Shown one piece after another: positions 1 to 64,000 of a stretch of DNA of 64,000 nt (the first letter of the stretch is position 1; the number at the start of each line of letters is the position of its first letter). A model generated the notes under the pieces. That model did no database searches. It was not told where the DNA came from and worked only from the letters and a program-made list of their open reading frames with translations. The translations under genes and the position numbers were made by a program. Source of the stretch: a virus (Duplodnaviria; Caudoviricetes). The stretch is taken from positions 7,498 through 71,497 of IMG/VR virus record IMGVR_UViG_3300029288_000159. One strand, written 5' to 3'.

Positions 1-1218
1 GCGCTCTACGCTGGCATCGCTCGAGTAGCCGACATGGTTTTCAGACGCAAGAGAAATGATGGTGGCCCCGACTACGCCAAGTTCTATTGCTCGCGCAAGT
101 GCACGAATCTAATCCGGGAAATGGGGCTCTACCGGCGCAAGAAAAACACCGATGGCACGTTCGCCGAACTTCCCGAGGACAAGAACAATCACTGCCTGGT
201 CGCCGGCACGCTGATAACCACTGAGCGCGGCGAGGCGCCAATTGAGTCAGTGACGTCAGCTGATCGCGTTCTGACGAGAAACGGGTGGCAACAGGTAAGA
301 TGGGCTGGGCAAAGTGGTGAGACACGACATACGGTCAAAGTGACTGTCGAGAATCGCATTTTGGAAGGGACCCCCTCTCATAAGATTTGGACGGAAAATC
401 GCGGGTGGGTGCCACTTGACGAACTGCGATACGTGGACACACTGCTCGCATGTCCAAGCATGGGCCCTGCGAGTCACTTGTCTACAATGGTGAACGATTC
501 CGCCGATATCCAGAGTCAAAAAACAGAGAGTTGCGAGTCTACTTCGCGTCACAACGCGGAAGGACATTGCATAGGGCAATCTGGGAAGACGCAAACGGTC
601 CAATCCCAGATGGATGGCACATTCATCACAAGGATCACAACCCGCTCAACAACAATCTCTCTAATCTCGAACCCAAATCGCCTATCAACCATCACGCTGA
701 ACACTGGACCAAAGAGCGAGCAGAATTCGCCAGAAGAAACATCAAACGAATCAGTCCGCTCGCCAAGGCCTGGCATCGAAGTGCAGCCGGACGCGCATGG
801 CATACAGAGCATGGGCGCGACGCGTGGACTAAGCGAACTCCCATCAAAAGGGACTGCGTTCAGTGTGGGCGTGCATTCGAAGACATCGCGCGTCGCGACA
901 CAGACAGGTTTTGCAGCAACAACTGCAAGTCAATGTGGAGACGCAAGAGTGGAGTCGACGACGAAGACCGGATCTGTCCCATCTGCGGAAAGACATTCAG
1001 GATCAATCGGTATAGTCGAACCAAGACCTGTTCGAGCGTGTGCGGTGGAGTACATCACAGCAGAACAATTTGTTCCCGTGTTCGACATTGAAGTAGAAAC
1101 TATTCACGAATTTTTCGCCAATGGGGTTTTGGTTCAGAATTCCACAGATGCCCTTCGCTACGCCCTCTTCGGCCGCTTCGGGCGCCCGCCGAACTACAGG
1201 ACGACGCTGACAGGATGA
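1..1218 (+). CDS. terL: Terminase large subunit, C-terminal nuclease part (5' end outside window), interrupted by an intein
   Basis: Frame open from base 1. Removing 193-1140 gives ...LPEDKNNH|STDALRYALF, the typical terminase C-terminal 'D-x-x-N-H-x-x-D-A-x-R-Y' motif. Lies upstream of the portal. Confidence 0.85.
   Translation, partial: ALYAGIARVADMVFRRKRNDGGPDYAKFYCSRKCTNLIREMGLYRRKKNTDGTFAELPEDKNNHCLVAGTLITTERGEAPIESVTSADRVLTRNGWQQVRWAGQSGETRHTVKVTVENRILEGTPSHKIWTENRGWVPLDELRYVDTLLACPSMGPASHLSTMVNDSADIQSQKTESCESTSRHNAEGHCIGQSGKTQTVQSQMDGTFITRITTRSTTISLISNPNRLSTITLNTGPKSEQNSPEETSNESVRSPRPGIEVQPDAHGIQSMGATRGLSELPSKGTAFSVGVHSKTSRVATQTGFAATTASQCGDARVESTTKTGSVPSAERHSGSIGIVEPRPVRACAVEYITAEQFVPVFDIEVETIHEFFANGVLVQNSTDALRYALFGRFGRPPNYRTTLTG
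193..1140 (+). mobile_element. Intein (316 aa) in terminase
   Basis: Starts CLVAGTLITT (block A), has EGTPSHKIWT (block B TxxH), ends VFDIEVETIHEFFANGVLVQN followed by Ser+1. Penultimate residue is Gln rather than His. Confidence 0.92.
450..1091 (+). CDS. HNH homing endonuclease with C-terminal Cys zinc ribbons, nested out of frame in the intein
   Basis: LHRAIWEDANGPIPDGWHIHHKDHNPLNNNLSNLE is a typical HNH_3 motif; CxxC/CSxxC pairs follow. Frame differs from the terminase/intein frame. Confidence 0.88.
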   Translation: MSKHGPCESLVYNGERFRRYPESKNRELRVYFASQRGRTLHRAIWEDANGPIPDGWHIHHKDHNPLNNNLSNLEPKSPINHHAEHWTKERAEFARRNIKRISPLAKAWHRSAAGRAWHTEHGRDAWTKRTPIKRDCVQCGRAFEDIARRDTDRFCSNNCKSMWRRKSGVDDEDRICPICGKTFRINRYSRTKTCSSVCGGVHHSRTICSRVRH

Positions 1219-1400
1219 GGTGGCAGGCTTTTCTCAATGGCCTAATGCGCGTCCTCGACATCAGATCCACTCCTCAGGTCAGAGAGATTCTCAACCGCGA
1301 CCCCAACGTGGTAGACTCCCTCGCCATCCAGAGTGATTGGCAGCACGTAGTACCCTCACAGCCGTCGCCGGGCGTTGTTCGGGCGAGGAGGAAGTCATGA
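1215..1400 (+). CDS. Hypothetical protein
   Basis: ATGA overlaps with terL stop and with the next start. Confidence 0.45.
   Translation: MRWQAFLNGLMRVLDIRSTPQVREILNRDPNVVDSLAIQSDWQHVVPSQPSPGVVRARRKS
1360..1387 (+). promoter_or_regulatory. Conserved upstream motif, copy 1 (AGCCGTCGCCGGGCGTTGTTCGGGCGAG)
   Basis: Identical 28-mer at 5641-5668 and a variant at 10768-10794; each ends 9-15 nt before a start codon. Confidence 0.6.
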
Positions 1401-1882
1401 CGAATTCACGAGACACGAATGGGCCGCTCGACGCAAATGCATCCGAGGACATGGCCCAGGCGAACCTGGCATGGGGCGACGCACTCGCATCGGCCCACGC
1501 CCTATGGCTCAAATGGCGGAATAGGGCGCTCATGGCAGAAGCGCAATGCAAGATACTCGCGCCCTGGCGAGATCGCTCACTCTCAGCGGAGGCCCGCTGT
1601 CAGGCCCTCGAGGCGGCCATCAGCGCCGCCGGTCTCGAGACCGTAGAGTGGGAGAATCACACAATGGGTCTCGTCAACAGGGGCGAGAGCAAGGACTGGG
1701 CGAACTTCCGTAGCGCACTCAACGACCTCACCACGAGACACCTGAATACCTTCCGGGTCGAGATGGATCATCTTGTCGACGCCTACTCGAAGCATGCGGC
1801 CCGGAAACAGGATGAGACGGAAGTCGAGAAGCTCCATGGATACGTCAAAGCGGCAATCGCAGCCAAGAGGGGGACGCCATGA
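1397..1882 (+). CDS. Hypothetical protein
   Basis: GAGGAGG RBS before ATG 1397 (downstream of the ORF-track start at 1337). Confidence 0.6.
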   Translation: MTNSRDTNGPLDANASEDMAQANLAWGDALASAHALWLKWRNRALMAEAQCKILAPWRDRSLSAEARCQALEAAISAAGLETVEWENHTMGLVNRGESKDWANFRSALNDLTTRHLNTFRVEMDHLVDAYSKHAARKQDETEVEKLHGYVKAAIAAKRGTP

Positions 1883-2119
1883 GCGAGATCTATACTGAGG
1901 CAAGTCGACGCATCGCTACTGGGTCATCGATTTCGACGACTCCCATCAATGCGACGCTTGCAGCAAGACGCGCGGTGCTCGCCAAACGCCTACAGCAACT
2001 GAAAGCCGACCAGGACCACTGGAATCGGATGCACCCCGACGAGGAGCCCATATCTCTCGACTTCGACCTCACGGCCGACGTAGAGGCGGCGCTCGCAGCC
2101 AAGAGGGGGACGCCATGAG
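1857..2119 (+). repeat. 27-bp direct repeats (1857-1883, 2093-2119) flanking one small gene
   Basis: TCGCAGCCAAGAGGGGGACGCCATGAG occurs twice, each copy containing RBS, stop and start. Confidence 0.9.
1879..2118 (+). CDS. Small protein starting with a 20-aa copy of a major capsid segment
   Basis: IYTEASRRIATGSSISTTPI is identical to capsid codons 13857-13916. Confidence 0.7.
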   Translation: MSEIYTEASRRIATGSSISTTPINATLAARRAVLAKRLQQLKADQDHWNRMHPDEEPISLDFDLTADVEAALAAKRGTP

Positions 2120-3014
2120 TGATAGCAAACTAGTGAAGTTCGAGTTCCACGGCGATGAGCTTTGGGCAACCTGGCGGAACGGGATTCTCTGGATCCCCGT
2201 GAAGCGCGTCTGCGAGTGCCTCGGCATCGACGAGAGCAGCCAAAGGCAGCGTCTTTTGCGGTCCAAATGGGCAGTTACGGCCATGGTAACCGTGACTGGA
2301 CTAGATGGAAAGTCGTACTCGATGTTCTGCATCCACATCGACTCCCTGCCGATGTGGCTCACCACGATTCAAGCTTCGCTCGTCAAGGGGAAGCGTGTTC
2401 GAGAGAAGCTGGAACTCTATCAATGCCAGGCGGCCAAGGCACTACGCGACCATTTCATCGGTTCGCAGCAGACCATCAATCCGCAGATGCTTCGAAGCAT
2501 CATCTCGGAGGAGTTGCTCCCGTACAAGCAGGAGAACGCCGATCTCAAGGCCATCGTTTATGACTCGCGCTCCGAAAACATGGAATTGAAGACGACCGTT
2601 CAAGAGTTGAGGACGATCGTCCAAGAGATTCGCGACGGGCAAAATGCAACGATTACCCCGACAGAACTCAAGCTACTTAGCGAAAAACTGGCCGACATCG
2701 CGAGACTGCGGAAGGAGCATGGGAAAGAGGGAGCTCTCTACATCACAGTCATGACTCAGATGTTTCGCTGGGGCGTGCTCAAACAATGCAAGTTGGCCAA
2801 TATCCCATCTACTGCAGTCCCATATGCCTTCAATTGGCTCGACGGGCAACTCGACGAGTTCAAGCGCGAAGAGCGTGACAAGGCCAAACGTGAACGGGCC
2901 GAGAAGAAAGCAAAGGTCGCTCAAGAGGAGGCCAAGGCGGCCAAAGAGAAAGAGTGTCAACAGAAGCTCGACTTCACCGCTTCGGCAGAGGCCGCTGCGA
3001 AGCGGAGCAACTAG
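2115..3014 (+). CDS. Phage antirepressor (P22 Ant N-terminal-like) with coiled-coil C-terminus
   Basis: FEFHGDEL...IPVKRVCECLGIDESSQRQRL...LPMWL...KLELYQ pattern. Confidence 0.75.
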   Translation: MSDSKLVKFEFHGDELWATWRNGILWIPVKRVCECLGIDESSQRQRLLRSKWAVTAMVTVTGLDGKSYSMFCIHIDSLPMWLTTIQASLVKGKRVREKLELYQCQAAKALRDHFIGSQQTINPQMLRSIISEELLPYKQENADLKAIVYDSRSENMELKTTVQELRTIVQEIRDGQNATITPTELKLLSEKLADIARLRKEHGKEGALYITVMTQMFRWGVLKQCKLANIPSTAVPYAFNWLDGQLDEFKREERDKAKRERAEKKAKVAQEEAKAAKEKECQQKLDFTASAEAAAKRSN

Positions 3015-3016
3015 TA

Positions 3017-3331
3017 GTGCCCGAGTCGCAGGCCGTGCGTGACCCGGAGTCACTGCTCTGGGTCACCCCCGGCACCACCGACGGATACGAATCCGGCATC
3101 GCGCTGCACGGTGGGTACGAGCGCGATCTCCCCTGGCTCCGCGCCGAATACGAGAAGATTCTCGCGCGAGGCATGAGCGAAGAGAAGAGCGGCTCTCAAG
3201 TGCCCTGTGTAATAAGCAATGATGACATCAGGATGTTGATATACAAATGGCAGGCAGAGTTGTGTGAGATGTGGCTCAAGAGAGCCATTGAGCGGCTTGA
3301 GCGCGCAGGCATTTCGGCCAACAAACCATAA
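3017..3331 (+). CDS. Hypothetical protein
   Basis: Fills the gap between antirepressor and portal; start uncertain. Confidence 0.45.
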   Translation: MPESQAVRDPESLLWVTPGTTDGYESGIALHGGYERDLPWLRAEYEKILARGMSEEKSGSQVPCVISNDDIRMLIYKWQAELCEMWLKRAIERLERAGISANKP

Positions 3332-3334
3332 AGC

Positions 3335-5104
3335 ATGGACTACTCCCGCCTCGAAGGCATCGAGAAAGCTCTCCTCGCCTTCGAGGCGAATGTCAGCCCG
3401 CGGTATCGCTATTTGGATTGCCTGGAGCGATGGGTAGAGGGCCGGCAGTACGAGGGGCTGACCGATTGGTTCGACACACGCAAGCCGCTTTTCGAGCGGG
3501 CGCCATGCATCGTCTATTTGCTGACCCGAGGAAGTATCGAGTCGAAACGCGACCTCGTGGTGGGCGAGGGACACTTCCCGGAAATCACTGCGTCGCCCGA
3601 TGAGGACGACGAGGACTTCGACGAGGAAACGGGGCTCGGCCCCGAGGACTCGGAGACGCTCGACAGGTTCGTGCAGCGGGCGATGACGAAGGCCGCATTC
3701 GCCCCGGCCATCCGCGAATCACTCGAGCACGGGCAGGGCGTAGGCTCCGCTGTGCTGCTCTTCGGAGCGCGGAAGGGGCGGCCCTTCATCGAGACGACGA
3801 AAGCGAAGTGGAGCGAGCCCACGCTCGACAACGAGGGCAATTGCACGAGACTCGAGATTCGATATCCGTACCTCGATCCCTACAAGGACAAGGCCGGCAA
3901 ATGGAAGGTCCGCGCCAAAATCTACCGGCGCGTTATCGACGAAACGACCGATACTACCTACCGCCCAGCGGACGCCGATGAGCAGGGCCGCGAGCCGGCC
4001 TGGTCAGCCAACCCCGAGCTGACCTATTCACATGGCCTCGGCTTCTGCCCCGTCATCTGGTACCCATTCGCGAAAGGGTGCTCGACCGCAAATCAGATAG
4101 ACGGCAAGGCGGTGCACGATGGGCTGCTAGACGAGATTCGCGCACTTGACCAGGCGCTCTCACAGCGACATCGCGCGGTGCTATTTACTGCCGATCCGCA
4201 GTGGACTGAATGCGGCGTAGTCCCCGGGTCGAATCCATCATCAGTGGGAAACCGAGCGGTGATGCCTGCCACCCAACATGGTGGCCCAGAAGGCCCCGAC
4301 AACAAGGGGACCGGGATGTACATCGAGCCGGGCAACATCGGCCCCGCTCGAAAGAAAGGCCCCGGCGAAGTCTGGCAGTATCCCGACAAGGACACGAAGG
4401 TCCAAATGCATTGCCTTCCCGGCGATGCGGTCAAAGCGACGATGGAACACTCGTCGGACCTGCGTTTGAAACTTTGCGAATTGCTTGCCTATGTCCCACT
4501 CGATCCCGAAAGCATCAAAGGCATCCGCACACTCTCGGGCAAGGCACTTACCGCCTTGCGCAAACGAGAGATCAATCGCTGCAATGGTATTCGAGACGAC
4601 CTTGGGCAGCACTGCATCATCCCTGCCATTCGAATGCTGCTACGACTCTGTGTGGTGCTGGGCTCTCGCGGTAAGGGGGCGATTCGCGTCCCCGGAATAC
4701 AGAAAACTCTCCCAATCCTCCAACGCTTCCTCGAAGAAGACCCCGATCTGAGGCTCATTTGGGGTTCGTACGAAGATGAAGACCCCGAAGAGGAAAAGGC
4801 CACGGTCGATACGGTCAATGTGGCGCTTACTGGGAAGTTTATCACCAAGCGCATGGCCGTGCAGAAGGTGAAAAACATCTTCGGAATCGAGAACGTAGAC
4901 CAGGCAGTCGATATGCTCGAAGAGGAAGCTCAGCAAGCGCAGGAAAAAGAGCTCGATCTGATGGGATCCATGCACAAGCTCGCAAACGACGATGGGACTA
5001 CAGGAAACCAAGGCAGCTCTGGCAGCAATGCTCTTGGCGGAAAGCCGCCTAAGAAAGCGTTTGGGGGCGGCAACAAATCTATGGCAACGAGTCCCCCAAA
5101 GTAG
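3335..5104 (+). CDS. Portal protein
   Basis: 589 aa, downstream of terminase and upstream of a MuF-like gene; disordered C-terminal tail. Confidence 0.75.
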   Translation: MDYSRLEGIEKALLAFEANVSPRYRYLDCLERWVEGRQYEGLTDWFDTRKPLFERAPCIVYLLTRGSIESKRDLVVGEGHFPEITASPDEDDEDFDEETGLGPEDSETLDRFVQRAMTKAAFAPAIRESLEHGQGVGSAVLLFGARKGRPFIETTKAKWSEPTLDNEGNCTRLEIRYPYLDPYKDKAGKWKVRAKIYRRVIDETTDTTYRPADADEQGREPAWSANPELTYSHGLGFCPVIWYPFAKGCSTANQIDGKAVHDGLLDEIRALDQALSQRHRAVLFTADPQWTECGVVPGSNPSSVGNRAVMPATQHGGPEGPDNKGTGMYIEPGNIGPARKKGPGEVWQYPDKDTKVQMHCLPGDAVKATMEHSSDLRLKLCELLAYVPLDPESIKGIRTLSGKALTALRKREINRCNGIRDDLGQHCIIPAIRMLLRLCVVLGSRGKGAIRVPGIQKTLPILQRFLEEDPDLRLIWGSYEDEDPEEEKATVDTVNVALTGKFITKRMAVQKVKNIFGIENVDQAVDMLEEEAQQAQEKELDLMGSMHKLANDDGTTGNQGSSGSNALGGKPPKKAFGGGNKSMATSPPK

Positions 5105-5642
5105 TCTCACACAGACCATCTCGAACTCCACAGCGATTGGGGCACTCGATTCATGGCATCGCGGGGTGTTGTCGGGGCATCGCGATCTCAACTGGATTGC
5201 AGAGCAATTCGATGAGGAGATCGAGGCAGTCGAGCCGCAAGAGCCGACATCACAGATCTCACGCCGGGCATCGTCAATCGGCCTGAACTACGAGCGCGCT
5301 GTTGCTCGATCAGCGGATGATGCAGAACGTGCAAATGCGAAGAATCCGATAGCCAGCGCGATAAGAGAAAACGCATACCGTCTTGACCGCATCGCAGCTA
5401 CCGAAAACTCGATTGCATTCTCATCTGGTCGCCGAGAGTTCATCACTGCATCGGTCATCAATTCAGTTATCAAGCGCTCACGTGTTGTGCAGGTGTGGTT
5501 CGCGCTTCTCGACGCTTGTCGAATTTGTCAGGGGTTGAATGGCGAAAGAGTTCAACTGGGCGGCTCGTGGAACGGGCAGCTGCCCGGGTACGTACACGCA
5601 AGATGTCGATGTATTGATTCGTATGAGGTAACCGAAGAGTAG
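4992..5642 (+). CDS. Minor head (MuF/SPP1 gp7-like) protein; true start probably downstream
   Basis: C-terminal W...D.AC.IC..LNG...P...H.RCRC motif. Confidence 0.7.
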   Translation: MGLQETKAALAAMLLAESRLRKRLGAATNLWQRVPQSSLTQTISNSTAIGALDSWHRGVLSGHRDLNWIAEQFDEEIEAVEPQEPTSQISRRASSIGLNYERAVARSADDAERANAKNPIASAIRENAYRLDRIAATENSIAFSSGRREFITASVINSVIKRSRVVQVWFALLDACRICQGLNGERVQLGGSWNGQLPGYVHARCRCIDSYEVTEE

Positions 5643-5668
5643 CCGTCGCCGGGCGTTGTTCGGGCGAG
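5641..5668 (+). promoter_or_regulatory. Conserved upstream motif, copy 2
   Basis: Identical to 1360-1387; intergenic, upstream of the scaffold-like gene. Confidence 0.6.
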
Positions 5669-5683
5669 AAAAGAGAATGTGTC

Positions 5684-6367
5684 ATGGCTGATGAAGTCAC
5701 TCCCGTTATTGCTCCCACTCCCGTCGCTTCTCCCCCTCCCGCCCCTACGGCTGCTCCCGCTCCTGTTGCCACTGCTGAACCTACGCCCGCTGCCCACATG
5801 CCAGTCCCCGGAGAGCCGGGCTGGCTGAAGTCCAGACTCGATCAAGCTCGACAGACCGAGCGCAATGCCATCCTGGCCGAGCTCGGACTCACCGACATGG
5901 CCGCGGCCAAGACGGCCGTAGATACTGCATCAGCAGCGGCAAACTATACAGCGAGGCTCGCTCAGTTGGAAGCTGTAGCGAAAGTGCAGGCTGGCAACAT
6001 GCTGATGGGTCTTACGGAACAGCAACAAGCCGCGGTGAAGGCTCTTGCCGGCGATGACCCCGCCAAACAGATGCAGACGATCATGGCTCTGCAACCAACC
6101 TGGGGACCTCCGCCGCCCCTCACGATCAAGAGCGAAGACCTGGCAACGAAGATGGCCACGGCAGGGACGATTGCTGCATCTAGTCCTCCGGCGCCCGTTC
6201 AGATAGTCCCCGGCGCGACCACCGCACCACCTCCAATTGCTCCCGCCGGCGCTTCCGCCGCCCCGCCCGACCATCGAGCCATCTACGAAGTAATGTCGGA
6301 AACCAACCCGTTTGCAGCCGCCGAGTACGGCGCGCTGCATCCCGAAATCTACACCCCGAGGACCTAA
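5684..6367 (+). CDS. Putative scaffolding protein (Pro/Ala-rich, helical core)
   Basis: Position after the MuF-like gene and composition. Confidence 0.55.
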   Translation: MADEVTPVIAPTPVASPPPAPTAAPAPVATAEPTPAAHMPVPGEPGWLKSRLDQARQTERNAILAELGLTDMAAAKTAVDTASAAANYTARLAQLEAVAKVQAGNMLMGLTEQQQAAVKALAGDDPAKQMQTIMALQPTWGPPPPLTIKSEDLATKMATAGTIAASSPPAPVQIVPGATTAPPPIAPAGASAAPPDHRAIYEVMSETNPFAAAEYGALHPEIYTPRT

Positions 6368-6370
6368 CCT

Positions 6371-6673
6371 ATGGCCACCGAGCGTTACTCGCCAGACTCC
6401 ACTCAGCCGGCCGACGACGTGATTGAGTACTCGTCGTTCATCGGCGGGATCGACTTCGTGGCAACGCTCGGACAACCTGTGCGTCTCATCCAAGTCATCA
6501 CCGCAGGGTCGGGCAGCCTCGTCGTCGAGACACGTCGTAGTGCTGCCACCAACGGTGGTGCTGTGAACCGAACACTCACAGGATTGATTGCAGGCGACCG
6601 CATCGGCCCCGTGCAAATCAACAAGATCATCGAGAGCGGCACGAACGTAACGAAGGTGCGAGTCTACCTGTAA
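6371..6673 (+). CDS. Hypothetical virion protein
   Basis: Tightly packed in the head operon. Confidence 0.55.
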   Translation: MATERYSPDSTQPADDVIEYSSFIGGIDFVATLGQPVRLIQVITAGSGSLVVETRRSAATNGGAVNRTLTGLIAGDRIGPVQINKIIESGTNVTKVRVYL

Positions 6674-9150
6674 TGCACCTCGGGTTCGACTACGCGATCG
6701 ACGAGATGGGTGGCATGAGCTCTGGATTGCTACCAATCGGTAGTTCCGATGCGTCCGCATCGGTGGGTCCATTTGCCACTGCAAGCGACTATTGGGCATC
6801 GGAGACTTTGGCCGGCGGAGACATGACTGCGGGCAATTCGATCGTTGCTCTGATCGAGTTGCTTCCGACGGCGTGCGGCGCAATAGTCGCAATTTTGGCA
6901 CATGCGAGTGCAACTACTGGATGGGAGCTTACTGCGCTGGTTACTACTGGTGTCGCAGCGATGTCATTCAAGGCCGTTGGTGGCTCTACGTATCAACTTG
7001 GGGCCATATCTCCTGGCCTGCACGCGATCGCTATTACGGCCACTGCTGCGGGACCGATTCGTTCATCAATGGACGGATTCACGGTCTATCAGGCCAATGC
7101 AACCAATCCCATCTCATCCAACAGCTCAAGCGCAGTCATCAGCTTAGGGAATTGCGTGCAAGTTGCGTCGCAACCATGCAAGACAATCTGTGTGCTCGAG
7201 TACGCACACATTGCGGCTGAGATGTCTGATGCAGAACTCGTGGCGGCCTCGCTTTCAACCATCGCGACGAACAGATACATATTGCCAGACTCGGTGCGCT
7301 CTCACGCCTCTCTGACTACTGGATTATCTATTAGTAGAGATTGGAACGGCGTGACCTCTACCATAACGCCAGGCGGTGGCATCGATAGACCTGTCTTCAC
7401 GATACATGGGTCGACACCATTCAACACCATCCCAGAAGAAACAGTTTACGAGATTCCACAGGCGTACTGGGGAGACAACGCACTCTGGCAAGCACAGACA
7501 AATTACGTGCTTCGGAATCAGTTTGCTAGGGCCAAATGCGCAGTCGCATCAGGTGCAACGAATACATCTCTGGCGTCGTCTACAACATTCGCCTCAGGAT
7601 TTTCGTCGCCAGTCACAGACGTGTGTTGGGACGGGAACAACTTCTACGCTGTGGACTACACGTCGAATGACGTAAAGGCGATCACGCCGGCGGGAGTGGT
7701 AACCACTTTCGCCACAGGGCTATCGCATCCGTATGGCATCTGCTGGGCTGGCAATAACTTCTACGCCACATCTGGGAACACTATCGTTCAGATTACTCCA
7801 GGAGGAGTTGTCACTACGTTTGCAAGTGGGTTCGCTACGCCAATTGGGATCTGCTGGGATGGCAGCAACTTTTACGTCTCGAACTACAGCGGGAATAACA
7901 TCAAGAAGATCACGCCGGCTGCAGAGGTTACTACATTCGCCTCTGTCACCACTGCGCGATGGGTCATCTGGGATGGTAGCAATTTCTACGCTATCAGCGG
8001 CACAACTACCATCGTCAAAATAACCCCAGCAGGAGTAGTTTCTACCGTCACGGCCGGTTTGATCGGCGCAGACGCGATGTGCTGGGATGGCACCAACTTC
8101 TACGTGACTAGTAATAGCAATGGAATTGTCTATAGAGTCTCTCCTGCCGGAGTAGTGACGATAGCGCTATATGGTTTGGGCCAACCGTACGGGATTAGTT
8201 TTCTGAATGGTTCGATGTATGCTTGTGATGGTGCGCAGATCATCAGAATCAAGTTACTCTCGCATCGAATAGCAGTCGACCTGTATTGCAATTATCTAGC
8301 AGAAGAGCGAATAGGAGTCTTCGGCAATGATGTGTACGAGTGCTCCATAGGCAGATCTAGCGCATCCAGCACTGCCTTGTTGCAGACTGCTGACTATTAC
8401 ATGCCGGCGACCAACTCAACCATTGATGTAGTAGATGGCACTCAGACCCGCAACGCGCCGCCAACGATCTGGGGAACTTTTGTGCGCGCAGTGCGATGTT
8501 CGGCTGGAGTGCTGACATGTACTAGACCGATGGCTCCTATGCATCGAGTAGTCATCTATCAAGATTCGATCTCGTGGGGATATGTGACCGTAACCCCATT
8601 CGTCCAATCGTGGGGAATGCTTCTGCGCTCGCATGGGCTCGGGGCTGGATGGGACATTACTGAAGAGGCATACGGTACTCGAGCATTAACGGATGACGTT
8701 ACATCCAATAGTCACGATGTGGATGCGACGAAGTTGGCCGCATTGGTCGGACGACTTGCCAGCGCGTGCGATGGCATATCGTCGAATGTGCTGATCGTGG
8801 CGATGGGCACCAATGATTGCGGCCATTCACTTCCATCGGGATACGCAACCAGAGCAATCGGTTTTGGCATTCTGTATGCAGCATTTCTGGATGCATTCCA
8901 TGCTTTACGCCCAGATGTGCAGATCGTGTGCATCACGCCGCTCACACGCGCGGTGATCGAAGCTGATTTAGTCCCGTACAGATCAGAAATTGTGACTGAT
9001 GTGACTGATCGGTCTGCATGGGGCAATGTCACTACCATGGATGGTCCTTCCATGGTTACTTATCCTGCCAATTTCACAGACGGCACTCATCCTAACGATG
9101 CAGGACATGTCCAGTTCGAGGCTGCGGTTCGTGCAGTGCTTGGATACTGA
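6673..9150 (+). CDS. Multidomain protein: lectin-like N-terminus, beta-propeller (CWDGxNFY repeats), C-terminal SGNH/GDSL esterase
   Basis: Six ~40-aa xWxGxNFY repeats; SGNH blocks YQDSISWG, MGTND and DGTHPNDAGH. Confidence 0.75.
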   Translation: MHLGFDYAIDEMGGMSSGLLPIGSSDASASVGPFATASDYWASETLAGGDMTAGNSIVALIELLPTACGAIVAILAHASATTGWELTALVTTGVAAMSFKAVGGSTYQLGAISPGLHAIAITATAAGPIRSSMDGFTVYQANATNPISSNSSSAVISLGNCVQVASQPCKTICVLEYAHIAAEMSDAELVAASLSTIATNRYILPDSVRSHASLTTGLSISRDWNGVTSTITPGGGIDRPVFTIHGSTPFNTIPEETVYEIPQAYWGDNALWQAQTNYVLRNQFARAKCAVASGATNTSLASSTTFASGFSSPVTDVCWDGNNFYAVDYTSNDVKAITPAGVVTTFATGLSHPYGICWAGNNFYATSGNTIVQITPGGVVTTFASGFATPIGICWDGSNFYVSNYSGNNIKKITPAAEVTTFASVTTARWVIWDGSNFYAISGTTTIVKITPAGVVSTVTAGLIGADAMCWDGTNFYVTSNSNGIVYRVSPAGVVTIALYGLGQPYGISFLNGSMYACDGAQIIRIKLLSHRIAVDLYCNYLAEERIGVFGNDVYECSIGRSSASSTALLQTADYYMPATNSTIDVVDGTQTRNAPPTIWGTFVRAVRCSAGVLTCTRPMAPMHRVVIYQDSISWGYVTVTPFVQSWGMLLRSHGLGAGWDITEEAYGTRALTDDVTSNSHDVDATKLAALVGRLASACDGISSNVLIVAMGTNDCGHSLPSGYATRAIGFGILYAAFLDAFHALRPDVQIVCITPLTRAVIEADLVPYRSEIVTDVTDRSAWGNVTTMDGPSMVTYPANFTDGTHPNDAGHVQFEAAVRAVLGY

Positions 9151-9159
9151 GGATTAATC

Positions 9160-9819
9160 ATGTCGGCAACATATGACGTATGGGGACCTGTCGAAAGTGG
9201 TCTCTTTGAGGCATACTATGAGGCGGGGCAGGGATATACCATGTCAGGGGGAGGAGTCCAATATTGGGATGATCTAACTGGACATGGTCACACTTTTGGA
9301 TTCCAGATATTGCCGACCCCGATAGCGTCAGACGCTGCATATGATGGCCGGCCGACACTTGACATGTCCCCTAACTGTTACGGGTTTTCTACTGGGTGGG
9401 CTGGCTTTTCAAACCCAGTGACCATATTTGTTGCCGGAGAATGCCATGGCTCTTCAGGCGGATTCATATCATTGGCTAGTTACGCTGACGGGTTATTGTA
9501 TGCATTATCATCCAGCACAGTGTCGCTGTATACGTCAGGTTTGCAGATAACAGATACCGGATTGGACGCGAACCCAACATGCCTAATAGGTGTCCTGAAT
9601 GGCGCGAGTAGCAGACTGTACGTTAAAACACGAACAGCAGTGACAGGTACAACTAAAGCCATTACGTCATCGAATGGCATATGGCTTGGGAAGTGGGGCA
9701 CAAGCCCATTGAATGGGAAAATAGCCTGTGCCGGGATTGCTCTGTCGCAATCTACGACGATGGACAATCTGATCATAAGGTGGATGGCCCATAGATATAA
9801 ATTGATTTTGAGGGCATGA
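9160..9819 (+). CDS. LamG/concanavalin-like domain protein
   Basis: WDDLTGHGH...DGRPTL...TIFVAG pattern seen in phage lectin-like domains. Confidence 0.5.
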   Translation: MSATYDVWGPVESGLFEAYYEAGQGYTMSGGGVQYWDDLTGHGHTFGFQILPTPIASDAAYDGRPTLDMSPNCYGFSTGWAGFSNPVTIFVAGECHGSSGGFISLASYADGLLYALSSSTVSLYTSGLQITDTGLDANPTCLIGVLNGASSRLYVKTRTAVTGTTKAITSSNGIWLGKWGTSPLNGKIACAGIALSQSTTMDNLIIRWMAHRYKLILRA

Positions 9820-10208
9820 TGAGCGAAGGACGCATGTATCAGATGACCCCGATGGGCATCAGGGAGGGCAATGGTCTCATCAAGCTCGACGTACCTGTCG
9901 AGAAGATGATCGATGTACGCCCCACGACAGTCTTCCAGCGCACCCCTGTGCAGCCTCCCGAGGAGGACGCCCCGGCGCAGGACATCAAGCCCTCAAAGTC
10001 CATCCCCACCAAGCTTCGTCCGGGCGACATCCTGAAGATGGCGCAAGCGCGTGTGCGCGAGATTCGCGTCGAATTGCGCGAGCATAAGCGCCTAGAGAAA
10101 GAGCTCGCAGAGCTCGAAAGACTCATCGCAGCCGCCAAGGCAACTCCTCTGGCAGCCGTCCGTCCAATCAATCCAGCCCGCCGAACCGGCGGAGGAGAAA
10201 AGCCATGA
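9816..10208 (+). CDS. Hypothetical coiled-coil protein
   Basis: Overlapping start/stop with neighbours. Confidence 0.55.
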   Translation: MMSEGRMYQMTPMGIREGNGLIKLDVPVEKMIDVRPTTVFQRTPVQPPEEDAPAQDIKPSKSIPTKLRPGDILKMAQARVREIRVELREHKRLEKELAELERLIAAAKATPLAAVRPINPARRTGGGEKP

Positions 10209-10579
10209 CTGCATACAGCGGCCTCGTCCGAGGCGTGAATCTCATCGCCGGCTCTCGTGGAGTTGGCAGCAACCACGCCTACGAACTCGCCATTGGCATC
10301 ACGCATGCGAGCGTTCCGGGCGACACCATCACAATCACCGGTGTGCCGGCGCGTATCCAAGAGAGCCGCAAGAGCGGGCGTACCTTCAACTATCTCTACG
10401 CCGTACCATTGAATCCTTGCGTCGATGCAAGCGGGAACAAAATCGGGTTCGGCGGGACAGCAATCGCCAATTCTAGCGGGACATTGACTCTCTACCTGGT
10501 AACCGATCAGGGAACCACAGCTGCCACCGCTACGGCGATGGAAGGTCTCTCGATTGCCGTGTTCGGCTACGACACCTGA
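10205..10579 (+). CDS. Hypothetical protein
   Basis: ATGA overlap and GGAG RBS. Confidence 0.55.
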   Translation: MTAYSGLVRGVNLIAGSRGVGSNHAYELAIGITHASVPGDTITITGVPARIQESRKSGRTFNYLYAVPLNPCVDASGNKIGFGGTAIANSSGTLTLYLVTDQGTTAATATAMEGLSIAVFGYDT

Positions 10580-10584
10580 GAGCC

Positions 10585-10725
10585 ATGCCTTTCAAGTCGA
10601 AAGCGCAAAAGGGCTATCTGTACGTGCATCATCCGACGGTAGCCAAAAAGTTCCAGGCAGACACATCGAAGAAGCAGGAAGCCAAACTGCCTGAGCACGT
10701 GAAGAAGAGCCCGAAGAAAAAGTAG
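10585..10725 (+). CDS. Small basic protein (46 aa, MPFKSKAQKGYLY...), below the ORF-track cutoff
   Basis: Manual translation; the MPFKSKAQ...LPEHV pattern resembles small proteins common in phage head regions. Confidence 0.65.
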   Translation: MPFKSKAQKGYLYVHHPTVAKKFQADTSKKQEAKLPEHVKKSPKKK

Positions 10726-10741
10726 GGTTGCCTTCGTTCCG

Positions 10742-10766
10742 GTAACGATCTGGATCGTTACTGTTT
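10742..10766 (+). terminator. Perfect hairpin GTAACGATC-TG-GATCGTTAC followed by TGTTT
   Basis: 9-bp inverted repeat, intergenic, just upstream of motif copy 3; short U tract. Confidence 0.45.
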
Positions 10767-10767
10767 C

Positions 10768-10794
10768 GCCGTCGCCGGGCGTCATACGGGCGAG
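10768..10794 (+). promoter_or_regulatory. Conserved upstream motif, copy 3 (GCCGTCGCCGGGCGTCATACGGGCGAG)
   Basis: 24/27 identical to copies 1 and 2; 9 nt before ATG 10804. Confidence 0.55.
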
Positions 10795-10803
10795 AAAGAA
10801 GCA

Positions 10804-11196
10804 ATGATGGCACATAACCATGCAACGCCTTCGGGCTTGTCAGTGTCGAGTGGTGGTCGTTTTCACACCGTCGATGACCTGCCGAATCACGCAAAGGAAG
10901 TAGTTCAGCAACAGTTACTTGCTCGACCTGAACTCGTCGCAGAGGGAATGCGAACGGTGCGAGCGATGCGCCTTGCCTCGTCGCTCAGGGAGGTGCTTGC
11001 GAAGCAGCTACATGCTCTGGTGGGTGGCGATAAGGTGAAGACGGCCTTCGCTGCTCTCGAGAGCCTTGTGGATCACGAGGACATGCTTGTTGTGCAGAAG
11101 GCAGAGCAGGAGAAGCGGGATGTGGCCCGGGCCAAATTCCTCGAGGATCAACAGAAGATAGAACAGGGGATGCAGAAAGCAGGTGGCCGGCGATGA
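10804..11196 (+). CDS. Hypothetical protein
   Basis: First gene after motif copy 3. Confidence 0.55.
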   Translation: MMAHNHATPSGLSVSSGGRFHTVDDLPNHAKEVVQQQLLARPELVAEGMRTVRAMRLASSLREVLAKQLHALVGGDKVKTAFAALESLVDHEDMLVVQKAEQEKRDVARAKFLEDQQKIEQGMQKAGGRR

Positions 11197-12332
11197 CCAC
11201 CATCTGTCTGTCGATGATCGTGCGCAACGAGGCGAAGGTCATCAAACGATGCCTCGCCTCGGTCAAGCGCCACATTGACAGCTACGCTATCGTCGACACG
11301 GGCTCGACCGATGGGACGCAGGACATCATTCGCGCTGAACTCTCCGGAATTCCCGGATACATCATCGACCGTCCGTGGGAGGATTTCGCAACAAATCGGA
11401 ATCAGGCTCTTCAGCTAGCGATGACCATCGGCGCTGACTTCGCGATGGTCATCGACGCCGACGAGGAGTTGCGATGGCCCGAAAAGGCCGACATGCGCTC
11501 GGTCCTCACGAAGCCTATCTACGGCATCAGCCTCCGGCTGACGGGGAGTAGCCAGACGTGGACACGGACGTTGTTGCTCCGCCTGAACCTCCCCTGGCGC
11601 TGGATTGGGAGAGTTCACGAATCCCTCGAGACGCCGGGTGTCGAGCTGGGTCCTCAGGACAAGGTGCTCTTCGGCAACGTCTACATCGCCAGCCATGGAG
11701 ACGGAGCCCGAAACTCGGGGAAAGACCGACGTGCAAAATATGCGCGCGACCTCAAGGTCCTGAAAAAAATGCTCCGAGAGGACAAGGATAATAAGGCCCG
11801 CACCCAGTATTATCTGGGACAGACATACATGGGCCTGTTCGACTGGGATCGAGCCATTGATGCTTACGAAAAGCGCATCGCGATGGGCGGATGGTTCGAG
11901 GAGGTCTACTCGAGCATGACCCAAATCGCGCTCATCATGGGCCTGCGGGGCGACCACTGGCACGATATCGCGCGCGCGTACGAGCGGGCATACGAGTACC
12001 GCCCAGAGCGTGCCGAGGCGCTATTCGAGCTCTGTGTGCTGCACAGGGACCAGGGCAATCACGCCCTGGCTGAGATGTATTCCCGGGCCGCCTGCCGCAT
12101 TCCCCGACCGTCGGATGTCCTTCTCGTGGACGAGGATGTCTATGCCTGGCGGGCTGCAGACGAACTTGCCGGTGCTCTGGCTCGAATGGGCCGCAAGGAG
12201 GAGGCGCAAGGAATCCTCCAGCGCCTCATCGACTTGAAGGGCCTCCCCGAAGAAGAGCGAGCTCGAGCCAGAGAGAATCTGGCGATGCTCGATGAGCCCC
12301 CCGAAGGCTCATCATCCCAAGCAGCTGCTTGA
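11193..12332 (+). CDS. Family 2 glycosyltransferase with C-terminal TPR repeats
   Basis: MIVRNEAKVIKRCL...VDTGSTDGT...DFATNRN...IDADE, followed by TPR-like helices. Confidence 0.88.
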   Translation: MTTICLSMIVRNEAKVIKRCLASVKRHIDSYAIVDTGSTDGTQDIIRAELSGIPGYIIDRPWEDFATNRNQALQLAMTIGADFAMVIDADEELRWPEKADMRSVLTKPIYGISLRLTGSSQTWTRTLLLRLNLPWRWIGRVHESLETPGVELGPQDKVLFGNVYIASHGDGARNSGKDRRAKYARDLKVLKKMLREDKDNKARTQYYLGQTYMGLFDWDRAIDAYEKRIAMGGWFEEVYSSMTQIALIMGLRGDHWHDIARAYERAYEYRPERAEALFELCVLHRDQGNHALAEMYSRAACRIPRPSDVLLVDEDVYAWRAADELAGALARMGRKEEAQGILQRLIDLKGLPEEERARARENLAMLDEPPEGSSSQAAA

Positions 12333-12516
12333 GCAACAATCCTTCGAAACAGATGCCTCCAAGACTGCGCACTTGCAGTCGACGCATCGGAGCGCAGGGC
12401 AATTGTCCTGCAAAACGCGCTGTCGGCACACCATAGGAAGTGAGTGTCGCAGCTGGGCCGTTCTGTGATTTTGAGCGGTCTGGCAATCGCAGACCGCTAC
12501 TTTGTAGGTCTGCATA

Positions 12517-13485
12517 ATGTATGTACTTAACCCCTTAGGTCCCGATGAGCAAACATATTTGCGCTACGGGAGGACGATACGACAGCTCGGGATTCGCAAA
12601 GGACTCCGTGTACTGTCTGATAGGTATGGCCGAGAACCGACGCCCAGCCCGCTAAGATGGCTCTGGTCACTGCTTGTTGCGGTCATGTTGCCGTGGCAAA
12701 GAGCTGTGCAATTCTGCGCACTTGCACTTGTCGGACCGGTCACATTCATTGCAGTAGAGCCTCTTCTCGGAGAGCGCGCCTATCTGGTTGCGATTCTGGC
12801 AGCGACTTCGCCCATTGTGTGGACGGTCGGTCGAAGGGTCCTCCAAGACGTTCCGGTAGCGATCATCGTTCTGCTCTGCCTCGGGTGTGCCGCGAGACAC
12901 GATGCGTTCTCGCTGAGCATCACTCTATTCTGTCTCCTGGCCTGCCGGGAAGCGGCCGTACTCATGGTGCCTGCCATTGTCACGGTCTGGCTGCTCACCG
13001 GCGGGCCGGTAGGCCCTCTGCTCTGGTCGATTGGAGCGTCAGGGACTGCCAGCCTCATTGCCTTGATAGTTCTCTTTGGAAAGCGCCTGCCGGGCCTCCT
13101 TAAACGATTCGCGACGGGAACCGATTGCGAGTACGCGCGCACCCACAAGGGGACCTATCACAGACTCCTTGTCGATCTCATGATGGTGTCGCCGCTCACG
13201 TGCATTCTGGCATGCGCTGGCTGGCACATCTCGCTTCCTATCACATGCGCCGCCATCACCATCATTGGCATTCACGCGGTGCTTCCAATACGCAATTTAC
13301 GATTCATCATTGCAGCCGATCTCCTACTCCGAGGTGTCGCTGCACTCGCAATCCCAATGTGGTGTCTCCCTATTCTCATTGGGGTGGACATCTGTATTGC
13401 CTACAAGATTAGAAACGTCTACGACCCCGTGACGTTCTCGCTGGCATCCGCTTTCGGTATGCCTAAGCAGATAGAAATGAAATAG
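12517..13485 (+). CDS. Polytopic membrane protein, GT-C/PMT-like glycosyltransferase candidate
   Basis: N-terminal DE pair (PDEQTY), many hydrophobic segments, REAAV motif; next to GT2. Confidence 0.5.
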   Translation: MYVLNPLGPDEQTYLRYGRTIRQLGIRKGLRVLSDRYGREPTPSPLRWLWSLLVAVMLPWQRAVQFCALALVGPVTFIAVEPLLGERAYLVAILAATSPIVWTVGRRVLQDVPVAIIVLLCLGCAARHDAFSLSITLFCLLACREAAVLMVPAIVTVWLLTGGPVGPLLWSIGASGTASLIALIVLFGKRLPGLLKRFATGTDCEYARTHKGTYHRLLVDLMMVSPLTCILACAGWHISLPITCAAITIIGIHAVLPIRNLRFIIAADLLLRGVAALAIPMWCLPILIGVDICIAYKIRNVYDPVTFSLASAFGMPKQIEMK

Positions 13486-13532
13486 GTTACGCGCCGGGGC
13501 CTCGAGTCCGTTAACGGCGAAAGGATAAAGCT

Positions 13533-14630
13533 ATGCCTGGATATTCACGGGCAACGATGCCCAGCGAGTTCTACGACATCACGAAGGACATGCTGCTCAG
13601 GCAGCCCGAGCCGCAGTACGTGTTTTGGCTTATGTTCCGTGATGCAATGCGCGTGCAACTCACGCCTCCATCGAGCATTGGATTGCAGCTGCCCGGTCGT
13701 ACGGTGGCAGGCGTCGGAGCGGACTATGTCACTCCAGAGCGAGACCGGCTCATGCTATCCGACCCGCTCACCACTGAGCTCATCGCCGCTAAGGTCGACT
13801 TCGCCGCTCTTCCTGGGCAGACGGTCCGCATCAATCGGCCGCTGTTCACGAACACAATCTATACCGAGGCGAGTCGCCGAATCGCTACTGGGTCGTCGAT
13901 TTCGACAACTCCCATCACGATTAGCGGGCAGCAAACCGACCTCACCCTCTTCCGCTATGCTGGTCCCTACGACACCGTGAACAGCTGCGTGGCGCCCTAC
14001 GCTATCGAGGCATTCGATGCGAATATGGGCGTACACAATGCCGCCCGCATCGTGGGCACTCACCTCGCTCGAGACTTCCATCGCTTCGTTGACGCTGTGC
14101 ATGTGGCGCTTCTCGATCTCAGTGCCACTACGGTCTACCCGGCCGGTATGACGGCGGACAATGATGCGACGACAGCCGGAGCGTTCCCATTCACGTACGC
14201 GCTTGTGTCGGACGTGGAACAGCAGATGGATACGGCGAATCTGCCGAGGTTCTCCGACGGTCATCGCATCATGGTTTGCACTCCAGTCCAGAAGCAACAA
14301 CTTCGGAATGATGTACAATACCAGCGCGCCAGCCAGTACTTCCGAGAGATGAACATCTTGTTCGGCCAGACCTACTTCGGGTCGGTCAACAACTTTCATC
14401 TCTTCGTGAACAACACCAACACCATCACGCCCAACGGATCGAGCGTCAACATCCACCACGGTTACGCCATGTGTCCAGGCGTTTTCCTCGGCGGCATGGG
14501 CCGACCTCCTGTCGTCATCCCGGCCAGCGATGACAACTACGGCGAGACCGTGAAGGTCATCTGGAAGGGTGACCTCTCATTCGGTCTGTCGGATGACCGA
14601 TTCGTGTATGGCGTGCACTCATCTGCCTAG
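13533..14630 (+). CDS. Major capsid protein
   Basis: 365 aa with PGQTVRINRP motif reminiscent of N4-gp56-type capsids; followed by head-tail genes. Confidence 0.8.
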   Translation: MPGYSRATMPSEFYDITKDMLLRQPEPQYVFWLMFRDAMRVQLTPPSSIGLQLPGRTVAGVGADYVTPERDRLMLSDPLTTELIAAKVDFAALPGQTVRINRPLFTNTIYTEASRRIATGSSISTTPITISGQQTDLTLFRYAGPYDTVNSCVAPYAIEAFDANMGVHNAARIVGTHLARDFHRFVDAVHVALLDLSATTVYPAGMTADNDATTAGAFPFTYALVSDVEQQMDTANLPRFSDGHRIMVCTPVQKQQLRNDVQYQRASQYFREMNILFGQTYFGSVNNFHLFVNNTNTITPNGSSVNIHHGYAMCPGVFLGGMGRPPVVIPASDDNYGETVKVIWKGDLSFGLSDDRFVYGVHSSA

Positions 14631-14679
14631 TCGCTAGGCGTTCAGTCATAGACAAGAACGTAAGCGAAAGGGAAAGACC

Positions 14680-15111
14680 ATGGGATATCGAAGATACAAC
14701 GTGAGTTCGACTTCGGGGAGCTTCTCCGGAGCAACCACGACGGCGGGCTACGGACCGGCTCTTTTCATCGGTGAGAACACGAGGCAGGTGCAAGATCTGT
14801 CGGCGTACGTGTCTCTCACTGGGACCATCACTGGCGCCACGATGGGCCTCAAATGGCAGGGCAGCAATGATGCGGCTACATGGGTCGACGTCGCGAATGG
14901 CCCCGCGAACACAGCAGCCACCGTGCTCATCACTGGCACAGGGACTGCGGCAAACGTCGCCAAATCCGTGGAAGCACCAGTTGGAGTCTACGGCTACAAG
15001 TACGCCCGGTCCGGCGTCGTTTGGACCTCCGCCACAGCAGGTGGAGCGACGGACGTCTACGCGATGGGCTACATCTATCGCCAGCGCGATCCTGGCGAAG
15101 TGCTGTTCTAG
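14680..15111 (+). CDS. Virion protein (possible head decoration)
   Basis: Small Gly/Thr/Ala-rich beta protein after the capsid gene. Confidence 0.5.
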   Translation: MGYRRYNVSSTSGSFSGATTTAGYGPALFIGENTRQVQDLSAYVSLTGTITGATMGLKWQGSNDAATWVDVANGPANTAATVLITGTGTAANVAKSVEAPVGVYGYKYARSGVVWTSATAGGATDVYAMGYIYRQRDPGEVLF

Positions 15112-15117
15112 GAGCTG

Positions 15118-15762
15118 GTGATGGCGCTCCTCGAAAGCGAATTGGAACTGATTCGCTGGGAATTGGGTTGGAATGCTCTCAGCGTAGGAGCCATCCCTTA
15201 CATCGGTATCGCAGCGATTTTCGAGAAGGTCGTCCAGCCATATCTGCTCTCTGGACTCATCACATACAGCTCCACGCAGGTGGTTGCGGCCGATACCCCA
15301 ACGGTCGTGGCCCTCACGCTTGGAGCTGTTTCAGGCACGAATACGCAGGGAACGGCGGTTGCCGTGCACGTAAACGACACCCTCGTTGTGGATGTAGCCT
15401 ACGCGCAGGAGACCGCCGTGGTCCAGGCAATTCGAGGCAACTCGGTCTCGGTCGAGTTGCGCTTTGCCCATTCCGGAACGTACCCCGTGACAGTGCAGGG
15501 AGGAGAGGCCATCGTGCGTTGGCTTCTCCGTCGGTGCTGGCTCATCCGAGAACGCATCGCGAACAGTGAATCACGAGCCGGCATCAAGAAGGTCGATGAG
15601 ATCGAGTTCTTCCAGGGCAAGGCTGGCGGTGGAACCACTTTCGAAGAACTCACCACGCGCCAGAAGTATTGGCGTTCCGAGTTGAAACGTATTCTGTTCG
15701 GCACAGGCGACCCGACGATCTCATCCATCTCAGGTGGTGGCTCGGGCATCTCGGTCTACTGA
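15118..15762 (+). CDS. Head-tail adaptor candidate
   Basis: Position; KKVDEIEF motif near the C-terminus. Confidence 0.5.
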   Translation: MMALLESELELIRWELGWNALSVGAIPYIGIAAIFEKVVQPYLLSGLITYSSTQVVAADTPTVVALTLGAVSGTNTQGTAVAVHVNDTLVVDVAYAQETAVVQAIRGNSVSVELRFAHSGTYPVTVQGGEAIVRWLLRRCWLIRERIANSESRAGIKKVDEIEFFQGKAGGGTTFEELTTRQKYWRSELKRILFGTGDPTISSISGGGSGISVY

Positions 15763-15764
15763 AC

Positions 15765-16253
15765 ATGGCCGCCCCTCCGTCCCCCACGTTCCGGGAAGAC
15801 ATCCTCCCGGATATCGACGACATCCGGGGCATCCCGAACGAGCTTGGTATACGCCTGTATACCGTCTCGCTTCGCACCACGATCTGGACGGGAGATGCGA
15901 CGCTCATCGGGATTGGACGAGGAACGAAGACCACCACCGAGACCCCCATCGTCCTCGCCAACGGCGCGCCCCCGAAGGTCCGTCGCGTCGGCTACAAGGA
16001 GACCATCGCGGCCGGCGGGAAGTACCAAGAGGGCGACTTCCGCATTGGGCCCTTCACGCCTCCGTATCAGTATGGCGGGGTGCCGTTTTCCCGCATGGCA
16101 CCCATCCCCACGGACGCCCGGAAGCATTATCACTTCATTCTGAAGGGTCCGGACCTCCCCGCTTCTGGGATGCTTTGCGAGCCCGTGCAGGAGGAGGCCG
16201 ACCGCAACTTCTCCCGTTATTTGGTCGTAAGACCGGAAGGAGTGGCGGCATGA
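15765..16253 (+). CDS. Head closure/stopper candidate
   Basis: Position; ATG 15765 follows the previous stop. Confidence 0.5.
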   Translation: MAAPPSPTFREDILPDIDDIRGIPNELGIRLYTVSLRTTIWTGDATLIGIGRGTKTTTETPIVLANGAPPKVRRVGYKETIAAGGKYQEGDFRIGPFTPPYQYGGVPFSRMAPIPTDARKHYHFILKGPDLPASGMLCEPVQEEADRNFSRYLVVRPEGVAA

Positions 16254-16280
16254 CTTCCCTTTTCTTGACCTCATCATGAG

Positions 16281-16778
16281 GTGCCAAAAAGGGAAGCCAT
16301 GATCGTCGCTGTCGTCAAGACCGCCGAAACCCGCCATGCAGCGGCCAGCATCTGTCGAGACCTCCTTGCCGGAGTCCCACATGTGCTCGACGGAGTGGTC
16401 ACGGAGGTTGCAGAGCACGCCCAGCAACACCCCGAATTCTACACGCCCCGCCACGGCATGGCAGGCCTCCAAGGAGCGACGAAGCATCGATTGATCGAGG
16501 CCAGCAGCGTCCGGGCAACCGCACGCGTGGAGAACGCCCGTCCCTATGCCGCGGCCGTCCACATGGGCGCCAAGCCGCATCCAATTGTGGCGAAGAACGC
16601 TCCCTTTCTCGTCTTCTTTTGGCCGAAAGTCGGCCATGTCGTTCACTTTCGTCGAGTCAATCACCCCGGAAACAAGCCGATGCCATTCCTACAGACTCCT
16701 GTGCGATACGGTGAGCAGAGGCTGGTCATCGCTCTCTACGACCTTCTCGGCAACGCGGTCCGCCGGTATTCGCGGTAA
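16281..16778 (+). CDS. HK97 gp10-like tail completion protein
   Basis: YAAAVHMG...RRVNHPGNKPMPFL motif. Confidence 0.7.
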   Translation: MPKREAMIVAVVKTAETRHAAASICRDLLAGVPHVLDGVVTEVAEHAQQHPEFYTPRHGMAGLQGATKHRLIEASSVRATARVENARPYAAAVHMGAKPHPIVAKNAPFLVFFWPKVGHVVHFRRVNHPGNKPMPFLQTPVRYGEQRLVIALYDLLGNAVRRYSR

Positions 16779-17533
16779 TGCTGGGGTACGGCTCATTTCA
16801 GTATGGCGGAGTCGTCTATCCGATTCCGGCCGTCGCAGCGGACACCAACCTCCTCGAGATATGCGATCCGGGACTCGGTGCGCTTCTGCAGTTCTTTCGG
16901 TCGCTTCTCGATGCATACGTTGGCCCAGTTCTTCTTAGCGCCGCGGCGAACGATCCAGAGATTACGGTCACTATCGGAAACATCCTTCCGCTCGACCCGC
17001 TTCGGATTGGCTCGCATACCACTTTCAAGTTCCCGATTCTCTGTGGATGGCGACTGAGCGCCGACTACGACAACCGCACGATTCCCTGGCGCCAAAGCAC
17101 ATCCAAGATTCGCGTCGCCTACGTCCTTCCTCCGCTCGACGCTGACCGTCTTCTCGCTCTCGATCCGATTCTGACCTCAGTCGAGCGAGTCATTGACCGG
17201 TCACTTTTCCAGGCATTCGACCCGAACTTCCTCGCTGGTCAGACGGTATTCACCGTTAATGGCATATGCAACGCGAAGCTCATCTCGACGACGCGAGGGC
17301 AGTACCAACTCGCCCAAGAGATCGACTTCGGTGCTGTCATTCTCGACCTTGAAGTCGAAGAGCGACAGATGCCTCACGTCTCGGGTGGACCGTTTACAGA
17401 CTCTCGTCTTCAGATTGATAACGCTTCCGATACCACTATCGACCCTGTGTTCCAGGTGGCTATCGGAGGCGAGATAGACGAGCGCGTGACCGGCACAGCA
17501 GCCGGTGTATTGCCAACACTATCCGGTTTCTAG
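16778..17533 (+). CDS. Tail terminator/completion candidate
   Basis: Position before the sheath; ends with a VTGTAAGVLPTL repeat unit. Confidence 0.5.
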   Translation: MLGYGSFQYGGVVYPIPAVAADTNLLEICDPGLGALLQFFRSLLDAYVGPVLLSAAANDPEITVTIGNILPLDPLRIGSHTTFKFPILCGWRLSADYDNRTIPWRQSTSKIRVAYVLPPLDADRLLALDPILTSVERVIDRSLFQAFDPNFLAGQTVFTVNGICNAKLISTTRGQYQLAQEIDFGAVILDLEVEERQMPHVSGGPFTDSRLQIDNASDTTIDPVFQVAIGGEIDERVTGTAAGVLPTLSGF

Positions 17534-17543
17534 GAGAGGCCAC

Positions 17544-17780
17544 ATGGTTGCATTTGCTGATCTGCTCGTCCGAGCGGTGCCGGGGATCTGCGTCTGCAGG
17601 ACGCCGATCTCATCGATGAAAATTGCATACATCGGGCGTCGCTACGACCCACACGGGGACTCGACCAAACTTGAATCTGAATTCCCTATCCTGCCAGAGG
17701 GTGAACGGGTGAAGTCTTCACAATTTATCCGTAAGGCTATTGCCGACGGCGAGCTTGTCGAGCTCGGGAAAGTAGGCTGA
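17544..17780 (+). CDS. Small protein upstream of sheath
   Basis: AGGAG RBS; equivalent position to the small Mu-like pre-sheath gene. Confidence 0.55.
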   Translation: MVAFADLLVRAVPGICVCRTPISSMKIAYIGRRYDPHGDSTKLESEFPILPEGERVKSSQFIRKAIADGELVELGKVG

Positions 17781-17782
17781 CA

Positions 17783-19348
17783 ATGCCCGGTACTATCAAT
17801 CTGACAGGTCTGCCGTCGAGCTATGCAGTCCCGCTGACGGCAATTGAAATACGCTTTGGGATGGGCCCGAGTGCAGGTGGCGCTGGCGTCTATTCCGCAC
17901 TTCTGATCGGAAACAAGACGAGTTCCGGGAGTGCCGCTGCAGCCACCGTATACCCCAACAGCACGACAGCGATGTCGACGGAGAACGACGTCATCACGCT
18001 CTTCGGGCCGGGCTCGGAAGCTCATCGCATGTACAAGCGGTTCGTAGCCAGCAATGGTGGCGCGACCACTTGTTACATCGTCGCTCCTGCAGAGGATGCA
18101 GGTGCTTCGGTGGGCACCATCACATTGACGTTCGCTACCACAGCGACGGGGCCAGGCGTTTCCCGCACCTACGTGGGCGATGAATTCGTCGACGTTGGCA
18201 TCTCCACTACCGATACTCCGGCGGAGATTGCGACAGCGGTAGCTCAGGCGATCAACAACGAGAGCAACTGGGCGGTGACTGCAGAGGCACCAGGCGGAGC
18301 TCCGACAACAGTCCTCATCACCTCGAAGAACAAGGGTCCTCGAGTCAATGAGATCCGCGTCCGCAGCATCATCATCGGGACGCCGGCGACAACCGTATCG
18401 GGTGCCGCCACCTCTACTGCATTGAGCGGTGGGGCGACGGAGGATGACTGGACGAACACTCTCGCCGAGATCCTCTCTTCTCGATACTACTACATCGTAT
18501 CTCCGTCGACATCCGTTGCGGGGCATACGTTTGATGATCTGCTTTCGCAGGTCCTCACGCAGGCATTGCCGGTCAATGGGACGCGCCAAGTCGTCATTGC
18601 TGGGTCAGTAGACACGCAATCGAACGCCAGCACTGTGGCCGCCAATGCGCTCGTGAACACACCACGAGCTCGCATCATATGGCAGGAGTCGAGCGAGTGG
18701 ACGGCAGGTGAACTCGCAGCCCATTACGCGGGAGCCAAGGCCCTGTTCGACACAACACGGAGCCCAAAGTTCAACTTCGATGGGTTCGGCTCGACGAACA
18801 CAACGCAACAATTCTGGAAGATCCCTCCTCAGAGCTTGAAGGCCAAGAGGCCGACAGCCGGCATCTCCGGAAGCATCTCAGCCGCGGTCAATAACGGTCT
18901 GACTTGCATCGCGACCCTGAAAGATGGCTCCGGAACGTACGTGGTCATGGATGTGACCACGAAGCACAAGAACGCCGGGAACTACGACTACCGCAATCGC
19001 GATGGTCACATCACAACGGTGTGTGACTTCTTTGCGGATGATTGCGAAGTCGTTCTCGATGAGATGCGTATAGGCAAAAACCTCGTCGACAATCCTCCGC
19101 AGGGCACCATCCTCACCGACCCAGACACGGTCTACCCGGCACTCGTGGGAGCTCGAGTGAAGAAGATCATCGACGACTACGGGGAGGACGGGAAGTTCAA
19201 GCACGTCGAGACCATCAAAGCCGGTACCTACTGGCAAATCTCCGCGGTCAATCAGAGCCGTTCCGAAGGCTATGTGCCCGCCCAAGTCGCCAACCTCCAC
19301 CACCAAGCGGTTCTCCTCGTCGACGATGTCTCGACGCTTACCGCATAA
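17783..19348 (+). CDS. Contractile tail sheath protein (Mu gpL-like)
   Basis: ALLIGNK...LFGPGSEAHRM...ITSKNKG motifs; 521 aa. Confidence 0.88.
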   Translation: MPGTINLTGLPSSYAVPLTAIEIRFGMGPSAGGAGVYSALLIGNKTSSGSAAAATVYPNSTTAMSTENDVITLFGPGSEAHRMYKRFVASNGGATTCYIVAPAEDAGASVGTITLTFATTATGPGVSRTYVGDEFVDVGISTTDTPAEIATAVAQAINNESNWAVTAEAPGGAPTTVLITSKNKGPRVNEIRVRSIIIGTPATTVSGAATSTALSGGATEDDWTNTLAEILSSRYYYIVSPSTSVAGHTFDDLLSQVLTQALPVNGTRQVVIAGSVDTQSNASTVAANALVNTPRARIIWQESSEWTAGELAAHYAGAKALFDTTRSPKFNFDGFGSTNTTQQFWKIPPQSLKAKRPTAGISGSISAAVNNGLTCIATLKDGSGTYVVMDVTTKHKNAGNYDYRNRDGHITTVCDFFADDCEVVLDEMRIGKNLVDNPPQGTILTDPDTVYPALVGARVKKIIDDYGEDGKFKHVETIKAGTYWQISAVNQSRSEGYVPAQVANLHHQAVLLVDDVSTLTA

Positions 19349-19363
19349 GGAAGGACGACGAAC

Positions 19364-19747
19364 ATGGCTACGAGCACACGACTCTACGCAAACATCACGG
19401 TCTACAAAGAGGGCGCTCTCTTCACCGAAGAGAATCAGGTCAGAATCACGAGAGACTACGGAAACAAGCCGGTCTACACGGTGGCGCGCGGTTGGGCTGG
19501 CATCGTGAAGGGTGCATCGGAGATTCGAGTGAGCATCCGGAGCGCTGTGCCATCGACAGGCGTCGAATATGACCCCGGCCCGGATGGCGTATCATGCGTG
19601 AAGCGAACGTACACGTTCGTTCGTGGAGGCCAGCAGCTCACCGCGGACTTGATGGTACTCACTGACGAGACAGGTCACCAGGTCAACAACGAATCAGAAA
19701 TGAACTACGATCTGATGGGCAAGATGACCCAATGGAGTCCGCTGTAA
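19364..19747 (+). CDS. Tail tube protein
   Basis: 127 aa, directly after the sheath. Confidence 0.7.
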   Translation: MATSTRLYANITVYKEGALFTEENQVRITRDYGNKPVYTVARGWAGIVKGASEIRVSIRSAVPSTGVEYDPGPDGVSCVKRTYTFVRGGQQLTADLMVLTDETGHQVNNESEMNYDLMGKMTQWSPL

Positions 19748-19750
19748 CCA

Positions 19751-20440
19751 ATGGCATTGCCCCCTACCAACATTGAGGCTGTGGACCTCTACGAGCGGCT
19801 CACGTCCATGCCTCGGCCGCATGAAATGGTCCCCTTCCCGCGCAAGGATGCGGAGGGGAACCCGATGGGTCAGATCCCCATCTGGCCTCTCAAGGAGAAT
19901 GAGATTCTGCAGGCGGAAGCCGCTGCAACGGCCTACACGCGCAAGCTCCTAGAGAACACTCCACAGCCCACAGGGGGCGACGATTTCGGCTACAGAGAGG
20001 TCTACAACAACGCGATGTGCACGGAGATCCTCCAACGTGCATGCCGCAAGGTGAAGGTCAATCCCGAGACGGGTGAGTCGACACCGTTCCTGAATTTGCC
20101 CCTTTTTCTGAAGACGGCCGACCTCCGGAATGCACTCATCCACGACGAAATCGGTGTGCTCTTCAACGAGTACATGCTCGTTCAGAGACAGCTAGGGCCC
20201 ATCGCGAATCAGTTATCCAAAGTCGAATGCGAGGCGTGGCTCAAGCGTCTGCAGGAGGGAGGGGAGCGCATGGGGCTCTCTTTTTTCTCCTGGGCGGCTC
20301 TGATCGACCTGGTGAGTTTTATGGTCGACCGGATCACGAGCTTACAGACGGAGCTATCCTCTGCTGGGTTGCCGCACGAAGATATCGAAAGTCCTACGAG
20401 TCCAACATCGAAGAGTGACGATAGCCCCACTCCAGTCTGA
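19751..20440 (+). CDS. Tail assembly chaperone
   Basis: Between tube and tape measure. Confidence 0.6.
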   Translation: MALPPTNIEAVDLYERLTSMPRPHEMVPFPRKDAEGNPMGQIPIWPLKENEILQAEAAATAYTRKLLENTPQPTGGDDFGYREVYNNAMCTEILQRACRKVKVNPETGESTPFLNLPLFLKTADLRNALIHDEIGVLFNEYMLVQRQLGPIANQLSKVECEAWLKRLQEGGERMGLSFFSWAALIDLVSFMVDRITSLQTELSSAGLPHEDIESPTSPTSKSDDSPTPV

Positions 20441-20513
20441 GGATAAGCCAATGGCCCGTATCGATCGTTCTGCAACATGTTCGGTCGATGCGGGCCTTTG
20501 CTGCATTTGAGAT

Positions 20514-22721
20514 ATGCCCGCACTTCCTCCCGTAACAGTTGACTTCCGAGTTGGCGGACTTCAAGGCGTAAAGCAAGCCTTCGCCAGCTTCGATCAGATG
20601 CTCGCTCAGCTCGAGCAGCGGGAGGGACAACGTGCATCTGCCGGAGCTCGCGCACGTGTAGAATCAGAAACGAAAGCCAGTGCCATCATTCGCCGAGGGC
20701 TCACCGAGGAAGAACGCACTCGGGAGAGAATGGCGAAAGAGGCCGAGCGAGCTGAAAAGCGAAAAGCCGACGAGGCTATCCACCAGGTCCAGCGTGAGAC
20801 TCGTGAGAAGGAGCGGCTGCAACAGCAATACGCCCGCCAGCACGAACGCATCGTCCAAACCTCTCTGAGGTGGGAGCAGACCGCACGAGAGCGGGCTGAC
20901 CGCGAAACTGAGCGGTCGATGCGCTCGGCAATGCAGCGTCGCGAGCGAATGATCCGAAGCGTTGGCGGTGTTGTAGGAGGTGGAGTCTCCGCAGGCATCG
21001 GGATGGCGGGCCGCCTGGCCGGCGTCGCTGCTGGCGTCATGGGAGGATTCTCCGTGGCTGGCGCGATGCAGGCTGGTATGCGCGAAGAGTCAATGGCCGG
21101 CGAATTGATTCGCGGGTCAGTCAATAGTTCAGGCGTCAATCGAGCGGATGTAGTGTCTGCGGCCAAAGCGCAGACGATTCGAGTTGGAGGTACGACCGAA
21201 GACAAGCTTGCTGGGCTAGGGACCTTCGTGCGCAAAACTGGTGATATGAAGGCGGCCATGGACATGTTGCAAGAGATGTCCGACTTGTCAGCAGCCACTG
21301 GTACTCACTTCGAGGACATGGGAAGCACGGCGGCCGAGGTATTCTCTCAGCTAAAAGAAGTCGGACAACAGAATCAGACTATGGGAGTGATGCGTTCTCT
21401 TGCCGGGATGGGCCGGGCCGGTGCAGTCGACATCAAGGATTTAGGACAATATGGTGGGAGATTGGCGGCCAGTGCAGCGATGTTCCAAGGAGACATATCA
21501 GGGAACATCGGCCAACTGGGCGCAGTAGCACAGCTGGCGAAAAGATTGGGTGGTGCAACAGATGCAGCCGAGGCGACAATGGCTGTGCAGCACCTTGGTG
21601 CTGATGTCGCCAGGCAACGAGCGCAGGAGCATCTCGCTAAATACGGAATCAACGTATGGGCGAACAAAGAGAAAACGATGCTCCGAGGTCCTGAGGATAT
21701 CATCACAGAGTCCGTGGCAAAAACAGGCGGGAACCTGCAAGCCCTGCAGGAGATCTTCGGAGAGCGATCAATCCGTGCCGTGCGTGGAGCTCAGGTCGCC
21801 TATCGCAGAGCGGGCGGCGGATCGGCGGGAGAAGCTGCAATTCGTGCCCAGTTTCAAGAGCTACGCACGACGGCTCTGTCGAAGGAGGACGTCTCTCGAG
21901 ATGTGGCGATGGCCAAGGAGGAGACAGAGCGAAAATTGCAGATCGCAACGGAGGAATACCATAAGGTCCTGCAAGACAAGCTCCTGCCCCTGCTCCCTCA
22001 ACTGGTGAATCACCTCACGGCACTCGTTCCGGCTCTCTCGCGATTCCTCGGGTTTTTGGCGGAGAATCCGTTTAAGGGGATTGGACTCATCCTCACCGCG
22101 GCAATCACCGGAGAAATTGCGAAAGCCGGCCTAGGACTCGCCGTGAAGTCGGCCATCGAAGCCGCCCTTCGCGGCTTACTTCCCCCCGCTGCATCTGGAG
22201 CCGCTGGCGCTGCTCCGGCCGCTGCTGGACTGCTCGGGAAGGCCGCGGCGGCAACAGGAGCCAGCAGTGGGTTAGGCCTCCTCGCTGGTGCTGCACTGCC
22301 CGTTGCAGCCGGTGTGGCGGCAGGAGCAGGCGCAGCAGCATACTTCCAGACGACGAGCGACAAGACTCGAGCCGGCGTTGCAGAGCTCATCGCACAAGCA
22401 CAGACCCCAGCCGACGCGGGTGCGGCAAAGGGAAATGTTGCACGCCTGCAGGAGATGGTGGAAAAGGCCAAGGCCTCGAAGAAGTTCGAGCAAATGGTGG
22501 CCACCAGCCCGGTACCGCTCCCGCTGGCGAGCTCGAAGACGGCGGAGACCCATGTCCTCGCCGAGTCTCTCCCGAAACTCACACAGGCCCTCGAGGAGGC
22601 CACGCGCAAGCTCAATGAGTTCGGAGGTGCCGCGGGCGAGGCGAAGGACCAACTCGGCACTGGCGACGGGCGTGCGAGTCAGACGGACCCATCGAGAGGG
22701 CCGATTCAGATCGGACACTGA
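20514..22721 (+). CDS. Tape measure protein
   Basis: 735 aa, Ala/Gly-rich helical with an N-terminal coiled coil. Confidence 0.82.
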   Translation: MPALPPVTVDFRVGGLQGVKQAFASFDQMLAQLEQREGQRASAGARARVESETKASAIIRRGLTEEERTRERMAKEAERAEKRKADEAIHQVQRETREKERLQQQYARQHERIVQTSLRWEQTARERADRETERSMRSAMQRRERMIRSVGGVVGGGVSAGIGMAGRLAGVAAGVMGGFSVAGAMQAGMREESMAGELIRGSVNSSGVNRADVVSAAKAQTIRVGGTTEDKLAGLGTFVRKTGDMKAAMDMLQEMSDLSAATGTHFEDMGSTAAEVFSQLKEVGQQNQTMGVMRSLAGMGRAGAVDIKDLGQYGGRLAASAAMFQGDISGNIGQLGAVAQLAKRLGGATDAAEATMAVQHLGADVARQRAQEHLAKYGINVWANKEKTMLRGPEDIITESVAKTGGNLQALQEIFGERSIRAVRGAQVAYRRAGGGSAGEAAIRAQFQELRTTALSKEDVSRDVAMAKEETERKLQIATEEYHKVLQDKLLPLLPQLVNHLTALVPALSRFLGFLAENPFKGIGLILTAAITGEIAKAGLGLAVKSAIEAALRGLLPPAASGAAGAAPAAAGLLGKAAAATGASSGLGLLAGAALPVAAGVAAGAGAAAYFQTTSDKTRAGVAELIAQAQTPADAGAAKGNVARLQEMVEKAKASKKFEQMVATSPVPLPLASSKTAETHVLAESLPKLTQALEEATRKLNEFGGAAGEAKDQLGTGDGRASQTDPSRGPIQIGH

Positions 22722-22723
22722 CC

Positions 22724-23662
22724 ATGGCGAAAGCGCGAGACCTCGACATCCTGCTCCAATTTCTCCCTGCCTCATGGCGCGGAGTGCCCTTCCCCGTTGC
22801 CGATTTCGACATCTCATGGAGCCACGATCATGCCGTCCACAAGGTATACAAGCAGCCCGTCTCCAACATCGAAACTACCGGACGTAATAGTCGAGAATTC
22901 GGATTCGACATTCCCTTTCGAAACGGAGTCATTCCTGGACCCACCGAAGATGACCTGCGAGGACGGATCCTCTACCCGGACGTATATCTGGCTTTCGTCG
23001 ACGCTTTCAACGAAGACACCGCAGGAGACTTGATCCACCCTTCAGTGGGAAAAGTAAACTGCAAGCCGGGGCAGATAAGAGTTATCGGGAGCGCGCAATC
23101 ACGCGATGGCGTGATGGTGCATGCGACGTTCACCGAGTCGGATGATACCCCAGAAGGGAATGCCCCTCCTCCGGATTCTCCTGCCCCAATGACTGGAATC
23201 GCATCGGAAGCCGAGAATCTCGATACGATGCTTCTCGTCCTCAAGCCTCCTCCCCTAGACGATGACACCGGGGAACCGTTTACATCATTCGCCCAATTCG
23301 GCGCTCTCCTGCGAGCTCCGTTCGACACACTCTCGCTTCTCTCGACTCGAGTTGGCAACGCCATCGCAGCGTTTGGGGATCAGCTCGACCGCCTGCAGGA
23401 GTCAGTCTCCCGGCTCAACGACGTGAGCATGTGGCCCATCCTAGACTCGATTGGAAAACTGCGAGACAGTCTCATCGATCTCACTGTCGCAGGTCAGAAA
23501 GAGGCACTCAAACTCCACAAGTACGTGACCCCGCACGATATGACAGTGAGTGACATCTCGAACTTCCTGCAGGTCGATTTCGAATCGCTCATCTTGGCGA
23601 ACCCATTTCTGTGTGACAGTCCCATCGTGGTGGAGAACACCACTGTCATCTACCAGCGATGA
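22724..23662 (+). CDS. DNA circularization N-terminal domain protein (Mu gpN-like) with C-terminal LysM-like segment
   Basis: LPASWRGVPF...IETTGR...LIHPSVG motifs. Confidence 0.82.
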   Translation: MAKARDLDILLQFLPASWRGVPFPVADFDISWSHDHAVHKVYKQPVSNIETTGRNSREFGFDIPFRNGVIPGPTEDDLRGRILYPDVYLAFVDAFNEDTAGDLIHPSVGKVNCKPGQIRVIGSAQSRDGVMVHATFTESDDTPEGNAPPPDSPAPMTGIASEAENLDTMLLVLKPPPLDDDTGEPFTSFAQFGALLRAPFDTLSLLSTRVGNAIAAFGDQLDRLQESVSRLNDVSMWPILDSIGKLRDSLIDLTVAGQKEALKLHKYVTPHDMTVSDISNFLQVDFESLILANPFLCDSPIVVENTTVIYQR

Positions 23663-24885
23663 CCATCGGTGACGAATCAGTTGTCCTTGAGGTGGGCGGC
23701 AAGAAGATTGCTCGGTGGGAGAACTACTCGTTCAACAACCATTTCCTCATCCCGGCCGATGGGTTCAGCTTCTCGATCGGCGGTGATTCGCTCACGCCAG
23801 ATCTCATCAAGATGTTGAAGCCTGGCTTGGCCGTGAAGCTTACGATCGATGGCAACGTACAAGCATCCGGCTTCATCGACCGCATTGTGCCGCGCACCAA
23901 TCGCAGTGGAGGAGGGACGATTACAGTCGAGGGCCGAGACAAGTTCGGCAGCGTGCTCGACTCTCAGATCGATCCACGCAAAAAGTGGAAGGATACGACA
24001 CTCGAGAAATTCATCATCGACACGCTAGGCCCATTCGGATTCACCACGTTTTTCGTGGACAACGAAGCAAACACGAATGTGGCGGCTGGCAAGGCCGTAA
24101 AGAGAAACAAGAAGCCAAAGAAGCTGAGTGAGTACAAGAGCTCATACGCGAAGCCTCAAAACAACGAATGCGTGTTCTCGTTCGTCTCTCGCATCACACA
24201 GCATTTGGGTCTCTGGATCTGGCCGACGGTCGATGGTGACGGAGTAGTCGTAGGCGTTCCGGACTTCGCACAGAAGGCTCGCTATCGCATCGTGATGCGC
24301 ATGCGCGGGGGCTCGCAGAATACGGCCCTCGAAGGCGGGGTAACGCGCGACTACACCGGTCAGCCGAGCTTCATCGTGGGGCGCGGGCGCATCCCGGGAA
24401 AGACCTTCGAGCGCACGAAGACGTCGGTCACACTCACGAGCAATTTGGCTGCATCGGGCACGCAAACGCCAGCACTCAAAGCGGTGGGAGAGAGCCCGTT
24501 TATCGATCATCTCGGATACCAAATAGAGAAAGAGACCGTCGTCGTCCCAGCGAAACCAGTCGAATGGGCGAATGAATTCGCTTCGACGGTGGCGAGGCCC
24601 ATCTTTCTCACGGATGACCACTCAAAAGACATCGAAGAGCTCAAGAAGTTCGTCCAACGCGAGATGTCGCTCCGCACTCGACACGCGGTGACCGGGCATT
24701 ACATTGTGGCGGGGCACACGCAGAATGACGTTCCGTGGACCATCGATAGCATCTGCGATGTCAGCGACGAGGTCTCCGATTGGGAGCGCCCCATGTGGAT
24801 CTTGAGCCGTACATTTCGAAAAGATCGTTCGTCCGGGACGACGACTGAATTGGAGCTTTTGCCCCTCGATTCTCTCGTTTTCTGA
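23659..24885 (+). CDS. Baseplate hub (Mu gpP/gp44-like)
   Basis: WENYS...IPADGFSF...VEGRDK...LDSQ motifs. Confidence 0.82.
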   Translation: MTIGDESVVLEVGGKKIARWENYSFNNHFLIPADGFSFSIGGDSLTPDLIKMLKPGLAVKLTIDGNVQASGFIDRIVPRTNRSGGGTITVEGRDKFGSVLDSQIDPRKKWKDTTLEKFIIDTLGPFGFTTFFVDNEANTNVAAGKAVKRNKKPKKLSEYKSSYAKPQNNECVFSFVSRITQHLGLWIWPTVDGDGVVVGVPDFAQKARYRIVMRMRGGSQNTALEGGVTRDYTGQPSFIVGRGRIPGKTFERTKTSVTLTSNLAASGTQTPALKAVGESPFIDHLGYQIEKETVVVPAKPVEWANEFASTVARPIFLTDDHSKDIEELKKFVQREMSLRTRHAVTGHYIVAGHTQNDVPWTIDSICDVSDEVSDWERPMWILSRTFRKDRSSGTTTELELLPLDSLVF

Positions 24886-24899
24886 TACAGGATGCAGGC

Positions 24900-25142
24900 A
24901 TGTTCAATATCACACATTATGTTCTGTTTCAGAATGGCGATGCGTGGATAGCTCAGTTGCTCGAAAAAGATCTCAATGGGCAAGGATCGACGAAAGAAGA
25001 AGCATTGCATAGCCTCAAGAGGACCATTTGGGGACAAATGGAAGTGGATAAGCACTTCGGGCATATTCTGTTGGGCGATTTAGGCCCAGCCCCATCAATA
25101 TACTGGAGCATGGAACGATGCCAGTTGAAGCTTTTCGTGTAG
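24900..25142 (+). CDS. HicB-like fold protein without a HicA partner
   Basis: WIAQLLEKDLNGQGSTKEEALHSL matches the HicB N-terminal pattern; locally AT-richer. Confidence 0.55.
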   Translation: MFNITHYVLFQNGDAWIAQLLEKDLNGQGSTKEEALHSLKRTIWGQMEVDKHFGHILLGDLGPAPSIYWSMERCQLKLFV

Positions 25143-25771
25143 AAGAATGTCTCTCATGCACGCGCGATGCGACGACAGGAGCCATTCTGCTCACCATCGG
25201 CGATGTGCTGCATGAACGGGTAGAGGATTCAGACGTCCCCCTGTTCCAGACTCCGGGGTTCGTGAGCCGCCCTGCGGTGCCCGACCCGAAGGCTTCCGGA
25301 GCCGAATTCGTGGTGCTTCGAAGTGTCGACTCCGATGTCGCAATCGCTGGCCGGGACCTTCGGGGTCATGCGATTGCTGGCACTTTGCTCGATGGAGAGA
25401 GCTGCGTCTACGCGCCAGCGGGGCAAGGCCGCATCCTTCTGAAGGCTGATGGCTCGGTCACCATGTACACGACCTCCGATAACACGGAGTCTGGTGACTC
25501 GGTGTTCTGTAGCATCTCCCCGACCGGCATCAAAATAGGCGGCCCGTGGGGCGTACTCTCGATGGACTCAGACGGCGTACGCGTTCTCTCGTCGAAGGGC
25601 TCCGCGCTCACCCTCGCCACTGATGCATCGCTTGCCGGCCAGAGCGCATCCCTCAATGGTGCCGGGAATGCCTCAGTGGCTGCCGGCGTCTTGAATCCCG
25701 CACAAGGTATCGCCTATTCATCTGCAGGACCGGTCAATCTCGTATCGCTGACCTGCACTGTGTCGCCGTGA
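25118..25771 (+). CDS. Baseplate spike (Mu gp45-like)
   Basis: PLFQTPGFVSRP...GESCVY...ILLKADG motifs. Confidence 0.78.
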   Translation: MPVEAFRVEECLSCTRDATTGAILLTIGDVLHERVEDSDVPLFQTPGFVSRPAVPDPKASGAEFVVLRSVDSDVAIAGRDLRGHAIAGTLLDGESCVYAPAGQGRILLKADGSVTMYTTSDNTESGDSVFCSISPTGIKIGGPWGVLSMDSDGVRVLSSKGSALTLATDASLAGQSASLNGAGNASVAAGVLNPAQGIAYSSAGPVNLVSLTCTVSP

Positions 25772-26079
25772 GTCTCTGCAATTTCTCGCTCTTTACGATC
25801 ATCATCCCGCCGATCCCTCTGCCGGCGATACCATCGCTCCCAAGCTTTTCGCTCTCGTTTACGATCCCAGGGCTGAACCTCCCGTACACGCTCTCGCTCG
25901 CCATCCCGGCAATCCCGTTGCCTGCCATTCCTAGTCTACCATCGTTCTCGCTCTCGTTCACGATCCCCGGATTGAACTTGCCCTATACGCTGAGTCTGAC
26001 GATCCCGGCGATCCCGCTCCCCGCCATCCCGAGCCTGCCAAGCTTCACTCTGCCGTCGCTCTACTGCCCGCTCGACTGA
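25768..26079 (+). CDS. Pro/Leu/Ser-rich protein made of 33-aa tandem repeats
   Basis: About 2.5 copies of IPAIPLPAIPSLPSFSLSFTIPGLNLPYTLSL, with synonymous divergence between copies. Confidence 0.75.
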   Translation: MSLCNFSLFTIIIPPIPLPAIPSLPSFSLSFTIPGLNLPYTLSLAIPAIPLPAIPSLPSFSLSFTIPGLNLPYTLSLTIPAIPLPAIPSLPSFTLPSLYCPLD

Positions 26080-26467
26080 CCGTCACGACGTCGTTGGGTT
26101 TCACGTGCGGGAATGGCGAGGCCAGGACCACGTGCACGGACCCATCGATCCCATGATGCGCTACGATGGTGCTCGTGTAGATGACGAGGTCGATCGAATC
26201 GAACATCGATAACTGCGTCACTCCGTCGACGAACATGTCGTACGGCGGGTAGTGACGCTCTCCACTCGACACGACGAAAGCCGACGGTGTCACGACATTC
26301 TCCCAATCTACTACGAGGGCGGTCTGACCCTCAATCGTCGATGTACTGATGGGGTCTTGTGGCGCCCCCGAGCAGCCATTCACCAATAAGAGTCCCAGAA
26401 ACAATAGCGCAATGTATTGCGCCTGCGCTCTGCGGTCGTGTTCCTGCCAATATTCGACGTTGTTCAT
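26045..26467 (-). CDS. Antisense-oriented putative lipoprotein carrying a paralog of a baseplate-J domain
   Basis: Hydrophobic signal ending LVNG-C; mature part aligns to baseplate J at ~28090-28380. Confidence 0.75.
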   Translation of the reverse strand: MNNVEYWQEHDRRAQAQYIALLFLGLLLVNGCSGAPQDPISTSTIEGQTALVVDWENVVTPSAFVVSSGERHYPPYDMFVDGVTQLSMFDSIDLVIYTSTIVAHHGIDGSVHVVLASPFPHVKPNDVVTVSRAGSRATAE

Positions 26468-26546
26468 GATTGACCTCCGTGAACAAGCATATCGACTTCA
26501 TTGTATCCGTCCAGAGCATCTGTAATCTGCCAACGATATCAAGCAC

Positions 26547-27002
26547 ATGTCCTACCTCCCGATAGTCGGCACAGGGCCCTTTGGTGCGGGGACTCCCATC
26601 CCACCATCCCCTCCACCTGCTCCCGTCCTTGGGTCGTCCCGAGAGATTGGGACAGGGCCGGAGAACCGTGGCCAATACGTGATAGATGCGACTAGTGGCC
26701 ACCCTATCTACGATACGGATGTGCGACAGTTGGCGATCATCGCTTTGACAACATCACTCAATTCGAGTTGTGTTTTGGGTTTGGGCCGCGATCCGGAACC
26801 GCCCACGATCGACGACAATTTCCCCGAGCAGAAGCGGGCTCAGATCGATGCGGCGTTGGCTGATCTGGTGAAGGCCAAGATGCTTTCCGTCTCATCGATG
26901 CAGATCATCGAGAGCGTGGGGACGGGGCTCGGGCGGACCATCACGCTATTGCATCTGAAGGATCTGTCGAACAATCAGCCCTTCAGCCTCAATCTCTCAT
27001 AG
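26547..27002 (+). CDS. Baseplate wedge protein (Mu gp46/gp25-like)
   Basis: Position before baseplate J; QLAIIAL...IDAALADLV pattern. Confidence 0.6.
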   Translation: MSYLPIVGTGPFGAGTPIPPSPPPAPVLGSSREIGTGPENRGQYVIDATSGHPIYDTDVRQLAIIALTTSLNSSCVLGLGRDPEPPTIDDNFPEQKRAQIDAALADLVKAKMLSVSSMQIIESVGTGLGRTITLLHLKDLSNNQPFSLNLS

Positions 27003-27084
27003 TCCAAATAACTGAATGCCCCCGGACCATCCGGAGGCATTCAGCAGCTCGCAGCCTGAATCGGAGGTCGTCTCCGAGTAGAGG

Positions 27085-28725
27085 TTGCAGATCGCAGACT
27101 ACACGCTGCAGGTGCCCATGTCAACGACGTCGCCCGCCACACTCACAGTCCTGTCCCCGGACGAAATCAGTAATTCTTACCTACGAGTAGTTCGGGCTGA
27201 GCTCATTTCTCGCGGCGTTGCGAATCCAAATGTCACACCGGGCAGCGACTATGCGGTGAGAGCCGCCGCTCTGGCTCAGCAGATCTCTCCGGCGATGGCG
27301 AATGCAATCATCGCCGCGGACATCAACATGCCGGACATGTGCACAGCCGAACGACTCGTGCGCTGGCTCGCGATCTACGGATTGTCATACCGGGATGCGC
27401 AAGGCTCCGTCGGCAATATCGTGCACAGCGCGTCGTCCACAGGATACGTCCCGCATGGCGCCCAGCTCGTCAATTCCTCTGGTCTATTTTATGAGGTGGA
27501 CGTCGGAGGAAACTACCCGAACGGTGCGTCGATTCCCATCCGCGCTCTATCCACCGGCAAGTCCACGAACATGTTGGCCGGGGAGACGCTGCAATGGCTG
27601 GTGCCTCCGCCATACGCTAACAGCAAAGTGCTCGTGGGTGTAGGCGGGCTGATCGATGGCGTCGACGCAGACACGGACACGATCGCGCGTAATCGGTTGC
27701 TGCAGCATCTTCGAACGCCGACGGGCGGCGGGAACTGGGCACAGACGATCGAATGGGCGGTCGAGGCGAGCGCCTCCGTCGTTGCCGCATTCGATTACCC
27801 GGCTCTTCTCGGTCCCTCGTCATATGCCATCTGGCCGCTCGGAGCGCTCATCTACGACACGACAACGGGGTTCTCTCGGCAACTCTCCGATGCTACGCGT
27901 GCGATCGTGAAGGCTGCCGTAGTAGCGCAGAAGCCGCCCGAAACGTATTGCTACATGATGACGACGCTAGGTTCGTATGCGGCTGACATCGACACGGACG
28001 TGGTGATTGCCCTCTCTCTTCCCGCTGCAATCTCGGTCGGCGGGGAAGGCGGTGGATGGACGGATGCGACGCCATGGCCCGTCCTCGAGGGAGGCATCGA
28101 ACGCATCTGGGTTGACGGCGACAACACCATTACGCCAACACAATTCGTTTTGCGGAGTGAGAGCACATCCTATCCACGTGCTTCCACAATCATCAATGGC
28201 GTAACACAGATTGCCGTATTCGACCCCGTGAGTTGGTGGAATGGCGGGGCGACGGATCATGGCCCCGCCATCCGCACGAGCACCATTGTAAGCCATGCGG
28301 GGATCGATGGGAGTGTGGTCTGCATGATCGACCCTGCCCATCCGTTCCCGAACCTCAAGGCGAACGACATGGTCTTCCCAAACTGCGAAAACGCTGAGGT
28401 CTACGCACAGGCATGGCTTGTCGCCATGGCCGACATGGGACCGGGGGAGATGACCACGAACGCCGATGTGCTCGTCTATGCATATCGACATCCAGCACCC
28501 GGACAGGGACATCCATACTCTCTCACTACACGTCAGACGAAAGCGATCATTGACTCGTCGGATGAAGTGCTCGATGCGGCCTACATTCTAGCAGGAGCCG
28601 TGAGTCCTTCCGATGACACCATTTTTACTGAGTTCACAACACCTCCGGTTGGTGGTCCATCGCTCGACTACGCACCGGCAACGCTCGTCCCCAGGACATT
28701 CGCCTTCTTCCCAATGAGTGCATAA
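27085..28725 (+). CDS. Baseplate J-like protein (Mu gp47-like) with an inserted domain
   Basis: PGSDYAVRA...GGLIDGVDADTD...RNRLL...PTGGGN motifs. Confidence 0.85.
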   Translation: MQIADYTLQVPMSTTSPATLTVLSPDEISNSYLRVVRAELISRGVANPNVTPGSDYAVRAAALAQQISPAMANAIIAADINMPDMCTAERLVRWLAIYGLSYRDAQGSVGNIVHSASSTGYVPHGAQLVNSSGLFYEVDVGGNYPNGASIPIRALSTGKSTNMLAGETLQWLVPPPYANSKVLVGVGGLIDGVDADTDTIARNRLLQHLRTPTGGGNWAQTIEWAVEASASVVAAFDYPALLGPSSYAIWPLGALIYDTTTGFSRQLSDATRAIVKAAVVAQKPPETYCYMMTTLGSYAADIDTDVVIALSLPAAISVGGEGGGWTDATPWPVLEGGIERIWVDGDNTITPTQFVLRSESTSYPRASTIINGVTQIAVFDPVSWWNGGATDHGPAIRTSTIVSHAGIDGSVVCMIDPAHPFPNLKANDMVFPNCENAEVYAQAWLVAMADMGPGEMTTNADVLVYAYRHPAPGQGHPYSLTTRQTKAIIDSSDEVLDAAYILAGAVSPSDDTIFTEFTTPPVGGPSLDYAPATLVPRTFAFFPMSA

Positions 28726-29225
28726 TGACTCTACCTGCTATTGATTCTGCGGCTGCGTGGGGTGCTGACACATGGACTGACTTCGAGCCCATCGTCGACC
28801 CGACTACCGAGCTGCCGGCGTCCGTCGCCAAGACTATCGCCGCTGATACGGCTGCCATGACTCACACCGCAGTGAGGGCATGGGTGCGCTTCCTATGCGC
28901 TACGTACACAAGCGGCACCGTGGCATGCACGGTAGTCGATCACGATTCCGTGTGGGGCAGCGCCACGGCTCCGACCGTAGACGAAGTGGCAGCAGGTCAA
29001 TACACGATCACCTGGCCTGCATCCGTCACGGATGAACTCGGCGCGATACATACACTGGCCATCCGTGCCCCTCTCCAGCCTGCTCTATCGGGGAGTGCCA
29101 CATTTGGCATCGGATACGCAATGGTCTTTTCATTCACGGCGAACGTCATCAATCTGCGAACGTACAACACTTCGTTCACGGAAGCAGATATGGCCGCCGA
29201 TTATTGCACGGTCGCTTGGTACTGA
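28725..29225 (+). CDS. Hypothetical tail/baseplate protein
   Basis: Operon packing. Confidence 0.5.
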   Translation: MTLPAIDSAAAWGADTWTDFEPIVDPTTELPASVAKTIAADTAAMTHTAVRAWVRFLCATYTSGTVACTVVDHDSVWGSATAPTVDEVAAGQYTITWPASVTDELGAIHTLAIRAPLQPALSGSATFGIGYAMVFSFTANVINLRTYNTSFTEADMAADYCTVAWY

Positions 29226-29226
29226 G

Positions 29227-29943
29227 ATGCCCTTCGGACGATTTGGCTCATTCCCGTTTCGGTTTGGGTCTGGGATTCCCCTCGCTCGAACCGTTTACGA
29301 ATCGCTCAATCGATCACTTGGGTCAGCCTATGACACGAGCGAGACGAGCAATGTTGTAGCGGAGACGAGTGCAGAAGCTAGACTCATTGCCGCATGCTGG
29401 AACGCCAATACCCGGGCATCGAATCAATACGATGCTGACCGGATGACAGATTTCATTCCCAGATGGGAATCGATATTTGCCTTATCGGTAATACAGAACG
29501 CGACGGATAACGAGCGGCGTACTCGTGTCAAGTCCAAGTTTGCGGCGACGACAACGCCGACTCACACGAGCATCTACAACTTCTGCCTCGCCGCACTCGG
29601 GTCTGTTCTTGTCGATGTCGAATACACGCCGTGGAATGAAGTGGCCTCCGGCATCATGTGGCCGCCCACCATCAATTGGGACGACACGGGCACTGCTGTC
29701 TACCCAGTGACGGGATATCCACAGGGATGGTCATCGGCTGTGTCTCACATCGTTGTGCGCGTGGAGCAACCATCTACGCTATCTGAAAACCAATTCGTTA
29801 CGCTCGTGGGGACCACGCTCCGCCAACTTCGGGACATGCTGCCCGACTACGACACAGCGGACTGGGTAGAGAACAACGAGGACGACACCGAAGGTTTCAT
29901 CCTCGACGATGAGCACAATCTCGACTCGGAGGCTTTTGACTGA
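29227..29943 (+). CDS. Baseplate protein (Mu gp48/DUF2313-like)
   Basis: FIPRWESIF...ERRTRV..K motif. Confidence 0.68.
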   Translation: MPFGRFGSFPFRFGSGIPLARTVYESLNRSLGSAYDTSETSNVVAETSAEARLIAACWNANTRASNQYDADRMTDFIPRWESIFALSVIQNATDNERRTRVKSKFAATTTPTHTSIYNFCLAALGSVLVDVEYTPWNEVASGIMWPPTINWDDTGTAVYPVTGYPQGWSSAVSHIVVRVEQPSTLSENQFVTLVGTTLRQLRDMLPDYDTADWVENNEDDTEGFILDDEHNLDSEAFD

Positions 29944-29945
29944 CC

Positions 29946-30494
29946 ATGGCGATACCCTTCGTAAAAGCGGGCGGATGGGCCTACCGCGAGAAGCTCACGT
30001 CAGTGCAGATGAACACTCTGCAGACGTATCTGAACTCTCGGGCCGCAGATCTCGCAACAGGAGAGACGAATAGTTTCGGCAGCGTGGTCGAGTTCAATGG
30101 GGCCGCCACATTCAATGCTCCGGTTGTGTTTGCCACCAACGTATCGTTCCACACGTCGAGAGTCACCTATCTGAATAGCGCATACGCGGAGCTTCGCTAT
30201 GCGAATCTGCAAGATGTTCCGACTAGCCATTTTGGGATCGTATCTGCCGAGTTGGTTCGCGTCGGAGTCGTGAGCCAGACGACATCGGCGATTCTCGACA
30301 ACGATGCCACGGATACTTATGGAGCGATCGAGTTTTCGTGTCGAGCGGCGAACCCTGGGTACCCTGTGTTTATCAAAGATGCGGCGCTGGCGAACATGGT
30401 CACTCTGGGGTGGACCACAGGAATGTATCTGTATGCAAAGATGGTTTGGGACGGATCCGTGTGGCGCTTCTGGACGGGTGAAGTGAAAACATGA
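29946..30494 (+). CDS. Tail-fibre-associated protein
   Basis: N-terminal W...EKLTS.QMN motif typical of fibre attachment segments. Confidence 0.5.
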   Translation: MAIPFVKAGGWAYREKLTSVQMNTLQTYLNSRAADLATGETNSFGSVVEFNGAATFNAPVVFATNVSFHTSRVTYLNSAYAELRYANLQDVPTSHFGIVSAELVRVGVVSQTTSAILDNDATDTYGAIEFSCRAANPGYPVFIKDAALANMVTLGWTTGMYLYAKMVWDGSVWRFWTGEVKT

Positions 30495-33400
30495 CCGTCA
30501 CAGCCTCCGCCATTTGCCTTGTCCAATCGGCCTCCCTCGGGGCCGGATGGCACTCTGTCGAGGCGTTGTCACTGCCTATCGAGGCAGGCGAGACCGTTTC
30601 CATCAAACTCGAGAGCTCTGCCGGTGCTGGCGTGTGGCGGCTCGAGATCTATGGAGCAGATGAACTCGTCACAGTGCCAACGATCACGCAGGCGAGCGGT
30701 CCGGAGGCGATAGCGTCCTTCACTGCCCCAGCCGATGCGGGCGGAGACGGATGGGCGCTAATCATAAAGTCTCAGATTGGGAATAACACACCGGGGTACG
30801 ATGCGTCTGGCATCGCTCACACGGAATACAATTTCACCTTCAAACTCTGGCATGCGACAGGCACGACCGGACGGGAACTCCTAGCCCTAAATGAAACATT
30901 TGAGGCCAATGCTACGGCTGGTTGGGCAGCAATCATCAATCCGGTCATCCGTGCAGCCGGCGGAGGTGGAGGTGGTCCTCCGACCGGGGCGGCGGGCGGT
31001 GACCTCGGTGGTTTCTATCCCAACCCAGACGTCCTCAAAATCCACGGAGCAAGCGTACCGACCTCCCCAACGAGCGGTGATGTCGGCAAAGCTCTCGTCG
31101 TCAGCGCGGCGGACACACTTGCGTACGGTGCGATAGCCGCCCTTACTTCGACTGCTCCAGTCGACGTCACCAAAGCCACAGCAGCTGTAGGAACAGGGGC
31201 AACAGCGGCTCGATACGATCATAAGCACGATGTCGCCACAGCTGCTGCCGGGGCCGCTGCTGCCGGGGCATCCGCGGCGGAGGGGACTGCCACCTCGTTG
31301 GCTCGGTCCGATCACGCACACTCGTTTGCCGTGGCCACGCCCGCTGCTGTAGGAGCTGCGAGCGCTCCTGGCTCCGCGAGCACCTTCGTTCGCGGAGATC
31401 ACGTACACGGGCACGGAGACCAGACAGGAGGCACTCTTCACGCCGTCGCCACTACCTCGGTTGCTGGATTTGAGTCGGCCGCAGACAAGACGAAACTTGA
31501 TGGCATCTCAGCGGGAGCGGCCGGGCTGTCTTCGGCGGCGCCGGCTGACGTCACGAAAGCGGCTGCGGCGGTGGGGGTTGGGACGACGGCCGCCCGGTCG
31601 GACCACAAGCACGACATCAGCACGGCGGCCGCTGGCGTCGCAGCAGCGGGCGCTTCGGCGGCAGAAGGCACAGCAACCAGTCTCGCCCGTTCTGACCACG
31701 CACACAGCTTCTCAGTGGCTACCCCGGCCAGCGTGGGAACGGCAAACGCTACTGGTTCGGCTAGCACATTCGTCCGTGGAGATCATGTACACGACCACGG
31801 AACGCAATCGACGGGGACACATCATGCAGTTGCGACAGCGATCCTCAATGGATTCATGTCGTCGACCGATTACTCGAAGTTGGCCGGGATCGCTGCAGGC
31901 GCCACCAACACTCCGCTATCTTCGACCGCTCCCTCGGATGTCACCAAAGCGGCCGCTAATGCAGGCACAGGAGCCGAGGCGGCTCGATACGATCACAAGC
32001 ACAACATCTCGACTGCCACTCCCATTGCCATTGGGGCAACTCTGGCGGAGGGAACGGCCACATCTCTTGCTCGTTCTGATCACCAACATACACACGGGAA
32101 TCAGCTCGGGGGAACACTACACGCTGTTGCTACCACCTCCATCGCTGGATTCATGTCCGCCGCCGACAAGACGAATTTGGACGGTCTCGCAGGTGGGTCA
32201 GTGCCCTCGAGCCGCACGATTTCGACTACCGCCCCGCTCACCGGAGGTGGAGACTTTTCGATCAACCGAACGCATGCTATCGATTGCGGAGGGACATCCA
32301 ATCGAGCACTCGTAACGACGAACGGGACATCATGTGCATTCGGACAAGTGACCGCGGCAATGATGAACGCGGGAGGCACAGCCAACCGTATCTTTCTTAC
32401 CACCGACGGATCCAATGCTTCGTGGGGATTGATCGTCGACGCGATGATTTCTGGCGTCGGATGGTCCAAGATCGCGAGCACTCCGACTACGGTGTCTGGG
32501 TACGGTATTACGGATGCGGTCGCAACTACACGCTCTATCTCCACCACATCTCCTCTCACTGGTGGTGGTGATCTATCCGCAAACAGGACGTTCGCCGTCA
32601 ATACGTTGTCGAATACGACGAGCGGCGTAGTCCCGGCGATCACTGCGGCGAACACCGCTCTCATCTCAACGAGTGGCACCGCTGGTGTCTGGGGTCAAAT
32701 CCCCGATGCGATTATCTCCGGAGTTGCCTGGTCGAAGATAAGCAGCAAGCCGACTACGCTCTCTGGATACGGAATCACAGACGGCGTCTCGATCGCTCGA
32801 ACGATCTCAACCACGTCGCCCCTTACCGGAGGAGGTGACCTCTCTGCCAATCGCACGATTGCGATCTCTGCAGGCGGCACTGCACTCCGCGTGATGCTCA
32901 CGGTCGACGGAACGGCCGTGACGTGGGGACAGGTTTCGGACAGCTACATCTCCGGGGTGGCATGGTCGAAAGTATCGGGGCGCCCGACGACTCTATCGGG
33001 ATACGGAATCACCGATGCGGTGGCAGCTACCAGGACCATCTCGACTACTGCGCCGCTCTCAGGCGGTGGAGATCTCAGTGCCAACCGCACGATTACCGTT
33101 GCCACCGTCTCGGGTTCGTCGAGCGGTGTCATGCCCGCCGTGGGAGCCAATGGGACGATTGCCCGGAGTGATGGCACTGCTGCTTCCTGGGGGTTCCTCA
33201 CTGACGCCAACGTGTCGGCCAGTGCCGCCATCCTAGGCACGAAGATCTCGGCGGACTTTCGATCGAACACCGTCTACGGTGGCGCGCTCGCGGTCGGGAC
33301 ATCCCCAGCTCAAAGCGGATCGCTCCGGCTGCCACTCAGCGGGTCGATTCGCACGCGTTCGTACGACGATGCTAGTGATCAGGTTGGCATTGCATTTGGA

Positions 33401-34054
33401 TACGTTAGCAATAAGCAAACGATCAATATCGGATCAACGGCAAATACGAATGCTATCGACACGTATGTTGAGGCCACCGGCACGCAACGAATCAACGTTG
33501 GAGGTACTCCGAAAGTCACCGTCTCATCCGCCGCTGTGACCGTGGCCGCGACCCTGAAGTCAGATGATTACCAGACGATCAATACGCAAACAGTCTCGCG
33601 CAAGCAAAATATCATGTGCGGGACTGGCAGCTCAGGGACAACTACATACTGGTACACGGTAGACGGGGCATGGTCGCAGAATCTATCAGCAGGTTCATAT
33701 TCTTATGCACTAACCATTGACCTAGATATTCCTCATGGGTCATATATCACAGACATCTATGTTCGATTCTGGCCTCAGACTCATACGGCTCTTCCGGCGA
33801 GTATGCCCGCTTTCCGATTCGTCTACCTGGGTCCTGCGGGCACGTCAGTCGTCACCAGCGTGACCGATACTTCGAATCTCGCGACATACAACACTTCTCA
33901 CGAAGTTGCCATGGCGTTGGGGGCCTATTCGGTAGATAGGACAAACTACGCATATCAGGTGCGGATTGAAGGGGAATACGGGGCAAACTCCATAACAGAC
34001 ATGCGTGTCCAGGCCGTAAGAGTCACGTACACGTACACGAGTCTCATGAGATGA
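30491..34054 (+). CDS. Long tail fibre with two families of internal repeats
   Basis: Three APxDVTKA...RYDHKH...RSDHxH units, then four RTISTTxPLxGGGDLSANRT-like units. Confidence 0.8.
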   Translation: MTVTASAICLVQSASLGAGWHSVEALSLPIEAGETVSIKLESSAGAGVWRLEIYGADELVTVPTITQASGPEAIASFTAPADAGGDGWALIIKSQIGNNTPGYDASGIAHTEYNFTFKLWHATGTTGRELLALNETFEANATAGWAAIINPVIRAAGGGGGGPPTGAAGGDLGGFYPNPDVLKIHGASVPTSPTSGDVGKALVVSAADTLAYGAIAALTSTAPVDVTKATAAVGTGATAARYDHKHDVATAAAGAAAAGASAAEGTATSLARSDHAHSFAVATPAAVGAASAPGSASTFVRGDHVHGHGDQTGGTLHAVATTSVAGFESAADKTKLDGISAGAAGLSSAAPADVTKAAAAVGVGTTAARSDHKHDISTAAAGVAAAGASAAEGTATSLARSDHAHSFSVATPASVGTANATGSASTFVRGDHVHDHGTQSTGTHHAVATAILNGFMSSTDYSKLAGIAAGATNTPLSSTAPSDVTKAAANAGTGAEAARYDHKHNISTATPIAIGATLAEGTATSLARSDHQHTHGNQLGGTLHAVATTSIAGFMSAADKTNLDGLAGGSVPSSRTISTTAPLTGGGDFSINRTHAIDCGGTSNRALVTTNGTSCAFGQVTAAMMNAGGTANRIFLTTDGSNASWGLIVDAMISGVGWSKIASTPTTVSGYGITDAVATTRSISTTSPLTGGGDLSANRTFAVNTLSNTTSGVVPAITAANTALISTSGTAGVWGQIPDAIISGVAWSKISSKPTTLSGYGITDGVSIARTISTTSPLTGGGDLSANRTIAISAGGTALRVMLTVDGTAVTWGQVSDSYISGVAWSKVSGRPTTLSGYGITDAVAATRTISTTAPLSGGGDLSANRTITVATVSGSSSGVMPAVGANGTIARSDGTAASWGFLTDANVSASAAILGTKISADFRSNTVYGGALAVGTSPAQSGSLRLPLSGSIRTRSYDDASDQVGIAFGYVSNKQTINIGSTANTNAIDTYVEATGTQRINVGGTPKVTVSSAAVTVAATLKSDDYQTINTQTVSRKQNIMCGTGSSGTTTYWYTVDGAWSQNLSAGSYSYALTIDLDIPHGSYITDIYVRFWPQTHTALPASMPAFRFVYLGPAGTSVVTSVTDTSNLATYNTSHEVAMALGAYSVDRTNYAYQVRIEGEYGANSITDMRVQAVRVTYTYTSLMR

Positions 34055-34485
34055 AACGCGACACTCGGGAGTTCCTGATTCCCGCACATCTCCGACCCGA
34101 GCAGGGACGCGAGCCTAGGGATTCGGATAGACCACTGCCACCGAGCATCCCTCCGCCGCTCGAGCGAGAAGCCAAGCGAATTGGGTTGTTTCTGCCAATC
34201 CTCACTGGCTCGATCATGCTTCTGTCTGCTGGCTTTTCGATGGGCACATATCTTACAAGTCGCAAACTAGAACCCATCATAGCCGCGCTCCAAGACAACA
34301 AGGATTCGCATAACCTAATTGATTCAAGGCTCCGCGCATTGGAAATGACAATGGCCGGGATCCAGGGGCAGGTGAACACAATTTCGTCCGTACTCGGTAC
34401 CATGCCGACGTCGGACATTCTTACCATGAAGAGTATGCATGCCGCTGTCACGTACGGTGGGGGGAGTAAGGACCCGCCCAAGTGA
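34051..34485 (+). CDS. Single-TM coiled-coil protein (lysis region)
   Basis: One hydrophobic helix followed by heptads. Confidence 0.5.
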   Translation: MKRDTREFLIPAHLRPEQGREPRDSDRPLPPSIPPPLEREAKRIGLFLPILTGSIMLLSAGFSMGTYLTSRKLEPIIAALQDNKDSHNLIDSRLRALEMTMAGIQGQVNTISSVLGTMPTSDILTMKSMHAAVTYGGGSKDPPK

Positions 34486-34721
34486 GCGACGAATTGTTGT
34501 GCGACAAGATCGAATGCGTCATCAACAGGATAGTACACACGAAGATACTTCCAGTTCTTGCATCAACGGCTGACCAGACAACGGAGATGCATGAGACACA
34601 GCGTCAGATCCTACGAGAGTTGAAGGGACTCCGTGGGAAGTTTGATGCTCTCGAAGCGGACTTCGAAAAGCTCCGAGAGGAACACGAACGGTGCCCTCAT
34701 TGCGGCACTGCTAACAGTTAG
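34482..34721 (+). CDS. Small coiled-coil protein
   Basis: GTGA overlap with the previous gene. Confidence 0.5.
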   Translation: MSDELLCDKIECVINRIVHTKILPVLASTADQTTEMHETQRQILRELKGLRGKFDALEADFEKLREEHERCPHCGTANS

Positions 34722-34730
34722 GAGGATACA

Positions 34731-35234
34731 ATGAATTCTCAAGTGTTGTTCGTACTTCTCATGACGATAGTGACGAGTATTGGGACGTTCCTCATTCGGG
34801 GACTCAAGGGTGAATTTGCCGTTTTCCCCGACTGGCCAGCACCCGTCCGGCTCGCACTCGCTACCTTCCTGGCTGTCGTCGTTGGTGCAGCAACGAACGT
34901 GGAGACAGGTGCAGCGTTCCTCGCATCGTTTCTCTCTGGACTCGTTTCGGCTCTGCCAACCATCTTGCTAGAGCTCCTCGATCTGCTCAAAAACGTGAAG
35001 ACGAAGGCAAACGTTGCAGCTGTTTCGGCAGCTGCAAAGATGACCATGTTGCTTGTAGTCATCATGATGGCTACTGCTTGCTCCGCTGTCTGTCCAATCA
35101 TCCACGCTGCGGATCAAGTGTGTCCGTTCATCATCGTGGAACTCGAGAACGGCCAGAAGGTGCAGATCCCTAAGGGGCCTGTGGTGCAGCAGGCTCGCGC
35201 GATCGCAGCAGAAAAGAAGGACGGTGTGAAGTGA
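34731..35234 (+). CDS. Holin-like multi-TM protein
   Basis: Three to four hydrophobic segments, AGGAG RBS, upstream of the endolysin. Confidence 0.5.
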   Translation: MNSQVLFVLLMTIVTSIGTFLIRGLKGEFAVFPDWPAPVRLALATFLAVVVGAATNVETGAAFLASFLSGLVSALPTILLELLDLLKNVKTKANVAAVSAAAKMTMLLVVIMMATACSAVCPIIHAADQVCPFIIVELENGQKVQIPKGPVVQQARAIAAEKKDGVK

Positions 35235-36169
35235 GCGAGTCCGTCATCGGAGAGGTCGTCTTCGATGGGAAGGTTCGACCTCTCAAACACCGCCCCTCTC
35301 CGCCAGGATCACGAGGCCCGGTCGAGCTGAGACACATGCCTCGCATCCGACGCGCGAGAGTCTCAGCCGGACCCGTGCTCCACAACAACGATGACCTAAT
35401 CATCGAAGTGCTCGACCAGGGGCAGTTAGGCTCCTGCGAGCTCAACGGTTGGGACAACGGTCTGCGCTCCGCACAAACCCTCCAACTCGCCACGGCCATG
35501 GCGACACAACTGGGCATCTTGTTCGCTGACGCTCTGGTCCGAGTCAAAGATGCGCCGCCGGAGCTTGCCGCCCGCCTATTCATGTATTTCTGTGCCCAGG
35601 CGGTGGGCGGATATCTAGGTCAGGGCGATACCGGCACGACGTCGGCAGACGTTGCGGAAGCGTTGGCGTCGGTTGGTTTCTGTCGAGAGAGCCTCGACCC
35701 CTATCGAGACGATCCGAACGCAATCGATCCAAACGACCGCATGGTTGCTCTGCAGGCGCACGCATACGACCAGCGATTCCACGGCATTGCTCGAATCGAT
35801 GAGGACGGCATGTCGCCGTATGACCGTGCGTCGGTAATGGATCAATCACTAGCTGGGCGCTACGTCGTAATCTACGCCACACCATGGGACATCACGGCAT
35901 CGGAAATTCAACCCGGTCAGATCTGGCGTGGCTGTCTCGGCCAAATCCTCGGCGGCCATTGCGTTGATGTCGTGGCGGTTGGACCTGCAAACATGCTGAT
36001 GCCCGGAGACACAACTTCTACCGAGGAGTGCTATCTCGTGCTCAACAGTTGGGGTACGAGTTTCTGCCGCAATGGCCGATTCCTAATGGCCAAAGAGGCT
36101 CTGCGCTGGCAGTACGACGGCTACATCGTCGGCAACGTTCCACAATTCAGCGATCAGGTGGCCGCATGA
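35231..36169 (+). CDS. Papain-like (C1) cysteine peptidase
   Basis: DQGQLGSC (catalytic Cys), GGHCV (His) and LNSWG (Asn) motifs. Confidence 0.88.
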   Translation: MSESVIGEVVFDGKVRPLKHRPSPPGSRGPVELRHMPRIRRARVSAGPVLHNNDDLIIEVLDQGQLGSCELNGWDNGLRSAQTLQLATAMATQLGILFADALVRVKDAPPELAARLFMYFCAQAVGGYLGQGDTGTTSADVAEALASVGFCRESLDPYRDDPNAIDPNDRMVALQAHAYDQRFHGIARIDEDGMSPYDRASVMDQSLAGRYVVIYATPWDITASEIQPGQIWRGCLGQILGGHCVDVVAVGPANMLMPGDTTSTEECYLVLNSWGTSFCRNGRFLMAKEALRWQYDGYIVGNVPQFSDQVAA

Positions 36170-36576
36170 ACCGACAATTCATCTTCATCTTGAGCGCGGT
36201 GGGCCTCTTCTCGCTGCTGTCGATGGCGCCCGCATGTCCGCCTCAACCTGTGCCGCCTACGCCGGGTTCTGGCGGCTCGCCTGGCACAGGTGGCTCACCC
36301 AATGCCGCCGGCTCGCAGACGGACGATGGCGGTGCTTTTCGGTGCCAGCAACCGGGTACTTTTTGCTGCGCGGAGTGCGCCGTCCTCGTGGCACACGAGT
36401 GCCACGAGGAGGTCGACCGAACACCCAACGAGGCAGGCTGCGAGGAACGATGCAACAGCGCCGCGTCGCTCGTTTCTGCGCTGCATTGGCCCGACGTGAC
36501 AGCGTGCACCGCGCTGTCATGCATCCGTGAGCCGAAGGCCGGCAAGCGAGGAATCGCTTGCGCAGGAGGCAAATAG
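36166..36576 (+). CDS. Secreted/lipoprotein-like Cys-rich protein with a Pro/Gly linker
   Basis: N-terminal signal ending MAPAC, PG/S linker, many Cys. Confidence 0.55.
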   Translation: MNRQFIFILSAVGLFSLLSMAPACPPQPVPPTPGSGGSPGTGGSPNAAGSQTDDGGAFRCQQPGTFCCAECAVLVAHECHEEVDRTPNEAGCEERCNSAASLVSALHWPDVTACTALSCIREPKAGKRGIACAGGK

Positions 36577-36634
36577 TAGGTGATGGTCGAGGGGAGGGCA
36601 GTAGGGCTCTCCCTTCTCCAAGCGCCGGAGCAAA

Positions 36635-37276
36635 ATGACAAAGAGGATTCTCGCCATGGCGATTGGTATTTCTGCTCTATTATTCGCGAAGGCCGCAAAG
36701 CTCGAGACGCTGCACGAGGGGCGTCGAGCTCACGTGTATTTGGACTCGAAGGGAATCAAGACAGTAGGGATCGGCCTCAACCTCGAACGAGGAGATGCTC
36801 GTTCCGCACTGGATGCAGTTGGAGCAGACTACGACGCTATTGCGAATGGACATACTACGCTAAGCAACGAGCAAATCGACGAGTTGTTTCGTCGTGACCT
36901 CACCATGGCAATCGCATGGACGAAGAAGGTGGTCCCCGAGTTCGACAATCTGCCAGAAGTGATTCAGCTTGTCCTTATCGACATGACATTCAACATGGGA
37001 TGGGTAGCACTGCGTGGATTCCCGAGAATGTTGGCCGCCATGCGATCCCAGAATTGGGAGCAAATGATCGCGGAGATGTACGATTCAAAGTGGTTCCGCG
37101 ACGTCCCCACTCGCGTCAACGACGACGTGCGATTGCTACGCGCCGGTCTCAAGTTGCCTAGTCCAGTGCTAGCTCTAGATGATGACGAACGAGAGCGCAT
37201 TATGGCATTGGTTGCGCTCACTACGGAGCAGATTCTAGACGAGCACTTAGAACCTCATGCTTCGGAAACTGCCTGA
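36635..37276 (+). CDS. GH24 lysozyme endolysin, probable SAR type
   Basis: E-x8-D-x5-T triad (HEGRRAHVYLDSKGIKT) right after a weakly hydrophobic Ala/Gly-rich N-terminal helix. Confidence 0.88.
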   Translation: MTKRILAMAIGISALLFAKAAKLETLHEGRRAHVYLDSKGIKTVGIGLNLERGDARSALDAVGADYDAIANGHTTLSNEQIDELFRRDLTMAIAWTKKVVPEFDNLPEVIQLVLIDMTFNMGWVALRGFPRMLAAMRSQNWEQMIAEMYDSKWFRDVPTRVNDDVRLLRAGLKLPSPVLALDDDERERIMALVALTTEQILDEHLEPHASETA

Positions 37277-37466
37277 CGTATTGCCCAATCGGACAACTCC
37301 AATCGATAGATCAGACACCATTTGTCCGATGTGCAAAAGCGTAGGGACAGTACTGATCTCTCAGGGGGATCGATGTGCCAGGCAGACGTGCCCGCTCTGC
37401 CTAGGAGCCATTCTCATTCCCAGCCGAGTGGCTGGCGAGTGGCTAGCCACACATCCGAACAAGTAG
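37257..37466 (+). CDS. Small zinc-finger protein
   Basis: CPMC...CPLC pairs. Confidence 0.5.
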   Translation: MLRKLPDVLPNRTTPIDRSDTICPMCKSVGTVLISQGDRCARQTCPLCLGAILIPSRVAGEWLATHPNK

Positions 37467-37541
37467 CCAAAGCCAACTAACACATACCGGTTCGCCTCAT
37501 GCGCGCCGGGGCGCACACGTGTATCCAAAGGAGATATTATC

Positions 37542-37940
37542 ATGAAAGTAACAGCAGTACGACGCAACGCGATGGTCGATAACTTCTGCGCGCAGCACAA
37601 CAGCGGAACCGTCAACATCTACGCCGCGAACGTGGGCGTTCCTGCCGACGCAGATGCGGCGAACACCAACACGCTCCTCTGCACGCTGACGTTCGGATCC
37701 ACGGCATTTGGCGCTGCTTCGGGCGGTGTCGCTACGGCGAACAGTATCAGCCAGGACACCGACGCCGATGCGACTGGGACTGCCGCATTCGCTCGCACAG
37801 CCGCATCGGGCGGGACCGTTCTAGGACAATGGAGCGTAGGCACGAGCGGGGCAGAGATCAACCTCAATACTCTGTCGATCGTGCAACACGCGACCGTTTC
37901 GATCACATCGATGACGATCACGATGGGCGTAGGAACCTGA
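37542..37940 (+). CDS. Virion-type beta protein (132 aa)
   Basis: AAGGAG RBS; RNAM.D...GT.NIY...LLCTL.F...FG.AS.G pattern seen next to phage fibre genes. Confidence 0.7.
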   Translation: MKVTAVRRNAMVDNFCAQHNSGTVNIYAANVGVPADADAANTNTLLCTLTFGSTAFGAASGGVATANSISQDTDADATGTAAFARTAASGGTVLGQWSVGTSGAEINLNTLSIVQHATVSITSMTITMGVGT

Positions 37941-37995
37941 TAGACACGAAGACGGCGCCCGAGTAGTTGACGGGCGCCAAACCTGTTAGGTAACC

Positions 37996-40900
37996 ATGTC
38001 CATACGTCAGTCCGCTACTGGAAACTGTGCAACACTTGCCAGCGTCCCTGCCCGGGGCGCGACTGGCATGACTATTTGTTGCTGGTTTCGACGACGTGGA
38101 GCAGCTCAGGCGTGGGACTACGTACTCAATCTGTGTGACGGTAATCTGTACAACTTCCTCGGACTAGTCAATCCTGGAACTGGCACTGGTATAGACATAT
38201 TCCCAAATGGATATTGGGATGAGCCGATGCTGTCGGCCGCCACTACTGATGAGTGGTATTTCATGGGCTGGAAGGTGGCAGCAGACGGGAACACGGTAAC
38301 AGGATTCTGCAGCGTGTCGGGAGGGGGCACAATCACTGATGTCGTATGTGATACGTCTTCTGTTCAGATAGATACGTATGTCACAACGCTTTACATGCTC
38401 CACGGGTTCGACGGATACTGGCTAAATGGTGCAATAGAGAACCTTAAAATATGGAGCGCCGTCCTCACCAACGCTGAATTGGTCGAGGAGATGTGGTCGT
38501 ATGAGCCCGTGCGATCGTCTGGGCTGTGGGCTCGCATTCCGCTTAACGATATATCGTCTGCTGCATTTCTAGACACGTCGGGAAATGGGCATAATGCGAC
38601 GAAGATTGGTAGTCCGACCGCAGAAGCGAGTCCGCCGTATCAGATTGCGGTGACAGGCACGGCTGCGGGTATTCTCCCAACGCTCGTTGGGGCTGCGGTT
38701 GCTGTGCACATGATTCCGGTGACTGGCACTGCAGCTGGGGATTTGCCTGGACTAGTAGGTGAAGCAACCATGTGGGAAGCTGTCCCAGTGACAGGGACAG
38801 CAGCTGGGATCCTTGCGACTTTGGCGGGGAGCGCTGCAGGTTATCTCCCAATCACTGGCACAGCAGCTGGCATTCTATCTGGATTGACCGGTGCAGCCAC
38901 GGCTTCAACTGTGAAGCAGTATACATTTTATCACAATGGGTTCGTGGATCCTGGCACACATGACAGCGGGTATGCGTGGCGCTATTGGGTCAATGGTCAG
39001 AGAGGATATTTCAAGGACAATGGTGGCAACGGTGAGTTGTTTGCCATCGAAGATGATCAGGGAAGTACCAATCGCCTCCACATCATAAAGAGCACGGATG
39101 GCGGTGCAACGTGGACTTGGGTGAGTCCTACCGGCTCTCTCGCTTCCTACGATTTCACGGGTGTCCTATATCAGGGAGGAGCGCAGGACTCGAGCGGGAA
39201 GCTGCATCTAGCATTCGTATCGACAGCGACCGTCACGTACATGCGCGTGGTGCTCACTCGTACGGATGGAGCCATCACCGGGCTCGACTACGAGGCAACA
39301 TTCAATCTGCCAGGCACGTACGATGCGACCGGAGACATCTGGTCATGTGTCGAGATCGTCACCACAGCATCATCTGTGGAATGTGTACTGATCTGTTCCG
39401 ACGATCGCCCGGCCAGCCCGGGGACTGGTATCCGCACTCAGGCAGTCAAATCGTCGAGTATCACCCCTGCAACCGCAACCGATTTCACGAAGCTCGATGG
39501 CACAGCAGGGGCAACAGTGTTGCTCACGCATGCTACGGCAAACTCGCATGAGCATCACACTCTCTTCGCGCAATGCACCAACACACGTGATGTCTGGCTG
39601 TTTTTGGGAAGTCAGTTTGCAGAGGGTGGACCGGACGGCTCTGGTCTATATCTCAGCTATTTGCGACTAACTGCCAGTGGCGGGACGTGGACGGTTGGGA
39701 GTCTGACCGCTACTCCATATGGTAATAGCGTTACCCAAAAGACGACATTGCAGTGCGTGATTGGCACTGACGATTACGTTTGGGTAGTGATGATTACCCC
39801 GGCAGATGGCATTTGCCTCGACCGGGTGAACGCGTCCGGATACACGCACAAGGCTATTCCGTGCCCAGACACGGGGACGGAACAGATTGGTTGGTGCGTT
39901 GCCCAAGTGTCGGCCGACGGAACCAACGCATTCGCCGTTTGGGATCTGATGTCCCCGACGTCCACGAAGTACGGAGCATACTCGACTCTTGCCGGGACAT
40001 GGACTACGTGGACAGAATCTCGGAGCGCGTACATTGGCGATTCATGGGGGATGGCGAAAGGCCCGTGGGTCGACGGTATTATCGCTGGTCGTGTTGACGA
40101 GACGACTCATTACGTCTCGCTGGCGACCGTCTATCGCATTGAGCAAATCAGTGTGAGTGGGGCGGCGGGCGTCCTGCCCGGATTGACCGGGGCGGCGACG
40201 GGAACGGAGACCATTTCGGGGACTGCAGTTGGGTCATTGGTCGTACTTGCCGGCAGTGCTCAGGCAGTGGAAAGTATTCCTGGAACTGCAGCCGGCGTCC
40301 TCAATACAGACCATCCGATCTCGCTTATCGACCATTATGCGATTGGCGACGTCAACACGCAGAACCCCGGAGTAGTGCTGCATCTCTCCGGAGCTGTCCC
40401 GGAGACGCAAGTCACATTTGGAGGGACTCCTGCAGCGGCCATCGTCGTTGATTCGAGCGCGCAGGTCACTGTCACGACTCCGTCGCTCGCGTACGGGGAA
40501 TATGTCGTCCTTGCGTTCAGTGCGGCCCTGCGCGGCGCTGTAGTCGCCTCCGAGATCTTCACCGGGACAGCTGCGGGCGTGCTCCCATCGCCGCTCGTTG
40601 GCCTGGCGGGAATGTACGAGGACATCCCGGGCACGGCGTCGGGCGTGCTTCCGGGACTGGTCGGAGCCGCTGTCGGCACCGTCAACGTCGCTCCCCCCGT
40701 GACCGGCACAGCAGCCGGCGCTCTCCCGACGTTTACCGGAGCGAGCGCCGCCATGGAGTTTATGGTCGGAGCTGCGGCCGGGGTACTTCCGACGCTCGTT
40801 GGGGATGCATCTGCGAGTGAGGGGGTTACTGGTACCGCTACCGGTGCTCTTTCGACGCTTGCTGGCGCTGCGACGGCCAGCGAGGATATTCCCGGTATCT

Positions 40901-41952
40901 CTGCAGGTACGCTCTCCACTCTCACGGGATTCGCTCAGGGTTCCTCGGTCGAGGCCGGAGCCATCAATGGGACAGCTGCCGGAGATCTCCCAACACTAGC
41001 CGGTGCTTCGACCGCAAGTGAAGATATCTCAGCGACAGCCATCGGCGTCCTCCCAACTCTCACCGGAGTTTCCGCAGGGTACGCCAGCATTTTTGGTCAG
41101 GCAGCGGCAAATGTTCAGACGCTGGTCGGTGCGGCGGCAGGCATTGAGTCAATATCCGGCCCGGCTGCTGGCGTTCTCCAGACACTCGTCGGAGATGCCA
41201 TTGGGAGTCGAGTAGGCCCCGACGAGGTAACAGGCACTGCGGCTGCCAATCTCGTTACGCTCGTGGGCACTGGTGGGGCGTACGAGGACCTTCCAGGGAC
41301 AGCCGCTGGAACACTCCCTGGTCTGACTGGATCTGCGAGCGGCGAGGTAAGCATCCACGATGTTCTTGCGACGGCCGACGGCATCCTCCCAAATCTGTCT
41401 GGCGATGCCTTGGGGTGGCATGAGATTCTGGGGACGGCCGACGGCGTACTCCCTACTCTCACGGGAGCATCGATCGCCTACTCGATCAGCTTTGCTCCAT
41501 TCCCCAACGACGCTGTATTCACGGTGGCGGAGCCAATCACTGATGACTTTTCAACCGAAGACTCCATCGACGATCAGACTGCCATCCTCACTGTTCTCAC
41601 GCCAGCCGGGAGTTCGACCATGCTCATTTCACGAAAAACCAAAGACACTCGCCCTCTGGTCGTTTCGATCCTGAGCAATGGAGTCGCACTCCCTCTGACC
41701 GGAATCACGAGTGTCGTCGTGAACATCCGTCGAGCTGGCTCGGCGACATACATTCAGCGGCGCGCCGCATGCACAATCACGGAACCGGCTACTGGAACCA
41801 TCTCCTATGCCTGGCAGCCGGACGATCTCGCTGTGCCTGACCTCTACATCTTCGAGTTCGTGCTGCTATTCTCGGATGGGACTGAGACCGTATTGCCGGT
41901 GGCGGACCTGACAATGACGGTCGAACCCCGCGTGGTGGACGATGCCGCATAG
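37996..41952 (+). CDS. Giant adhesin/fibre-like protein (1318 aa): LamG-like N-terminus, propeller-like middle, IPT-like segment, many GTAAGxLPxLxG repeats, BppU-like C-terminus
   Basis: LDTSGNGHNA (LamG-type); IIKSTDGGATWT (BNR); more than 20 repeat units; C-terminal TGTISYAWQPDDL..PDLYIFEF. Confidence 0.72.
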   Translation: MSIRQSATGNCATLASVPARGATGMTICCWFRRRGAAQAWDYVLNLCDGNLYNFLGLVNPGTGTGIDIFPNGYWDEPMLSAATTDEWYFMGWKVAADGNTVTGFCSVSGGGTITDVVCDTSSVQIDTYVTTLYMLHGFDGYWLNGAIENLKIWSAVLTNAELVEEMWSYEPVRSSGLWARIPLNDISSAAFLDTSGNGHNATKIGSPTAEASPPYQIAVTGTAAGILPTLVGAAVAVHMIPVTGTAAGDLPGLVGEATMWEAVPVTGTAAGILATLAGSAAGYLPITGTAAGILSGLTGAATASTVKQYTFYHNGFVDPGTHDSGYAWRYWVNGQRGYFKDNGGNGELFAIEDDQGSTNRLHIIKSTDGGATWTWVSPTGSLASYDFTGVLYQGGAQDSSGKLHLAFVSTATVTYMRVVLTRTDGAITGLDYEATFNLPGTYDATGDIWSCVEIVTTASSVECVLICSDDRPASPGTGIRTQAVKSSSITPATATDFTKLDGTAGATVLLTHATANSHEHHTLFAQCTNTRDVWLFLGSQFAEGGPDGSGLYLSYLRLTASGGTWTVGSLTATPYGNSVTQKTTLQCVIGTDDYVWVVMITPADGICLDRVNASGYTHKAIPCPDTGTEQIGWCVAQVSADGTNAFAVWDLMSPTSTKYGAYSTLAGTWTTWTESRSAYIGDSWGMAKGPWVDGIIAGRVDETTHYVSLATVYRIEQISVSGAAGVLPGLTGAATGTETISGTAVGSLVVLAGSAQAVESIPGTAAGVLNTDHPISLIDHYAIGDVNTQNPGVVLHLSGAVPETQVTFGGTPAAAIVVDSSAQVTVTTPSLAYGEYVVLAFSAALRGAVVASEIFTGTAAGVLPSPLVGLAGMYEDIPGTASGVLPGLVGAAVGTVNVAPPVTGTAAGALPTFTGASAAMEFMVGAAAGVLPTLVGDASASEGVTGTATGALSTLAGAATASEDIPGISAGTLSTLTGFAQGSSVEAGAINGTAAGDLPTLAGASTASEDISATAIGVLPTLTGVSAGYASIFGQAAANVQTLVGAAAGIESISGPAAGVLQTLVGDAIGSRVGPDEVTGTAAANLVTLVGTGGAYEDLPGTAAGTLPGLTGSASGEVSIHDVLATADGILPNLSGDALGWHEILGTADGVLPTLTGASIAYSISFAPFPNDAVFTVAEPITDDFSTEDSIDDQTAILTVLTPAGSSTMLISRKTKDTRPLVVSILSNGVALPLTGITSVVVNIRRAGSATYIQRRAACTITEPATGTISYAWQPDDLAVPDLYIFEFVLLFSDGTETVLPVADLTMTVEPRVVDDAA

Positions 41953-42018
41953 CTGATAGAGCAATGGCCTGTGGGGGCCGGAATCCTCCCCGGGCGCCTT
42001 CCCCCTACAGAGCCTTGT

Positions 42019-42054
42019 GCCCCCCGATCCAGCGATGGGTCGGGGGGCTTTTCT
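42019..42054 (+). terminator. Rho-independent terminator ending the late region
   Basis: GCCCCCCGATCC-AGCGAT-GGGTCGGGGGGC-TTTTCT. Confidence 0.85.
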
Positions 42055-42066
42055 CATTTGTGGCCA

Positions 42067-42561
42067 TCAAAGCGAATCGAAGCACAACTCGCACAGATGA
42101 TGAGGTCTCTCTTGCGTGATGTATCTCACACCGCACGTTCCGCAGAGGAACTGTCGAGTCTCCTTCTGGACCCGGGGGTCCGATTGCGGGATGTCCTCAC
42201 CGCAACCGCAAAGAGCGTCGTGCAGCCTGATCGGCTGTCGATTCGGACCGTAGTCTTGCCAAATCACATTCTGGCAGAGGGGTTCAGGTTCGATGAGTTT
42301 TGCCCAATGTGGGTCCTCATCTCCGAACCCGACGACGCACTGTCGCCTACCATCTGCCAGTTGGCGGACGCATACGTAATGTGCTTGCCGCCAGTCGTGC
42401 TTGTCGAGCGTCTCCCACGTAGTGTCTGGGATATCTCCCAGACGCATGCCAGTCTCCGCTCGTACGCGATCTCTAAAACTCTTGCGCGTTTCCATCAGTC
42501 TTCCTCCTGCCAGGGTGCCATCAATCTGTCGTAGTTCGCGACCCGCATGTGAATGCGCCAC
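42067..42561 (-). CDS. Hypothetical protein with C-terminal Cys clusters
   Basis: CGCG, CGTC and CELC motifs; start uncertain. Confidence 0.5.
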   Translation of the reverse strand: MAHSHAGRELRQIDGTLAGGRLMETRKSFRDRVRAETGMRLGDIPDTTWETLDKHDWRQAHYVCVRQLADGRRQCVVGFGDEDPHWAKLIEPEPLCQNVIWQDYGPNRQPIRLHDALCGCGEDIPQSDPRVQKETRQFLCGTCGVRYITQERPHHLCELCFDSL

Positions 42562-42702
42562 GGGTCACCGTCGCTGTCCTCGCCCCAGAACTCATGCTCG
42601 ACGCCATGTTCCAAGCGGGTCAAGCGGCGCAACGTTGCCGCATGCGCACAGGAGAGCGAGAGTCAAAGCGAAGCGTTTCATGATGTACCTCACAATCTTG
42701 GG

Positions 42703-43047
42703 TCATTGCAGGCAGGTTTGCAAACGTTTCACGCAGGTGGCATGCCCGATCTCGGCCTCCTCCCACGTCGCATAGCGCGCTACGACCTCCACCTCTCCCG
42801 CTCTGTACAGCAAAGCCGTCTCAAACAGGAGGGGCTTGCCCTCCTCACCGATGTCCACGCCTAGGAACATGGTAGAGACCTTGACGTCGGTGCAGACGGT
42901 TAGCGCCACTCGACGCTCGCCTAGCCATTGCGCGTACTGCTCCGGAGGGACTCTGACTGGCGTGCGCCCCTTCAAAATATAGAACATGTCGCTCGTGATC
43001 ATGATGTCCTCCACCCGGGCTGCCACCCCAGCCCAGGAGCAATACAT
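42703..43047 (-). CDS. Conserved phage hypothetical protein
   Basis: VSTMFLGVD...PLLFET...RYATWEEA.GH motif. Confidence 0.65.
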   Translation of the reverse strand: MYCSWAGVAARVEDIMITSDMFYILKGRTPVRVPPEQYAQWLGERRVALTVCTDVKVSTMFLGVDIGEEGKPLLFETALLYRAGEVEVVARYATWEEAEIGHATCVKRLQTCLQ

Positions 43048-43229
43048 CAGTGCTCGTTGTCTTCGTCGTAATCTAACCGTTCGAGCGAGAACAGGATCTC
43101 ACGATCAGCGATAGGCGTAGCGCGTGATATCAAGTGTTTAGGCGCCTCGGGCACGTCTACTGCGTATTGTGTTACGCTTTTGGTGCGTAGTAGCATGCTC
43201 GCTTCCTGTCGGACATTACGCAGTTGCAA

Positions 43230-43511
43230 TTATCGATGAGGAGCGCAGATTTCGGCTACGGCGTCTGCCACCATGGCGAGACGAAGCCCGCCCGAAAGCC
43301 ATTGCTGGGCGAGCTTGTACGCGCGCGAGCACACGTACATTTGCCTAGCATCACCATGCTCAGAGCCTGACATCGCGCGAGCATTCGCGATGTCGAGTGC
43401 GAATCGGTATTCTGCAATCTCGCTGCAGATATACTCTGCAGCCTTTCTTGCAATCTCTTCCGCCCGGTCGGGCGGCCCGTCGGCGGTATCCACTGTGCGT
43501 AGTGCGTTCAT
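43230..43511 (-). CDS. Hypothetical protein
   Basis: Packed in the leftward operon. Confidence 0.5.
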   Translation of the reverse strand: MNALRTVDTADGPPDRAEEIARKAAEYICSEIAEYRFALDIANARAMSGSEHGDARQMYVCSRAYKLAQQWLSGGLRLAMVADAVAEICAPHR

Positions 43512-43735
43512 TGGCGATCCAGTGGTGACCCAGATGCTGCCACGGCTAGGCTCGCCTCATTGAACGTCATCGGAGCGTGTCCCCGCAGGGACACGGATGC
43601 GCCCTGGTCCCACATCGTCTGGACGCCAGCGGGGTCCGAAGGATGGCTGGAGCCGTCCTCGAATGTGACATCGAACTTCAAATCGGATGGGCGCCCGTAG
43701 GCGCCGCTCAAAACACGCCTCAATTCTCGTCTCAT
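43508..43735 (-). CDS. Hypothetical protein
   Basis: AGGAGG RBS. Confidence 0.55.
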   Translation of the reverse strand: MRRELRRVLSGAYGRPSDLKFDVTFEDGSSHPSDPAGVQTMWDQGASVSLRGHAPMTFNEASLAVAASGSPLDRQ

Positions 43736-43751
43736 CGTGTCCTCCTAACGA

Positions 43752-44045
43752 TTACCAAAATGCCATCTCACCGCGAAGAAACTCGTCGTCTGGATCGAAC
43801 AGGCCGAATTCCCTGCTGAGATGAAACCCCCCGACGCAGATGACCTTTCCGGTCTCCACCTCGACCATGACGTGCATGGCCGGCGCTCTCTCCACTCGTC
43901 CGAGGCTGCGCACCCTCCCGGTTACTTTCCAATATTGCCTCGCCTTTTTCGTGCAGAGGATGAACTCCTCTGCGTTGAGGTCGCTTGCGTAGCCAGTAAT
44001 CATTTCGACGGATTTGCCGTCGGCCAAAACGATTGTGGTAGCCAT
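43752..44045 (-). CDS. Hypothetical protein
   Basis: AGGAG RBS. Confidence 0.55.
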   Translation of the reverse strand: MATTIVLADGKSVEMITGYASDLNAEEFILCTKKARQYWKVTGRVRSLGRVERAPAMHVMVEVETGKVICVGGFHLSREFGLFDPDDEFLRGEMAFW

Positions 44046-44118
44046 GTCATCTCCTACGAGCCTAACGCTCGGGGCTGTGCCTCATCGAGTGAGATACGCA
44101 TTGAGCGTAATCTCATTC

Positions 44119-44403
44119 TCAGATCTCTCGAATGCGAATCTCGTCCCCATCACGCATCTGAGGTCGGATCACATCGTCCACTACTGCCTGCGCGATGACC
44201 CGAGATGAAAGAGTCGACAGCTCCTCGTCCGTCATGCCAGTCCCCTGGTTGAGAGTTCCGGCGATGGCTGGCATCCAGCCACCCGTGGGAGCAGTGCCGG
44301 CCCATCCTGTTTTGCTTCGGATCTCAATGCGATACAGCACACATGCCTCCTCTGTGATTTCGTCCTGGCCATCATCCTGGATTTCGATTGCAATCTCATT
44401 CAT
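44119..44403 (-). CDS. Hypothetical protein (start reassigned to 44403)
   Basis: AAGGAG RBS downstream of a UUCG hairpin. Confidence 0.55.
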   Translation of the reverse strand: MNEIAIEIQDDGQDEITEEACVLYRIEIRSKTGWAGTAPTGGWMPAIAGTLNQGTGMTDEELSTLSSRVIAQAVVDDVIRPQMRDGDEIRIREI

Positions 44404-44431
44404 CGTGATCTCCTTTTGAGTCTGGGGCTCG

Positions 44432-44994
44432 GCGGGGCGCCTCCGAAGAGACACCCCGCTCAGACTCAGAATAGCTTGAGCCAACCAACCCATATGTCCC
44501 CGAAATCCTTCTCTAACAAGTTTTTTAGATTGGTCGTATATCGATCTAGATCCTCCATGGTGGCAGCCTCGCCCAGGGTGGGAGGCTCCCGTAGGAGCCC
44601 CCCGCCCAGCCTCAGGCAATCAGCTCAACCTCCCGGACTCGATACGCGCTGGTCCGGCTAGGTCTCTCAACGTATCCTACGTTGACCTTGGCCGCGGCGA
44701 GCAATTCGTCGTGGCGCTTGGTTTGGAGTCCCCATCTGGAGAGTCCCTCAGACGTGCACAAGCGCTCAAACTCTTCACTGACCTTCTTCCATTCGGCCTC
44801 GTTACTCACGTATGCAGCATGGCGCTCTGCCCCAACTCGTTCGGCTACGGCCGCATCGGCGTAGATGCCTGTTACCGTTCCATCGTACGAACCGGGTTCG
44901 TCTACTGGGAAAAACTCTGTCAATGCGTAGACCTTCATGATGTCCTCCTCGAGCTCTGGCGCTCGGTGGGGCGCCCCCGTGGAGGCGCCCCGCC
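44432..44994 (-). repeat. Three related GC-rich YNCG-tetraloop hairpins (44432-44459, 44576-44607, 44965-44994)
   Basis: 12-14-bp stems with loops UUCG, UACG and CACG; G-U pairs close only on the minus strand. Confidence 0.75.
44612..44938 (-). CDS. Hypothetical protein
   Basis: GAGGAGG RBS downstream of a hairpin. Confidence 0.6.
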   Translation of the reverse strand: MKVYALTEFFPVDEPGSYDGTVTGIYADAAVAERVGAERHAAYVSNEAEWKKVSEEFERLCTSEGLSRWGLQTKRHDELLAAAKVNVGYVERPSRTSAYRVREVELIA

Positions 44995-45004
44995 CAGAGC
45001 CAGA

Positions 45005-45241
45005 TCATAGATGGACGGTGACTTTCCACTGATTTGGGTTCTGGCCCCAAAATTCCACGCGAGCTTTTTTCGCCTCATATCCGGAGCATTCTTCGCTCAG
45101 GATCTCGCGGATTCTGCGGAGGAGGGACTTCTTTTCCGAGACGTCTTCGTCGCATGCATCCTTACTGAGGCGTACATGCGCGACATGTCCGGACTGGGTG
45201 CTGCGGTCGATGGCCTGATTTACGATTTGGTTGGCGTTCAT
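45005..45241 (-). CDS. Hypothetical protein
   Basis: AGGAG RBS, preceded by a sigma54-like motif. Confidence 0.6.
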   Translation of the reverse strand: MNANQIVNQAIDRSTQSGHVAHVRLSKDACDEDVSEKKSLLRRIREILSEECSGYEAKKARVEFWGQNPNQWKVTVHL

Positions 45242-45250
45242 GGCATCTCC

Positions 45251-45270
45251 TGTTGCATTGATGGTGCCAA
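45251..45270 (-). promoter_or_regulatory. Sigma54-like -24/-12 motif TTGGCACCATCAATGCAACA
   Basis: GG-N10-GC with TGGCAC; two further copies nearby. Confidence 0.5.
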
Positions 45271-45428
45271 GCGCTTCCGCTCACTATTACGCAGGCTTTT
45301 GCCATCGATGAGCCCCAAGTGCGAAGCTCGCTACCCGGAAGTGCGAAGCCTTCTACTCGCTTTCGTGTAATCCCATTCGCACCTTCAGCGCCCGCGCCTA
45401 GTTATCGCTAGATCTGCTGTGAGATATG

Positions 45429-45448
45429 TTGGCACGCCGATCGCAACA
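45429..45448 (+). promoter_or_regulatory. Sigma54-like motif TTGGCACGCCGATCGCAACA
   Basis: GG-N10-GC, upstream of ATG 45471. Confidence 0.5.
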
Positions 45449-45470
45449 ACGAAATGCGAGGAGAACGACG

Positions 45471-45938
45471 ATGACAATCACAGCCAAGTATTCGGGGAAA
45501 TGTTCAGTTTGCGGCGGCCACATCTGCGCGGGGGAGACCATCGAATGGAAGAAAGGGCAGCCGGCCCGCCACCCGGGCTGCAAGGGGACTCGCAAGCCCG
45601 CCAAAGCGGCCCCGCTCGTGGCGGCCGCCAAAGTCAAAGAGGAGCTGGCGGCCCTCAAAGCCGAACTCGCCACTCTCGTCGCTTCGGACGAGAACCGTGT
45701 CGATGGCGAGCCGCCCTGCCCCGAGGGCGCCCGCTACGTGCTTCGAGAGGGTGCACACGGCTCTGGCCAGGAGATCTACGTGCTCAGCTCGGATGGCCGT
45801 GTCTCGCTCTGGTATAGCGGCTGCTACGACGACTATCGCAGCTGTCTGTGGACGACGACGTCCGCTCGCGCAGTGCAGATTTTCACCGAATTGACAGGAG
45901 GCTCGAGTGGCATCGTTGTCGAGTATTATCGACAATGA
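45471..45938 (+). CDS. Hypothetical protein with N-terminal CxxC/zinc-ribbon segment
   Basis: GAGGAG RBS; AKYSGKCSVCGGHI.AGE.IEW motif. Confidence 0.65.
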   Translation: MTITAKYSGKCSVCGGHICAGETIEWKKGQPARHPGCKGTRKPAKAAPLVAAAKVKEELAALKAELATLVASDENRVDGEPPCPEGARYVLREGAHGSGQEIYVLSSDGRVSLWYSGCYDDYRSCLWTTTSARAVQIFTELTGGSSGIVVEYYRQ

Positions 45939-46046
45939 GTAGTGATTTACGCAATAGTGCGTAATGGCCTTCCCGAAAGCGAGTAGACCATTACGCACGT
46001 GCCACATCCAATAGCCAAAACGCTCGAGGATATCGTAGGCCACCTA

Positions 46047-46066
46047 TTGGCACGCTATCTGCAATA
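46047..46066 (+). promoter_or_regulatory. Sigma54-like motif TTGGCACGCTATCTGCAATA
   Basis: GG-N10-GC, upstream of ATG 46079. Confidence 0.5.
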
Positions 46067-46078
46067 GAGGGAAGCATC

Positions 46079-46369
46079 ATGACCATCGACCAGATGAACG
46101 CGAACTTCGCAGTCGACTTCGAGGTTGAGTTTTCGCATAAGGCCACCTGTTACGGCCTCAATCTGGTATCGCTGGCCAGCCTCCGAGAGGCCCTTCCGGA
46201 GTACACACGCTCGGAATTCGACGCCGGGTTGGACAGCCTTCGTGATGCAGACCTATACATGTTGCAGGCCTTCGAGGGCCGCCACGGGCAGCTGAGCGCC
46301 GAGGACCGGGACGGTGGCATCCGTGAGGTGGGCAGGCTGTTCGTGTACGTCTGCCGACGAGAAATCTGA
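46079..46369 (+). CDS. Winged-helix-like hypothetical protein
   Basis: VSLASLREALP...RSEFDAGL..L pattern. Confidence 0.5.
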   Translation: MTIDQMNANFAVDFEVEFSHKATCYGLNLVSLASLREALPEYTRSEFDAGLDSLRDADLYMLQAFEGRHGQLSAEDRDGGIREVGRLFVYVCRREI

Positions 46370-46849
46370 TTACCATCGTGGAGCGGGCACTTGTGATCCA
46401 GGCCCAATTTGCCCGCGTCGTCGCGCTACGTGACGAGCTGGCAGGCTGCGAGACCGTGGCCGCCCGGAAGTGCGTCGAGGAGTCCCTGCGAGCCGCCTAC
46501 GCGGCCTGGGCTCGCACGGCCACCGCGAATTTGGCTTCGCCCGTGGACTGACGATTTTGCTGGACACGCAGACGGAGGCGTGCGAAGGTACTCCTCGTTC
46601 GTCATCGTTCCCCCGATGACCTCCTCAGCCCAGACCCCGCAAGGAGTCTGGGCTGACTGCTTTTGTAACACCTCTGCTCGAGCATAGTTTAAGTTTGCTT
46701 GGGCATGTCCGATAGATTGATGACCCCGGCGACTTGCGCACCCAGGCGCTGAGCCCACAGGCCAGTCTGTCATCGTGAGTCGATTGAATCGGATCTTCAG
46801 GGTCTGAAGGGTCTGAGGCGGAGTATCGAACTCTAAAGTGGCCCCGGCG

Positions 46850-47779
46850 TCATCTCGGGCGCGTGAAGTGGGTGCCGACATGGGCTGTGTTCGATGAGGG
46901 TGTTGTTGTCTCTCGAAGGTTCTGAAGTTTCCAGACCAGGCATTCCTCATCATGCGCTCGAATGGTCTCTCCGTTGTCCCCGCCCTCGTACCCACACAGG
47001 TGGCATTCGCCGATGTCGTGCACCCAATCGATGCACGCTTGCGCGATGTCCTCTATGAGTTCCGCCTCAGTGTGTGTCGGCTCGCAGTCAGCGAGTCCGG
47101 GAGCATACACAGGCTTAGTCGGCTCGCGACGATAGACCGTGCGCACCGATATCGCCCAAACCCACGGATTGGCATCCCATCTAGCAAACACCTGGCGCGA
47201 TACAACATCTGCCGCACAATCTGCCGCACAGGTTGATCTTTCCTGGATCCGTATCGCTCTAACGCTCTCGATCAGTAGATGCGCTCTCGATGCGTGCTGA
47301 GGCATCGTTCTGGCAGGCTGCCACAATCCTTTCGTATTGGGGCTGTGTGGCAGACGCAACAGAATTCCGCCCAGTGGGGCATGTCGCCACTGCTCGCGAA
47401 TCCACAACTCATCTCCCTCGCGGCCGTACGGACATCTGAAATTGTCCGACGAATCATCGGGATAATCTGGTCCGACCTCGCGCCACAGTCCAGGTTCGCC
47501 AAAGGGTGTCCCGTCATCAGGTGCGACGCCCCACATTCGCTGTAGATGGTGACGCTTAAGCGGTTGCGGGTGCACCAATCGATAGAATTGGGTGCACTCG
47601 CCATACGCTAACTTGCTGGCCTCGGTCGAGCTGAACGTTACTGGGCGGATGCGGCTCACTTGTTTCATCGGAACCTGTACTTTCTTACGGGGTCGTGCCG
47701 GCATGCATAGCATCGCCACGTCCCATTCGGCTGATTGCCTCCGTCCTGCGGGTAGGGGTTTTCGGTCCCGCATGCGCAT
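46850..47779 (-). CDS. ASCH/PUA-like conserved phage protein (true start probably downstream of 47779)
   Basis: CPYG..GDELWIRE...WQPARTMP..ASR..L.IESVR...WDANPWVW motif. Confidence 0.7.
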   Translation of the reverse strand: MRMRDRKPLPAGRRQSAEWDVAMLCMPARPRKKVQVPMKQVSRIRPVTFSSTEASKLAYGECTQFYRLVHPQPLKRHHLQRMWGVAPDDGTPFGEPGLWREVGPDYPDDSSDNFRCPYGREGDELWIREQWRHAPLGGILLRLPHSPNTKGLWQPARTMPQHASRAHLLIESVRAIRIQERSTCAADCAADVVSRQVFARWDANPWVWAISVRTVYRREPTKPVYAPGLADCEPTHTEAELIEDIAQACIDWVHDIGECHLCGYEGGDNGETIRAHDEECLVWKLQNLRETTTPSSNTAHVGTHFTRPR

Positions 47780-47932
47780 GCTCGTGTTGCCCGATGCGCA
47801 TCCGGGACTGTGTCGGGCGCTACATCAGCGGCAGGAAGCTCGACCGGCGGGACCTCGAAGGACGAAAACGCCCCTCCGCATGGTGGGTGCACCCGTCCGA
47901 ATATCGCATGTTGAGTGGTGAAACCGCATCGA

Positions 47933-48223
47933 TCACATCGATAGATCCGCATGGTCATCCTCTAAAGAACACTTGATCAGTGGCACCTTGCTCCAGTCGA
48001 GTGGTTCGGCGGGATACTCACCATGAGTATTGCATGCTGGGCACACGGCCTGTACTGGCTCATCCGAGTCGCCAAGTATGAGAGCACGCCTGAGTTTGGC
48101 CCCGCCATCGATGCGAATCCACCGAGTGTCTTGGCACATATTACAGTTCATTGCGTGCCTCCCATCAAAACGGTATCTCCTCTTCGCTGTCGAGCGGCCT
48201 GGTCTCGATTTCGTGGATGTCAT
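47933..48223 (-). CDS. Small Cys-containing protein
   Basis: CNMC and CPAC motifs. Confidence 0.45.
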   Translation of the reverse strand: MTSTKSRPGRSTAKRRYRFDGRHAMNCNMCQDTRWIRIDGGAKLRRALILGDSDEPVQAVCPACNTHGEYPAEPLDWSKVPLIKCSLEDDHADLSM

Positions 48224-48353
48224 CGATGGTTCGCGCCAACTCCTTCGTGAATCGTTCGATCTCCACTATCGCTACCGTGGCTCTGCGATAGGCTGCCACG
48301 AGTTCATGCGCTCTGTTTACTGAGTTGCTCAGATCACTTATGGCTTGGTTCAT
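48165..48353 (-). CDS. Small coiled-coil protein
   Basis: ATGA overlap with the nuclease stop. Confidence 0.5.
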   Translation of the reverse strand: MNQAISDLSNSVNRAHELVAAYRRATVAIVEIERFTKELARTIDDIHEIETRPLDSEEEIPF

Positions 48354-49996
48354 TGCTTTCTCCGTCGCTCTTCGTAGCGGACCTGCGTGATCGTCTCCGT
48401 CGCACCGACCTCGCGCAACGACGTCATGACTCGCTCGAGTGTGTCTGCCACCGAAAGTCCTCGGGCTCGAGCCGCATCCTTGATCGCCTCCTTGCTTGTG
48501 CTCGGCCGTACGGCTTCGGGGAACTCGAACATGCGAACGAGACCATCAGCGTTGAGGCGAATCCGCTCAACAGGAACTTCGTGGCGACCCCACACGCCCG
48601 TGTCGGTACGGATGCCTCCGTTCGCGTCGGCCCATGTCTGTAGAGCTCTCTGGACGTCATCTACAGCCATCCTCACACGTTGGAGACGAGACAACATCCA
48701 CGCTGCATGCCTCTCGTCCTGGATGAGTTCTGGGAGCGCTACAACCGGGTAGTCCATCTCCGGGTTCAGTGATGGGTCGACTTGTTCGATGCTCTCTCTG
48801 GTTTCGGGGCAGAAAGCGCGAGCGGGGCAGTATCTGCACCACGCTCCCGGATTGGGTGCCAGCTTTTCATCCATGGCTCTCTGGATGTCTGCTAGCGTCG
48901 CTCGCACTTCGAGGAAGTCAGCCGGGCCGAGTACTGCAGTCTCGGCCCGCACCATGTCTTCGTCCACGAACGCAAGCATGATCCGAATCGTCTGCGCACC
49001 TATCCATGCAGCTACAGCCGTCCCCAGAAACCGCATCTGCATGTTGTGCTCGATCGCCTCTGTGCCTTCGACCTGTCCAGTTTTCCAATCGATGACAGTG
49101 GGGCATGAGTCCCCGAGCACCAGATCTGCTGCGCCAGACCATTCGCCCGGCTCAAGGAATTCGAACACCTTGCGTGGGTCTTTGCCCGGGTGTAGCCGTG
49201 CACTGTGAGTTCTCGGATCGTAGATGACTGGATTCTCCACGCTCAGGATGGGTTGCGACAGGAACGGCGCCATCTCGCGTTCCCACGCGGCGATCCAGTT
49301 ACGGACTGTCTTCATGCTCTCCTTGAGAGAGATGCTCATGTCCTTTGCGATCTGATCAGGCCGCCGCGCCATACTGTTCGCTCGGTCGGCAGCGTAGGCG
49401 TGGAAGAGGCGTCCCATGCTCGCCTCCTCCGATGCCTCGCTGTCGTCCGCGGGCCAGACCGCATCTGGAGACCAGAATGCCCAGACGCAATGAACTGCGA
49501 TGTGGAGCCGGGAAGCTGTCGGGCGATGTTGGCGTAGTTCAGTCGATGTCGTCGATGTCATCGTAGGCTCATGCCAGGACACAGATATCGACATGCGCCG
49601 CAAAGTTACTGCTGCGCCCAGTACTATTGCTGTATTATCAAGTACGAGATCTCCGGGTACATCCAGTTGCATCAACAGTGATCCGTCTGCGGAGAATGTG
49701 CGACCAAACGAGGCTTTCCCGGTCCCACATGCAATTGCAGAAATCGGATTCGGAATGCTGATGATGCGCTGCTTGACAACGCCTTCTGTCGCTCGCTCGA
49801 TAACGCTGTTTGCCACTTGCGAGAATGCGGGTACTTCGAAGTGCAATTCCGCAAGCAGTCTGTTCTCAATGAGAATGGAGTCAACGTTAGGCATGTGGCC
49901 GGAATAGATCCGTATCAATCCAGCGTCATGCCTTGCGCCGAGTGCAGTCAGGTTTCTGACTTGTTTACACGCTGCAAGCCGTTCGGCATCTATCAT
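48350..49996 (-). CDS. PD-(D/E)XK (RecE/Cas4-like) exonuclease with an N-terminal virion-type domain
   Basis: PTASRL..., GAADLV...VIDWKTG, PGAWCRYCPAR..CP; adjacent to recT; N-terminal ~140 aa align to ORF 37542-37940. Confidence 0.8.
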   Translation of the reverse strand: MIDAERLAACKQVRNLTALGARHDAGLIRIYSGHMPNVDSILIENRLLAELHFEVPAFSQVANSVIERATEGVVKQRIISIPNPISAIACGTGKASFGRTFSADGSLLMQLDVPGDLVLDNTAIVLGAAVTLRRMSISVSWHEPTMTSTTSTELRQHRPTASRLHIAVHCVWAFWSPDAVWPADDSEASEEASMGRLFHAYAADRANSMARRPDQIAKDMSISLKESMKTVRNWIAAWEREMAPFLSQPILSVENPVIYDPRTHSARLHPGKDPRKVFEFLEPGEWSGAADLVLGDSCPTVIDWKTGQVEGTEAIEHNMQMRFLGTAVAAWIGAQTIRIMLAFVDEDMVRAETAVLGPADFLEVRATLADIQRAMDEKLAPNPGAWCRYCPARAFCPETRESIEQVDPSLNPEMDYPVVALPELIQDERHAAWMLSRLQRVRMAVDDVQRALQTWADANGGIRTDTGVWGRHEVPVERIRLNADGLVRMFEFPEAVRPSTSKEAIKDAARARGLSVADTLERVMTSLREVGATETITQVRYEERRRKQ

Positions 49997-51033
49997 TCGA
50001 ATCCCTCCCGGATTGGATCATGATCCGCCCCGTCCACCACCTCATTCTCTGTCGGCACGCGTGGGCGTTCTGTCGAGTAATGGACCGGCTTGAACGAGCC
50101 GCCCCGTTGCTCCTGCACGTCCTGCACGACGCCGTCCTGATCGACGGTCACCGTCTCGGGTTGCGGGTCCTCCGTACCCAGCATTTCCGCCGCGCTGGGC
50201 TGCGCAGGCGGGAGCGCCGCGGCCTGGAGGGCCTCGGATAACGGGACGAGTCCTCGGTCGTTCTGGCGGGTCGCCATGTTGCCCTGCGCCTCGTCCGAGT
50301 GGGAGAGCGCCATGGCCACCGATTCAGCCACCTCCGGCTCGACAGGGAGATACTTCACCAGTCTTCTCACAGCGGTTTTCCTGCTCATCTCGTCGGGCCA
50401 GTCGGCCCATGGCCCCGATTGCGCCGCAGAGCACGCCCGGATGGCCTCGAGGTCGCCACGCGTGCAGATCTCGACCTGCTTGCACCCATCCTTGAAGGTG
50501 GCGATCGCGTAGGAGGCGATGATTTGTCCTCTGTCTTCCATGCCCAGATACGGCACATGCTCAATTTTGGAGTCAGTCCCATAACGGACGTCGAACACAG
50601 GATCCTTCTCACGTACGACGTGAGCCTCGATACTTGCGATCAACTTGGAGCGTCGCGCGATGTCGAGCAGCCCGCGATATCCAGGGTCGAAGGAGCATTC
50701 CCATCGGTGCGGCGTGACCTTCTTGTTCTGTCGCGGGACGAGATATCCGCGACCGTTCACGCCACCCGGAGTGATGCCTAGCGCCGCCGCGTCCATGAGC
50801 GCCTTCAGCACGCTCTCGGGCGTGCACTCACCAAGGCGGGGTTGACGACTCGCCGCCAGGCACGCCAGGCGGATCATCTCCACTGGATTCACCTGCTTCG
50901 AGGCCACATCGTTCAACCGGTCGATGTTCGCCATCAACCAATCTTTCAACGTTGCCGGCCGGGTTTGCTGTTTCCGCTGACTCGGTGGCGTTGGCGATGG
51001 GGGATTCGGAGAACTCTGACGTTGCTGTGCCAT
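49993..51033 (-). CDS. recT: RecT-family single-strand annealing recombinase
   Basis: L.ECTPESVLKALMDAAALGITP...GYLVP...GYRGLLDIARRS...WPDEMSRKTAVRRLVKYLP. Confidence 0.92.
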   Translation of the reverse strand: MAQQRQSSPNPPSPTPPSQRKQQTRPATLKDWLMANIDRLNDVASKQVNPVEMIRLACLAASRQPRLGECTPESVLKALMDAAALGITPGGVNGRGYLVPRQNKKVTPHRWECSFDPGYRGLLDIARRSKLIASIEAHVVREKDPVFDVRYGTDSKIEHVPYLGMEDRGQIIASYAIATFKDGCKQVEICTRGDLEAIRACSAAQSGPWADWPDEMSRKTAVRRLVKYLPVEPEVAESVAMALSHSDEAQGNMATRQNDRGLVPLSEALQAAALPPAQPSAAEMLGTEDPQPETVTVDQDGVVQDVQEQRGGSFKPVHYSTERPRVPTENEVVDGADHDPIREGFE

Positions 51034-51277
51034 TGAGGATTTCCCTTCGTAGATGGTCTCTGAACTTGGCGATCACTTCGTCGATCGAGTGCTCGCCTGC
51101 AACGATGCACCTGCCGTCCACGCTTATATCACACATAAACACCGGTTCTTGCACTTGGACGAGCGATAGGTCAAAGTATGACATACTGCAGAACAACTCA
51201 GTCGTTGTGTTCCCGACGGCGATGAGTTCGGCCCTCGCTCGAGTATAGAGTTCCTTGACATCATAATCCATTGTCAT
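50828..51277 (-). CDS. Hypothetical protein; 3' end overlaps the recT 5' end
   Basis: AAGGAG RBS; ~200-nt overlap in another frame. Confidence 0.45.
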   Translation of the reverse strand: MTMDYDVKELYTRARAELIAVGNTTTELFCSMSYFDLSLVQVQEPVFMCDISVDGRCIVAGEHSIDEVIAKFRDHLRREILNGTATSEFSESPIANATESAETANPAGNVERLVDGEHRPVERCGLEAGESSGDDPPGVPGGESSTPPW

Positions 51278-51580
51278 CTCCTTTCAATGCGTGAGCCCAA
51301 TAGAAGAGGATGAGCCGCTTGGCTCGCAACAGCTGATGGCCCTTGCGGTGCGGACCTCGTATGCGCCATTCGACATGGCCGAGAAACTCGGCCATCCTTT
51401 CGGGAGTGGCAACAAATCGGCCATCGGTCGTCGGCCACCACCAGAGGCCACACCAGTCGCAGCACGCAATGGTCTGCCCAGCAACCGTTTCGGGATGCAG
51501 TCGACCATCACAATGTCTCGCTCCTCGCGGACACGGGCCGATGTCGAGGCGATCATCAACCAGATTGAGCGGTTTGAGCA

Positions 51581-51865
51581 TCACAGTGTCCCTCCGAGTT
51601 TGACGATGGCCAGATTGATCTCGGCGCGTAGGGCCGCTGACCCAGTGGCGAACGATTCATTCGCGCTGAGTCTGGCGCTCCGGTAGAGCGCGAGAGCCTC
51701 CTCCCTTTTCCCATCGTCGGCCAGGAGTTTGGCTCGACGGGCCTTGTCCCATGCCATCGAATAGAAGTCGGAGAGGCGTGAATTGACCTGTGTAGGCCTG
51801 GTGACTGGAGGCTGTTTCATTTGCGTTCCATCTTGATCGATCGATTGCAGATGCGGGCGCCCCAT
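51581..51865 (-). CDS. Hypothetical (TPR-like helix pair)
   Basis: Operon packing. Confidence 0.4.
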   Translation of the reverse strand: MGRPHLQSIDQDGTQMKQPPVTRPTQVNSRLSDFYSMAWDKARRAKLLADDGKREEALALYRSARLSANESFATGSAALRAEINLAIVKLGGTL

Positions 51866-52101
51866 GTGATGACTTTGCCGTCATGATCGAGGTCGACTCC
51901 CGAATCTGCAGTGAAGTGTGCATCGGCTTCGCTTGGCCTCCACTCTCTAGCTTGTAGCGATAAGATTTGCTGCGCCTGCTCCTCCACACACTCGAGGAGA
52001 GCCTTGATGCACGCCTCAATGGGAGCGCTGGCGTCTACACCAAGATCGACGCAGTGCTGCCATGCGGCTCGAGCCGCATCTAGTTTGGATTGCACGGTCA
52101 T
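51817..52101 (-). CDS. Hypothetical protein
   Basis: AAGGAG RBS. Confidence 0.5.
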   Translation of the reverse strand: MTVQSKLDAARAAWQHCVDLGVDASAPIEACIKALLECVEEQAQQILSLQAREWRPSEADAHFTADSGVDLDHDGKVITWGARICNRSIKMERK

Positions 52102-52295
52102 TCTCCTTTCTTAGTCTCGTCATCATCGCACCATCTCTCCCACGGACAGCCGTGGCATTTCGACCGAACCAATGTGCCCAGCGCACATCCCCGCTTAGGC
52201 ATATTGATCCACTTCCGAAGCGCCCAGCGCAGGAGCGGCAATGAGAGCATCACCGCCACTCCTGTGCCAAACCAATAGAGAAGAAACATCGTCAG

Positions 52296-52640
52296 TTAGT
52301 CCAATGAATGGACCACATGGATCCAGTGAATCTCGGCCCCCTCGGGAAGAGTGATGACTCCTTCGGGGAGACGAGGGCCAACGTACTGGTAGACCAGTAG
52401 CTCATCCCCATGCTCTAATTTCACCGACACTCGGTTGAAGGGAACTGGGAAGGCCAGTGACTCAGATGCCAGTTTGGCAGTTTGGTCATGACCGATGGCC
52501 GGGAGGGCATCCCTGGCTAGCTCTCGTGCTCGCTCCACGGACACCTCCTCCCACCGGATGGTTCCCCGGGAGACATTACACATTCCGAGCGTAAACACAT
52601 TGCACACGTATCGTTTCATTGTCTTCTTCCTTTCTACCAT
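52296..52640 (-). CDS. STIV B116-like (DUF1874) protein
   Basis: AIGHDQTA..AS...FNRVSVKLEHGDELLVYQYVGPRLPEG motif. Confidence 0.72.
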   Translation of the reverse strand: MVERKKTMKRYVCNVFTLGMCNVSRGTIRWEEVSVERARELARDALPAIGHDQTAKLASESLAFPVPFNRVSVKLEHGDELLVYQYVGPRLPEGVITLPEGAEIHWIHVVHSLD

Positions 52641-53079
52641 TGCATCGATGAGCTATTCGATAGGCTTCCGCCGGCATCGCCTCGAGTAGGCCGACGACGC
52701 GTCCCTGAGGGGAGATGGCGATCACGGCGCACCTTCCCGAGCGAAGCGGAAAGACGTCGAAGTGCGGCGCGTGAGGTTGCTGTGCAGGCGGTGCGATGCC
52801 GATCAATGTTCGTGAGAATCTACTCATCCTCATCCTCCTCATCCTGCTCCGTCTCCTGTATCCACTCGTCGACCCGCTCACCATACGGGTCATACTCTTC
52901 CTCATCCATGTTCCTCATTTTGAGGTCATCGGCATCAAGGGCAGTTGCATGGGATCGCCGCAAGTATGCATCCCCGGCGGCTGATCGGCCGTGTGAATCC
53001 ACGGTGCTGGTATGGACAGCTCCAGAGCGTCCCGTACCTACGTTCTCCGTGCAAAAGCCCTTGATGCCGATGACTTGGC

Positions 53080-53391
53080 TCATGCCCAGGACAATGCGCT
53101 CGCCAGTGCCTGCCGTACTCGAGCACTCGCGCACGCTTGCTGTATCTGCTCCGGTCCAGGTCCCTCTGGACGAACGTCATTGGGGACTAGCAATCCACAG
53201 ACTACTGCAGACCATTGATCCATCAGCAATGCGATAAACTCATTGTCGACGATGGATGCAACTGGAATCGCTGTCGGAAGCGCTCGCGTAATCAAACGGG
53301 CCTGTTTCCCGCATACTCTGTCGGCCTCTTCTGCCAGCTCGTCTGCCTGCGCGAGAAACTTCCGTACCATCTCTATTCGTGAACTCGCCAT
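53080..53391 (-). CDS. First leftward gene of the divergent switch; no HTH recognised
   Basis: ATG 53391 downstream of the leftward promoter candidate. Confidence 0.45.
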   Translation of the reverse strand: MASSRIEMVRKFLAQADELAEEADRVCGKQARLITRALPTAIPVASIVDNEFIALLMDQWSAVVCGLLVPNDVRPEGPGPEQIQQACASARVRQALASALSWA

Positions 53392-53483
53392 GGGTGCCAC
53401 CTTCGGGATCAACTGTTACCCTGGGGTAAAACCGGAGTCAAGCAATCATTGACTTTTTTTTGACCCAAGGTAAAAGTGGCTCC
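53392..53483. promoter_or_regulatory. Divergent promoter/operator region
   Basis: Leftward TTGACT-N17-TAACAG, rightward TTGACT-N16-TAAAAG; palindrome TTACCC-TG-GGGTAA at 53416-53429. Confidence 0.55.
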
Positions 53484-53735
53484 ATGGACGACGACAGAAA
53501 AGGAGCGGCCCGTTGGCGAGCGGCGTTCGTGACCTGGAAGGAGGAGGAGGGGGTTTCGCTGACCCAACTGGCCGGCGATTTGGGGGTCTCGGTGGCCACG
53601 GTATGTAGGTGGGAGTCGGGCTCACGCATACCATCGAAAGAAAATCGGGACATCATCCAACAGCGGTCGAAGGGAGCGGTCCGAGCTCTACTGATCCCAC
53701 TCAGACAACATCAAATAAAATGGGGGACCAGGTGA
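53484..53735 (+). CDS. Cro/XRE-family HTH regulator
   Basis: VSLTQLAGDLGVSVATVCRWESGSRIPS. Confidence 0.88.
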   Translation: MDDDRKGAARWRAAFVTWKEEEGVSLTQLAGDLGVSVATVCRWESGSRIPSKENRDIIQQRSKGAVRALLIPLRQHQIKWGTR

Positions 53736-53929
53736 CAGATCAAAACAAGGAGAGACTCCTCGCTGTCGGTGCACTTGCCGTCGCTCTGCTCATCGTATTT
53801 CTCATGTGGAAGGGAGCGCATGCACTTAACTGTATGGACCGGAAGTGCCCAATCGGTGAACCCATCTCCGAGCGGGGCGAGTGTTGGTGTTGGATACGAG
53901 CCGAGAGGGTACCATGGACCCAAAAGTGA
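53732..53929 (+). CDS. Small membrane protein with Cys-rich tail
   Basis: One TM helix; GTGA overlap. Confidence 0.5.
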   Translation: MTDQNKERLLAVGALAVALLIVFLMWKGAHALNCMDRKCPIGEPISERGECWCWIRAERVPWTQK

Positions 53930-54336
53930 AAGTGAGACGTCTATGCGAGGCGGCTCGTGCCGTCCTGTTCAATACTCCATGGCAGAGTTCGAATATCTAT
54001 TTTTCTGAACTGAACGATGCTCTCCGCGCACTCGACACGCTTCCGCGAAAAGGATATGTTGAGGTGGTTAACTACGAGTCACCCGAGGTGCTGTGCATGA
54101 GGGAGGAGAAGCCATGAGCGAGGCGGACCTCATATCCGAATCATGCCTCGCATCCGCGTAAAGCCCGGCCACTTCCGCTATGTCTGCGATGCCTGCGGGC
54201 GCAAGGCGGACGAGTGGGTTGCGGGGTGGCGCGATCCGCCAGTGCCGCTCTTCCCTTATGAAAACTCATTGATTGGAAAGCTCGCGTGCTCGGATGCATG
54301 TGAAGCCCTGTTACGAAAAAGTCAGAAAGGAGCCAA

Positions 54337-54702
54337 ATGAAAGAGGAATCAGTTGGGCCGCGTGACTTCGCGCGGGAACTAGCAACGATGGCCGACGGGC
54401 AGTTCAATGCCATCCTGAGCGCCGAACAGCAGAAACTCGTTGCTTCGCTGCAGGATCAAGCGCTCGCCAAGGGAGATTCGGGAAAGGAGAAGGGGTCAAT
54501 CACCATCACAATCAAATACGATGTGAGCGCCAAGGGGCATGTGTTTATCAGTCCGACGCTCAAGGTCACATGCCCCAAGCCGACGGTCGGGGCCACCGTC
54601 AGATTCGTGGACAAGAATGGCAATCTGACCAACGAAGACACACGGCAACAGAAGTTGCCGCTTAGAGAAGTTGCAGCACCACCAATTCGAGACCTGAAGT
54701 AG
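54337..54702 (+). CDS. Conserved partner of DUF2303
   Basis: GSITITIKY...PK...TVRFVDKNGNLT..D.RQ..L motif. Confidence 0.7.
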   Translation: MKEESVGPRDFARELATMADGQFNAILSAEQQKLVASLQDQALAKGDSGKEKGSITITIKYDVSAKGHVFISPTLKVTCPKPTVGATVRFVDKNGNLTNEDTRQQKLPLREVAAPPIRDLK

Positions 54703-54711
54703 GAGGATACA

Positions 54712-55680
54712 ATGAGTGATGATGAGGACGGCAGAGCAGCAATCGTGAGTCTATTTACTCTATTTGCTCAAGCACAGAGAGGACTTCTTGAGCCGAAGCT
54801 CGTGGACATCAAGGATCCAAACAATCCAACGGTATCGTGCCAGATACTGCTTACCCCAAGCTTCGACGGTCAGGGTCAGCAGGCCATGACTGTACACGCG
54901 GTGAAGAGCTTTCTGGATGAGTATCGGGTCGCCCCAGAAGCAGTCGAAGGCACTGCGCGACTGCACGATCTGAACTCCTTCATCGCGCATGTCAATCGAT
55001 TCAAGGAGTCCGGATCATCACTGTTCATGGATGCGGGCACGAACAGCAATAGTCCAACACTGATCGCAGTGTTCGACTACAGCCCAAATCGAGAACAGCC
55101 ACGCTGGGGAACACATGTCGCGAAGTACGTGTTCCCGTTGAGCGACGAGTGGATTGCTTGGATGGAGGCCAACGGCAGGCTCATGTCACAAGCCAAGTTT
55201 GCGGACTTCGTCGAGGATCGACTCATGGACGTCATCGACCCTAGCACCGATGGCCCCAACGGCGGCCCTGGTGAACTCGGCGCTCTTCTCGCGCAAGCGA
55301 CGGGCATCGTCTACGCGACACCGCTCAAGCTTCTCGAGCTGTCTCGAGGGCTCATGCTGAGGGTCGAGCACACGGTCGGAGAGGTGCGCAATCTGGCAAC
55401 CGGAGAGGCGCAACTCATGTTCACTGAGCAGCACACGGATGCTCAGGGGCAGCCATTGAGGATGCCGACAGGATTGGTAATAGGCATCCCTGTGTTTAAA
55501 AATGGTGACCGACATCGCATCCCGGCCAGGCTGCGATACCGCAAGGACGGCACGAAGCTCGTCTTCTGGTACGAGCTCTACCGGGCGTCGAGTGTGTTTG
55601 ACTTCGCCATTCGTGATGCCTGCGAGGTGGCCAGGGCAGCGACGTCGCTCCCGCTCTACATGGGGACGCCGGAGGACTAA
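54712..55680 (+). CDS. DUF2303 (YfdQ-like) protein
   Basis: HDLNSFIAHVNRF...FPLSDEWIAW...MSQAKFADFVED...IPARLRYR. Confidence 0.85.
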   Translation: MSDDEDGRAAIVSLFTLFAQAQRGLLEPKLVDIKDPNNPTVSCQILLTPSFDGQGQQAMTVHAVKSFLDEYRVAPEAVEGTARLHDLNSFIAHVNRFKESGSSLFMDAGTNSNSPTLIAVFDYSPNREQPRWGTHVAKYVFPLSDEWIAWMEANGRLMSQAKFADFVEDRLMDVIDPSTDGPNGGPGELGALLAQATGIVYATPLKLLELSRGLMLRVEHTVGEVRNLATGEAQLMFTEQHTDAQGQPLRMPTGLVIGIPVFKNGDRHRIPARLRYRKDGTKLVFWYELYRASSVFDFAIRDACEVARAATSLPLYMGTPED

Positions 55681-55850
55681 GCGACCCCTGGCCGAGGATA
55701 TGGCCGAGGATATCCGCAGCCAATTTTGGCTTCGATCCGGCAGCTGCGCACTTTTCGTTACAGTGTGGCTGCCGGATTGCCCTTGCCAGAACTGTCAGAC
55801 GCATAGTAAGTCATTTGTCCAACATGTTAGAAAAAGAGAGAGATGCTCTC

Positions 55851-56036
55851 ATGGGCACAGCGAGAATATCGTTTCGGACTGATGCGGATGTGCTCGTACG
55901 CATCAAGAAACTCGGGGCATTACTCGACTCCAAACTGGCTGGGGCGCCCAAATTCACAATGTCTGGCGCATTAAGAATAGCGTTATTGCGGGGAATGGAA
56001 GTGATTGAGAAAGAACTGTCTCACATCCGGAAGTGA
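55851..56036 (+). CDS. Ribbon-helix-helix regulator
   Basis: RISFRTDADVLVRI...TMSGALRIALLRG. Confidence 0.6.
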   Translation: MGTARISFRTDADVLVRIKKLGALLDSKLAGAPKFTMSGALRIALLRGMEVIEKELSHIRK

Positions 56037-56043
56037 GTGCCCG

Positions 56044-56880
56044 ATGAGCTGGTTTCGACTGGACGATCAAGGGGCATTTCATGCCAAGGTTGTTGGGGCG
56101 GGAAACGAAGCATACGGCGCATGGTGCCGTGCCGGGCAATGGTGTTCGCAGCATCTAACTGACGGGATAATTCCAGTATCGGTGGCGCGGACTATAGCCC
56201 CCATGAGAGTGTGGGAGAGGCTCTGTCACACAAATTTGTTGGAAAAAGTTTCGGCCGAGACCCTCGCGATCCACGACTTCTTGGATTGGAATCCGACGGC
56301 AGAAAGTGTGAAAGCTGAGAGGGCACGTAAAGCCAAAAACACGTCAGATCATCGATCTCGTAACCGGGGATGTAACCGGTTACATGACCGGTTAGTAACC
56401 GGAGCTGTAACCGGTAAGTCACCGGTGAGAAATCACGGTCCCGATCCCGATCCCGATCCCGATCCAGAAGAGAAAAGAGATCCCTGTGGTAGCTTCGGGT
56501 TAGGGGGTGCAGGGGGGGCACAGGGTTCGCTCGCCCTGACGGGCGAGCCCCCCAACGGACCCAAGCAGGCGAAGGCGAAGGCGTGTGCACGCAGGACGCA
56601 GGTGCCTCACGACTTCGCGCCAAATGCTGGTCACGACTCTCTCGCCAAAGAGCTTGGACTCGATCTCGCCGACGAGACTCCAAAGTTCATTGAACACCAC
56701 AGCGGCAAGGGAACGTTGATGGCTGACTGGAATATGGCTTTCCGAACGTGGCTTCGGAATGCGCCAGGGTTCGCTCGCAGCAAGCCAGCCGATCGAGCCA
56801 ATCTCATGCGTCAAATGGATGATCACATCGCGGAACTCGAAGAAGAAGAAAGGCAGGCAGCATGCTCAAATCAGAAGTAG
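56044..56880 (+). CDS. Phage replication initiator-like protein
   Basis: WFRLDD...AYGAWCR...TDG.IP...IHDFLDWN, DPDPDPDP linker, C-terminal DW..AFRTW. Confidence 0.72.
   Translation: MSWFRLDDQGAFHAKVVGAGNEAYGAWCRAGQWCSQHLTDGIIPVSVARTIAPMRVWERLCHTNLLEKVSAETLAIHDFLDWNPTAESVKAERARKAKNTSDHRSRNRGCNRLHDRLVTGAVTGKSPVRNHGPDPDPDPDPEEKRDPCGSFGLGGAGGAQGSLALTGEPPNGPKQAKAKACARRTQVPHDFAPNAGHDSLAKELGLDLADETPKFIEHHSGKGTLMADWNMAFRTWLRNAPGFARSKPADRANLMRQMDDHIAELEEEERQAACSNQK
56360..56425 (+). repeat. Iteron-like GTAACCGG repeats inside the initiator gene (candidate ori)
   Basis: Four exact and two variant copies at an 11-12-bp period. Confidence 0.6.
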
Positions 56881-57530
56881 GCAAGTTGGTGCAGATGCTC
56901 ATGGCGGCATATCCCAATTCGAAAGCCGACCCAAAGACGGCAGCTGTGTACGAGATGGCATTGACAGATCTGGACTTGGTGAAGGCGCAACGAGCCGTCT
57001 TGCGTTTGCTCTCGACAACCAAGTTTCTGCCTACCATTTCCGAAATCCGAGAAGCGGCCACAGCACTCGACATCGGACCTCGTCGCTCGGGAGCAGAAGC
57101 GTGGTGTGATGTGATGAAACAGATCGACGATGAAGGCGCCTACGGTACGCCGTCGTTCGACGATCCAATCGTCGCTGACATCGTGAAACAATGGGGATGG
57201 CGACGCCTATGCTTCGAAGGTTCTCTCGAGTCTGACCGTGCACGCTTTATCGAGACGTACGAAGCAATTGCGAGTCGACGACGGGAAGATGCTGTATCTG
57301 GCATCCCGCTTCCTCCGCCCAAGTATCCACCAAAGCAACAACAACTTCCTGAACCTGTTTCACCAAAGACTCCGCCGCAATTGGGAGAAGCTGCCGTGAA
57401 GTTCAGTTCTGAAGTGGCTCAAATTGGCAAGAGTCCTGTTCGGGACTTCGTCCCCAGCTCCGACGAGGAGTTGGCCGAGAAAGCGCGCAAGGACAGGGAT
57501 AGGCTGCTTAAGGAATTTGGAGACAAGTGA
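56862..57530 (+). CDS. Helicase loader/inhibitor (G39P-like) protein
   Basis: L.AAYP...YE.ALTDLD...FLPTISEIRE...AEAW motif. Confidence 0.68.
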   Translation: MLKSEVGKLVQMLMAAYPNSKADPKTAAVYEMALTDLDLVKAQRAVLRLLSTTKFLPTISEIREAATALDIGPRRSGAEAWCDVMKQIDDEGAYGTPSFDDPIVADIVKQWGWRRLCFEGSLESDRARFIETYEAIASRRREDAVSGIPLPPPKYPPKQQQLPEPVSPKTPPQLGEAAVKFSSEVAQIGKSPVRDFVPSSDEELAEKARKDRDRLLKEFGDK

Positions 57531-57865
57531 TATTGACCGGGAGGACGACGATGAACATCGAGGCAAAGAAGGAAGAACTCAAAGAACGGGACCTGTTGTG
57601 TTTAGTGTGCAAATGCGCAAAGCTCTACAATGTAACCGTCGATGAGATACTCGGCCGACGACGGCTGCATCGCATTTGCCATGCCCGCCACGTCATTTGG
57701 GCGACGCTCTACAACCGGGGTCATTGGAGTCTGCCGCAACTCGGCTTACTATTCGAGCGTGACCACACGACCATTCTGAACGGCGTCAATCGTATCTCCG
57801 GAGAAGAGATTGACGCCATCGATCCGCCCCCCCCTGACTCTCAACCCGCAGTACTCGCATCATGA
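57527..57865 (+). CDS. DnaA C-terminal-like HTH protein
   Basis: VTVDEILGRRR...HARH...SLPQLGLLFERDHTTILNGV. Confidence 0.8.
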   Translation: MILTGRTTMNIEAKKEELKERDLLCLVCKCAKLYNVTVDEILGRRRLHRICHARHVIWATLYNRGHWSLPQLGLLFERDHTTILNGVNRISGEEIDAIDPPPPDSQPAVLAS

Positions 57866-58740
57866 GCGCCATATCCAAGATCGAATGGACGGACGCAACG
57901 TGGAACCCAGTTCGCGGCTGCGCGATGGTTTCCGCCGGATGCGAGCATTGCTACGCGATGCGGCAGGCGCATCGATTCTCCGGCAAGGGGCAACCATACG
58001 AAGGACTCACTCGATTGGATATGCGTTGGGTGGGCCGTGCCCGCTTCGTTCCCGAGATGCTGCCTGTTCCGATGCGATGGGAGTCTCCTAGGCGAATCTT
58101 CGTTAACTCGATGAGTGATCTGTTCCACGGGGACATCACGAATCGACAGATCAGCGCTGTGTTCGCTGTGATGGCTGCATGTCCGCAACATACATTCATC
58201 GTCCTCACCAAACGCCCAAACGGAATGAATCGATGGTACGAGTTGCACCCGTTCGGCGGATACGCTTCGAAGGCAGTGCTCGATTACCGGAAGGAATTCA
58301 CTGACAGACAGTTGGATCGATTGACTCACGTTGGGTCATGGCCGCTCCCGAATGTATGGCTGGGTGTGAGTTGTGAAGATCAGTCAATGCTAGCGAAGCG
58401 CGTCTTGCCCCTTTTGCAAACGCCAGCAGCGATCCGCTGGGTGAGCTTGGAGCCACTACTTGCACCAATTAGATTCATTGCTAATCGATTCGATCCATTG
58501 GTTGGGATGGATATTGAGCGTCCCAACATCAGATCGAAGATCGATTGGGTTGTGGTCGGCGCTGAGAGCGGCCCAGGCGCGCGCCCAATGAACGAAGACT
58601 GGGTGCGCAGTATCCGAGATGAGTGCAAGGAGGTCGGCACCCCATTCTTTTACAAGCAGAAACTCGAGAACGGTCGCAAGGTTTCCTTGCCGTTCCTAGA
58701 TGGTTTGCGCTATGCGGAGTATCCAGGAGGACACAGATGA
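57862..58740 (+). CDS. Gp37/Gp68 (DUF5131) family protein
   Basis: SKIEWTDATWNPVRGC..VSAGCEHCYA...IFVNSMSDLFH...LTKRP...WVSLEPLL. Confidence 0.92.
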   Translation: MSAISKIEWTDATWNPVRGCAMVSAGCEHCYAMRQAHRFSGKGQPYEGLTRLDMRWVGRARFVPEMLPVPMRWESPRRIFVNSMSDLFHGDITNRQISAVFAVMAACPQHTFIVLTKRPNGMNRWYELHPFGGYASKAVLDYRKEFTDRQLDRLTHVGSWPLPNVWLGVSCEDQSMLAKRVLPLLQTPAAIRWVSLEPLLAPIRFIANRFDPLVGMDIERPNIRSKIDWVVVGAESGPGARPMNEDWVRSIRDECKEVGTPFFYKQKLENGRKVSLPFLDGLRYAEYPGGHR

Positions 58741-59801
58741 ACACTGAGAGTTCACAGATAGCAATTGCGGAGGAGTGTGAGCGAATCAAGAGCATGCTCC
58801 TCGAGAAGAATGCATCGTACGGGAATAGTGCACTCGAGCCGATACACGTCTTCGCGCCTAAGGCGGATGCACAGGCCGGGATCCGCTTTCGTCTAGACGA
58901 CAAGCTTACGAGAATCGCAAAGGGCGATGGTCGCTTCGACGAAGACACCATCGGCGACATCATCGGGTATCTCGTCCTGCTTCACATCGCAGAGCGAGCA
59001 TCTCCGGTCACCGAGACAGCTGCCCAATGTCCGCCCGTAGCGAGCAATCACGATGACGAGGTGGAGGTTCTCCACGAAGAGATAGAGCGGTTGACGAATA
59101 CACTGCACACGGCCGAATCTAATGCAGGGTTCCTTCTGCAATCGCGCAACTCGGAGATCGAGAGACTGAAACAGGATTTAGATCAAGCCAACCAATTCAC
59201 TGCATCCGCCAATGCAGCGGCCTTCTCGATGAAGAAGAAGCTCGATGAACAGTTGAAAGCAGAAAAGGAATTGCAGCGGAAAGCCTGCGAGGACTGTCAG
59301 CGGGAATGCGATGAGGCACGCAAGGAGCGTGATGAAGCTCGTGCAGCCATCGCCGAGTTGCACTCGCAAGCGTCGGTGAAGATAACGTCGCTTGAAGCGT
59401 GTGCGTCTAAGCTCGAAGCGGAGCGGGATGAAGCTATTGTGCAGCGCGATGCATTCCGCAACAATACTGCACTGGAGAAGGCAGTCTCAGAGCGCAACGA
59501 TGCATGGGTGCAGCTAAATGAACTAAGCGCGTCGCTCGTGAAGGCAATCGCACAGGAGAAGCACATCTCCGAGGACTACAATTCATGTTTCCGCCGCATC
59601 GTCCGAGAGCGCGACATCGCAATCAAAGAACGCAATGCTCTCATCCAGAAAGCACATACTGAACAAGAGCAAGTACAAGAGTGCATCATGAGAGCCGAAC
59701 GAGCCGAGCTGAGAGCAGCCAATGCAGAGCGACGATTCGCAGAGGCACAGGCAAGCATCAAAGTATTGAAGCAAGATACTGACAGCTCCATGGGGCCCTA
59801 A
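58737..59801 (+). CDS. Long coiled-coil protein with N-terminal EKNASYGNSAL domain
   Basis: Heptad-rich C-terminal two-thirds. Confidence 0.65.
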   Translation: MNTESSQIAIAEECERIKSMLLEKNASYGNSALEPIHVFAPKADAQAGIRFRLDDKLTRIAKGDGRFDEDTIGDIIGYLVLLHIAERASPVTETAAQCPPVASNHDDEVEVLHEEIERLTNTLHTAESNAGFLLQSRNSEIERLKQDLDQANQFTASANAAAFSMKKKLDEQLKAEKELQRKACEDCQRECDEARKERDEARAAIAELHSQASVKITSLEACASKLEAERDEAIVQRDAFRNNTALEKAVSERNDAWVQLNELSASLVKAIAQEKHISEDYNSCFRRIVRERDIAIKERNALIQKAHTEQEQVQECIMRAERAELRAANAERRFAEAQASIKVLKQDTDSSMGP

Positions 59802-60361
59802 TGAAAACAAGTATCATTGGGATTGACGGCGGATTCAGTTCGGTCGGCTGGGCAGTGCTCGAGTTGACTGCAACCACCGAAACCGAAACGCTCGTCAACA
59901 TGGGCGTGATTCGAACAGCAAAATCAGACAAGAAACTCAACGTGCTGAGTTCGTCGGACAGCTTCCGACGATGCCAGGAAATCGCCGTGGTGCTCGGCAA
60001 GGTGCTTGACCTGTACAGCCCCCGGGTGGTGGCGATCGAATCGCTCAGCCTCCCCCGCAACGCCGGAGTGAGCGCCAAGATTGGCATGGGCTACGGCGTC
60101 CTAGCGGCCCTCCTAAGCGCTCGGAGCCTGCCGATGGCCCAGGTGTCACCCCAAGGGGTCAAGAAGACTCTGGCGGGCTCCCAGAGCGCAAGCAAGGCAT
60201 GTGTCCAGGAGGCACTCGCGAAGAGGTTCGGGTCCCCATTTCAGAAAAGACTGGAAGAATTTAACAAGACTGTAAGGGAACACCCGGCGGATGCCCTCGC
60301 AGTGGCGGTTGCAGCCCTCACTTCTGAGGTGGTCAAGCTCGCTCGGAGTATGGCCGCGTGA
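59801..60361 (+). CDS. ruvC: RuvC-like Holliday junction resolvase
   Basis: IIGIDGG...VVAIE...EHPADALAVA with an intact acidic triad. Confidence 0.85.
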   Translation: MKTSIIGIDGGFSSVGWAVLELTATTETETLVNMGVIRTAKSDKKLNVLSSSDSFRRCQEIAVVLGKVLDLYSPRVVAIESLSLPRNAGVSAKIGMGYGVLAALLSARSLPMAQVSPQGVKKTLAGSQSASKACVQEALAKRFGSPFQKRLEEFNKTVREHPADALAVAVAALTSEVVKLARSMAA

Positions 60362-60628
60362 TGTCCGCCGCCCTTGCAAGCGCCCCCCTTGGCGCCCGCC
60401 TCCGCCCTTATCGCTCCGCTCGGGGCGCTGCTGCCCTCGGGCGGGGCCATGTGCCTGCCCAAATCGGCCGGTGGAAGATGCGTGTCGATTGCAAGGCCGG
60501 TAATTGGACCGGATATGCAATAAGAAAAGCAGATGGCACCTGGCAGATGTCTGTAACCATAAACGGAGAGATGCGTGTAGTGCGAGTCTACCCGACCCTG
60601 CAAAGACAGAACGTGAAGAGGATTATCA

Positions 60629-60907
60629 ATGAAAGAAAAGGGTAAAGTAGTAGAAGGTATCTGGTCCGGGCCGGCACCCATCTGCCCGCTCTGTCACCAG
60701 AGACAAGACATTCATCACAATGCGCTAAGTTGTATGCAACGCCAGATTGATGGGATGGCCGAGAGTATTAATAAGATGCGCGAAGTTATAACTGCGAATG
60801 TTCTAGTGATAACTACGCTTGACCAGCGCATCGCGTTGCTCTCGGCCGATCTCGACGACGAGCGGGACCGGGCAGAAAAAAGAGTGGCACTCAGCGAAAG
60901 TGGTTGA
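60629..60907 (+). CDS. Small zinc/coiled-coil protein
   Basis: CPLC...H...C followed by heptads. Confidence 0.5.
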   Translation: MKEKGKVVEGIWSGPAPICPLCHQRQDIHHNALSCMQRQIDGMAESINKMREVITANVLVITTLDQRIALLSADLDDERDRAEKRVALSESG

Positions 60908-60949
60908 AATCTCTTGCACCCTCCCGGGGTCGCGTGGTAGGCCGGGAGA

Positions 60950-61129
60950 GTGAGCAAAAAAGCTGGACCCATACGAACCACGCAGAAGAATCTTCGGCTC
61001 GCACCAGATGAGATGCGCAGAGCCGAGAAGGTTATGAACCATTACGGATTGGACCTTCAGGCTCTTCTTCGAATGCTCGTTAAGCAGGAGCATGATAGGC
61101 TTTTCTCACATGGCAAGGAGGCAAGGTGA
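60950..61129 (+). CDS. RelB/DinJ-like ribbon-helix-helix protein (59 aa), absent from the ORF track
   Basis: Manual translation MSKKAGPIRTTQKNLRLAPDEMRRAEKVMNHYGLDLQALLRMLVKQEHDRLFSHGKEAR; GGGAGA RBS; GTGA overlap with the Cas12f start. Confidence 0.75.
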   Translation: MSKKAGPIRTTQKNLRLAPDEMRRAEKVMNHYGLDLQALLRMLVKQEHDRLFSHGKEAR

Positions 61130-62550
61130 AGGTGAAGAAGAAGAAGAAGAAGGAGGAGGAAAAGGAGAAGGAGACGGGCACAGTTGTTCGTGTGCGGGCT
61201 GTGCGAGTGGAGATTGCAAAGCCTCTCGACATCCAGTGGCGAGAGCTGGACGATCTGTTGCGAGATAGACGAGCCGTAATGCATCGGCTGCTCAATGCAG
61301 GCGTGCTTCACATTGCTTCTCAGCGCTGGGCCGGGAATGAGAAACCGCGCGCGCTTGAAGCCATCAAGGCAGAATTGTCGTCTTGGCAAACGTGGTGCGC
61401 TGAGATGGGCGCCAAGACGAAGGATGAGAAAGAACGCATCAGACACGAACGTAGAGCGACGATGACATTGGCGTCGTCAATCACAGATGCACTGCAACAG
61501 CGGTGCGTTGACGCAGATCAACGGTGGCGCAAAAACAAGGGCAACGCCAGATTGCCTACCGCAAAACGTGGGGCTCCAATCTTCATCCGTGATGGTGGTT
61601 GGACGCTTGAGTCGGACAAGAACGGTTGGATCCTGTCGATGAGACTTGAGGGTGTCACCCCAACGAATCATCGTCCAGGCAAGGTCCGCGTCGCTTTGCG
61701 ACCGTCATCCGGAAAGCATCATGGCATTCTGCAACAGATGGTGAAAGGCTCAGTCAAGATAGGCAATTGCCAAGTTGTACTCGATGAGTCGACTGGCAAA
61801 TGGTACGCCATCCTAGCGTTCACTGAGGAGTTGAATCGAGCGGCCCCACCACGAGACGGTACCAAGACACTTATCGTCCATAGAGGGCAACGCAACTTTA
61901 TGTATGCCCTGTGCACCGACGGGCGAACGCGTATATTGCGCGGCAACAAGTTTGCGGCTCAACGATTGCATCTGAAGAGGAGAGCGGAGGCTTTCAAGCG
62001 TGTGTCAGCGTTCGAGCGTGGTGCCGGAGCCAAGGGGCATGGCACCAGACGACGGTACGAAACTCATGATGCTTTGGATCGGAAGCTCAAACGAGTCGTT
62101 CATACATATTGTCAGACTTCGGCTGCCTGGGTGTTCAAGGCCGCCAAGGATCTTGGCTGTGGACGCATCCTCATCGAGGACTATGGCGGTATAGAACAGA
62201 GCGACGAACGAGCTGAGCGCAGATTCTTGGATCACTTCCCGTACTACCAACTGGGGACGGCAATCAAGTGGGTCTGCAAGCGAGAGCAACTGGAGCTGTT
62301 GGAAGGTCCGGCAGCATTCATCTCGCAAACGTGTCCACGATGCAAGCATCAGGATGCTCGTCAACACAACACCCGAACCGGAGTGTTCCATTGCATCAAC
62401 CCAGACTGCGGATTCGACCGACCAGCAGACTGGGTAGCAGCATTCAATCAAGGTATCGCTTTTGGCATTGACATGAGTGAGATAAAGAAGATACTTGCTG
62501 CTCAAGAGAGGGTAGCGGCCGAAATCAAAAAGAAGGCAAAGGCGGCATGA
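61126..62550 (+). CDS. cas12f: Cas12f1-like type V effector with altered RuvC (H252-E351-D435); probably nuclease-deficient
   Basis: N-terminal RVEIAKPLDIQWRELDDLLR, GAKGHG, GCGRILIEDY, RFLDHFPYYQL, SQTCPRC...CINPDC...ADWVAAFN follow the AsCas12f1 layout as recalled; RuvC-I reads LIVHRG instead of xGIDLG; adjacent to the array. Confidence 0.85.
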   Translation: MKVKKKKKKEEEKEKETGTVVRVRAVRVEIAKPLDIQWRELDDLLRDRRAVMHRLLNAGVLHIASQRWAGNEKPRALEAIKAELSSWQTWCAEMGAKTKDEKERIRHERRATMTLASSITDALQQRCVDADQRWRKNKGNARLPTAKRGAPIFIRDGGWTLESDKNGWILSMRLEGVTPTNHRPGKVRVALRPSSGKHHGILQQMVKGSVKIGNCQVVLDESTGKWYAILAFTEELNRAAPPRDGTKTLIVHRGQRNFMYALCTDGRTRILRGNKFAAQRLHLKRRAEAFKRVSAFERGAGAKGHGTRRRYETHDALDRKLKRVVHTYCQTSAAWVFKAAKDLGCGRILIEDYGGIEQSDERAERRFLDHFPYYQLGTAIKWVCKREQLELLEGPAAFISQTCPRCKHQDARQHNTRTGVFHCINPDCGFDRPADWVAAFNQGIAFGIDMSEIKKILAAQERVAAEIKKKAKAA

Positions 62551-62555
62551 CGAGC

Positions 62556-62714
62556 AGGGCCGCGAATGCAGTTGTGATGGGTGTGCTGCCGCGACTCCGC
62601 GCGGCAAACGCGAGACCACGTTACGTGCTCGCGAACCTGGGGACACTCAGGACGATGGGGGATGCCCCATCAGCACCATGACCGCCCACCACACCTGCAT
62701 TCGCGGCCCTTCTG
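62556..62714 (+). ncRNA. tracrRNA-like structured RNA
   Basis: 16-bp perfect closing stem (62556-62571 with 62695-62710) enclosing four hairpins; 62671-62683 is complementary to repeat nt 21-33 (one G-U), 62684-62689 to repeat nt 7-12. Confidence 0.8.
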
Positions 62715-62735
62715 CGTTTGGCAAAAGGAGATAAC

Positions 62736-63362
62736 ATGTCATTCAACATGAAAGAGGCCACCCTGGAGCAAATCGTCGCTGAGGCTCTCGCTCTGAGAGC
62801 TAAAGCAGAGCGGTCGGCCGCTGAATATCTGGCGTTTCTGTATCAGTTCGAGTTGGAGCGTGAGGACCTGTGGAAGACTGCAGGTGTTGCAACCTACAGT
62901 CAATTCCTGAATTCGCATTCGCTGGTGAATACGTCGAGATACGACGTGTTCCGTAAAGGTGTGGAGAAGCTGGGCAGTGTGGCTCAGGCTATCGAGATAG
63001 GCGAGCCATCCACTGCAGAGGCAGGCAAGATCAAGGACCCCCTTGCTGTGCCAGTGTTTGAGGGGATCACGAAAGCGTGGATAGATATTCACGATGGCAC
63101 CGTCCCAAGTGAACAGACGGCAGAGTGCCATCGCGCGCAGGCCGAACCAAAGAAGTCTCCAGTGTTCTTCCGGCAGTCAGAACTTCATGAGTTGCGCGCA
63201 AAAGTGCAACAGTTGGCAGCCAGGAACAGGCAGCTGGAAGCCGACTTGAGAACGAAGCAAAAGACGATATACGAACTGCAAGCCAAGCTGGAAGGAATAG
63301 CTGCCAAGAAGGCTGCCAAGAGAGCGGCGCGAGTCGAAAATTCAGAAGGCGCGAGCGTCTAG
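62736..63362 (+). CDS. Unknown accessory protein (208 aa) between tracrRNA and array
   Basis: AAGGAG RBS; helical N-terminus with LWKTAGVATYSQFL; C-terminal basic coiled coil. Confidence 0.75.
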   Translation: MSFNMKEATLEQIVAEALALRAKAERSAAEYLAFLYQFELEREDLWKTAGVATYSQFLNSHSLVNTSRYDVFRKGVEKLGSVAQAIEIGEPSTAEAGKIKDPLAVPVFEGITKAWIDIHDGTVPSEQTAECHRAQAEPKKSPVFFRQSELHELRAKVQQLAARNRQLEADLRTKQKTIYELQAKLEGIAAKKAAKRAARVENSEGASV

Positions 63363-63451
63363 CAATTTGGATTCGGAATGCGGGCGTGGATGGAGACCCG
63401 CTCGCAATCCGGGCCGCAGGTCCTTGAAATCATTGTGTCTGTGGAGGGGCT
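63363..63451 (+). promoter_or_regulatory. CRISPR leader (short)
   Basis: Non-coding stretch before repeat 1 containing CTCGCAA and TTGAAAT, ending in GGGGCT. Confidence 0.5.

Positions 63452-64000: not shown

What the first reader, a model, noticed from the sequence alone, without database searches (positions are those of the whole stretch)
1857..2119. Repeat-flanked mini-cassette encoding an exact 20-aa piece of the major capsid protein
Seen: 1888-1947 matches capsid 13857-13916 at 54/60 nt; all six differences are synonymous third positions, so IYTEASRRIATGSSISTTPI is identical. The gene is bracketed by 27-bp direct repeats containing RBS, stop and start. Known: several anti-phage systems are triggered by capsid proteins. 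Inference: a capsid-epitope decoy or assembly modulator, or a fragment captured from a related phage. The repeats would allow gain or loss by RecT-type recombination.
Basis: partly seen in the sequence, partly recalled or inferred. Interest (0 to 1): 0.8.

Follow-up and report, generated by a model that had tools for sequence, protein, structure and literature searches.

The report
Capsid peptide grafted onto accessory protein
An uncultured landfill phage has a small accessory gene whose front end is an in-frame copy of 20 codons of its own capsid gene, joined to a conserved but unnamed protein module that in bacteria belongs to toxin-antitoxin-type anti-phage modules; the copy is real, but whether the capsid piece does anything is untested.

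Summary
Window 1888-1948 matches capsid gene 13857-13917 at 55/61 nt, in frame in both genes, and all six differences are synonymous. A 27-nt exact repeat (45 nt at 87%) lies at 1857-1883 and 2093-2119.

The "mini-cassette" is not a free-standing capsid fragment. Residues 25-78 of the 79-aa ORF belong to a widespread, unannotated small-protein family with a DHWNxxHPxEEPI motif. Only residues 4-23 come from the capsid protein, and they replace the family's short, variable N-terminal tail.

In bacteria a ~160-aa long form of the family sits directly after an Xre-HTH/M78-peptidase gene that matches PD-lambda-2 component B. Short forms like this one sit in phage-like contexts.

The gene lies in a 2.1-kb accessory island (ORFan, chimera, Ant-like gene) between terminase and portal, which abut in two relatives. 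The repeat is a duplicated gene junction (C-terminal tail, RBS, ATGA stop/start overlap). In a near-identical wetland phage a different gene follows position 2119.

The all-synonymous pattern rejects a neutrally decaying in-place copy (P about 0.01). It does not separate selection on the peptide from import from a roughly 10%-diverged relative.

The scan has noted capsid-piece copies in small genes of other phages; I did not check those notes. Decoy and assembly roles remain untested.

The parts
1..1218 (+). 3' part of the large terminase gene with an intein; left border of the accessory island
   Evidence: PHROG terminase large subunit hits and Pfam Hint_2 / Intein_splicing. In relatives G003 and G005 the gene in this position is followed directly by the portal gene.
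1360..1387 (+). 28-nt element (two CGGGCG units) just upstream of ORF-A; copies also lie before the genes starting at 5684 and about 10804
   Evidence: Exact repeat 1360-1387 = 5641-5668, third copy at about 10768-10807; alignment. A role as a shared regulatory site is inferred.
1397..1882 (+). ORF-A, a 161-aa ORFan; its last 16 residues resemble the tail of the chimeric ORF
   Evidence: Only itself among 5.8 billion proteins. No Pfam or PHROG hit. Only the last 16 aa align to the mini-ORF. No homology to the family profiles.
1842..1886 (+). Junction repeat, copy 1 (exact core 1857-1883): tail of ORF-A, RBS, ATGA overlap, first codons of the chimeric ORF
1879..2118 (+). Chimeric 79-aa ORF: MSE + capsid-derived 20-mer + family module
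1888..1947 (+). Graft: in-frame copy of capsid codons 109-128, 54/60 nt, all differences synonymous
1948..2109 (+). Module of the unnamed DHWNxxHPxEEPI small-protein family; it starts exactly where the graft ends
   Evidence: Family profile A2 hits the phage genome once, at G000 9445-9606 = window 1948-2109, E 3e-27. 54 homologues in the exhaustive HMMER search.
2078..2122 (+). Junction repeat, copy 2 (exact core 2093-2119): native tail of the family gene, RBS, ATGA overlap, start of the Ant-like gene. Position 2119 is a mosaic breakpoint in a near-identical phage.
   Evidence: X2 loose end at 2119
2115..3014 (+). Ant-like gene (P22 antirepressor N-terminal domain)
   Evidence: Pfam P22_AR_N E 8.4e-25; PHROG 524 anti-repressor Ant E 9.9e-27. 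A 92%-identical copy in run X3 is also preceded by a family-type gene.
3335..5104 (+). Portal gene; right border of the island
   Evidence: Weak PHROG 64 portal hit; 49% and 38% identical portal homologues in relatives.
13533..14630 (+). Major capsid protein gene (HK97 fold); source of the graft
13857..13916 (+). Source segment, codons 109-128. In the model it is a short helix (112-115) plus an extended stretch, lying between hairpin 84-104 and strand 131-144 and before the spine helix 170-194.
48350..51033 (-). RecT (49993-51033) and its PD-(D/E)XK nuclease partner (48350-49996): the phage's own short-homology recombination system
   Evidence: Pfam RecT E 3.1e-33; PDDEXK_1 E 1.1e-13

Best explanation
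ORF 1879-2118 is a chimeric accessory gene. Shown: a short-form member of an unnamed small-protein family (DHWNxxHPxEEPI module, residues 25-78) has its variable N-terminal tail replaced by an in-frame 60-nt copy of the phage's own lineage's capsid gene. Shown: it lies in a 2.1-kb island (ORFan, chimera, Ant-like gene) inserted between terminase and portal. Inferred: the genes are translationally coupled through ATGA overlaps, and the operon follows the same 28-nt element that precedes two genes in the structural-gene region, so it is probably made late. The 27/45-nt repeat is a duplicate of the family gene's own 3' junction (tail, RBS, ATGAG), now also closing ORF-A. Inferred: one or a few illegitimate, patchwork recombination events created the graft and the duplicate, because the graft has no flanking homology. 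Partly shown: the conserved junction has since served as a crossover point for swapping the downstream gene between related phages. Inferred function: the active part is the conserved module. In bacteria its long form is the gene directly after a PD-lambda-2B-like Xre-HTH/M78-peptidase gene; in this phage and in the X3 relative the short form is paired with an antirepressor-type gene. The short form therefore most likely binds or mimics a partner in that kind of regulatory or defence circuit. The capsid 20-mer is most likely a tolerated passenger in a tail that varies freely in the family. Its amino-acid identity would then come from import of the island from a roughly 10%-diverged relative, or from modest purifying selection, not from a purpose-built decoy.
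For: Family membership. Exhaustive HMMER found 54 homologues at E<1e-3, all matching residues about 25-77 (alignment). Profile-profile comparison with the long forms gives 99.6%, E 1.8e-23. The profile hits the phage once, at 1948-2109, abutting the graft.
Variable tail. The invariant Trp lies at position 11-66 (median 32) in 33 short homologues, against 48 here.
Source of the graft. It is 20/20 identical to the phage's own capsid protein. The nearest other capsid proteins (80% identical) differ at 2-4 of the 20 residues, and relatives at 42-61% keep the segment only partly.
Island. A terminase-position gene abuts the portal gene in G003 and G005. ORF-A and the chimera occur nowhere else.
Junction as a joint. 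An X2 contig matches up to 2119 and then continues with unlike sequence. X3 has a family-type gene followed by a 92%-identical Ant gene but a different tail. RecT and a nuclease are present.
Bacterial context. 24 long-form loci have the B-like gene directly upstream. A Paraburkholderia plasmid has the order RelE/ParE toxin, HigA (370 aa), long form, beside a type I restriction gene and an Abi gene. PD-lambda-2 is described in PMC9519451. Short forms sit beside phage methylase or terminase genes.
Donor availability. An X5 contig covers 13283-13991 with 65 differences in 709 nt.
Recurrence. The genome holds at least two other, older copies of virion-protein segments in other genes.
Against: Six of six differences being synonymous is unlikely for a neutral copy made in place (P 0.007-0.011). 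In the neighbouring duplicated tail, by contrast, 2 of 14 codons changed residue. Both points fit selection on the peptide, i.e. a function for the graft. No donor capsid gene carrying the graft's six variant letters was found. No other contig encodes this 19-mer, though near-identical records are withheld by the tools. The function of the family is unknown, and PADLOC's PD-lambda-2_C model does not hit it. Expression is not shown. The X2 evidence rests on low-depth contigs and I could not read the contig itself.
Confidence: 0.55

Rival explanations
1. Functional capsid mimic. The 20-mer is kept by selection and presents a linear piece of the capsid protein outside the capsid. It could act as a decoy or competitor for a host factor or defence sensor that recognises that capsid region, or as a modulator of head assembly, with the conserved module as carrier or effector.
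For: All six differences are synonymous (P about 0.01 under in-place neutrality), whereas the adjacent duplicated tail has two residue changes. The graft must be translated with the module, because there is no in-frame ATG after it. The operon sits behind the element that also precedes two genes in the structural-gene region. The carrier module is homologous to a component of TA-type defence-like modules. The scan has noted other small phage genes that copy capsid pieces (unchecked AI notes). From general knowledge, short capsid peptides can be sensed: the T4 Gol peptide activates Lit, and CapRel senses a major capsid protein.
Against: The gene is a one-off, so conservation cannot be tested. 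Import from a diverged relative explains the synonymous pattern equally well. A copy identical to the phage's own capsid segment would compete with its own assembly. There is no structural evidence that residues 109-128 are a surface or interface epitope; the model only places them before the spine helix.
Confidence: 0.3
2. Recognition tag. The Ser/Thr-rich 20-mer (TGSSISTTPI) is a linear motif read by the phage's GT2-TPR glycosyltransferase (11193-12332). The graft would make the small protein a second substrate or a competitor.
For: A GT2 + TPR gene lies in the structural-gene region upstream of the capsid gene, and TPR domains bind linear peptides (general knowledge). The peptide is Ser/Thr-rich.
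Against: The segment is conserved in capsid relatives, and only one of the relative loci I fetched (L008) has a GT2-TPR homologue. There is no evidence that the capsid is glycosylated, or at this site.
Confidence: 0.05
3. Dead remnant. The ORF is not expressed or has no function, and is rearrangement scar tissue awaiting deletion between the repeats.
For: ORFan status of the chimera and of ORF-A. The flanking repeats would delete exactly 236 nt and restore an ORF-A/Ant junction.
Against: The reading frame is intact, with a strong RBS and ATGA coupling. The family module keeps every conserved residue (D44, W48, N49, H52, P53). No nonsynonymous change occurs in the graft. No deleted form was seen in contigs of four runs (contigs miss rare variants).
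Confidence: 0.07
4. Nucleic-acid-level role. The 60-nt homology acts as RNA (a shared operator or antisense target) or as a DNA recombination substrate, not as a peptide.
For: 90% nucleotide identity between the two segments.
Against: Neither strand of either copy folds better than shuffles in a consistent way (z 0.44, -0.52, -0.96, -2.15), and the structures differ between copies. No promoter- or terminator-like site occurs on either strand of the island. The differences fall strictly on third positions, which points to a protein-level constraint. Recombination between the copies would delete 12 kb of essential genes.
Confidence: 0.03

Closest known systems
Third (C-position) gene of PD-lambda-2-type HigB / HigA-peptidase modules (Vassallo et al. 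2022, PMC9519451)
   Same: The ORF's module (residues 25-78) is homologous to the C-terminal about 54 residues of the ~160-aa proteins encoded directly after PD-lambda-2B-like Xre-HTH/M78-peptidase genes. In a Paraburkholderia plasmid that protein is the third gene after a RelE/ParE toxin and a 370-aa HigA.
   Different: The phage protein has only the C-terminal module, and the phage has no A or B gene. PADLOC's PD-lambda-2_C model does not match the family, so the equivalence is by position and by the B-like neighbour, not by sequence. No defence or anti-defence activity was tested.
Short conserved boundary sequences at phage mosaic junctions, and Red/RecT-type recombination between diverged phages (PMC3029335; PMC2327257)
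   Same: A short identical sequence sits at two gene borders. It precedes two different genes here and apparently a third in run X2's near-identical phage. The phage encodes RecT.
   Different: Here the sequence is a lineage-specific duplicate of one gene's tail/RBS/start, not a linker shared widely among phages. It is absent from IMG/VR and altered in the X3 relative.
Morons / accessory islands between conserved late genes (general knowledge of lambdoid and HK97-like phages)
   Same: Extra genes are inserted between terminase and portal, which abut in relatives.
   Different: No promoter or terminator of its own was detected. The island is read by translational coupling behind a phage-specific 28-nt element.
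T4 Gol peptide (a ~29-residue stretch of capsid protein gp23 that activates the Lit protease) and capsid sensing by CapRel (general knowledge)
   Same: These show that a short linear capsid segment can act on its own with host defence proteins.
   Different: Those peptides are part of the capsid gene itself. No phage gene that separately encodes such a peptide is described there, and nothing links residues 109-128 of this capsid protein to any sensor.
Other capsid-piece copies in small phage genes noted by this scan (e1-5347887, e1-5336724, e1-3283814; unchecked AI notes)
   Same: A small non-structural phage gene carries a copy of a segment of the phage's own major capsid protein.
   Different: Those copies are older and diverged, and sit on other carriers (a Tat leader, or next to the polymerase). 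This one is identical in protein and is joined to the DHWN module.

Membership tests
Unnamed DHWNxxHPxEEPI small-protein family (short form) | Significant sequence match over the ~54-residue module, including the invariant D, W, N, H and P residues | tested here: met
   54 hits at E<1e-3 with 45-63% identity. D44 and N49 are invariant, W48/H52/P53 are at least 90% conserved. Profile hit E 3e-27 at 1948-2109.
Unnamed DHWNxxHPxEEPI small-protein family (short form) | Small size (about 55-100 aa) with a short, variable N-terminal tail before the module | tested here: met
   The ORF is 79 aa. The tail is about 16 residues longer than the family median but within its range.
PD-lambda-2 defence system (A HigB-like, B HigA-HTH + peptidase, C accessory) | A B-type Xre-HTH/M78-peptidase gene adjacent | tested here: not met
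   No PD-Lambda-2_B match anywhere in the 71.5-kb phage record. The neighbours are an ORFan and an Ant-like gene.
PD-lambda-2 defence system (A HigB-like, B HigA-HTH + peptidase, C accessory) | Sequence match to the curated component C model | tested here: not met
   No PADLOC hit for the mini-ORF or for long forms at E<=0.01. Only the upstream partner of the long forms matches component B (E 2e-45).
PD-lambda-2 defence system (A HigB-like, B HigA-HTH + peptidase, C accessory) | Protects against phage by abortive infection | not testable with these tools
   Needs expression in a host.
HK97-fold major capsid protein (for the source gene 13533-14630) | HK97 fold, and a position in the head-gene order | tested here: met
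   Model pLDDT 80.8; Foldseek probability 1.00 to the GP4, N4 and Pan3 capsids. In relatives a homologue of ORF 5684-6367 (scaffold-like by position) lies directly upstream of the capsid gene.
Capsid-derived decoy / trigger peptide (Gol-like) | The peptide binds or activates a host sensor | not testable with these tools
   Host unknown; no assay possible.
Diversity-generating retroelement template/variable repeat pair | Differences confined to adenines of one copy | tested here: not met
   Only 3 of 6 (mini copy) or 2 of 6 (capsid copy) differing sites are A.

The most novel reading that the evidence does not exclude
The short-form DHWN proteins of phages are anti-defence mimics of the C-terminal module of the third component of PD-lambda-2-like HigB/HigA-peptidase defence modules. 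In this phage the mimic carries, under selection, the capsid segment that such a system (or another capsid sensor) recognises. It would then be a capsid-peptide bait fused to a defence-component mimic, and part of a wider, undescribed class of phage genes that display pieces of their own capsid protein.
Probability: 0.12. Interest if true: 0.85.

Novelty: new variant of a known kind. Interest (0 to 1): 0.55.

Why it matters
This is a dated example of how a phage builds a new protein. Sixty nucleotides of an essential structural gene were pasted in frame onto a small accessory gene, next to a duplicated gene junction that then served as a crossover point between related phages.

The work also turned up an unannotated protein module that links two contexts. 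One is a conserved operon across several bacterial phyla, where the long form directly follows an Xre-HTH/M78-peptidase gene matching PD-lambda-2 component B. The other is small phage genes. That gives the poorly understood third component of such defence-like modules a testable phage counterpart.

If the capsid peptide proves to be under selection, this would join the other capsid-piece copies the scan has flagged. Together they would point to a recurring, undescribed strategy of capsid mimicry by phages.

Tried and rejected
- Close relatives carrying the cassette: none found. The mini-ORF and ORF-A match only themselves among 5.8 billion proteins. No mini-ORF relative in IMG/VR. The 24-nt junction core is absent from IMG/VR. 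A degenerate pattern for the 19-mer gave 0 hits in viral and metagenome contigs. No close Ant relative in IMG/VR. No DNA match among GenBank phages, and no tblastn match for the mini-ORF there.
- Nearest capsid relatives in metagenome contigs are 62% identical or less, and 80% in the protein database. The test of whether a relative's capsid gene carries the graft's six letters could therefore not be run.
- No RNA holder was listed among sequencing runs, so there is no evidence on expression either way.
- Read laying showed no joint that deletes the cassette. All runs were contigs, which drop rare variants, so this is not evidence of absence.
- The first capsid model, from 8 sequences, was too poor to use (pLDDT 37.7). 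It was redone with 80 sequences.
- PDB sequence searches gave nothing usable for the capsid protein or the family. Pfam, PHROG and NCBIfam have no model for the family. ESM Atlas hits scored below 0.8.
- ORF-A as a split-off N-domain of a long form: rejected (hhalign probability 0.1%). ORF-A as a family paralogue: rejected except for its last 16 residues.
- DGR-type mutagenesis: rejected.
- RNA structure or antisense role: no support.
- The X2 continuation sequence is not elsewhere in this genome or in IMG/VR.
- The toxin of the Paraburkholderia module has no detectable homologue in the 41 genome loci. Most long-form loci therefore look like two-gene B-C modules, or have a different A.
- Capsid relatives G002-G006 have no family member (these records are fragments).

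Full report
**Source.** The window is bases 7498-71497 of a 71.5-kb IMG/VR virus record that is linear and 97% complete by CheckV. The best holder among public runs is a landfill metagenome. It is probably the source: a Logan contig of about 70 kb matches with 0 differences at depth about 40.

**1. The observation.**
- Window 1888-1948 matches 13857-13917 at 55/61 nt (E 2.4e-13).
- Both copies are read in the same frame. One is codons 4-23 of ORF 1879-2118 (79 aa). The other is codons 109-128 of ORF 13533-14630 (365 aa).
- The six differences are all third-position and synonymous.
- The larger ORF is the major capsid protein. It gives a weak PHROG hit to major head protein, has 368 homologues, and an AlphaFold model built from 80 sequences has pLDDT 80.8 and matches HK97-fold capsids of phages GP4, N4 and Pan3 at Foldseek E 1e-12 to 1e-13.
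- The 27-nt repeat occurs exactly twice, with none in 100 shuffles, and extends to 45 nt at 87%.
- It contains the last codons of the upstream gene (AA[I/L]AAKRGTP, stop), the RBS AAGAGGGGGA, and an ATGA stop/start overlap.

**2. What the ORF is.**
- The word-indexed search found only the ORF itself.
- An exhaustive HMMER pass over 1.84 billion representatives found 54 further proteins at E<1e-3, with 45-63% identity. Every one aligned to residues about 25-77 and none to the capsid-like part.
- The alignment shows a helix-like RRxxIAxxLxQLKxD stretch followed by DHWNRxHPxEEPIxIDxDLTxDVE. D44 and N49 are invariant; W48, H52 and P53 are nearly so.
- Homologues have a short, non-conserved N-terminal tail. 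The invariant Trp lies at median position 32 (range 11-66) in 33 short homologues, against 48 here.
- A profile of the family hits the phage genome once, at window 1948-2109 (E 3e-27), which is the base after the graft ends.
- The ORF is therefore MSE + 20 capsid residues + a complete family module. There is no in-frame ATG after the graft, so if the module is made, the graft is its N-terminus.
- The family has no Pfam, PHROG, NCBIfam, PADLOC or PDB match.

**3. The family elsewhere.**
- A motif scan of 185,579 species genomes returned 41 loci in several phyla, including Acidobacteriota, Pseudomonadota, Verrucomicrobiota, Chloroflexota (Dehalococcoidia), Myxococcota and Thermodesulfobacteriota.
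- Most encode a ~160-aa long form whose C-terminal 54 residues match the short forms (hhalign 99.6%, E 1.8e-23).
- In 24 loci the gene directly upstream on the same strand is a ~380-410-aa protein with Xre HTH and M78 (ImmA/IrrE) peptidase domains.
- Three such upstream proteins that I scanned match PADLOC PD-Lambda-2_B over nearly its full length, at E 2e-45 to 7e-43.
- On a Paraburkholderia plasmid the annotated order is RelE/ParE toxin, 370-aa HigA-family protein, 161-aa long form. A type I restriction gene and an Abi gene lie nearby.
- That is the layout reported for PD-lambda-2, where the third component is needed for defence but not for neutralising toxicity (PMC9519451).
- PADLOC's component C model does not match the family, so the equivalence is positional.
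- Short forms lack the B-like neighbour. In the loci I scanned they lie next to phage-type DNA methyltransferase or terminase genes.
- The phage itself has no B-like gene.

**4. The neighbourhood.**
- Upstream is the 3' part of an intein-bearing large terminase gene. Downstream is the portal gene.
- In two capsid relatives the terminase-position gene abuts the portal gene. Window 1219-3334 is therefore an inserted island.
- It holds ORF-A (161 aa, an ORFan), the chimera, an Ant-like gene (P22_AR_N E 8.4e-25), and a further small ORF.
- ORF-A is unrelated to the family apart from its last 16 residues. Its tail is therefore the secondary copy of the family gene's tail.
- A 28-nt element with two CGGGCG units lies 9-15 nt before ORF-A, before the scaffold-like gene at 5684, and before a gene near 10804. 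This suggests common regulation, which is inferred.
- No sigma-70-like promoter or intrinsic terminator is seen in the island.

**5. Evidence from other runs (all are contigs).**
- X2 (a wetland metagenome from another study) holds near-identical pieces of this phage at low depth, including cover within 1501-2500. One contig matches up to 2119 and then runs on for 42 unlike bases. Read in frame after the shared ATGAG, these spell a different protein start (MSKKDDGIIKI).
- X3 has a 1588-nt contig at about 92% identity over 2008-3173, which covers the motif part of the family gene plus Ant. Upstream of 2008 its DNA is unlike, but it still translates to a family-type IAEGLRQLKI. It has indels across 2090-2105.
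- The pair 'family gene then Ant' therefore exists in another lineage. The exact 27-mer is specific to this lineage, and 2119 is a mosaic breakpoint.
- X5 (another landfill) has a contig over 13283-13991 with 65 differences in 709 nt. Relatives about 9% diverged in the capsid gene therefore exist.
- No joint that removes the cassette was listed.

**6. Age and selection.**
- If the copy had been made in place and then drifted neutrally while the capsid gene accepted only synonymous changes, six of six synonymous differences would have P 0.007-0.011.
- Two explanations remain. One is purifying selection on the grafted peptide. The other is that the graft, or the whole island, came from a relative whose capsid gene had diverged synonymously by about 10%.
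- The nearest capsid proteins I could see (80% identical) differ at 2-4 of the 20 residues, so the donor was this lineage or a very close one.
- The duplicated tail beside the graft has two residue changes in 14 codons (K/E and I/L) while the graft has none in 20. This leans weakly towards constraint on the graft.
- However, the repeat's identity profile is uneven: 27/27 in the exact core against 13/18 in the segment 5' of it. I do not rely on it for dating.
- The graft has no flanking homology to its source, so it arose by illegitimate joining, not by RecT-type homologous exchange. The phage does encode RecT and a PD-(D/E)XK nuclease, which could act on the 27-nt junction.

**7. Where the peptide lies in the capsid protein.**
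- In the model, residues 109-128 form a short helix (112-115) and an extended stretch, with pLDDT 73-83.
- They lie between a hairpin (84-104) and a long strand (131-144), upstream of the spine helix (170-194).
- That places them in the N-arm / E-loop / P-domain part of the fold and not in the A-domain. I could not assign them to a named element or to an interface.
- The segment is conserved among relatives, with Y110, T111, R115, I123 and T125 invariant among the eight aligned.

**8. Verdict.**
- The finding is a real and unusually clean case of an in-frame graft of a capsid-gene segment onto an accessory gene, with a duplicated junction that marks a recombination joint.
- The decoy idea is neither supported nor excluded.
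- My best reading, at 0.55, is a tolerated by-product on a functional carrier module. A selected capsid mimic stands at 0.3.
- The genome contains two older copies of virion-protein segments in other genes (in line with earlier notes). The scan has also flagged capsid-piece copies in other phages (unchecked). Both keep the mimic reading alive.

Noticed in passing
window 34-1218 and 450-1091: The terminase intein (Hint_2 / Intein_splicing) is open across a stretch in which a complete HNH_3 endonuclease ORF (213 aa, E 1.1e-13) lies in a different frame.
   Followed up: partly
window 1360-1387, 5641-5668, about 10768-10807: A 28-nt element, GCCGTCGCCGGGCGTTGTTCGGGCGAG, with two CGGGCG units 11 nt apart lies 9-15 nt upstream of three start codons. 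Two copies are identical. It is a candidate shared regulatory site.
   Followed up: partly
L035-L075 (genome loci); L077 3501-3986: There is an unannotated, conserved two-gene operon across several bacterial phyla: a PD-lambda-2B-like Xre-HTH/M78 peptidase gene followed by a ~160-aa protein ending in the DHWNxxHPxEEPI module (24 loci). On a Paraburkholderia plasmid it is preceded by a RelE/ParE toxin gene and lies beside a type I restriction gene and an Abi gene.
   Followed up: partly
window 5684-13532: In most capsid relatives the homologue of ORF 5684-6367 (scaffold-like by position) lies directly before the capsid gene. Here about 7 kb lie between them, including an 825-aa ORF and a GT2 + TPR glycosyltransferase (11193-12332). 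One relative (L008) has the GT2-TPR gene and the 12517 homologue upstream of the scaffold-like gene instead.
   Followed up: partly
window 26045-26467 (-) vs 27085-28725; 37542-37940 vs 48350-49996 (-): Two older intragenomic copies of protein segments: 37% identity over 123 aa, and 28% over 124 aa (the latter at the N-terminus of the RecT-partner nuclease). With the capsid graft that makes three such copies in one genome.
   Followed up: partly
window 17485-17505 and 40698-40718: A 21-nt exact repeat between the end of ORF 16778-17533 and the 1318-aa ORF 37996-41952.
   Followed up: no
window 63450-63965: A dense array of 36-40-nt exact direct repeats at irregular spacing, inside the ORF that runs off the window end.
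   Followed up: no
L015/L018 (G003 5047-6785); L017/L019 (G002 1-748): In two relatives the portal match is split into two consecutive ORFs (residues about 1-472 and 468-583 of this phage's 589-aa portal), whereas here it is one ORF.
   Followed up: no

What the first reader, a model, noticed from the sequence alone, without database searches (positions are those of the whole stretch)
26045..26467. Antisense lipoprotein that is a membrane-anchored copy of a baseplate-J domain
Seen: the mature part aligns with baseplate J at ~28090-28380, for example VDWENVVTPSAFV/VDGDNTITPTQFV, DGVTQLSMFD/NGVTQIAVFD, TSTIVAHHGIDGSV/TSTIVSHAGIDGSV and PFPHVKPNDVV/PFPNLKANDMV (roughly 40% identity by eye). It has a signal peptide ending in Cys and is the only convincing reverse-strand gene in the tail operon. 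Known: moron lipoproteins often mediate superinfection exclusion. Inference: exclusion by baseplate mimicry, either occupying the receptor or jamming incoming baseplates.
Basis: partly seen in the sequence, partly recalled or inferred. Interest (0 to 1): 0.85.

Follow-up and report, generated by a model that had tools for sequence, protein, structure and literature searches.

The report
Phage lipoprotein born from baseplate domain
An uncultured phage carries a small backwards-facing gene, wedged into its tail genes, whose exported (probably lipid-anchored) product is an old, fast-diverged copy of one beta-barrel domain of the phage's own baseplate protein J; it most likely acts at the host envelope like the known exclusion lipoproteins of T5 and T1, but this is untested.

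Summary
ORF 26045-26467(-) encodes 140 aa. Residues 19-128 align with baseplate J residues 308-430 (window 28006-28374) at 37% identity, E 4e-19.

It is a real gene:
- It fills the only gap in the forward baseplate genes.
- It has a GGAGG ribosome-binding site 6 nt before the ATG.
- Its codon-position GC matches the phage's genes.
- Its frame is intact although synonymous sites are saturated.

The copied part is a six-stranded beta-barrel (J 322-423) that Mu gp47 appears to lack. In a domain tree the copy is sister to this phage's own J (100/99), on a very long branch. No other homologue turned up among 5.8 and 1.84 billion proteins.

The N-terminus is export-like (RR, 12 hydrophobic residues, V-N-G-C). 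The lipobox is non-canonical, with Asn at -2.

Three related contig lineages carry unrelated reverse-strand lipoproteins with canonical lipoboxes in the same slot.

Best reading (0.5): an Llp/Cor-type envelope accessory lipoprotein built on a recruited J scaffold. Literal baseplate mimicry is unsupported and topologically awkward (about 0.12). The host is unknown, and no integrase, resolvase or rve transposase family was found in the record.

The parts
26045..26467 (-). Gene for the 140-aa exported protein (P0001), stop codon included
   Evidence: ORF, translation. GC by codon position is 0.59/0.42/0.71, like the phage's genes, and it is the only frame of six with a positive codon score. The frame is intact although dS against J is saturated.
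26474..26478 (-). Shine-Dalgarno GGAGG, 6 nt upstream of the ATG
   Evidence: Read directly from the sequence.
26372..26467 (-). Signal or lipoprotein-type N-terminus, M1-C32: polar n-region with R12-R13, hydrophobic Y18-V29, then V-N-G-C
   Evidence: Sequence. Residues 19-40 align in register with J 308-329 (score 17, shuffle p 0.00085, best register in all of J). The lipobox is non-canonical at -2 (Asn).
26321..26371 (-). Probable flexible tether after Cys32 (S33 to about A49)
   Evidence: AF2 pLDDT is 51-60 for the first 20 residues of the mature protein.
26072..26320 (-). Six-stranded beta-barrel domain (residues about 50-132), paralogue of the J barrel
   Evidence: AF2 model: mean pLDDT 81.5, 90-95 across the barrel. 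BLASTP. In the domain tree it is sister to the phage's own J, 100/99.
27118..28725 (+). Baseplate J / Mu gp47-type wedge protein (535 aa from M12; P0003)
   Evidence: Pfam Baseplate_J 1.2e-14. PDB Mu gp47 9ki1_H: profile E 8e-25; VIA Z 14.4, 338 aligned, rmsd 16.1. 27 relatives found.
28006..28374 (+). Donor segment in J: last strand of the preceding domain, the Gly-rich loop and the extra beta-barrel (P0002 residues 308-430)
   Evidence: tblastn coordinates. The barrel lies at J-model residues 322-423 and matches generic barrels on its own.
25768..26079 (+). Upstream neighbour: conserved Pro-rich tandem-repeat small protein ending in CPLD. It overlaps the 3' end of the lipoprotein gene by 35 nt, convergently.
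   Evidence: Homologous ORFs ending in CPLD, CPLE or CPRE are seen in L003, L007, L010, L017 and L018.
26547..27002 (+). Downstream (divergent) neighbour: 151-aa baseplate protein in the Mu gp46 position. A 79-nt divergent intergenic region separates it from the lipoprotein start.
   Evidence: The conserved 152-aa homologue in L003 occupies the same position. No Pfam or PHROG hit.

Best explanation
The ORF is a functional accessory ('moron'-type) gene of a roughly 71-kb uncultured myovirus-like phage.

Origin. A segment of the phage's own baseplate wedge gene J was duplicated and inverted into the gap between the Pro-rich 'CPLD' gene and the gp46-position gene. The segment comprised one beta-strand, a Gly-rich loop and an extra six-stranded beta-barrel. 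The copy gained a new start codon and a polar, Arg-containing n-region. The former beta-strand and loop appear to have become the hydrophobic core and the Cys-containing cleavage site of an export signal.

Product. It is exported and most likely lipid-anchored at Cys32. A tether of about 15 residues holds the beta-barrel in the cell envelope.

Proposed function (inferred, not shown). It binds a host envelope component used during infection and so blocks further infection, or inactivation of progeny on cell debris. T5 Llp, T1-type Cor and Rtp45 do this; the llp gene of T5 lies beside its receptor-binding protein gene. In this reading the J barrel served as a stable scaffold that then evolved a new specificity. 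It is not a faithful mimic of the baseplate.
For: Shown here:
- Homology to J: 37% over 123 aa, E 4e-19. J is the only other match in the record.
- Real gene: it lies in a gap between forward genes, has GGAGG 6 nt before the ATG, gene-like GC by codon position and the only positive codon-score frame.
- Old duplication kept open: third-position identity is 0.34, dS about 3 (saturated), dN 0.61, with no stop or frameshift in 140 codons.
- Derived from this phage's own J: sister to it at 100/99 support. 22 residues are shared with the own J but differ from the consensus of the other J proteins.
- Fast divergence of the copy: end branch 1.8 against 0.02 for J.
- Independent fold: the AF2 barrel has pLDDT 90-95, preceded by a low-confidence tether.
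- The signal peptide aligns in register with a J strand and loop, p about 1e-3.
- Context: related contig lineages L003/L004, L007 and L010 hold reverse-strand genes at the same slot. Their N-termini end in canonical lipoboxes (ALSC, LSSC, LAAC) and their mature parts are unrelated to P0001; the L003 and L007 proteins are 39% identical to each other.

From the literature: the exclusion lipoprotein Llp is encoded adjacent to the receptor-binding protein pb5 (PMC9586334), and Rtp45 excludes by acting on LptDE (PMC12685063).
Against: - The lipobox is non-canonical (Asn at -2), and no SignalP or LipoP run was possible. A signal-peptidase-I substrate or an N-terminal membrane anchor remains possible.
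- No promoter-like site was found upstream by the sigma-70 scan, although the host's promoter type is unknown.
- The host is unknown. Only a 35%-identical J relative sits on a Polyangiaceae MAG contig.
- There is no sequence or family link to Llp, Cor, Ltp or any defence or exclusion family in Pfam, PHROGs or NCBIfam. PADLOC was not searched.
- The gene is a singleton in all databases searched, so there is no orthologue-based test of selection.
- Eight other related loci have no gene in this slot, so the function is dispensable.
Confidence: 0.5

Rival explanations
1. True baseplate mimicry. The anchored barrel keeps the binding specificity of the J barrel. It either occupies the host-surface ligand that J touches or captures a virion partner of J on incoming particles.
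For: - The most conserved hairpin of the close J clade (TSTIV.H.GIDGSV) is retained almost intact in the copy.
- The barrel is an extra domain relative to Mu gp47, and such additions are often peripheral (inference).
- Similar barrels occur in tail-tip proteins, tailspikes and glycosidases: Z 6-8.3, a range the tool itself calls common.
Against: - The copy's branch is 1.8 changes per site, and the family's nearly invariant GPGGGW..PWP motif is lost.
- Wedge proteins of contractile tails remain outside the outer membrane, whereas a Lol-sorted lipoprotein would normally face the periplasm (established knowledge).
- The lipoproteins in the same slot of relatives resemble no virion protein in the part of their phage that was fetched.
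- Nothing shows that the J barrel binds a receptor.
Confidence: 0.12
2. A functional exported protein with a different envelope role, unrelated to exclusion. Examples: modulating lysis timing, altering surface polysaccharide or vesicle release, or countering an envelope-associated host defence.
For: - The evidence for a real gene and for export is the same.
- No homology ties it to any exclusion family.
- The phage encodes other exported proteins, such as a signal-bearing Cys-rich protein and a lysozyme with a hydrophobic N-terminus at 36.0-37.3 kb.
Against: - It is located in the baseplate module, not in the lysis region at about 35-37 kb.
- Rapid turnover of unrelated lipoproteins at one slot beside host-recognition genes is the pattern seen for exclusion genes such as llp, which lies next to pb5 (PMC9586334).
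Confidence: 0.25
3. A non-functional relic of an inverted partial duplication of J that happens to remain an open frame.
For: - It is a singleton with no orthologues.
- No promoter or terminator consensus was found in the right places.
- Many antisense ORFs in this GC-rich genome have mildly positive codon scores.
Against: - Synonymous sites are saturated, yet 140 codons stay open and in frame with the J homology. At roughly 3.5% stops per random codon (my estimate), the chance is about 0.7%.
- There is a strong SD at the ideal spacing.
- The N-terminus has the full n/h/Cys layout of an export signal.
- Relatives have bona fide lipoprotein genes in the same place and orientation.
Confidence: 0.05
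4. An invertible or shufflon-type alternative segment of J (as in Mu Gin or P1 Cin tail-fibre switching), not an independent gene.
For: It is an inverted homologue of part of a nearby tail gene.
Against: - The ORF has its own ATG, SD and export signal.
- No flanking inverted-repeat crossover sites exist. The only long inverted match (49 nt, 78%) is the conserved hairpin-coding stretch itself.
- No resolvase/invertase or integrase family is present in the record.
- The segment is internal to J, not C-terminal.
Confidence: 0.01

Closest known systems
Phage T5 Llp (lytic conversion lipoprotein) and the Cor lipoproteins of T1/phi80-type phages
   Same: - A small phage-encoded lipoprotein-type product.
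- Encoded next to host-recognition or tail genes (llp lies adjacent to pb5; PMC9586334).
- Inferred to act at the envelope.
   Different: - No sequence or family similarity.
- The host and receptor are unknown.
- The lipobox here is non-canonical.
- The mature domain here is demonstrably derived from the phage's own baseplate protein, which the papers I read do not report for Llp or Cor.
- No phenotype has been tested.
Rtp45, superinfection-exclusion lipoprotein of phage Rtp acting on LptDE (PMC12685063)
   Same: A small phage exclusion protein that changes the conformation of the outer-membrane receptor so that the receptor-binding protein cannot bind. This is the type of mechanism I favour here.
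   Different: - No homology.
- Rtp is a siphophage of E. coli with a known receptor.
- Here neither a receptor nor binding is known.
Ltp of Streptococcus thermophilus phage TP-J34 (PMC3952083)
   Same: A phage lipoprotein exposed on the cell surface that excludes superinfecting phages.
   Different: - Ltp belongs to a temperate phage of a Gram-positive host. From memory, it is encoded in the lysogeny module and blocks DNA injection.
- No similarity here.
- No integrase, resolvase or rve transposase family was found in this record.
Baseplate wedge protein Mu gp47 / P2 gpJ / T4 gp6 family (Pfam Baseplate_J; PDB 9ki1)
   Same: The donor gene belongs to this family, and the lipoprotein's mature domain is a paralogue of one of its domains.
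   Different: - P0001 does not contain the Pfam Baseplate_J region, which maps to J residues 88-253.
- It matches only a lineage-specific extra barrel (J 322-423) for which Mu gp47 (356-360 aa) has no room.
- It is exported rather than assembled into virions (inference).

Membership tests
Bacterial lipoproteins (signal peptidase II substrates) | Positively charged n-region followed by a hydrophobic h-region of about 7-22 residues | tested here: met
   R12-R13, then Y18-V29 without any charged residue (pattern scan).
Bacterial lipoproteins (signal peptidase II substrates) | Lipobox [LVI][ASTVI][GAS]-C, with the Cys within about the first 35 residues | tested here: inconclusive
   The sequence is V-N-G-C32. 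Positions -3, -1 and +1 fit, but Asn at -2 lies outside the classical set. The relatives' slot proteins have canonical ALSC, LSSC and LAAC. No LipoP or SignalP was available.
Bacterial lipoproteins (signal peptidase II substrates) | Lipid modification and globomycin-sensitive cleavage | not testable with these tools
   Needs expression and labelling.
Pfam Baseplate_J (PF04865) | A match to the family profile above the gathering score | tested here: not met
   P0001 has no Baseplate_J hit at E 0.1 or better. In J the profile covers residues 88-253, outside the duplicated segment.
gp47/J clade of this phage group (27 relatives) | Homology to the C-terminal extra beta-barrel and its flanking strand | tested here: met
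   E 4e-19 against the own J. Scores of 34-39 bits against the J of relatives. Sister to the own J at 100/99.
gp47/J clade of this phage group (27 relatives) | The nearly invariant GPGGGW..PWP loop preceding the barrel | tested here: not met
   It is replaced by NGCSGAPQDPISTS in P0001.
Llp / Cor / Rtp45 / Ltp exclusion lipoproteins | Sequence or profile similarity to a described family | tested here: not met
   No hit in Pfam, PHROGs or NCBIfam. Only itself was found in 5.8 and 1.84 billion proteins.
Llp / Cor / Rtp45 / Ltp exclusion lipoproteins | Encoded beside the host-recognition (tail or receptor-binding protein) genes as a separately expressed small gene | tested here: met
   It is antisense, with its own SD, between baseplate genes. 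The slot is shared with the lipoprotein genes of relatives.
Llp / Cor / Rtp45 / Ltp exclusion lipoproteins | Blocks adsorption or DNA entry of the same or related phages by binding the receptor | not testable with these tools

The most novel reading that the evidence does not exclude
The anchored barrel still recognises what the J barrel recognises, whether a host-surface ligand or a virion partner. The phage would then protect its infected cell with a membrane-tethered copy of part of its own baseplate. That would be an exclusion factor made by self-mimicry. Its signal peptide would have been created de novo from a beta-strand and a Gly loop of the structural protein.
Probability: 0.12. Interest if true: 0.8.

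Novelty: new variant of a known kind. Interest (0 to 1): 0.5.

Why it matters
If the proposed function holds, this is a traceable case of how phages make new exclusion or envelope genes. An internal piece of a virion protein is copied, flipped and given an export signal, apparently recycled from the structural protein's own strand and loop. The piece then evolves rapidly.

The work also identifies a hot spot, between the Pro-rich 'CPLD' gene and the gp46-position gene, in an uncultured family of Mu-like baseplate modules. Unrelated lipoproteins have been swapped in and out of it. That gives a small panel of candidate receptor-masking proteins to test once a host is known.

It remains a single-genome, function-untested case, so its immediate weight is moderate.

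Tried and rejected
Searches that found nothing useful:
- Homologue searches with P0001 returned only itself. The ESM Atlas gave no usable feature hit.
- Pfam, PHROGs and NCBIfam gave nothing for P0001 or for the relatives' slot lipoproteins.
- The family of the 262-aa lipoprotein from a relative (P0030) has only one further member.
- Fold searches of the mature model returned only generic six-stranded barrels. Foldseek PDB had no hit at E 0.001 or better. VIA-wide gave a best Z of 8.3 (rmsd 3.1, 85 aligned) to a GH110 galactosidase, then translation factors, lambda gpJ and T5 pb9 at Z 6.5-7.7. BFVD gave nothing at E 0.001 or better. No function can be drawn from these.

Tools that could not be used:
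- With the single J protein, viral contigs gave nothing.
- With the four-sequence alignment, I got one Polyangiaceae MAG contig and one IMG/VR contig. Both are 35% identical and both lack the slot gene.
- tblastn against cultured phages gave no close relative, so no host.

Ideas rejected:
- Invertible-segment idea: rejected (no recombinase).
- Recent gene conversion between J and the copy: rejected. The 49-nt, 78% inverted match is about what 13/16 identical residues predict, and overall third positions are random.
- A 'reverse gene' called in L012, and the 86-aa one on the P0005 contig, are the antisense reading of the Pro-rich repeat and not lipoproteins.
- The 63-aa reverse ORF 36295-36486 with an FLAAC motif lies inside a forward signal-peptide gene and was not accepted.

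Full report
**Setting.** The window is bases 7498-71497 of a 71,497-base IMG/VR virus record judged 97% complete.
- Forward-strand genes from about 9 to 42.5 kb encode a contractile-tail module with a Mu-like baseplate.
- These include a GpP-like hub protein (23659-24885), a spike-position protein (25118-25771), a Pro-rich repeat protein (25768-26079) and a 151-aa protein in the gp46 position (26547-27002).
- They continue with baseplate J/gp47 (27118-28725), a 166-aa protein, a Mu gp48-like protein and long fibre-like genes.
- No integrase, resolvase or rve transposase family is present in the record.
- The host is unknown. No cultured phage is close. The only genome-borne relative of J, at 35% identity, is on a contig of a Polyangiaceae MAG.

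**The observation.**
- ORF 26045-26467(-) exists and encodes 140 aa.
- BLASTP against J gives 37% identity over 123 columns, E 4e-19.
- Searching the whole record finds only itself and J.
- The J segment is window 28006-28374.

The similarity is therefore real and far beyond chance.

**Is it a gene?**
- The ORF occupies the only sizeable gap in the forward baseplate genes.
- It has a GGAGG box 6 nt before its ATG.
- Its GC by codon position is 0.59/0.42/0.71, like the phage's long genes, and it is the only one of the six frames there with a positive codon score. This score alone is weak evidence, because many antisense ORFs in this genome also score mildly positive.
- The stronger argument is evolutionary. 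Across 110 aligned codons, third-position identity to J is 0.34 and dS is about 3, which is saturated. dN is 0.61, and the frame has no stop or shift.

A neutral relic that old would not stay open for 140 codons.

**Where it came from.**
- J has 27 database relatives at 31-55% identity. All of them carry the segment that P0001 matches.
- A maximum-likelihood tree of that segment places P0001 as sister to this phage's own J, with 100/99 support. P0001's end branch is 1.8 changes per site against 0.02 for J.
- P0001 shares 22 residues with its own J that differ from the consensus of the other J proteins.

The duplication therefore happened in this phage's lineage, after it split from the nearest known relatives, and the copy then diverged very fast.

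- The AF2 model of J (pLDDT 87) aligns with Mu gp47 (9ki1_H: Z 14.4, rmsd 16.1, 338 of 356 residues). The profile match covers only J 67-242.
- J residues 322-423 form a separate six-stranded barrel that matches generic barrels on its own.
- J is about 180 residues longer than Mu gp47. I therefore infer, without proof, that the barrel is an extra, lineage-specific domain.
- The mature part of P0001 is predicted to fold alone into the same barrel (pLDDT 90-95), behind a tether of about 15-20 low-confidence residues.

**The N-terminus.**
- P0001 starts with 17 polar residues that include R12-R13. There follow a 12-residue uncharged hydrophobic run and then V-N-G-C32.
- This is the layout of a lipoprotein signal, except that Asn at -2 is outside the classical lipobox. 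I rate lipidation at about 0.6-0.7 and export in some form at about 0.85.
- The homology to J continues, in register, into this signal. Residues 19-40 against J 308-329 score 17, with shuffle p 0.00085, and this is the best register anywhere in J.
- The J counterpart is the last beta-strand of the preceding domain plus the GPGGGW loop that is nearly invariant in the family.

The simplest reading is that the hydrophobic strand became the h-region and the Gly loop became the cleavage site. Only the first 18 residues are new. This is an inference with modest statistical support.

**Context in relatives.** I fetched the baseplate neighbourhood of eleven other J-bearing lineages.
- Three of them have a reverse-strand gene at exactly this slot, after the Pro-rich 'CPLD' gene and before the gp46-position gene or J. 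They are L003/L004 (J 54-55% identical overall), L007 (J 54-55% identical overall) and L010 (43%).
- Each of these N-termini ends in a canonical lipobox: ALSC, LSSC and LAAC.
- The mature parts are a Cys-rich protein of about 250 aa in L003 and L007, which are 39% identical to each other, and an unrelated 112-aa protein in L010.
- None resembles P0001 or any other protein of its own locus.
- Eight other lineages have no gene there.

The slot is therefore a hot spot for dispensable, rapidly replaced, antisense lipoprotein genes. This is independent support that P0001 is an exported lipoprotein-class accessory protein.

**Mechanism.**
- Small lipoproteins such as T5 Llp, the Cor proteins and Rtp45 exclude superinfecting phages by binding the outer-membrane receptor and changing its shape. 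The T5 llp gene lies beside the receptor-binding protein gene (PMC9586334, PMC12685063). Ltp does a comparable job on Gram-positive cells (PMC3952083).
- The position, orientation, size, export signal and turnover of the slot genes fit that class best. I give this reading 0.5.
- I consider literal mimicry of the baseplate unlikely (about 0.12). The copy is extremely diverged and has lost the family's conserved loop. The relatives' slot proteins mimic nothing in their loci. Wedge proteins of an incoming contractile tail stay outside the cell, whereas a conventional lipoprotein faces the periplasm.
- Retention of the TSTIV.H.GIDGSV hairpin keeps the mimicry idea alive.
- Other envelope roles get about 0.25, a dead relic about 0.05, and an invertible J segment about 0.01. 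For the last, there are no crossover repeats and no invertase.

**Limits.**
- No signal-peptide predictor was available and no host is known.
- There are no orthologues and no expression data.
- No promoter consensus was found.

**Verdict.** The lipoprotein and exclusion class is plausible by analogy and context, and the mimicry mechanism is not supported. It is a new variant of a known kind (phage accessory envelope lipoproteins), with an unusually clear birth history. Interest 0.5.

Noticed in passing
window 25768-26079 (+); also L003 2-283, L007 45-365, L010 5249-5530, L017 4283-4510, L018 4243-4506: A small Pro/Leu/Ser-rich protein built from 99-nt tandem repeats and ending in CPLD (CPLE or CPRE in some). 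It is conserved between the spike-position gene and the gp46-position gene across this phage group and has no family hit. Gene callers sometimes call its antisense strand instead (L012 3091-3459; the 86-aa gene on the P0005 contig). It may be a spike-tip or membrane-interacting component.
   Followed up: partly
window 35231-37276 (+): A likely lysis region. It holds a weak papain-like protease match (35231-36169, E 0.011, below the cut-off). Next is a protein with an internal start (MNRQ...), a signal peptide and a Cys-rich mature part inside ORF 36028-36576. Last is a Phage_lysozyme with a hydrophobic N-terminus (36635-37276, E 7.8e-7). No spanin was identified.
   Followed up: partly
window 27012-27044: A near-perfect 15-nt-arm hairpin (93% complementary, 3-nt loop) directly after the stop of the gp46-position gene and before the J start. 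It may be an RNA structure or attenuator inside the late operon.
   Followed up: no
L007 366-1138: In this relative the reverse-strand lipoprotein gene abuts J directly. The 152-aa gp46-position gene seen in the window and in L003 is not between them.
   Followed up: no
whole record (G000): The 97%-complete record has no tyrosine integrase, serine recombinase or rve transposase family. It does carry a P22 antirepressor-like N-terminal domain (2115-3014), a RecT plus PD-(D/E)XK nuclease pair (48350-51033) and a Cas12f/TnpB-like gene (61126-62550). The lifestyle is unclear.
   Followed up: partly
window 28725-29225 (+) and relatives: A protein of about 165 aa lies between J and the gp48-like gene. 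It is conserved in every relative examined and is followed by a second ORF of similar size (168 aa; relatedness not tested) in L003. Mu has no gene at this position (from memory). It is a candidate partner of the extra J barrel.
   Followed up: no

What the first reader, a model, noticed from the sequence alone, without database searches (positions are those of the whole stretch)
48350..49996. Virion-type domain fused to the N-terminus of the RecT-partner exonuclease
Seen: the first ~140 aa parallel ORF 37542-37940 along its length (GLIRIYSG/GTVNIYAA; NRLLAELHFEVPAF/NTLLCTLTFGSTAF; GTGKASFGR/ATGTAAFAR; LVLDNTAIVLGAAVTL/INLNTLSIVQHATVSI) and read in frame into a PD-(D/E)XK nuclease. Inference: the nuclease may be tethered to the virion or fibre repeats for delivery, or the domain is a soluble decoy. 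An internal ATG (MTSTTSTELR) could also yield the bare nuclease.
Basis: partly seen in the sequence, partly recalled or inferred. Interest (0 to 1): 0.72.

Follow-up and report, generated by a model that had tools for sequence, protein, structure and literature searches.

The report
Tail-fibre bead domain fused to recombination exonuclease
In this uncultured contractile-tailed phage, a 435-base insert has put a copy of a small tail-fibre "bead" (garland) protein in frame onto the front of the exonuclease that partners RecT, a fusion I found nowhere else, which may or may not load the nuclease onto the virion.

Summary
ORF 48350-49996 (-) is one uninterrupted 548-residue frame.

- **N-terminal domain:** residues 1-142 belong to phrog_3758, as does the stand-alone ORF 37542-37940. 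This is the garland / chain-fibre dimer family: 7-7-1 gp014 (PDB 9RKV), Milano gp125 and gp127, and A1002 gp40 (PDB 44NX). Its members form dimers that thread like beads onto an extended "rope" peptide of tail proteins.
- **Nuclease:** residues about 158-548 are an intact Cas4/DUF2800-type PD-(D/E)XK nuclease with the D, DxK and Q motifs and four cysteines.
- **Origin:** all five relatives found, including the two closest at 46-48% identity, are bare nucleases of 379-408 residues. In three of the four relatives' contigs examined the start overlaps or abuts a RecT gene directly. The window therefore carries a lineage-specific 435-nt in-frame insert at the old start codon (M146). The insert is lower in GC3 (0.51) than the nuclease (0.67) and RecT (0.74).
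- **Rarity:** no other bead-nuclease fusion appeared in 1.8 or 5.8 billion proteins, and this scan had not noted one before.
- **Other fusions:** the bead domain is also fused to glycan-acting enzymes elsewhere.

My best reading is that this is still RecT's cytoplasmic exonuclease, now carrying a captured dimerising or docking module. Docking on the virion remains possible at about 20%. Read support for the junction could not be checked.

The parts
49562..49996 (-). Inserted segment of 435 nt (residues 1-145). It encodes a complete garland / chain-fibre 'bead' domain (family match over residues 1-142) with no stop codon. Its ATG overlaps the RecT stop.
   Evidence: phrog_3758 E 9.8e-13. Profile A1 hits 9rkv_A at 2.4e-19 and 44nx_B at 1.3e-14. 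The AF2 model matches 9rkv_A at Z 10.8. The segment is absent from all five nuclease homologs. Over 49565-49996 GC is 0.516 and GC3 0.51, against GC3 0.67 and 0.74 in the flanks.
49526..49561 (-). Linker, residues M146-H157. M146-T147 (ATGACA) is the ancestral nuclease start. It is followed by a 9-nt tandem duplication, ACATCGACG/ACATCGACT (TST-TST), at 49541-49558.
   Evidence: Sequence read. The L008 nuclease starts ATGACA directly at the RecT stop. AF2 pLDDT is below 50 through residue 155.
48629..49525 (-). Cas4/DUF2800-type PD-(D/E)XK nuclease core, residues about 158-456. The invariant residues are C170, D291, D303, K305, Q320, C387, C390 and C396.
   Evidence: Pfam PF12705 and PF10926 above their cut-offs. 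Invariant columns in alignment A2. Foldseek matches to RecE, Cas4-family ACE1, MGME1, SSO0001 and AdnAB, with E from 7e-5 to 1e-3.
48350..48628 (-). Conserved C-terminal domain of the nuclease (residues about 457-548) plus the stop codon. By the coordinates, the stop overlaps the ATG of the next small ORF (48165-48353).
   Evidence: The domain is aligned and conserved in all five homologs. pLDDT is 66-93. ORF coordinates.
49993..51033 (-). RecT single-strand annealing protein, translationally coupled to the fusion gene.
   Evidence: PF03837 E 3.1e-33 and phrog_148 E 8.5e-62. It is 66-67% identical to the RecT genes that directly precede the bare nucleases in L008 and L009.
37542..37940 (+). 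Stand-alone bead (garland) paralogue of 132 aa, immediately upstream of the repeat-rich fibre gene. It is the only other family member in the 71.5-kb genome.
   Evidence: phrog_3758 E 3.4e-25. A whole-genome profile search finds only these two copies.
37996..41952 (+). 1318-aa fibre protein with 21 copies of a repeat about 21-23 aa long (core GTAAGxLPxLxG), in three blocks at residues 219-305, 723-781 and 855-1163. It is the candidate 'rope' for the beads.
   Evidence: Repeat HMM. The rope role is an analogy with A1002 gp39, whose rope carries 11 dimer docking sites. No PHROG hit.
16778..17533 (+). 251-aa structural-module protein just upstream of the sheath gene. Its extreme C-terminus is one copy of the same repeat (VTGTAAGVLPTLSGF), a possible second docking tag.
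   Evidence: Repeat HMM E 1.4e-6, the only hit outside the fibre gene. Translation.

Best explanation
The gene is a genuine, lineage-specific chimera. Shown: in the ancestral arrangement, still present in the closest relatives, the start codon of a roughly 400-aa Cas4/DUF2800-type exonuclease overlaps the RecT stop codon. In this phage a 435-nt segment of lower GC sits exactly at that junction. It encodes a whole garland / chain-fibre 'bead' domain and has no stop codon. The segment took over the RecT-coupled ATG and reads in frame, through a Thr/Ser-rich linker, into the old start codon (M146) and an intact nuclease. Inferred: the protein still works in the cytoplasm as RecT's 5'-3' resection partner, made from the early operon. 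The captured bead domain keeps the family's core motifs, so it probably still folds and self-associates as its relatives do. That would give a tethered, probably dimeric, nuclease. This may be an advantage, for example two active sites held at one DNA end, or it may be merely tolerated because an in-frame junction keeps the nuclease translated.
For: The frame is continuous and ATGA-coupled, with a strong Shine-Dalgarno sequence only at M1. The bead domain is identified by PHROG, by a PDB profile search and by fold. All five nuclease homologs are unfused, at 379-408 aa. In L008, L009 and the contig carrying P0031, RecT directly precedes the nuclease with a 4-8 nt overlap. The first two codons, ATGACA, are shared by M146-T147 and the L008 start. 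There is a sharp GC and GC3 step at the domain boundary. The catalytic residues and four Cys are invariant, and the fold is RecE/Cas4-like. The gene lies inside a tightly coupled minus-strand operon of non-structural genes. On the family tree the fused copy sits on a long branch, 1.71 against a median of 0.55, and is not sister to the phage's own paralogue. It also scores lower against the family HMM, 49 bits against 90. This fits a copy released from virion constraints or taken from an unsampled donor.
Against: There is only one contig and one sequence, with no independent observation and no reads, so a single base error that removed a stop cannot be excluded. Nothing measures dimerisation or any benefit to recombination. 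Every characterised family member is a virion protein, so a cytoplasmic role for the domain would be new. Relatives manage without the domain. The AF2 model of the domain is only moderate (pLDDT 72), and AF2 did not model the domain in the full-length run.
Confidence: 0.45

Rival explanations
1. Virion-docked nuclease. The bead domain still dimerises, with itself or with the stand-alone paralogue, and clamps the repeat 'rope' of the 1318-aa fibre or the C-terminal tag of ORF 16778-17533. Some copies of the exonuclease would then be built into the tail-fibre garland and carried on the particle, for example to cut extracellular or surface-bound DNA.
For: Solved family members are virion dimers that bind tail fibres or a rope strand by beta-sheet augmentation. 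The domain also occurs with the same N-to-C topology in front of an apiosidase-like glycosidase (P0015, seen in two samples), and it follows a weak SASA-esterase match in a probable structural operon (P0025). It therefore looks like a portable adaptor for enzymes. 7-7-1 and Milano keep two paralogues in the fibre module. This phage has one there and its only other copy on the nuclease, at a similar divergence of about 29-30%. In this genome the docking-like repeat is found only in structural proteins.
Against: The gene lies in the RecT operon on the opposite strand from the structural genes. The nuclease is a Cas4-like enzyme with four conserved Cys, the signature of an oxygen-sensitive Fe-S cluster that suits the cytoplasm (general knowledge of the Cas4/AddB family). 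Close relatives lack the domain. The fused copy is the most divergent member apart from P0009 and has a longer loop at residues 62-82. That the fibre repeats are docking sites is only an analogy, and the motif was not found beside bead genes in other loci.
Confidence: 0.2
2. Neutral passenger. A recent illegitimate-recombination insert happened to land in frame, or it lost its stop codon. The bead domain does nothing useful and will decay. The enzyme works in spite of it, or is partly made from M146.
For: The fusion is unique among 1.84 billion representatives and 5.8 billion clusters. The insert's composition has not been ameliorated. ATGA is present on both sides of the insert, and TGG (W141) and GAG (E143) are each one substitution away from a stop codon. 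The fused copy has a long branch and a lower family score.
Against: The domain is full length and keeps all five invariant family positions, G26, P36, L48, A57 and R99. It is open for 145 codons. The linker carries a TST-TST duplication that lengthens the spacer. M146 has no usable Shine-Dalgarno sequence.
Confidence: 0.25
3. Artefact. These are really two genes, a small bead gene followed by the nuclease, merged by a sequencing or assembly error in a metagenome-derived contig.
For: There is a single IMG/VR contig with no replicate. The family's stand-alone members end within a few residues of position 140-145.
Against: A chimeric assembly would need two exact joins 435 nt apart that preserve the frame and both flanking homologies. 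Substitution errors in consensus assemblies are rare (general knowledge). Even as two genes, a bead gene wedged between recT and its exonuclease would still be unusual.
Confidence: 0.1

Closest known systems
Garland proteins of Agrobacterium phages 7-7-1 (gp014, PDB 9RKV chain A; also gp012) and Milano (gp125, gp127)
   Same: They belong to the same sequence family: phrog_3758 with E 1e-36 for gp014 and gp012, and profile A1 against 9rkv_A at 2.4e-19. The fold also matches (Z 10.8, 126 residues, rmsd 3.1). The hosts are myoviruses, and the genes sit beside the tail-fibre gene, as the window's stand-alone copy does.
   Different: Those are free proteins of about 141-143 aa, and the papers describe them as dimers that decorate the distal tail fibres. 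Here one copy is covalently joined to a nuclease and is encoded in the recombination operon.
Chain-like fibre dimers of podophage A1002 (gp40/gp41, PDB 44NX), with GP4 gp80 (8JOU) and VP1 gp11 as structural analogues
   Same: A1002 gp40 matches the family profile at E 1.3e-14, and GP4 gives a weak fold hit at Z 3.9. These dimers thread onto a rope peptide, and A1002 uses two bead paralogues. The rope carries many docking sites, and the window's fibre has 21 repeats of about 21-23 aa.
   Different: In those phages the beads carry no enzyme cargo. The rope role of the window's fibre is inferred, not shown.
RecE/RecT of the Rac prophage and lambda Exo/Beta (two-component 'SynExo' recombinases)
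   Same: An exonuclease gene is adjacent to, and co-translated with, a RecT-type annealing protein. The nuclease model matches the RecE nuclease domain best (3h4r, E 7e-5). From my own knowledge, RecE also has a long N-terminal extension that is dispensable for nuclease activity.
   Different: The catalytic domain here is of the Cas4/DUF2800 type with four Cys, not the RecE or lambda-Exo type. The N-terminal extension is a recognisable virion-protein domain.
DUF2800 phage exonucleases (for example 7-7-1 gp096, in the duf2800-gp2.5-polA module)
   Same: They share Pfam family PF10926/PF12705 and a phage recombination or replication context.
   Different: Those are usually paired with Gp2.5-type annealing proteins and are unfused. 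This one is paired with RecT and carries the bead domain.
Uncharacterised bead-enzyme fusions from metagenomes (P0015 bead + apiosidase-like glycosidase; P0025 weak SASA-esterase match + bead; P0022 and P0024 tandem beads)
   Same: The same bead domain serves as a module in multi-domain proteins. P0015 has the same order, bead then a linker of about 12 aa then the enzyme.
   Different: Their partners act on surface glycans. P0025 lies in what looks like a structural operon, and the context of P0015 is unknown. None of them carries a nuclease.

Membership tests
Garland / chain-fibre dimer ('bead') family, phrog_3758 | Full-length sequence-profile match to the family | tested here: met
   phrog_3758 E 9.8e-13 over profile positions 27-136 of 140. 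In alignment A1 the five invariant columns are kept. The A1 profile hits 9rkv_A at 2.4e-19 and 44nx_B at 1.3e-14. 7-7-1 gp014 and gp012 are phrog_3758 at about 1e-36.
Garland / chain-fibre dimer ('bead') family, phrog_3758 | Fold of a solved member (N-terminal helix plus beta-sandwich) | tested here: met
   The AF2 model (pLDDT 72) matches 9rkv_A at Z 10.8, 126 aligned residues and rmsd 3.1, well above the next hit at Z 6.9. Foldseek gives E 1.2e-4. The loop at residues 62-82 is not modelled.
Garland / chain-fibre dimer ('bead') family, phrog_3758 | Free protein of about 130-150 aa encoded in the tail-fibre module | tested here: not met
   The fused copy is the N-terminus of a 548-aa protein in the recT operon. 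The stand-alone copy at 37542-37940 does meet this feature.
Garland / chain-fibre dimer ('bead') family, phrog_3758 | Forms dimers that clamp a rope or fibre strand, and is present in virions | not testable with these tools
   This needs multimer modelling, binding assays or virion proteomics.
Cas4/DUF2800-type PD-(D/E)XK nuclease | Pfam PF12705 and PF10926 above their gathering scores | tested here: met
   52.1 bits against 22, and 25.7 bits against 21.
Cas4/DUF2800-type PD-(D/E)XK nuclease | Catalytic D ... D-x-K and Q motifs, plus one N-terminal Cys and a C-terminal CxxCx5C | tested here: met
   D291, D303, K305, Q320, C170, C387, C390 and C396 are invariant in A2.
Cas4/DUF2800-type PD-(D/E)XK nuclease | Restriction-endonuclease-like fold | tested here: met
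   Foldseek matches 3h4r (RecE), 9iac and 9iab (Cas4-family ACE1), 5zyu (MGME1), 4ic1 (SSO0001 Cas4) and AdnAB, with E from 7e-5 to 1e-3 and probability 1.0. Core pLDDT is mostly 78-95.
Cas4/DUF2800-type PD-(D/E)XK nuclease | Fe-S cluster and 5'-3' exonuclease activity | not testable with these tools
   This needs biochemistry.
RecT-exonuclease two-component recombinase | Exonuclease gene adjacent to, co-oriented with and translationally coupled to a RecT gene, with the synteny conserved in relatives | tested here: met
   ATGA overlap at 49993-49996. RecT directly precedes the nuclease in L008, L009 and the contig carrying P0031.
RecT-exonuclease two-component recombinase | Physical and functional partnership of the two proteins | not testable with these tools
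   This needs pull-down or recombineering assays.

The most novel reading that the evidence does not exclude
The phage uses a tail-fibre bead domain as a cargo adaptor and threads its own recombination exonuclease onto the repeat 'rope' of its fibres. Particles would then carry an active DNA nuclease at the baseplate periphery. More broadly, bead domains would be a general system for hanging enzymes such as glycosidases, esterases and nucleases on chain-like fibres.
Probability: 0.18. Interest if true: 0.85.

Novelty: new variant of a known kind. Interest (0 to 1): 0.5.

Why it matters
The garland / chain-fibre bead proteins were described structurally only in 2024-2026, and so far only as passive building blocks. 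This gene, together with the glycosidase and esterase fusions found here, suggests the bead is a portable docking or dimerising module that phages can attach to enzymes. If the nuclease really rides on the fibre, it would be an unusual kind of virion-borne enzyme. If it does not, the gene is a clean, datable example of how a structural domain is captured at a gene boundary (an ATGA junction) and joined to a recombination enzyme. It would also be a natural N-terminally extended RecT partner to test in recombineering.

Tried and rejected
- **Searches for the same fusion.** tblastn of the fusion and of the stand-alone copy against 50,697 phage records gave nothing. IMG/VR scans with the nuclease found nothing, and with RecT found only one distant locus.
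- **Searches that failed or misled.** The word-indexed search with the whole protein found only the protein itself. The two 'long' hits of the exhaustive search, P0003 and probably P0002, are repeat proteins matched by chance rather than fusions.
- **Intragenomic duplication rejected.** The fused copy is not sister to the phage's own paralogue and differs from it in GC3, 0.51 against 0.69.
- **RecT-tail docking weakened.** I considered that the N-domain docks the disordered C-terminal tail of RecT. Relatives without the domain keep much of that tail, and no fibre-type repeat occurs in RecT or in the early operon.
- **M194 as a start rejected.** It has a strong GGAGGAGG upstream, but starting there would delete the conserved N-terminal Cys170.
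- **Merged alignment unusable.** Alignment A3 stretched the short homologs across the nuclease, so the full-length fold used A2 and left the N-domain unmodelled.
- **Rope motif not general.** The repeat motif was not found next to bead genes in other loci.
- **Uninformative context.** The neighbourhood of P0009, the nearest branch on the tree, is a 751-bp contig that says nothing.
Full report
**1. The observation**

ORF 48350-49996 on the minus strand is one open frame of 548 codons. Its ATG overlaps the TGA of the upstream RecT gene as ATGA at 49993-49996, and GGGAGGG lies 7 nt upstream. Both sequences hit the same PHROG, phrog_3758 'virion structural protein': E 9.8e-13 for the fused copy and 3.4e-25 for the free one.

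The rest of the protein hits Pfam PDDEXK_1 (52 bits), DUF2800, and phrog_69 'exonuclease'. Over the first 144 codons (49565-49996) frame 0 has no stop while the other two frames have 7 and 8, and only frame 0 has a positive codon-usage score. The internal Met that begins MTSTTSTELR is residue 146 (ATG at 49559-49561).

**2. What the N-terminal domain is**

An exhaustive phmmer search of 1.84 billion representatives found only free proteins of 120-148 aa as true relatives, at 33-43% identity, plus chance hits to repeat proteins. A profile built from these (A1) hits two solved structures:
- 9rkv_A, a 141-aa chain, at E 2.4e-19;
- 44nx_B, a 147-aa chain, at E 1.3e-14.

9RKV is the tail-fibre model of Agrobacterium phage 7-7-1 (PMC12796354). 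Its 141-aa chain has the length of gp014, the only small protein described in that model. [quoted passage not shown] Milano gp125 and gp127 are the equivalent pair, and the Milano paper compares their fold to the T4 gp8 and A511 gp105 connectors, which sit like beads on a string (PMC10811340).

44NX holds the fibre-dimer proteins gp40 and gp41 of Pseudomonas podophage A1002; the 147-aa chain has the length of gp40. Eleven such dimers thread onto the rope-like fibre-dock domain of gp39 by beta-sheet augmentation (PMC13730344).

An AF2 model of the window's domain (pLDDT 72) matches 9rkv_A at Z 10.8 over 126 residues, well clear of the next hit. Foldseek gives E 1.2e-4. The domain is therefore a member, by sequence and by fold, of the garland / chain-fibre 'bead' family.

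**3. The phage**

The record is an IMG/VR contig of 71,497 bp, estimated 97% complete. It is a contractile-tailed phage with sheath, baseplate hub, wedge and tape-measure genes. A profile search of all six frames finds exactly two bead sequences: the free one next to the fibre gene, and the fused one.

The gene after the free copy (37996-41952) encodes a 1318-aa protein with 21 copies of a repeat about 21-23 aa long. The only other copy in the genome is the extreme C-terminus of ORF 16778-17533, just before the sheath gene. By analogy with the A1002 rope these repeats could be docking sites for beads. This is inference. The motif was not found next to bead genes in other loci.

**4. The nuclease and how the fusion arose**

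A search with the nuclease part alone found five relatives, P0028 to P0032, of 379-408 aa and about 30-48% identity. None has an N-terminal extension. In L008, L009 and the contig carrying P0031, the gene before the nuclease is RecT and overlaps the nuclease start by 4-8 nt. In L008 and L009 that RecT is 66-67% identical to the window's.

The L008 nuclease starts ATGACA, the same two codons as M146-T147 in the window. Relative to its kin, the window therefore carries a 435-nt insert (49562-49996) placed exactly at the old start codon, with ATGA on both sides. The last dozen residues of the window's RecT also differ from those of its relatives, so the left junction may lie slightly further upstream.

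The insert has GC 0.516 and GC3 0.51 (measured over 49565-49996). The nuclease has GC3 0.67, RecT 0.74 and the free paralogue 0.69, and the step falls at the domain boundary.

On a family tree the fused copy sits on a long branch, 1.71 against a median of 0.55, and is not sister to the phage's own free copy. Its nearest neighbour is P0009, but that join may be long-branch attraction. P0009's contig has 50% GC, similar to the insert. The insert therefore looks acquired rather than recently duplicated within the genome.

Directly after M146 there is a 9-nt tandem duplication (TST-TST) that lengthens the Thr/Ser linker. W141 (TGG) and E143 (GAG) are each one substitution from a stop codon. The fusion could have arisen either by stop loss or directly from an in-frame recombination join.

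The nuclease itself looks intact. D291, D303, K305, Q320 and the four cysteines C170, C387, C390 and C396 are invariant. Its AF2 core matches RecE, Cas4-family ACE1, MGME1, SSO0001 and AdnAB.

**5. Is the fusion found elsewhere?**

No. The 90%-identity cluster has one member on one contig, and the exhaustive search found no other long protein with the domain. A profile search among longer proteins found eleven other multi-domain proteins, none with a nuclease:
- P0015: the bead followed by an apiosidase-like glycosidase domain, seen in two samples;
- P0025: a weak, sub-threshold SASA-esterase match followed by the bead, at the end of a run of large co-oriented genes that looks structural but has no Pfam hits;
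- P0016 to P0021 and P0023: an unknown part of about 170-210 aa followed by the bead, with P0016 lying between the terminase and portal genes;
- P0022 and P0024: two beads in tandem.

The bead is therefore a modular domain. One partner enzyme is clearly glycan-acting (P0015) and a second probably is (P0025). This scan held no similar note on other DNA.

**6. Mechanism**

Shown:
- the two-domain architecture;
- the coupling to RecT;
- the origin by insertion at the recT/exonuclease junction;
- the intact catalytic residues;
- the family and fold of the N-domain.

Inferred: the family's solved members dimerise through hydrophobic contacts and clamp an extended strand. A folded N-domain would therefore make the nuclease self-associate, or dock it onto a strand-bearing partner.

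I rank the readings as follows:
- **(a) Cytoplasmic RecT partner with a captured self-associating module, 0.45.** For it: the operon position, the unfused relatives, the foreign composition and the long branch.
- **(b) Neutral passenger, 0.25.**
- **(c) Docking onto the fibre rope, so that the nuclease rides on the virion, 0.20.** For it: the enzyme-bead fusions, the single free paralogue where 7-7-1 and Milano have two, and the fact that the repeat occurs only in structural proteins.
- **(d) Sequencing artefact, 0.10.**

M146 has no usable Shine-Dalgarno sequence, so the bare nuclease is probably at most a minor product.

**7. Comparison and novelty**

The nuclease is a member of the Cas4/DUF2800 group, and the locus is a RecT-exonuclease pair. 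The N-domain is a member of the bead family by sequence and fold, but it fails the family's usual description as a free protein in the fibre module.

From my own knowledge, the nearest functional analogue for an N-terminally extended RecT partner is RecE. I did not find the bead-nuclease combination in any database or paper searched. I class it as a new variant of a known kind. It is interesting mainly for the adaptor idea. It is limited by being a singleton without read support.

Noticed in passing
window 37996-41952 (+): The 1318-aa fibre protein carries 21 copies of a repeat about 21-23 aa long (core GTAAGxLPxLxG), in three blocks at residues 219-305, 723-781 and 855-1163. The many tandem sites recall the rope of A1002 gp39, which docks 11 bead dimers, so this may be a chain-like fibre or garland rope in a myovirus.
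   Followed up: partly
window 16778-17533 (+): A 251-aa protein with no PHROG hit, just upstream of the sheath gene, ends in a single copy of the fibre repeat (VTGTAAGVLPTLSGF). This may be a docking tag for the bead protein on a second virion component.
   Followed up: partly
P0015, P0025, P0022, P0024; loci L005, L011, L012: The bead domain occurs in other architectures: in front of an apiosidase-like glycosidase, behind a weak SASA-type esterase match, behind an unknown 170-210-aa part (encoded between terminase and portal in L005), and as tandem double beads. This suggests it is a general adaptor or dimerisation module.
   Followed up: partly
PHROG phrog_3758: The PHROG category 'head and packaging' is misleading for this family. 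The solved members (7-7-1 gp014, A1002 gp40) are tail-fibre garland or chain-fibre proteins.
   Followed up: yes
window 50828-51277 (-) and 49993-51033 (-): The 149-aa ORF upstream of RecT overlaps the annotated RecT start by about 200 nt in another frame. The true RecT start may be the downstream Met (MANIDRL...), because the family matches begin at residue 15 (PHROG) and residue 60 (Pfam).
   Followed up: no
window 48165-48353 (-), 47933-48223 (-), 47665-47958 (-): The fusion's stop overlaps the ATG of a 62-aa ORF, which is followed by two Cys-rich ORFs of 96 and 97 aa without family hits. The whole minus-strand block reads as one tightly coupled early operon.
   Followed up: no
L013 (NC_019519 15549-16640): Phage 7-7-1, which supplies the solved garland protein, also encodes a DUF2800 exonuclease (gp096). 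There it is unfused and is paired with a Gp2.5-like annealing protein rather than RecT.
   Followed up: no
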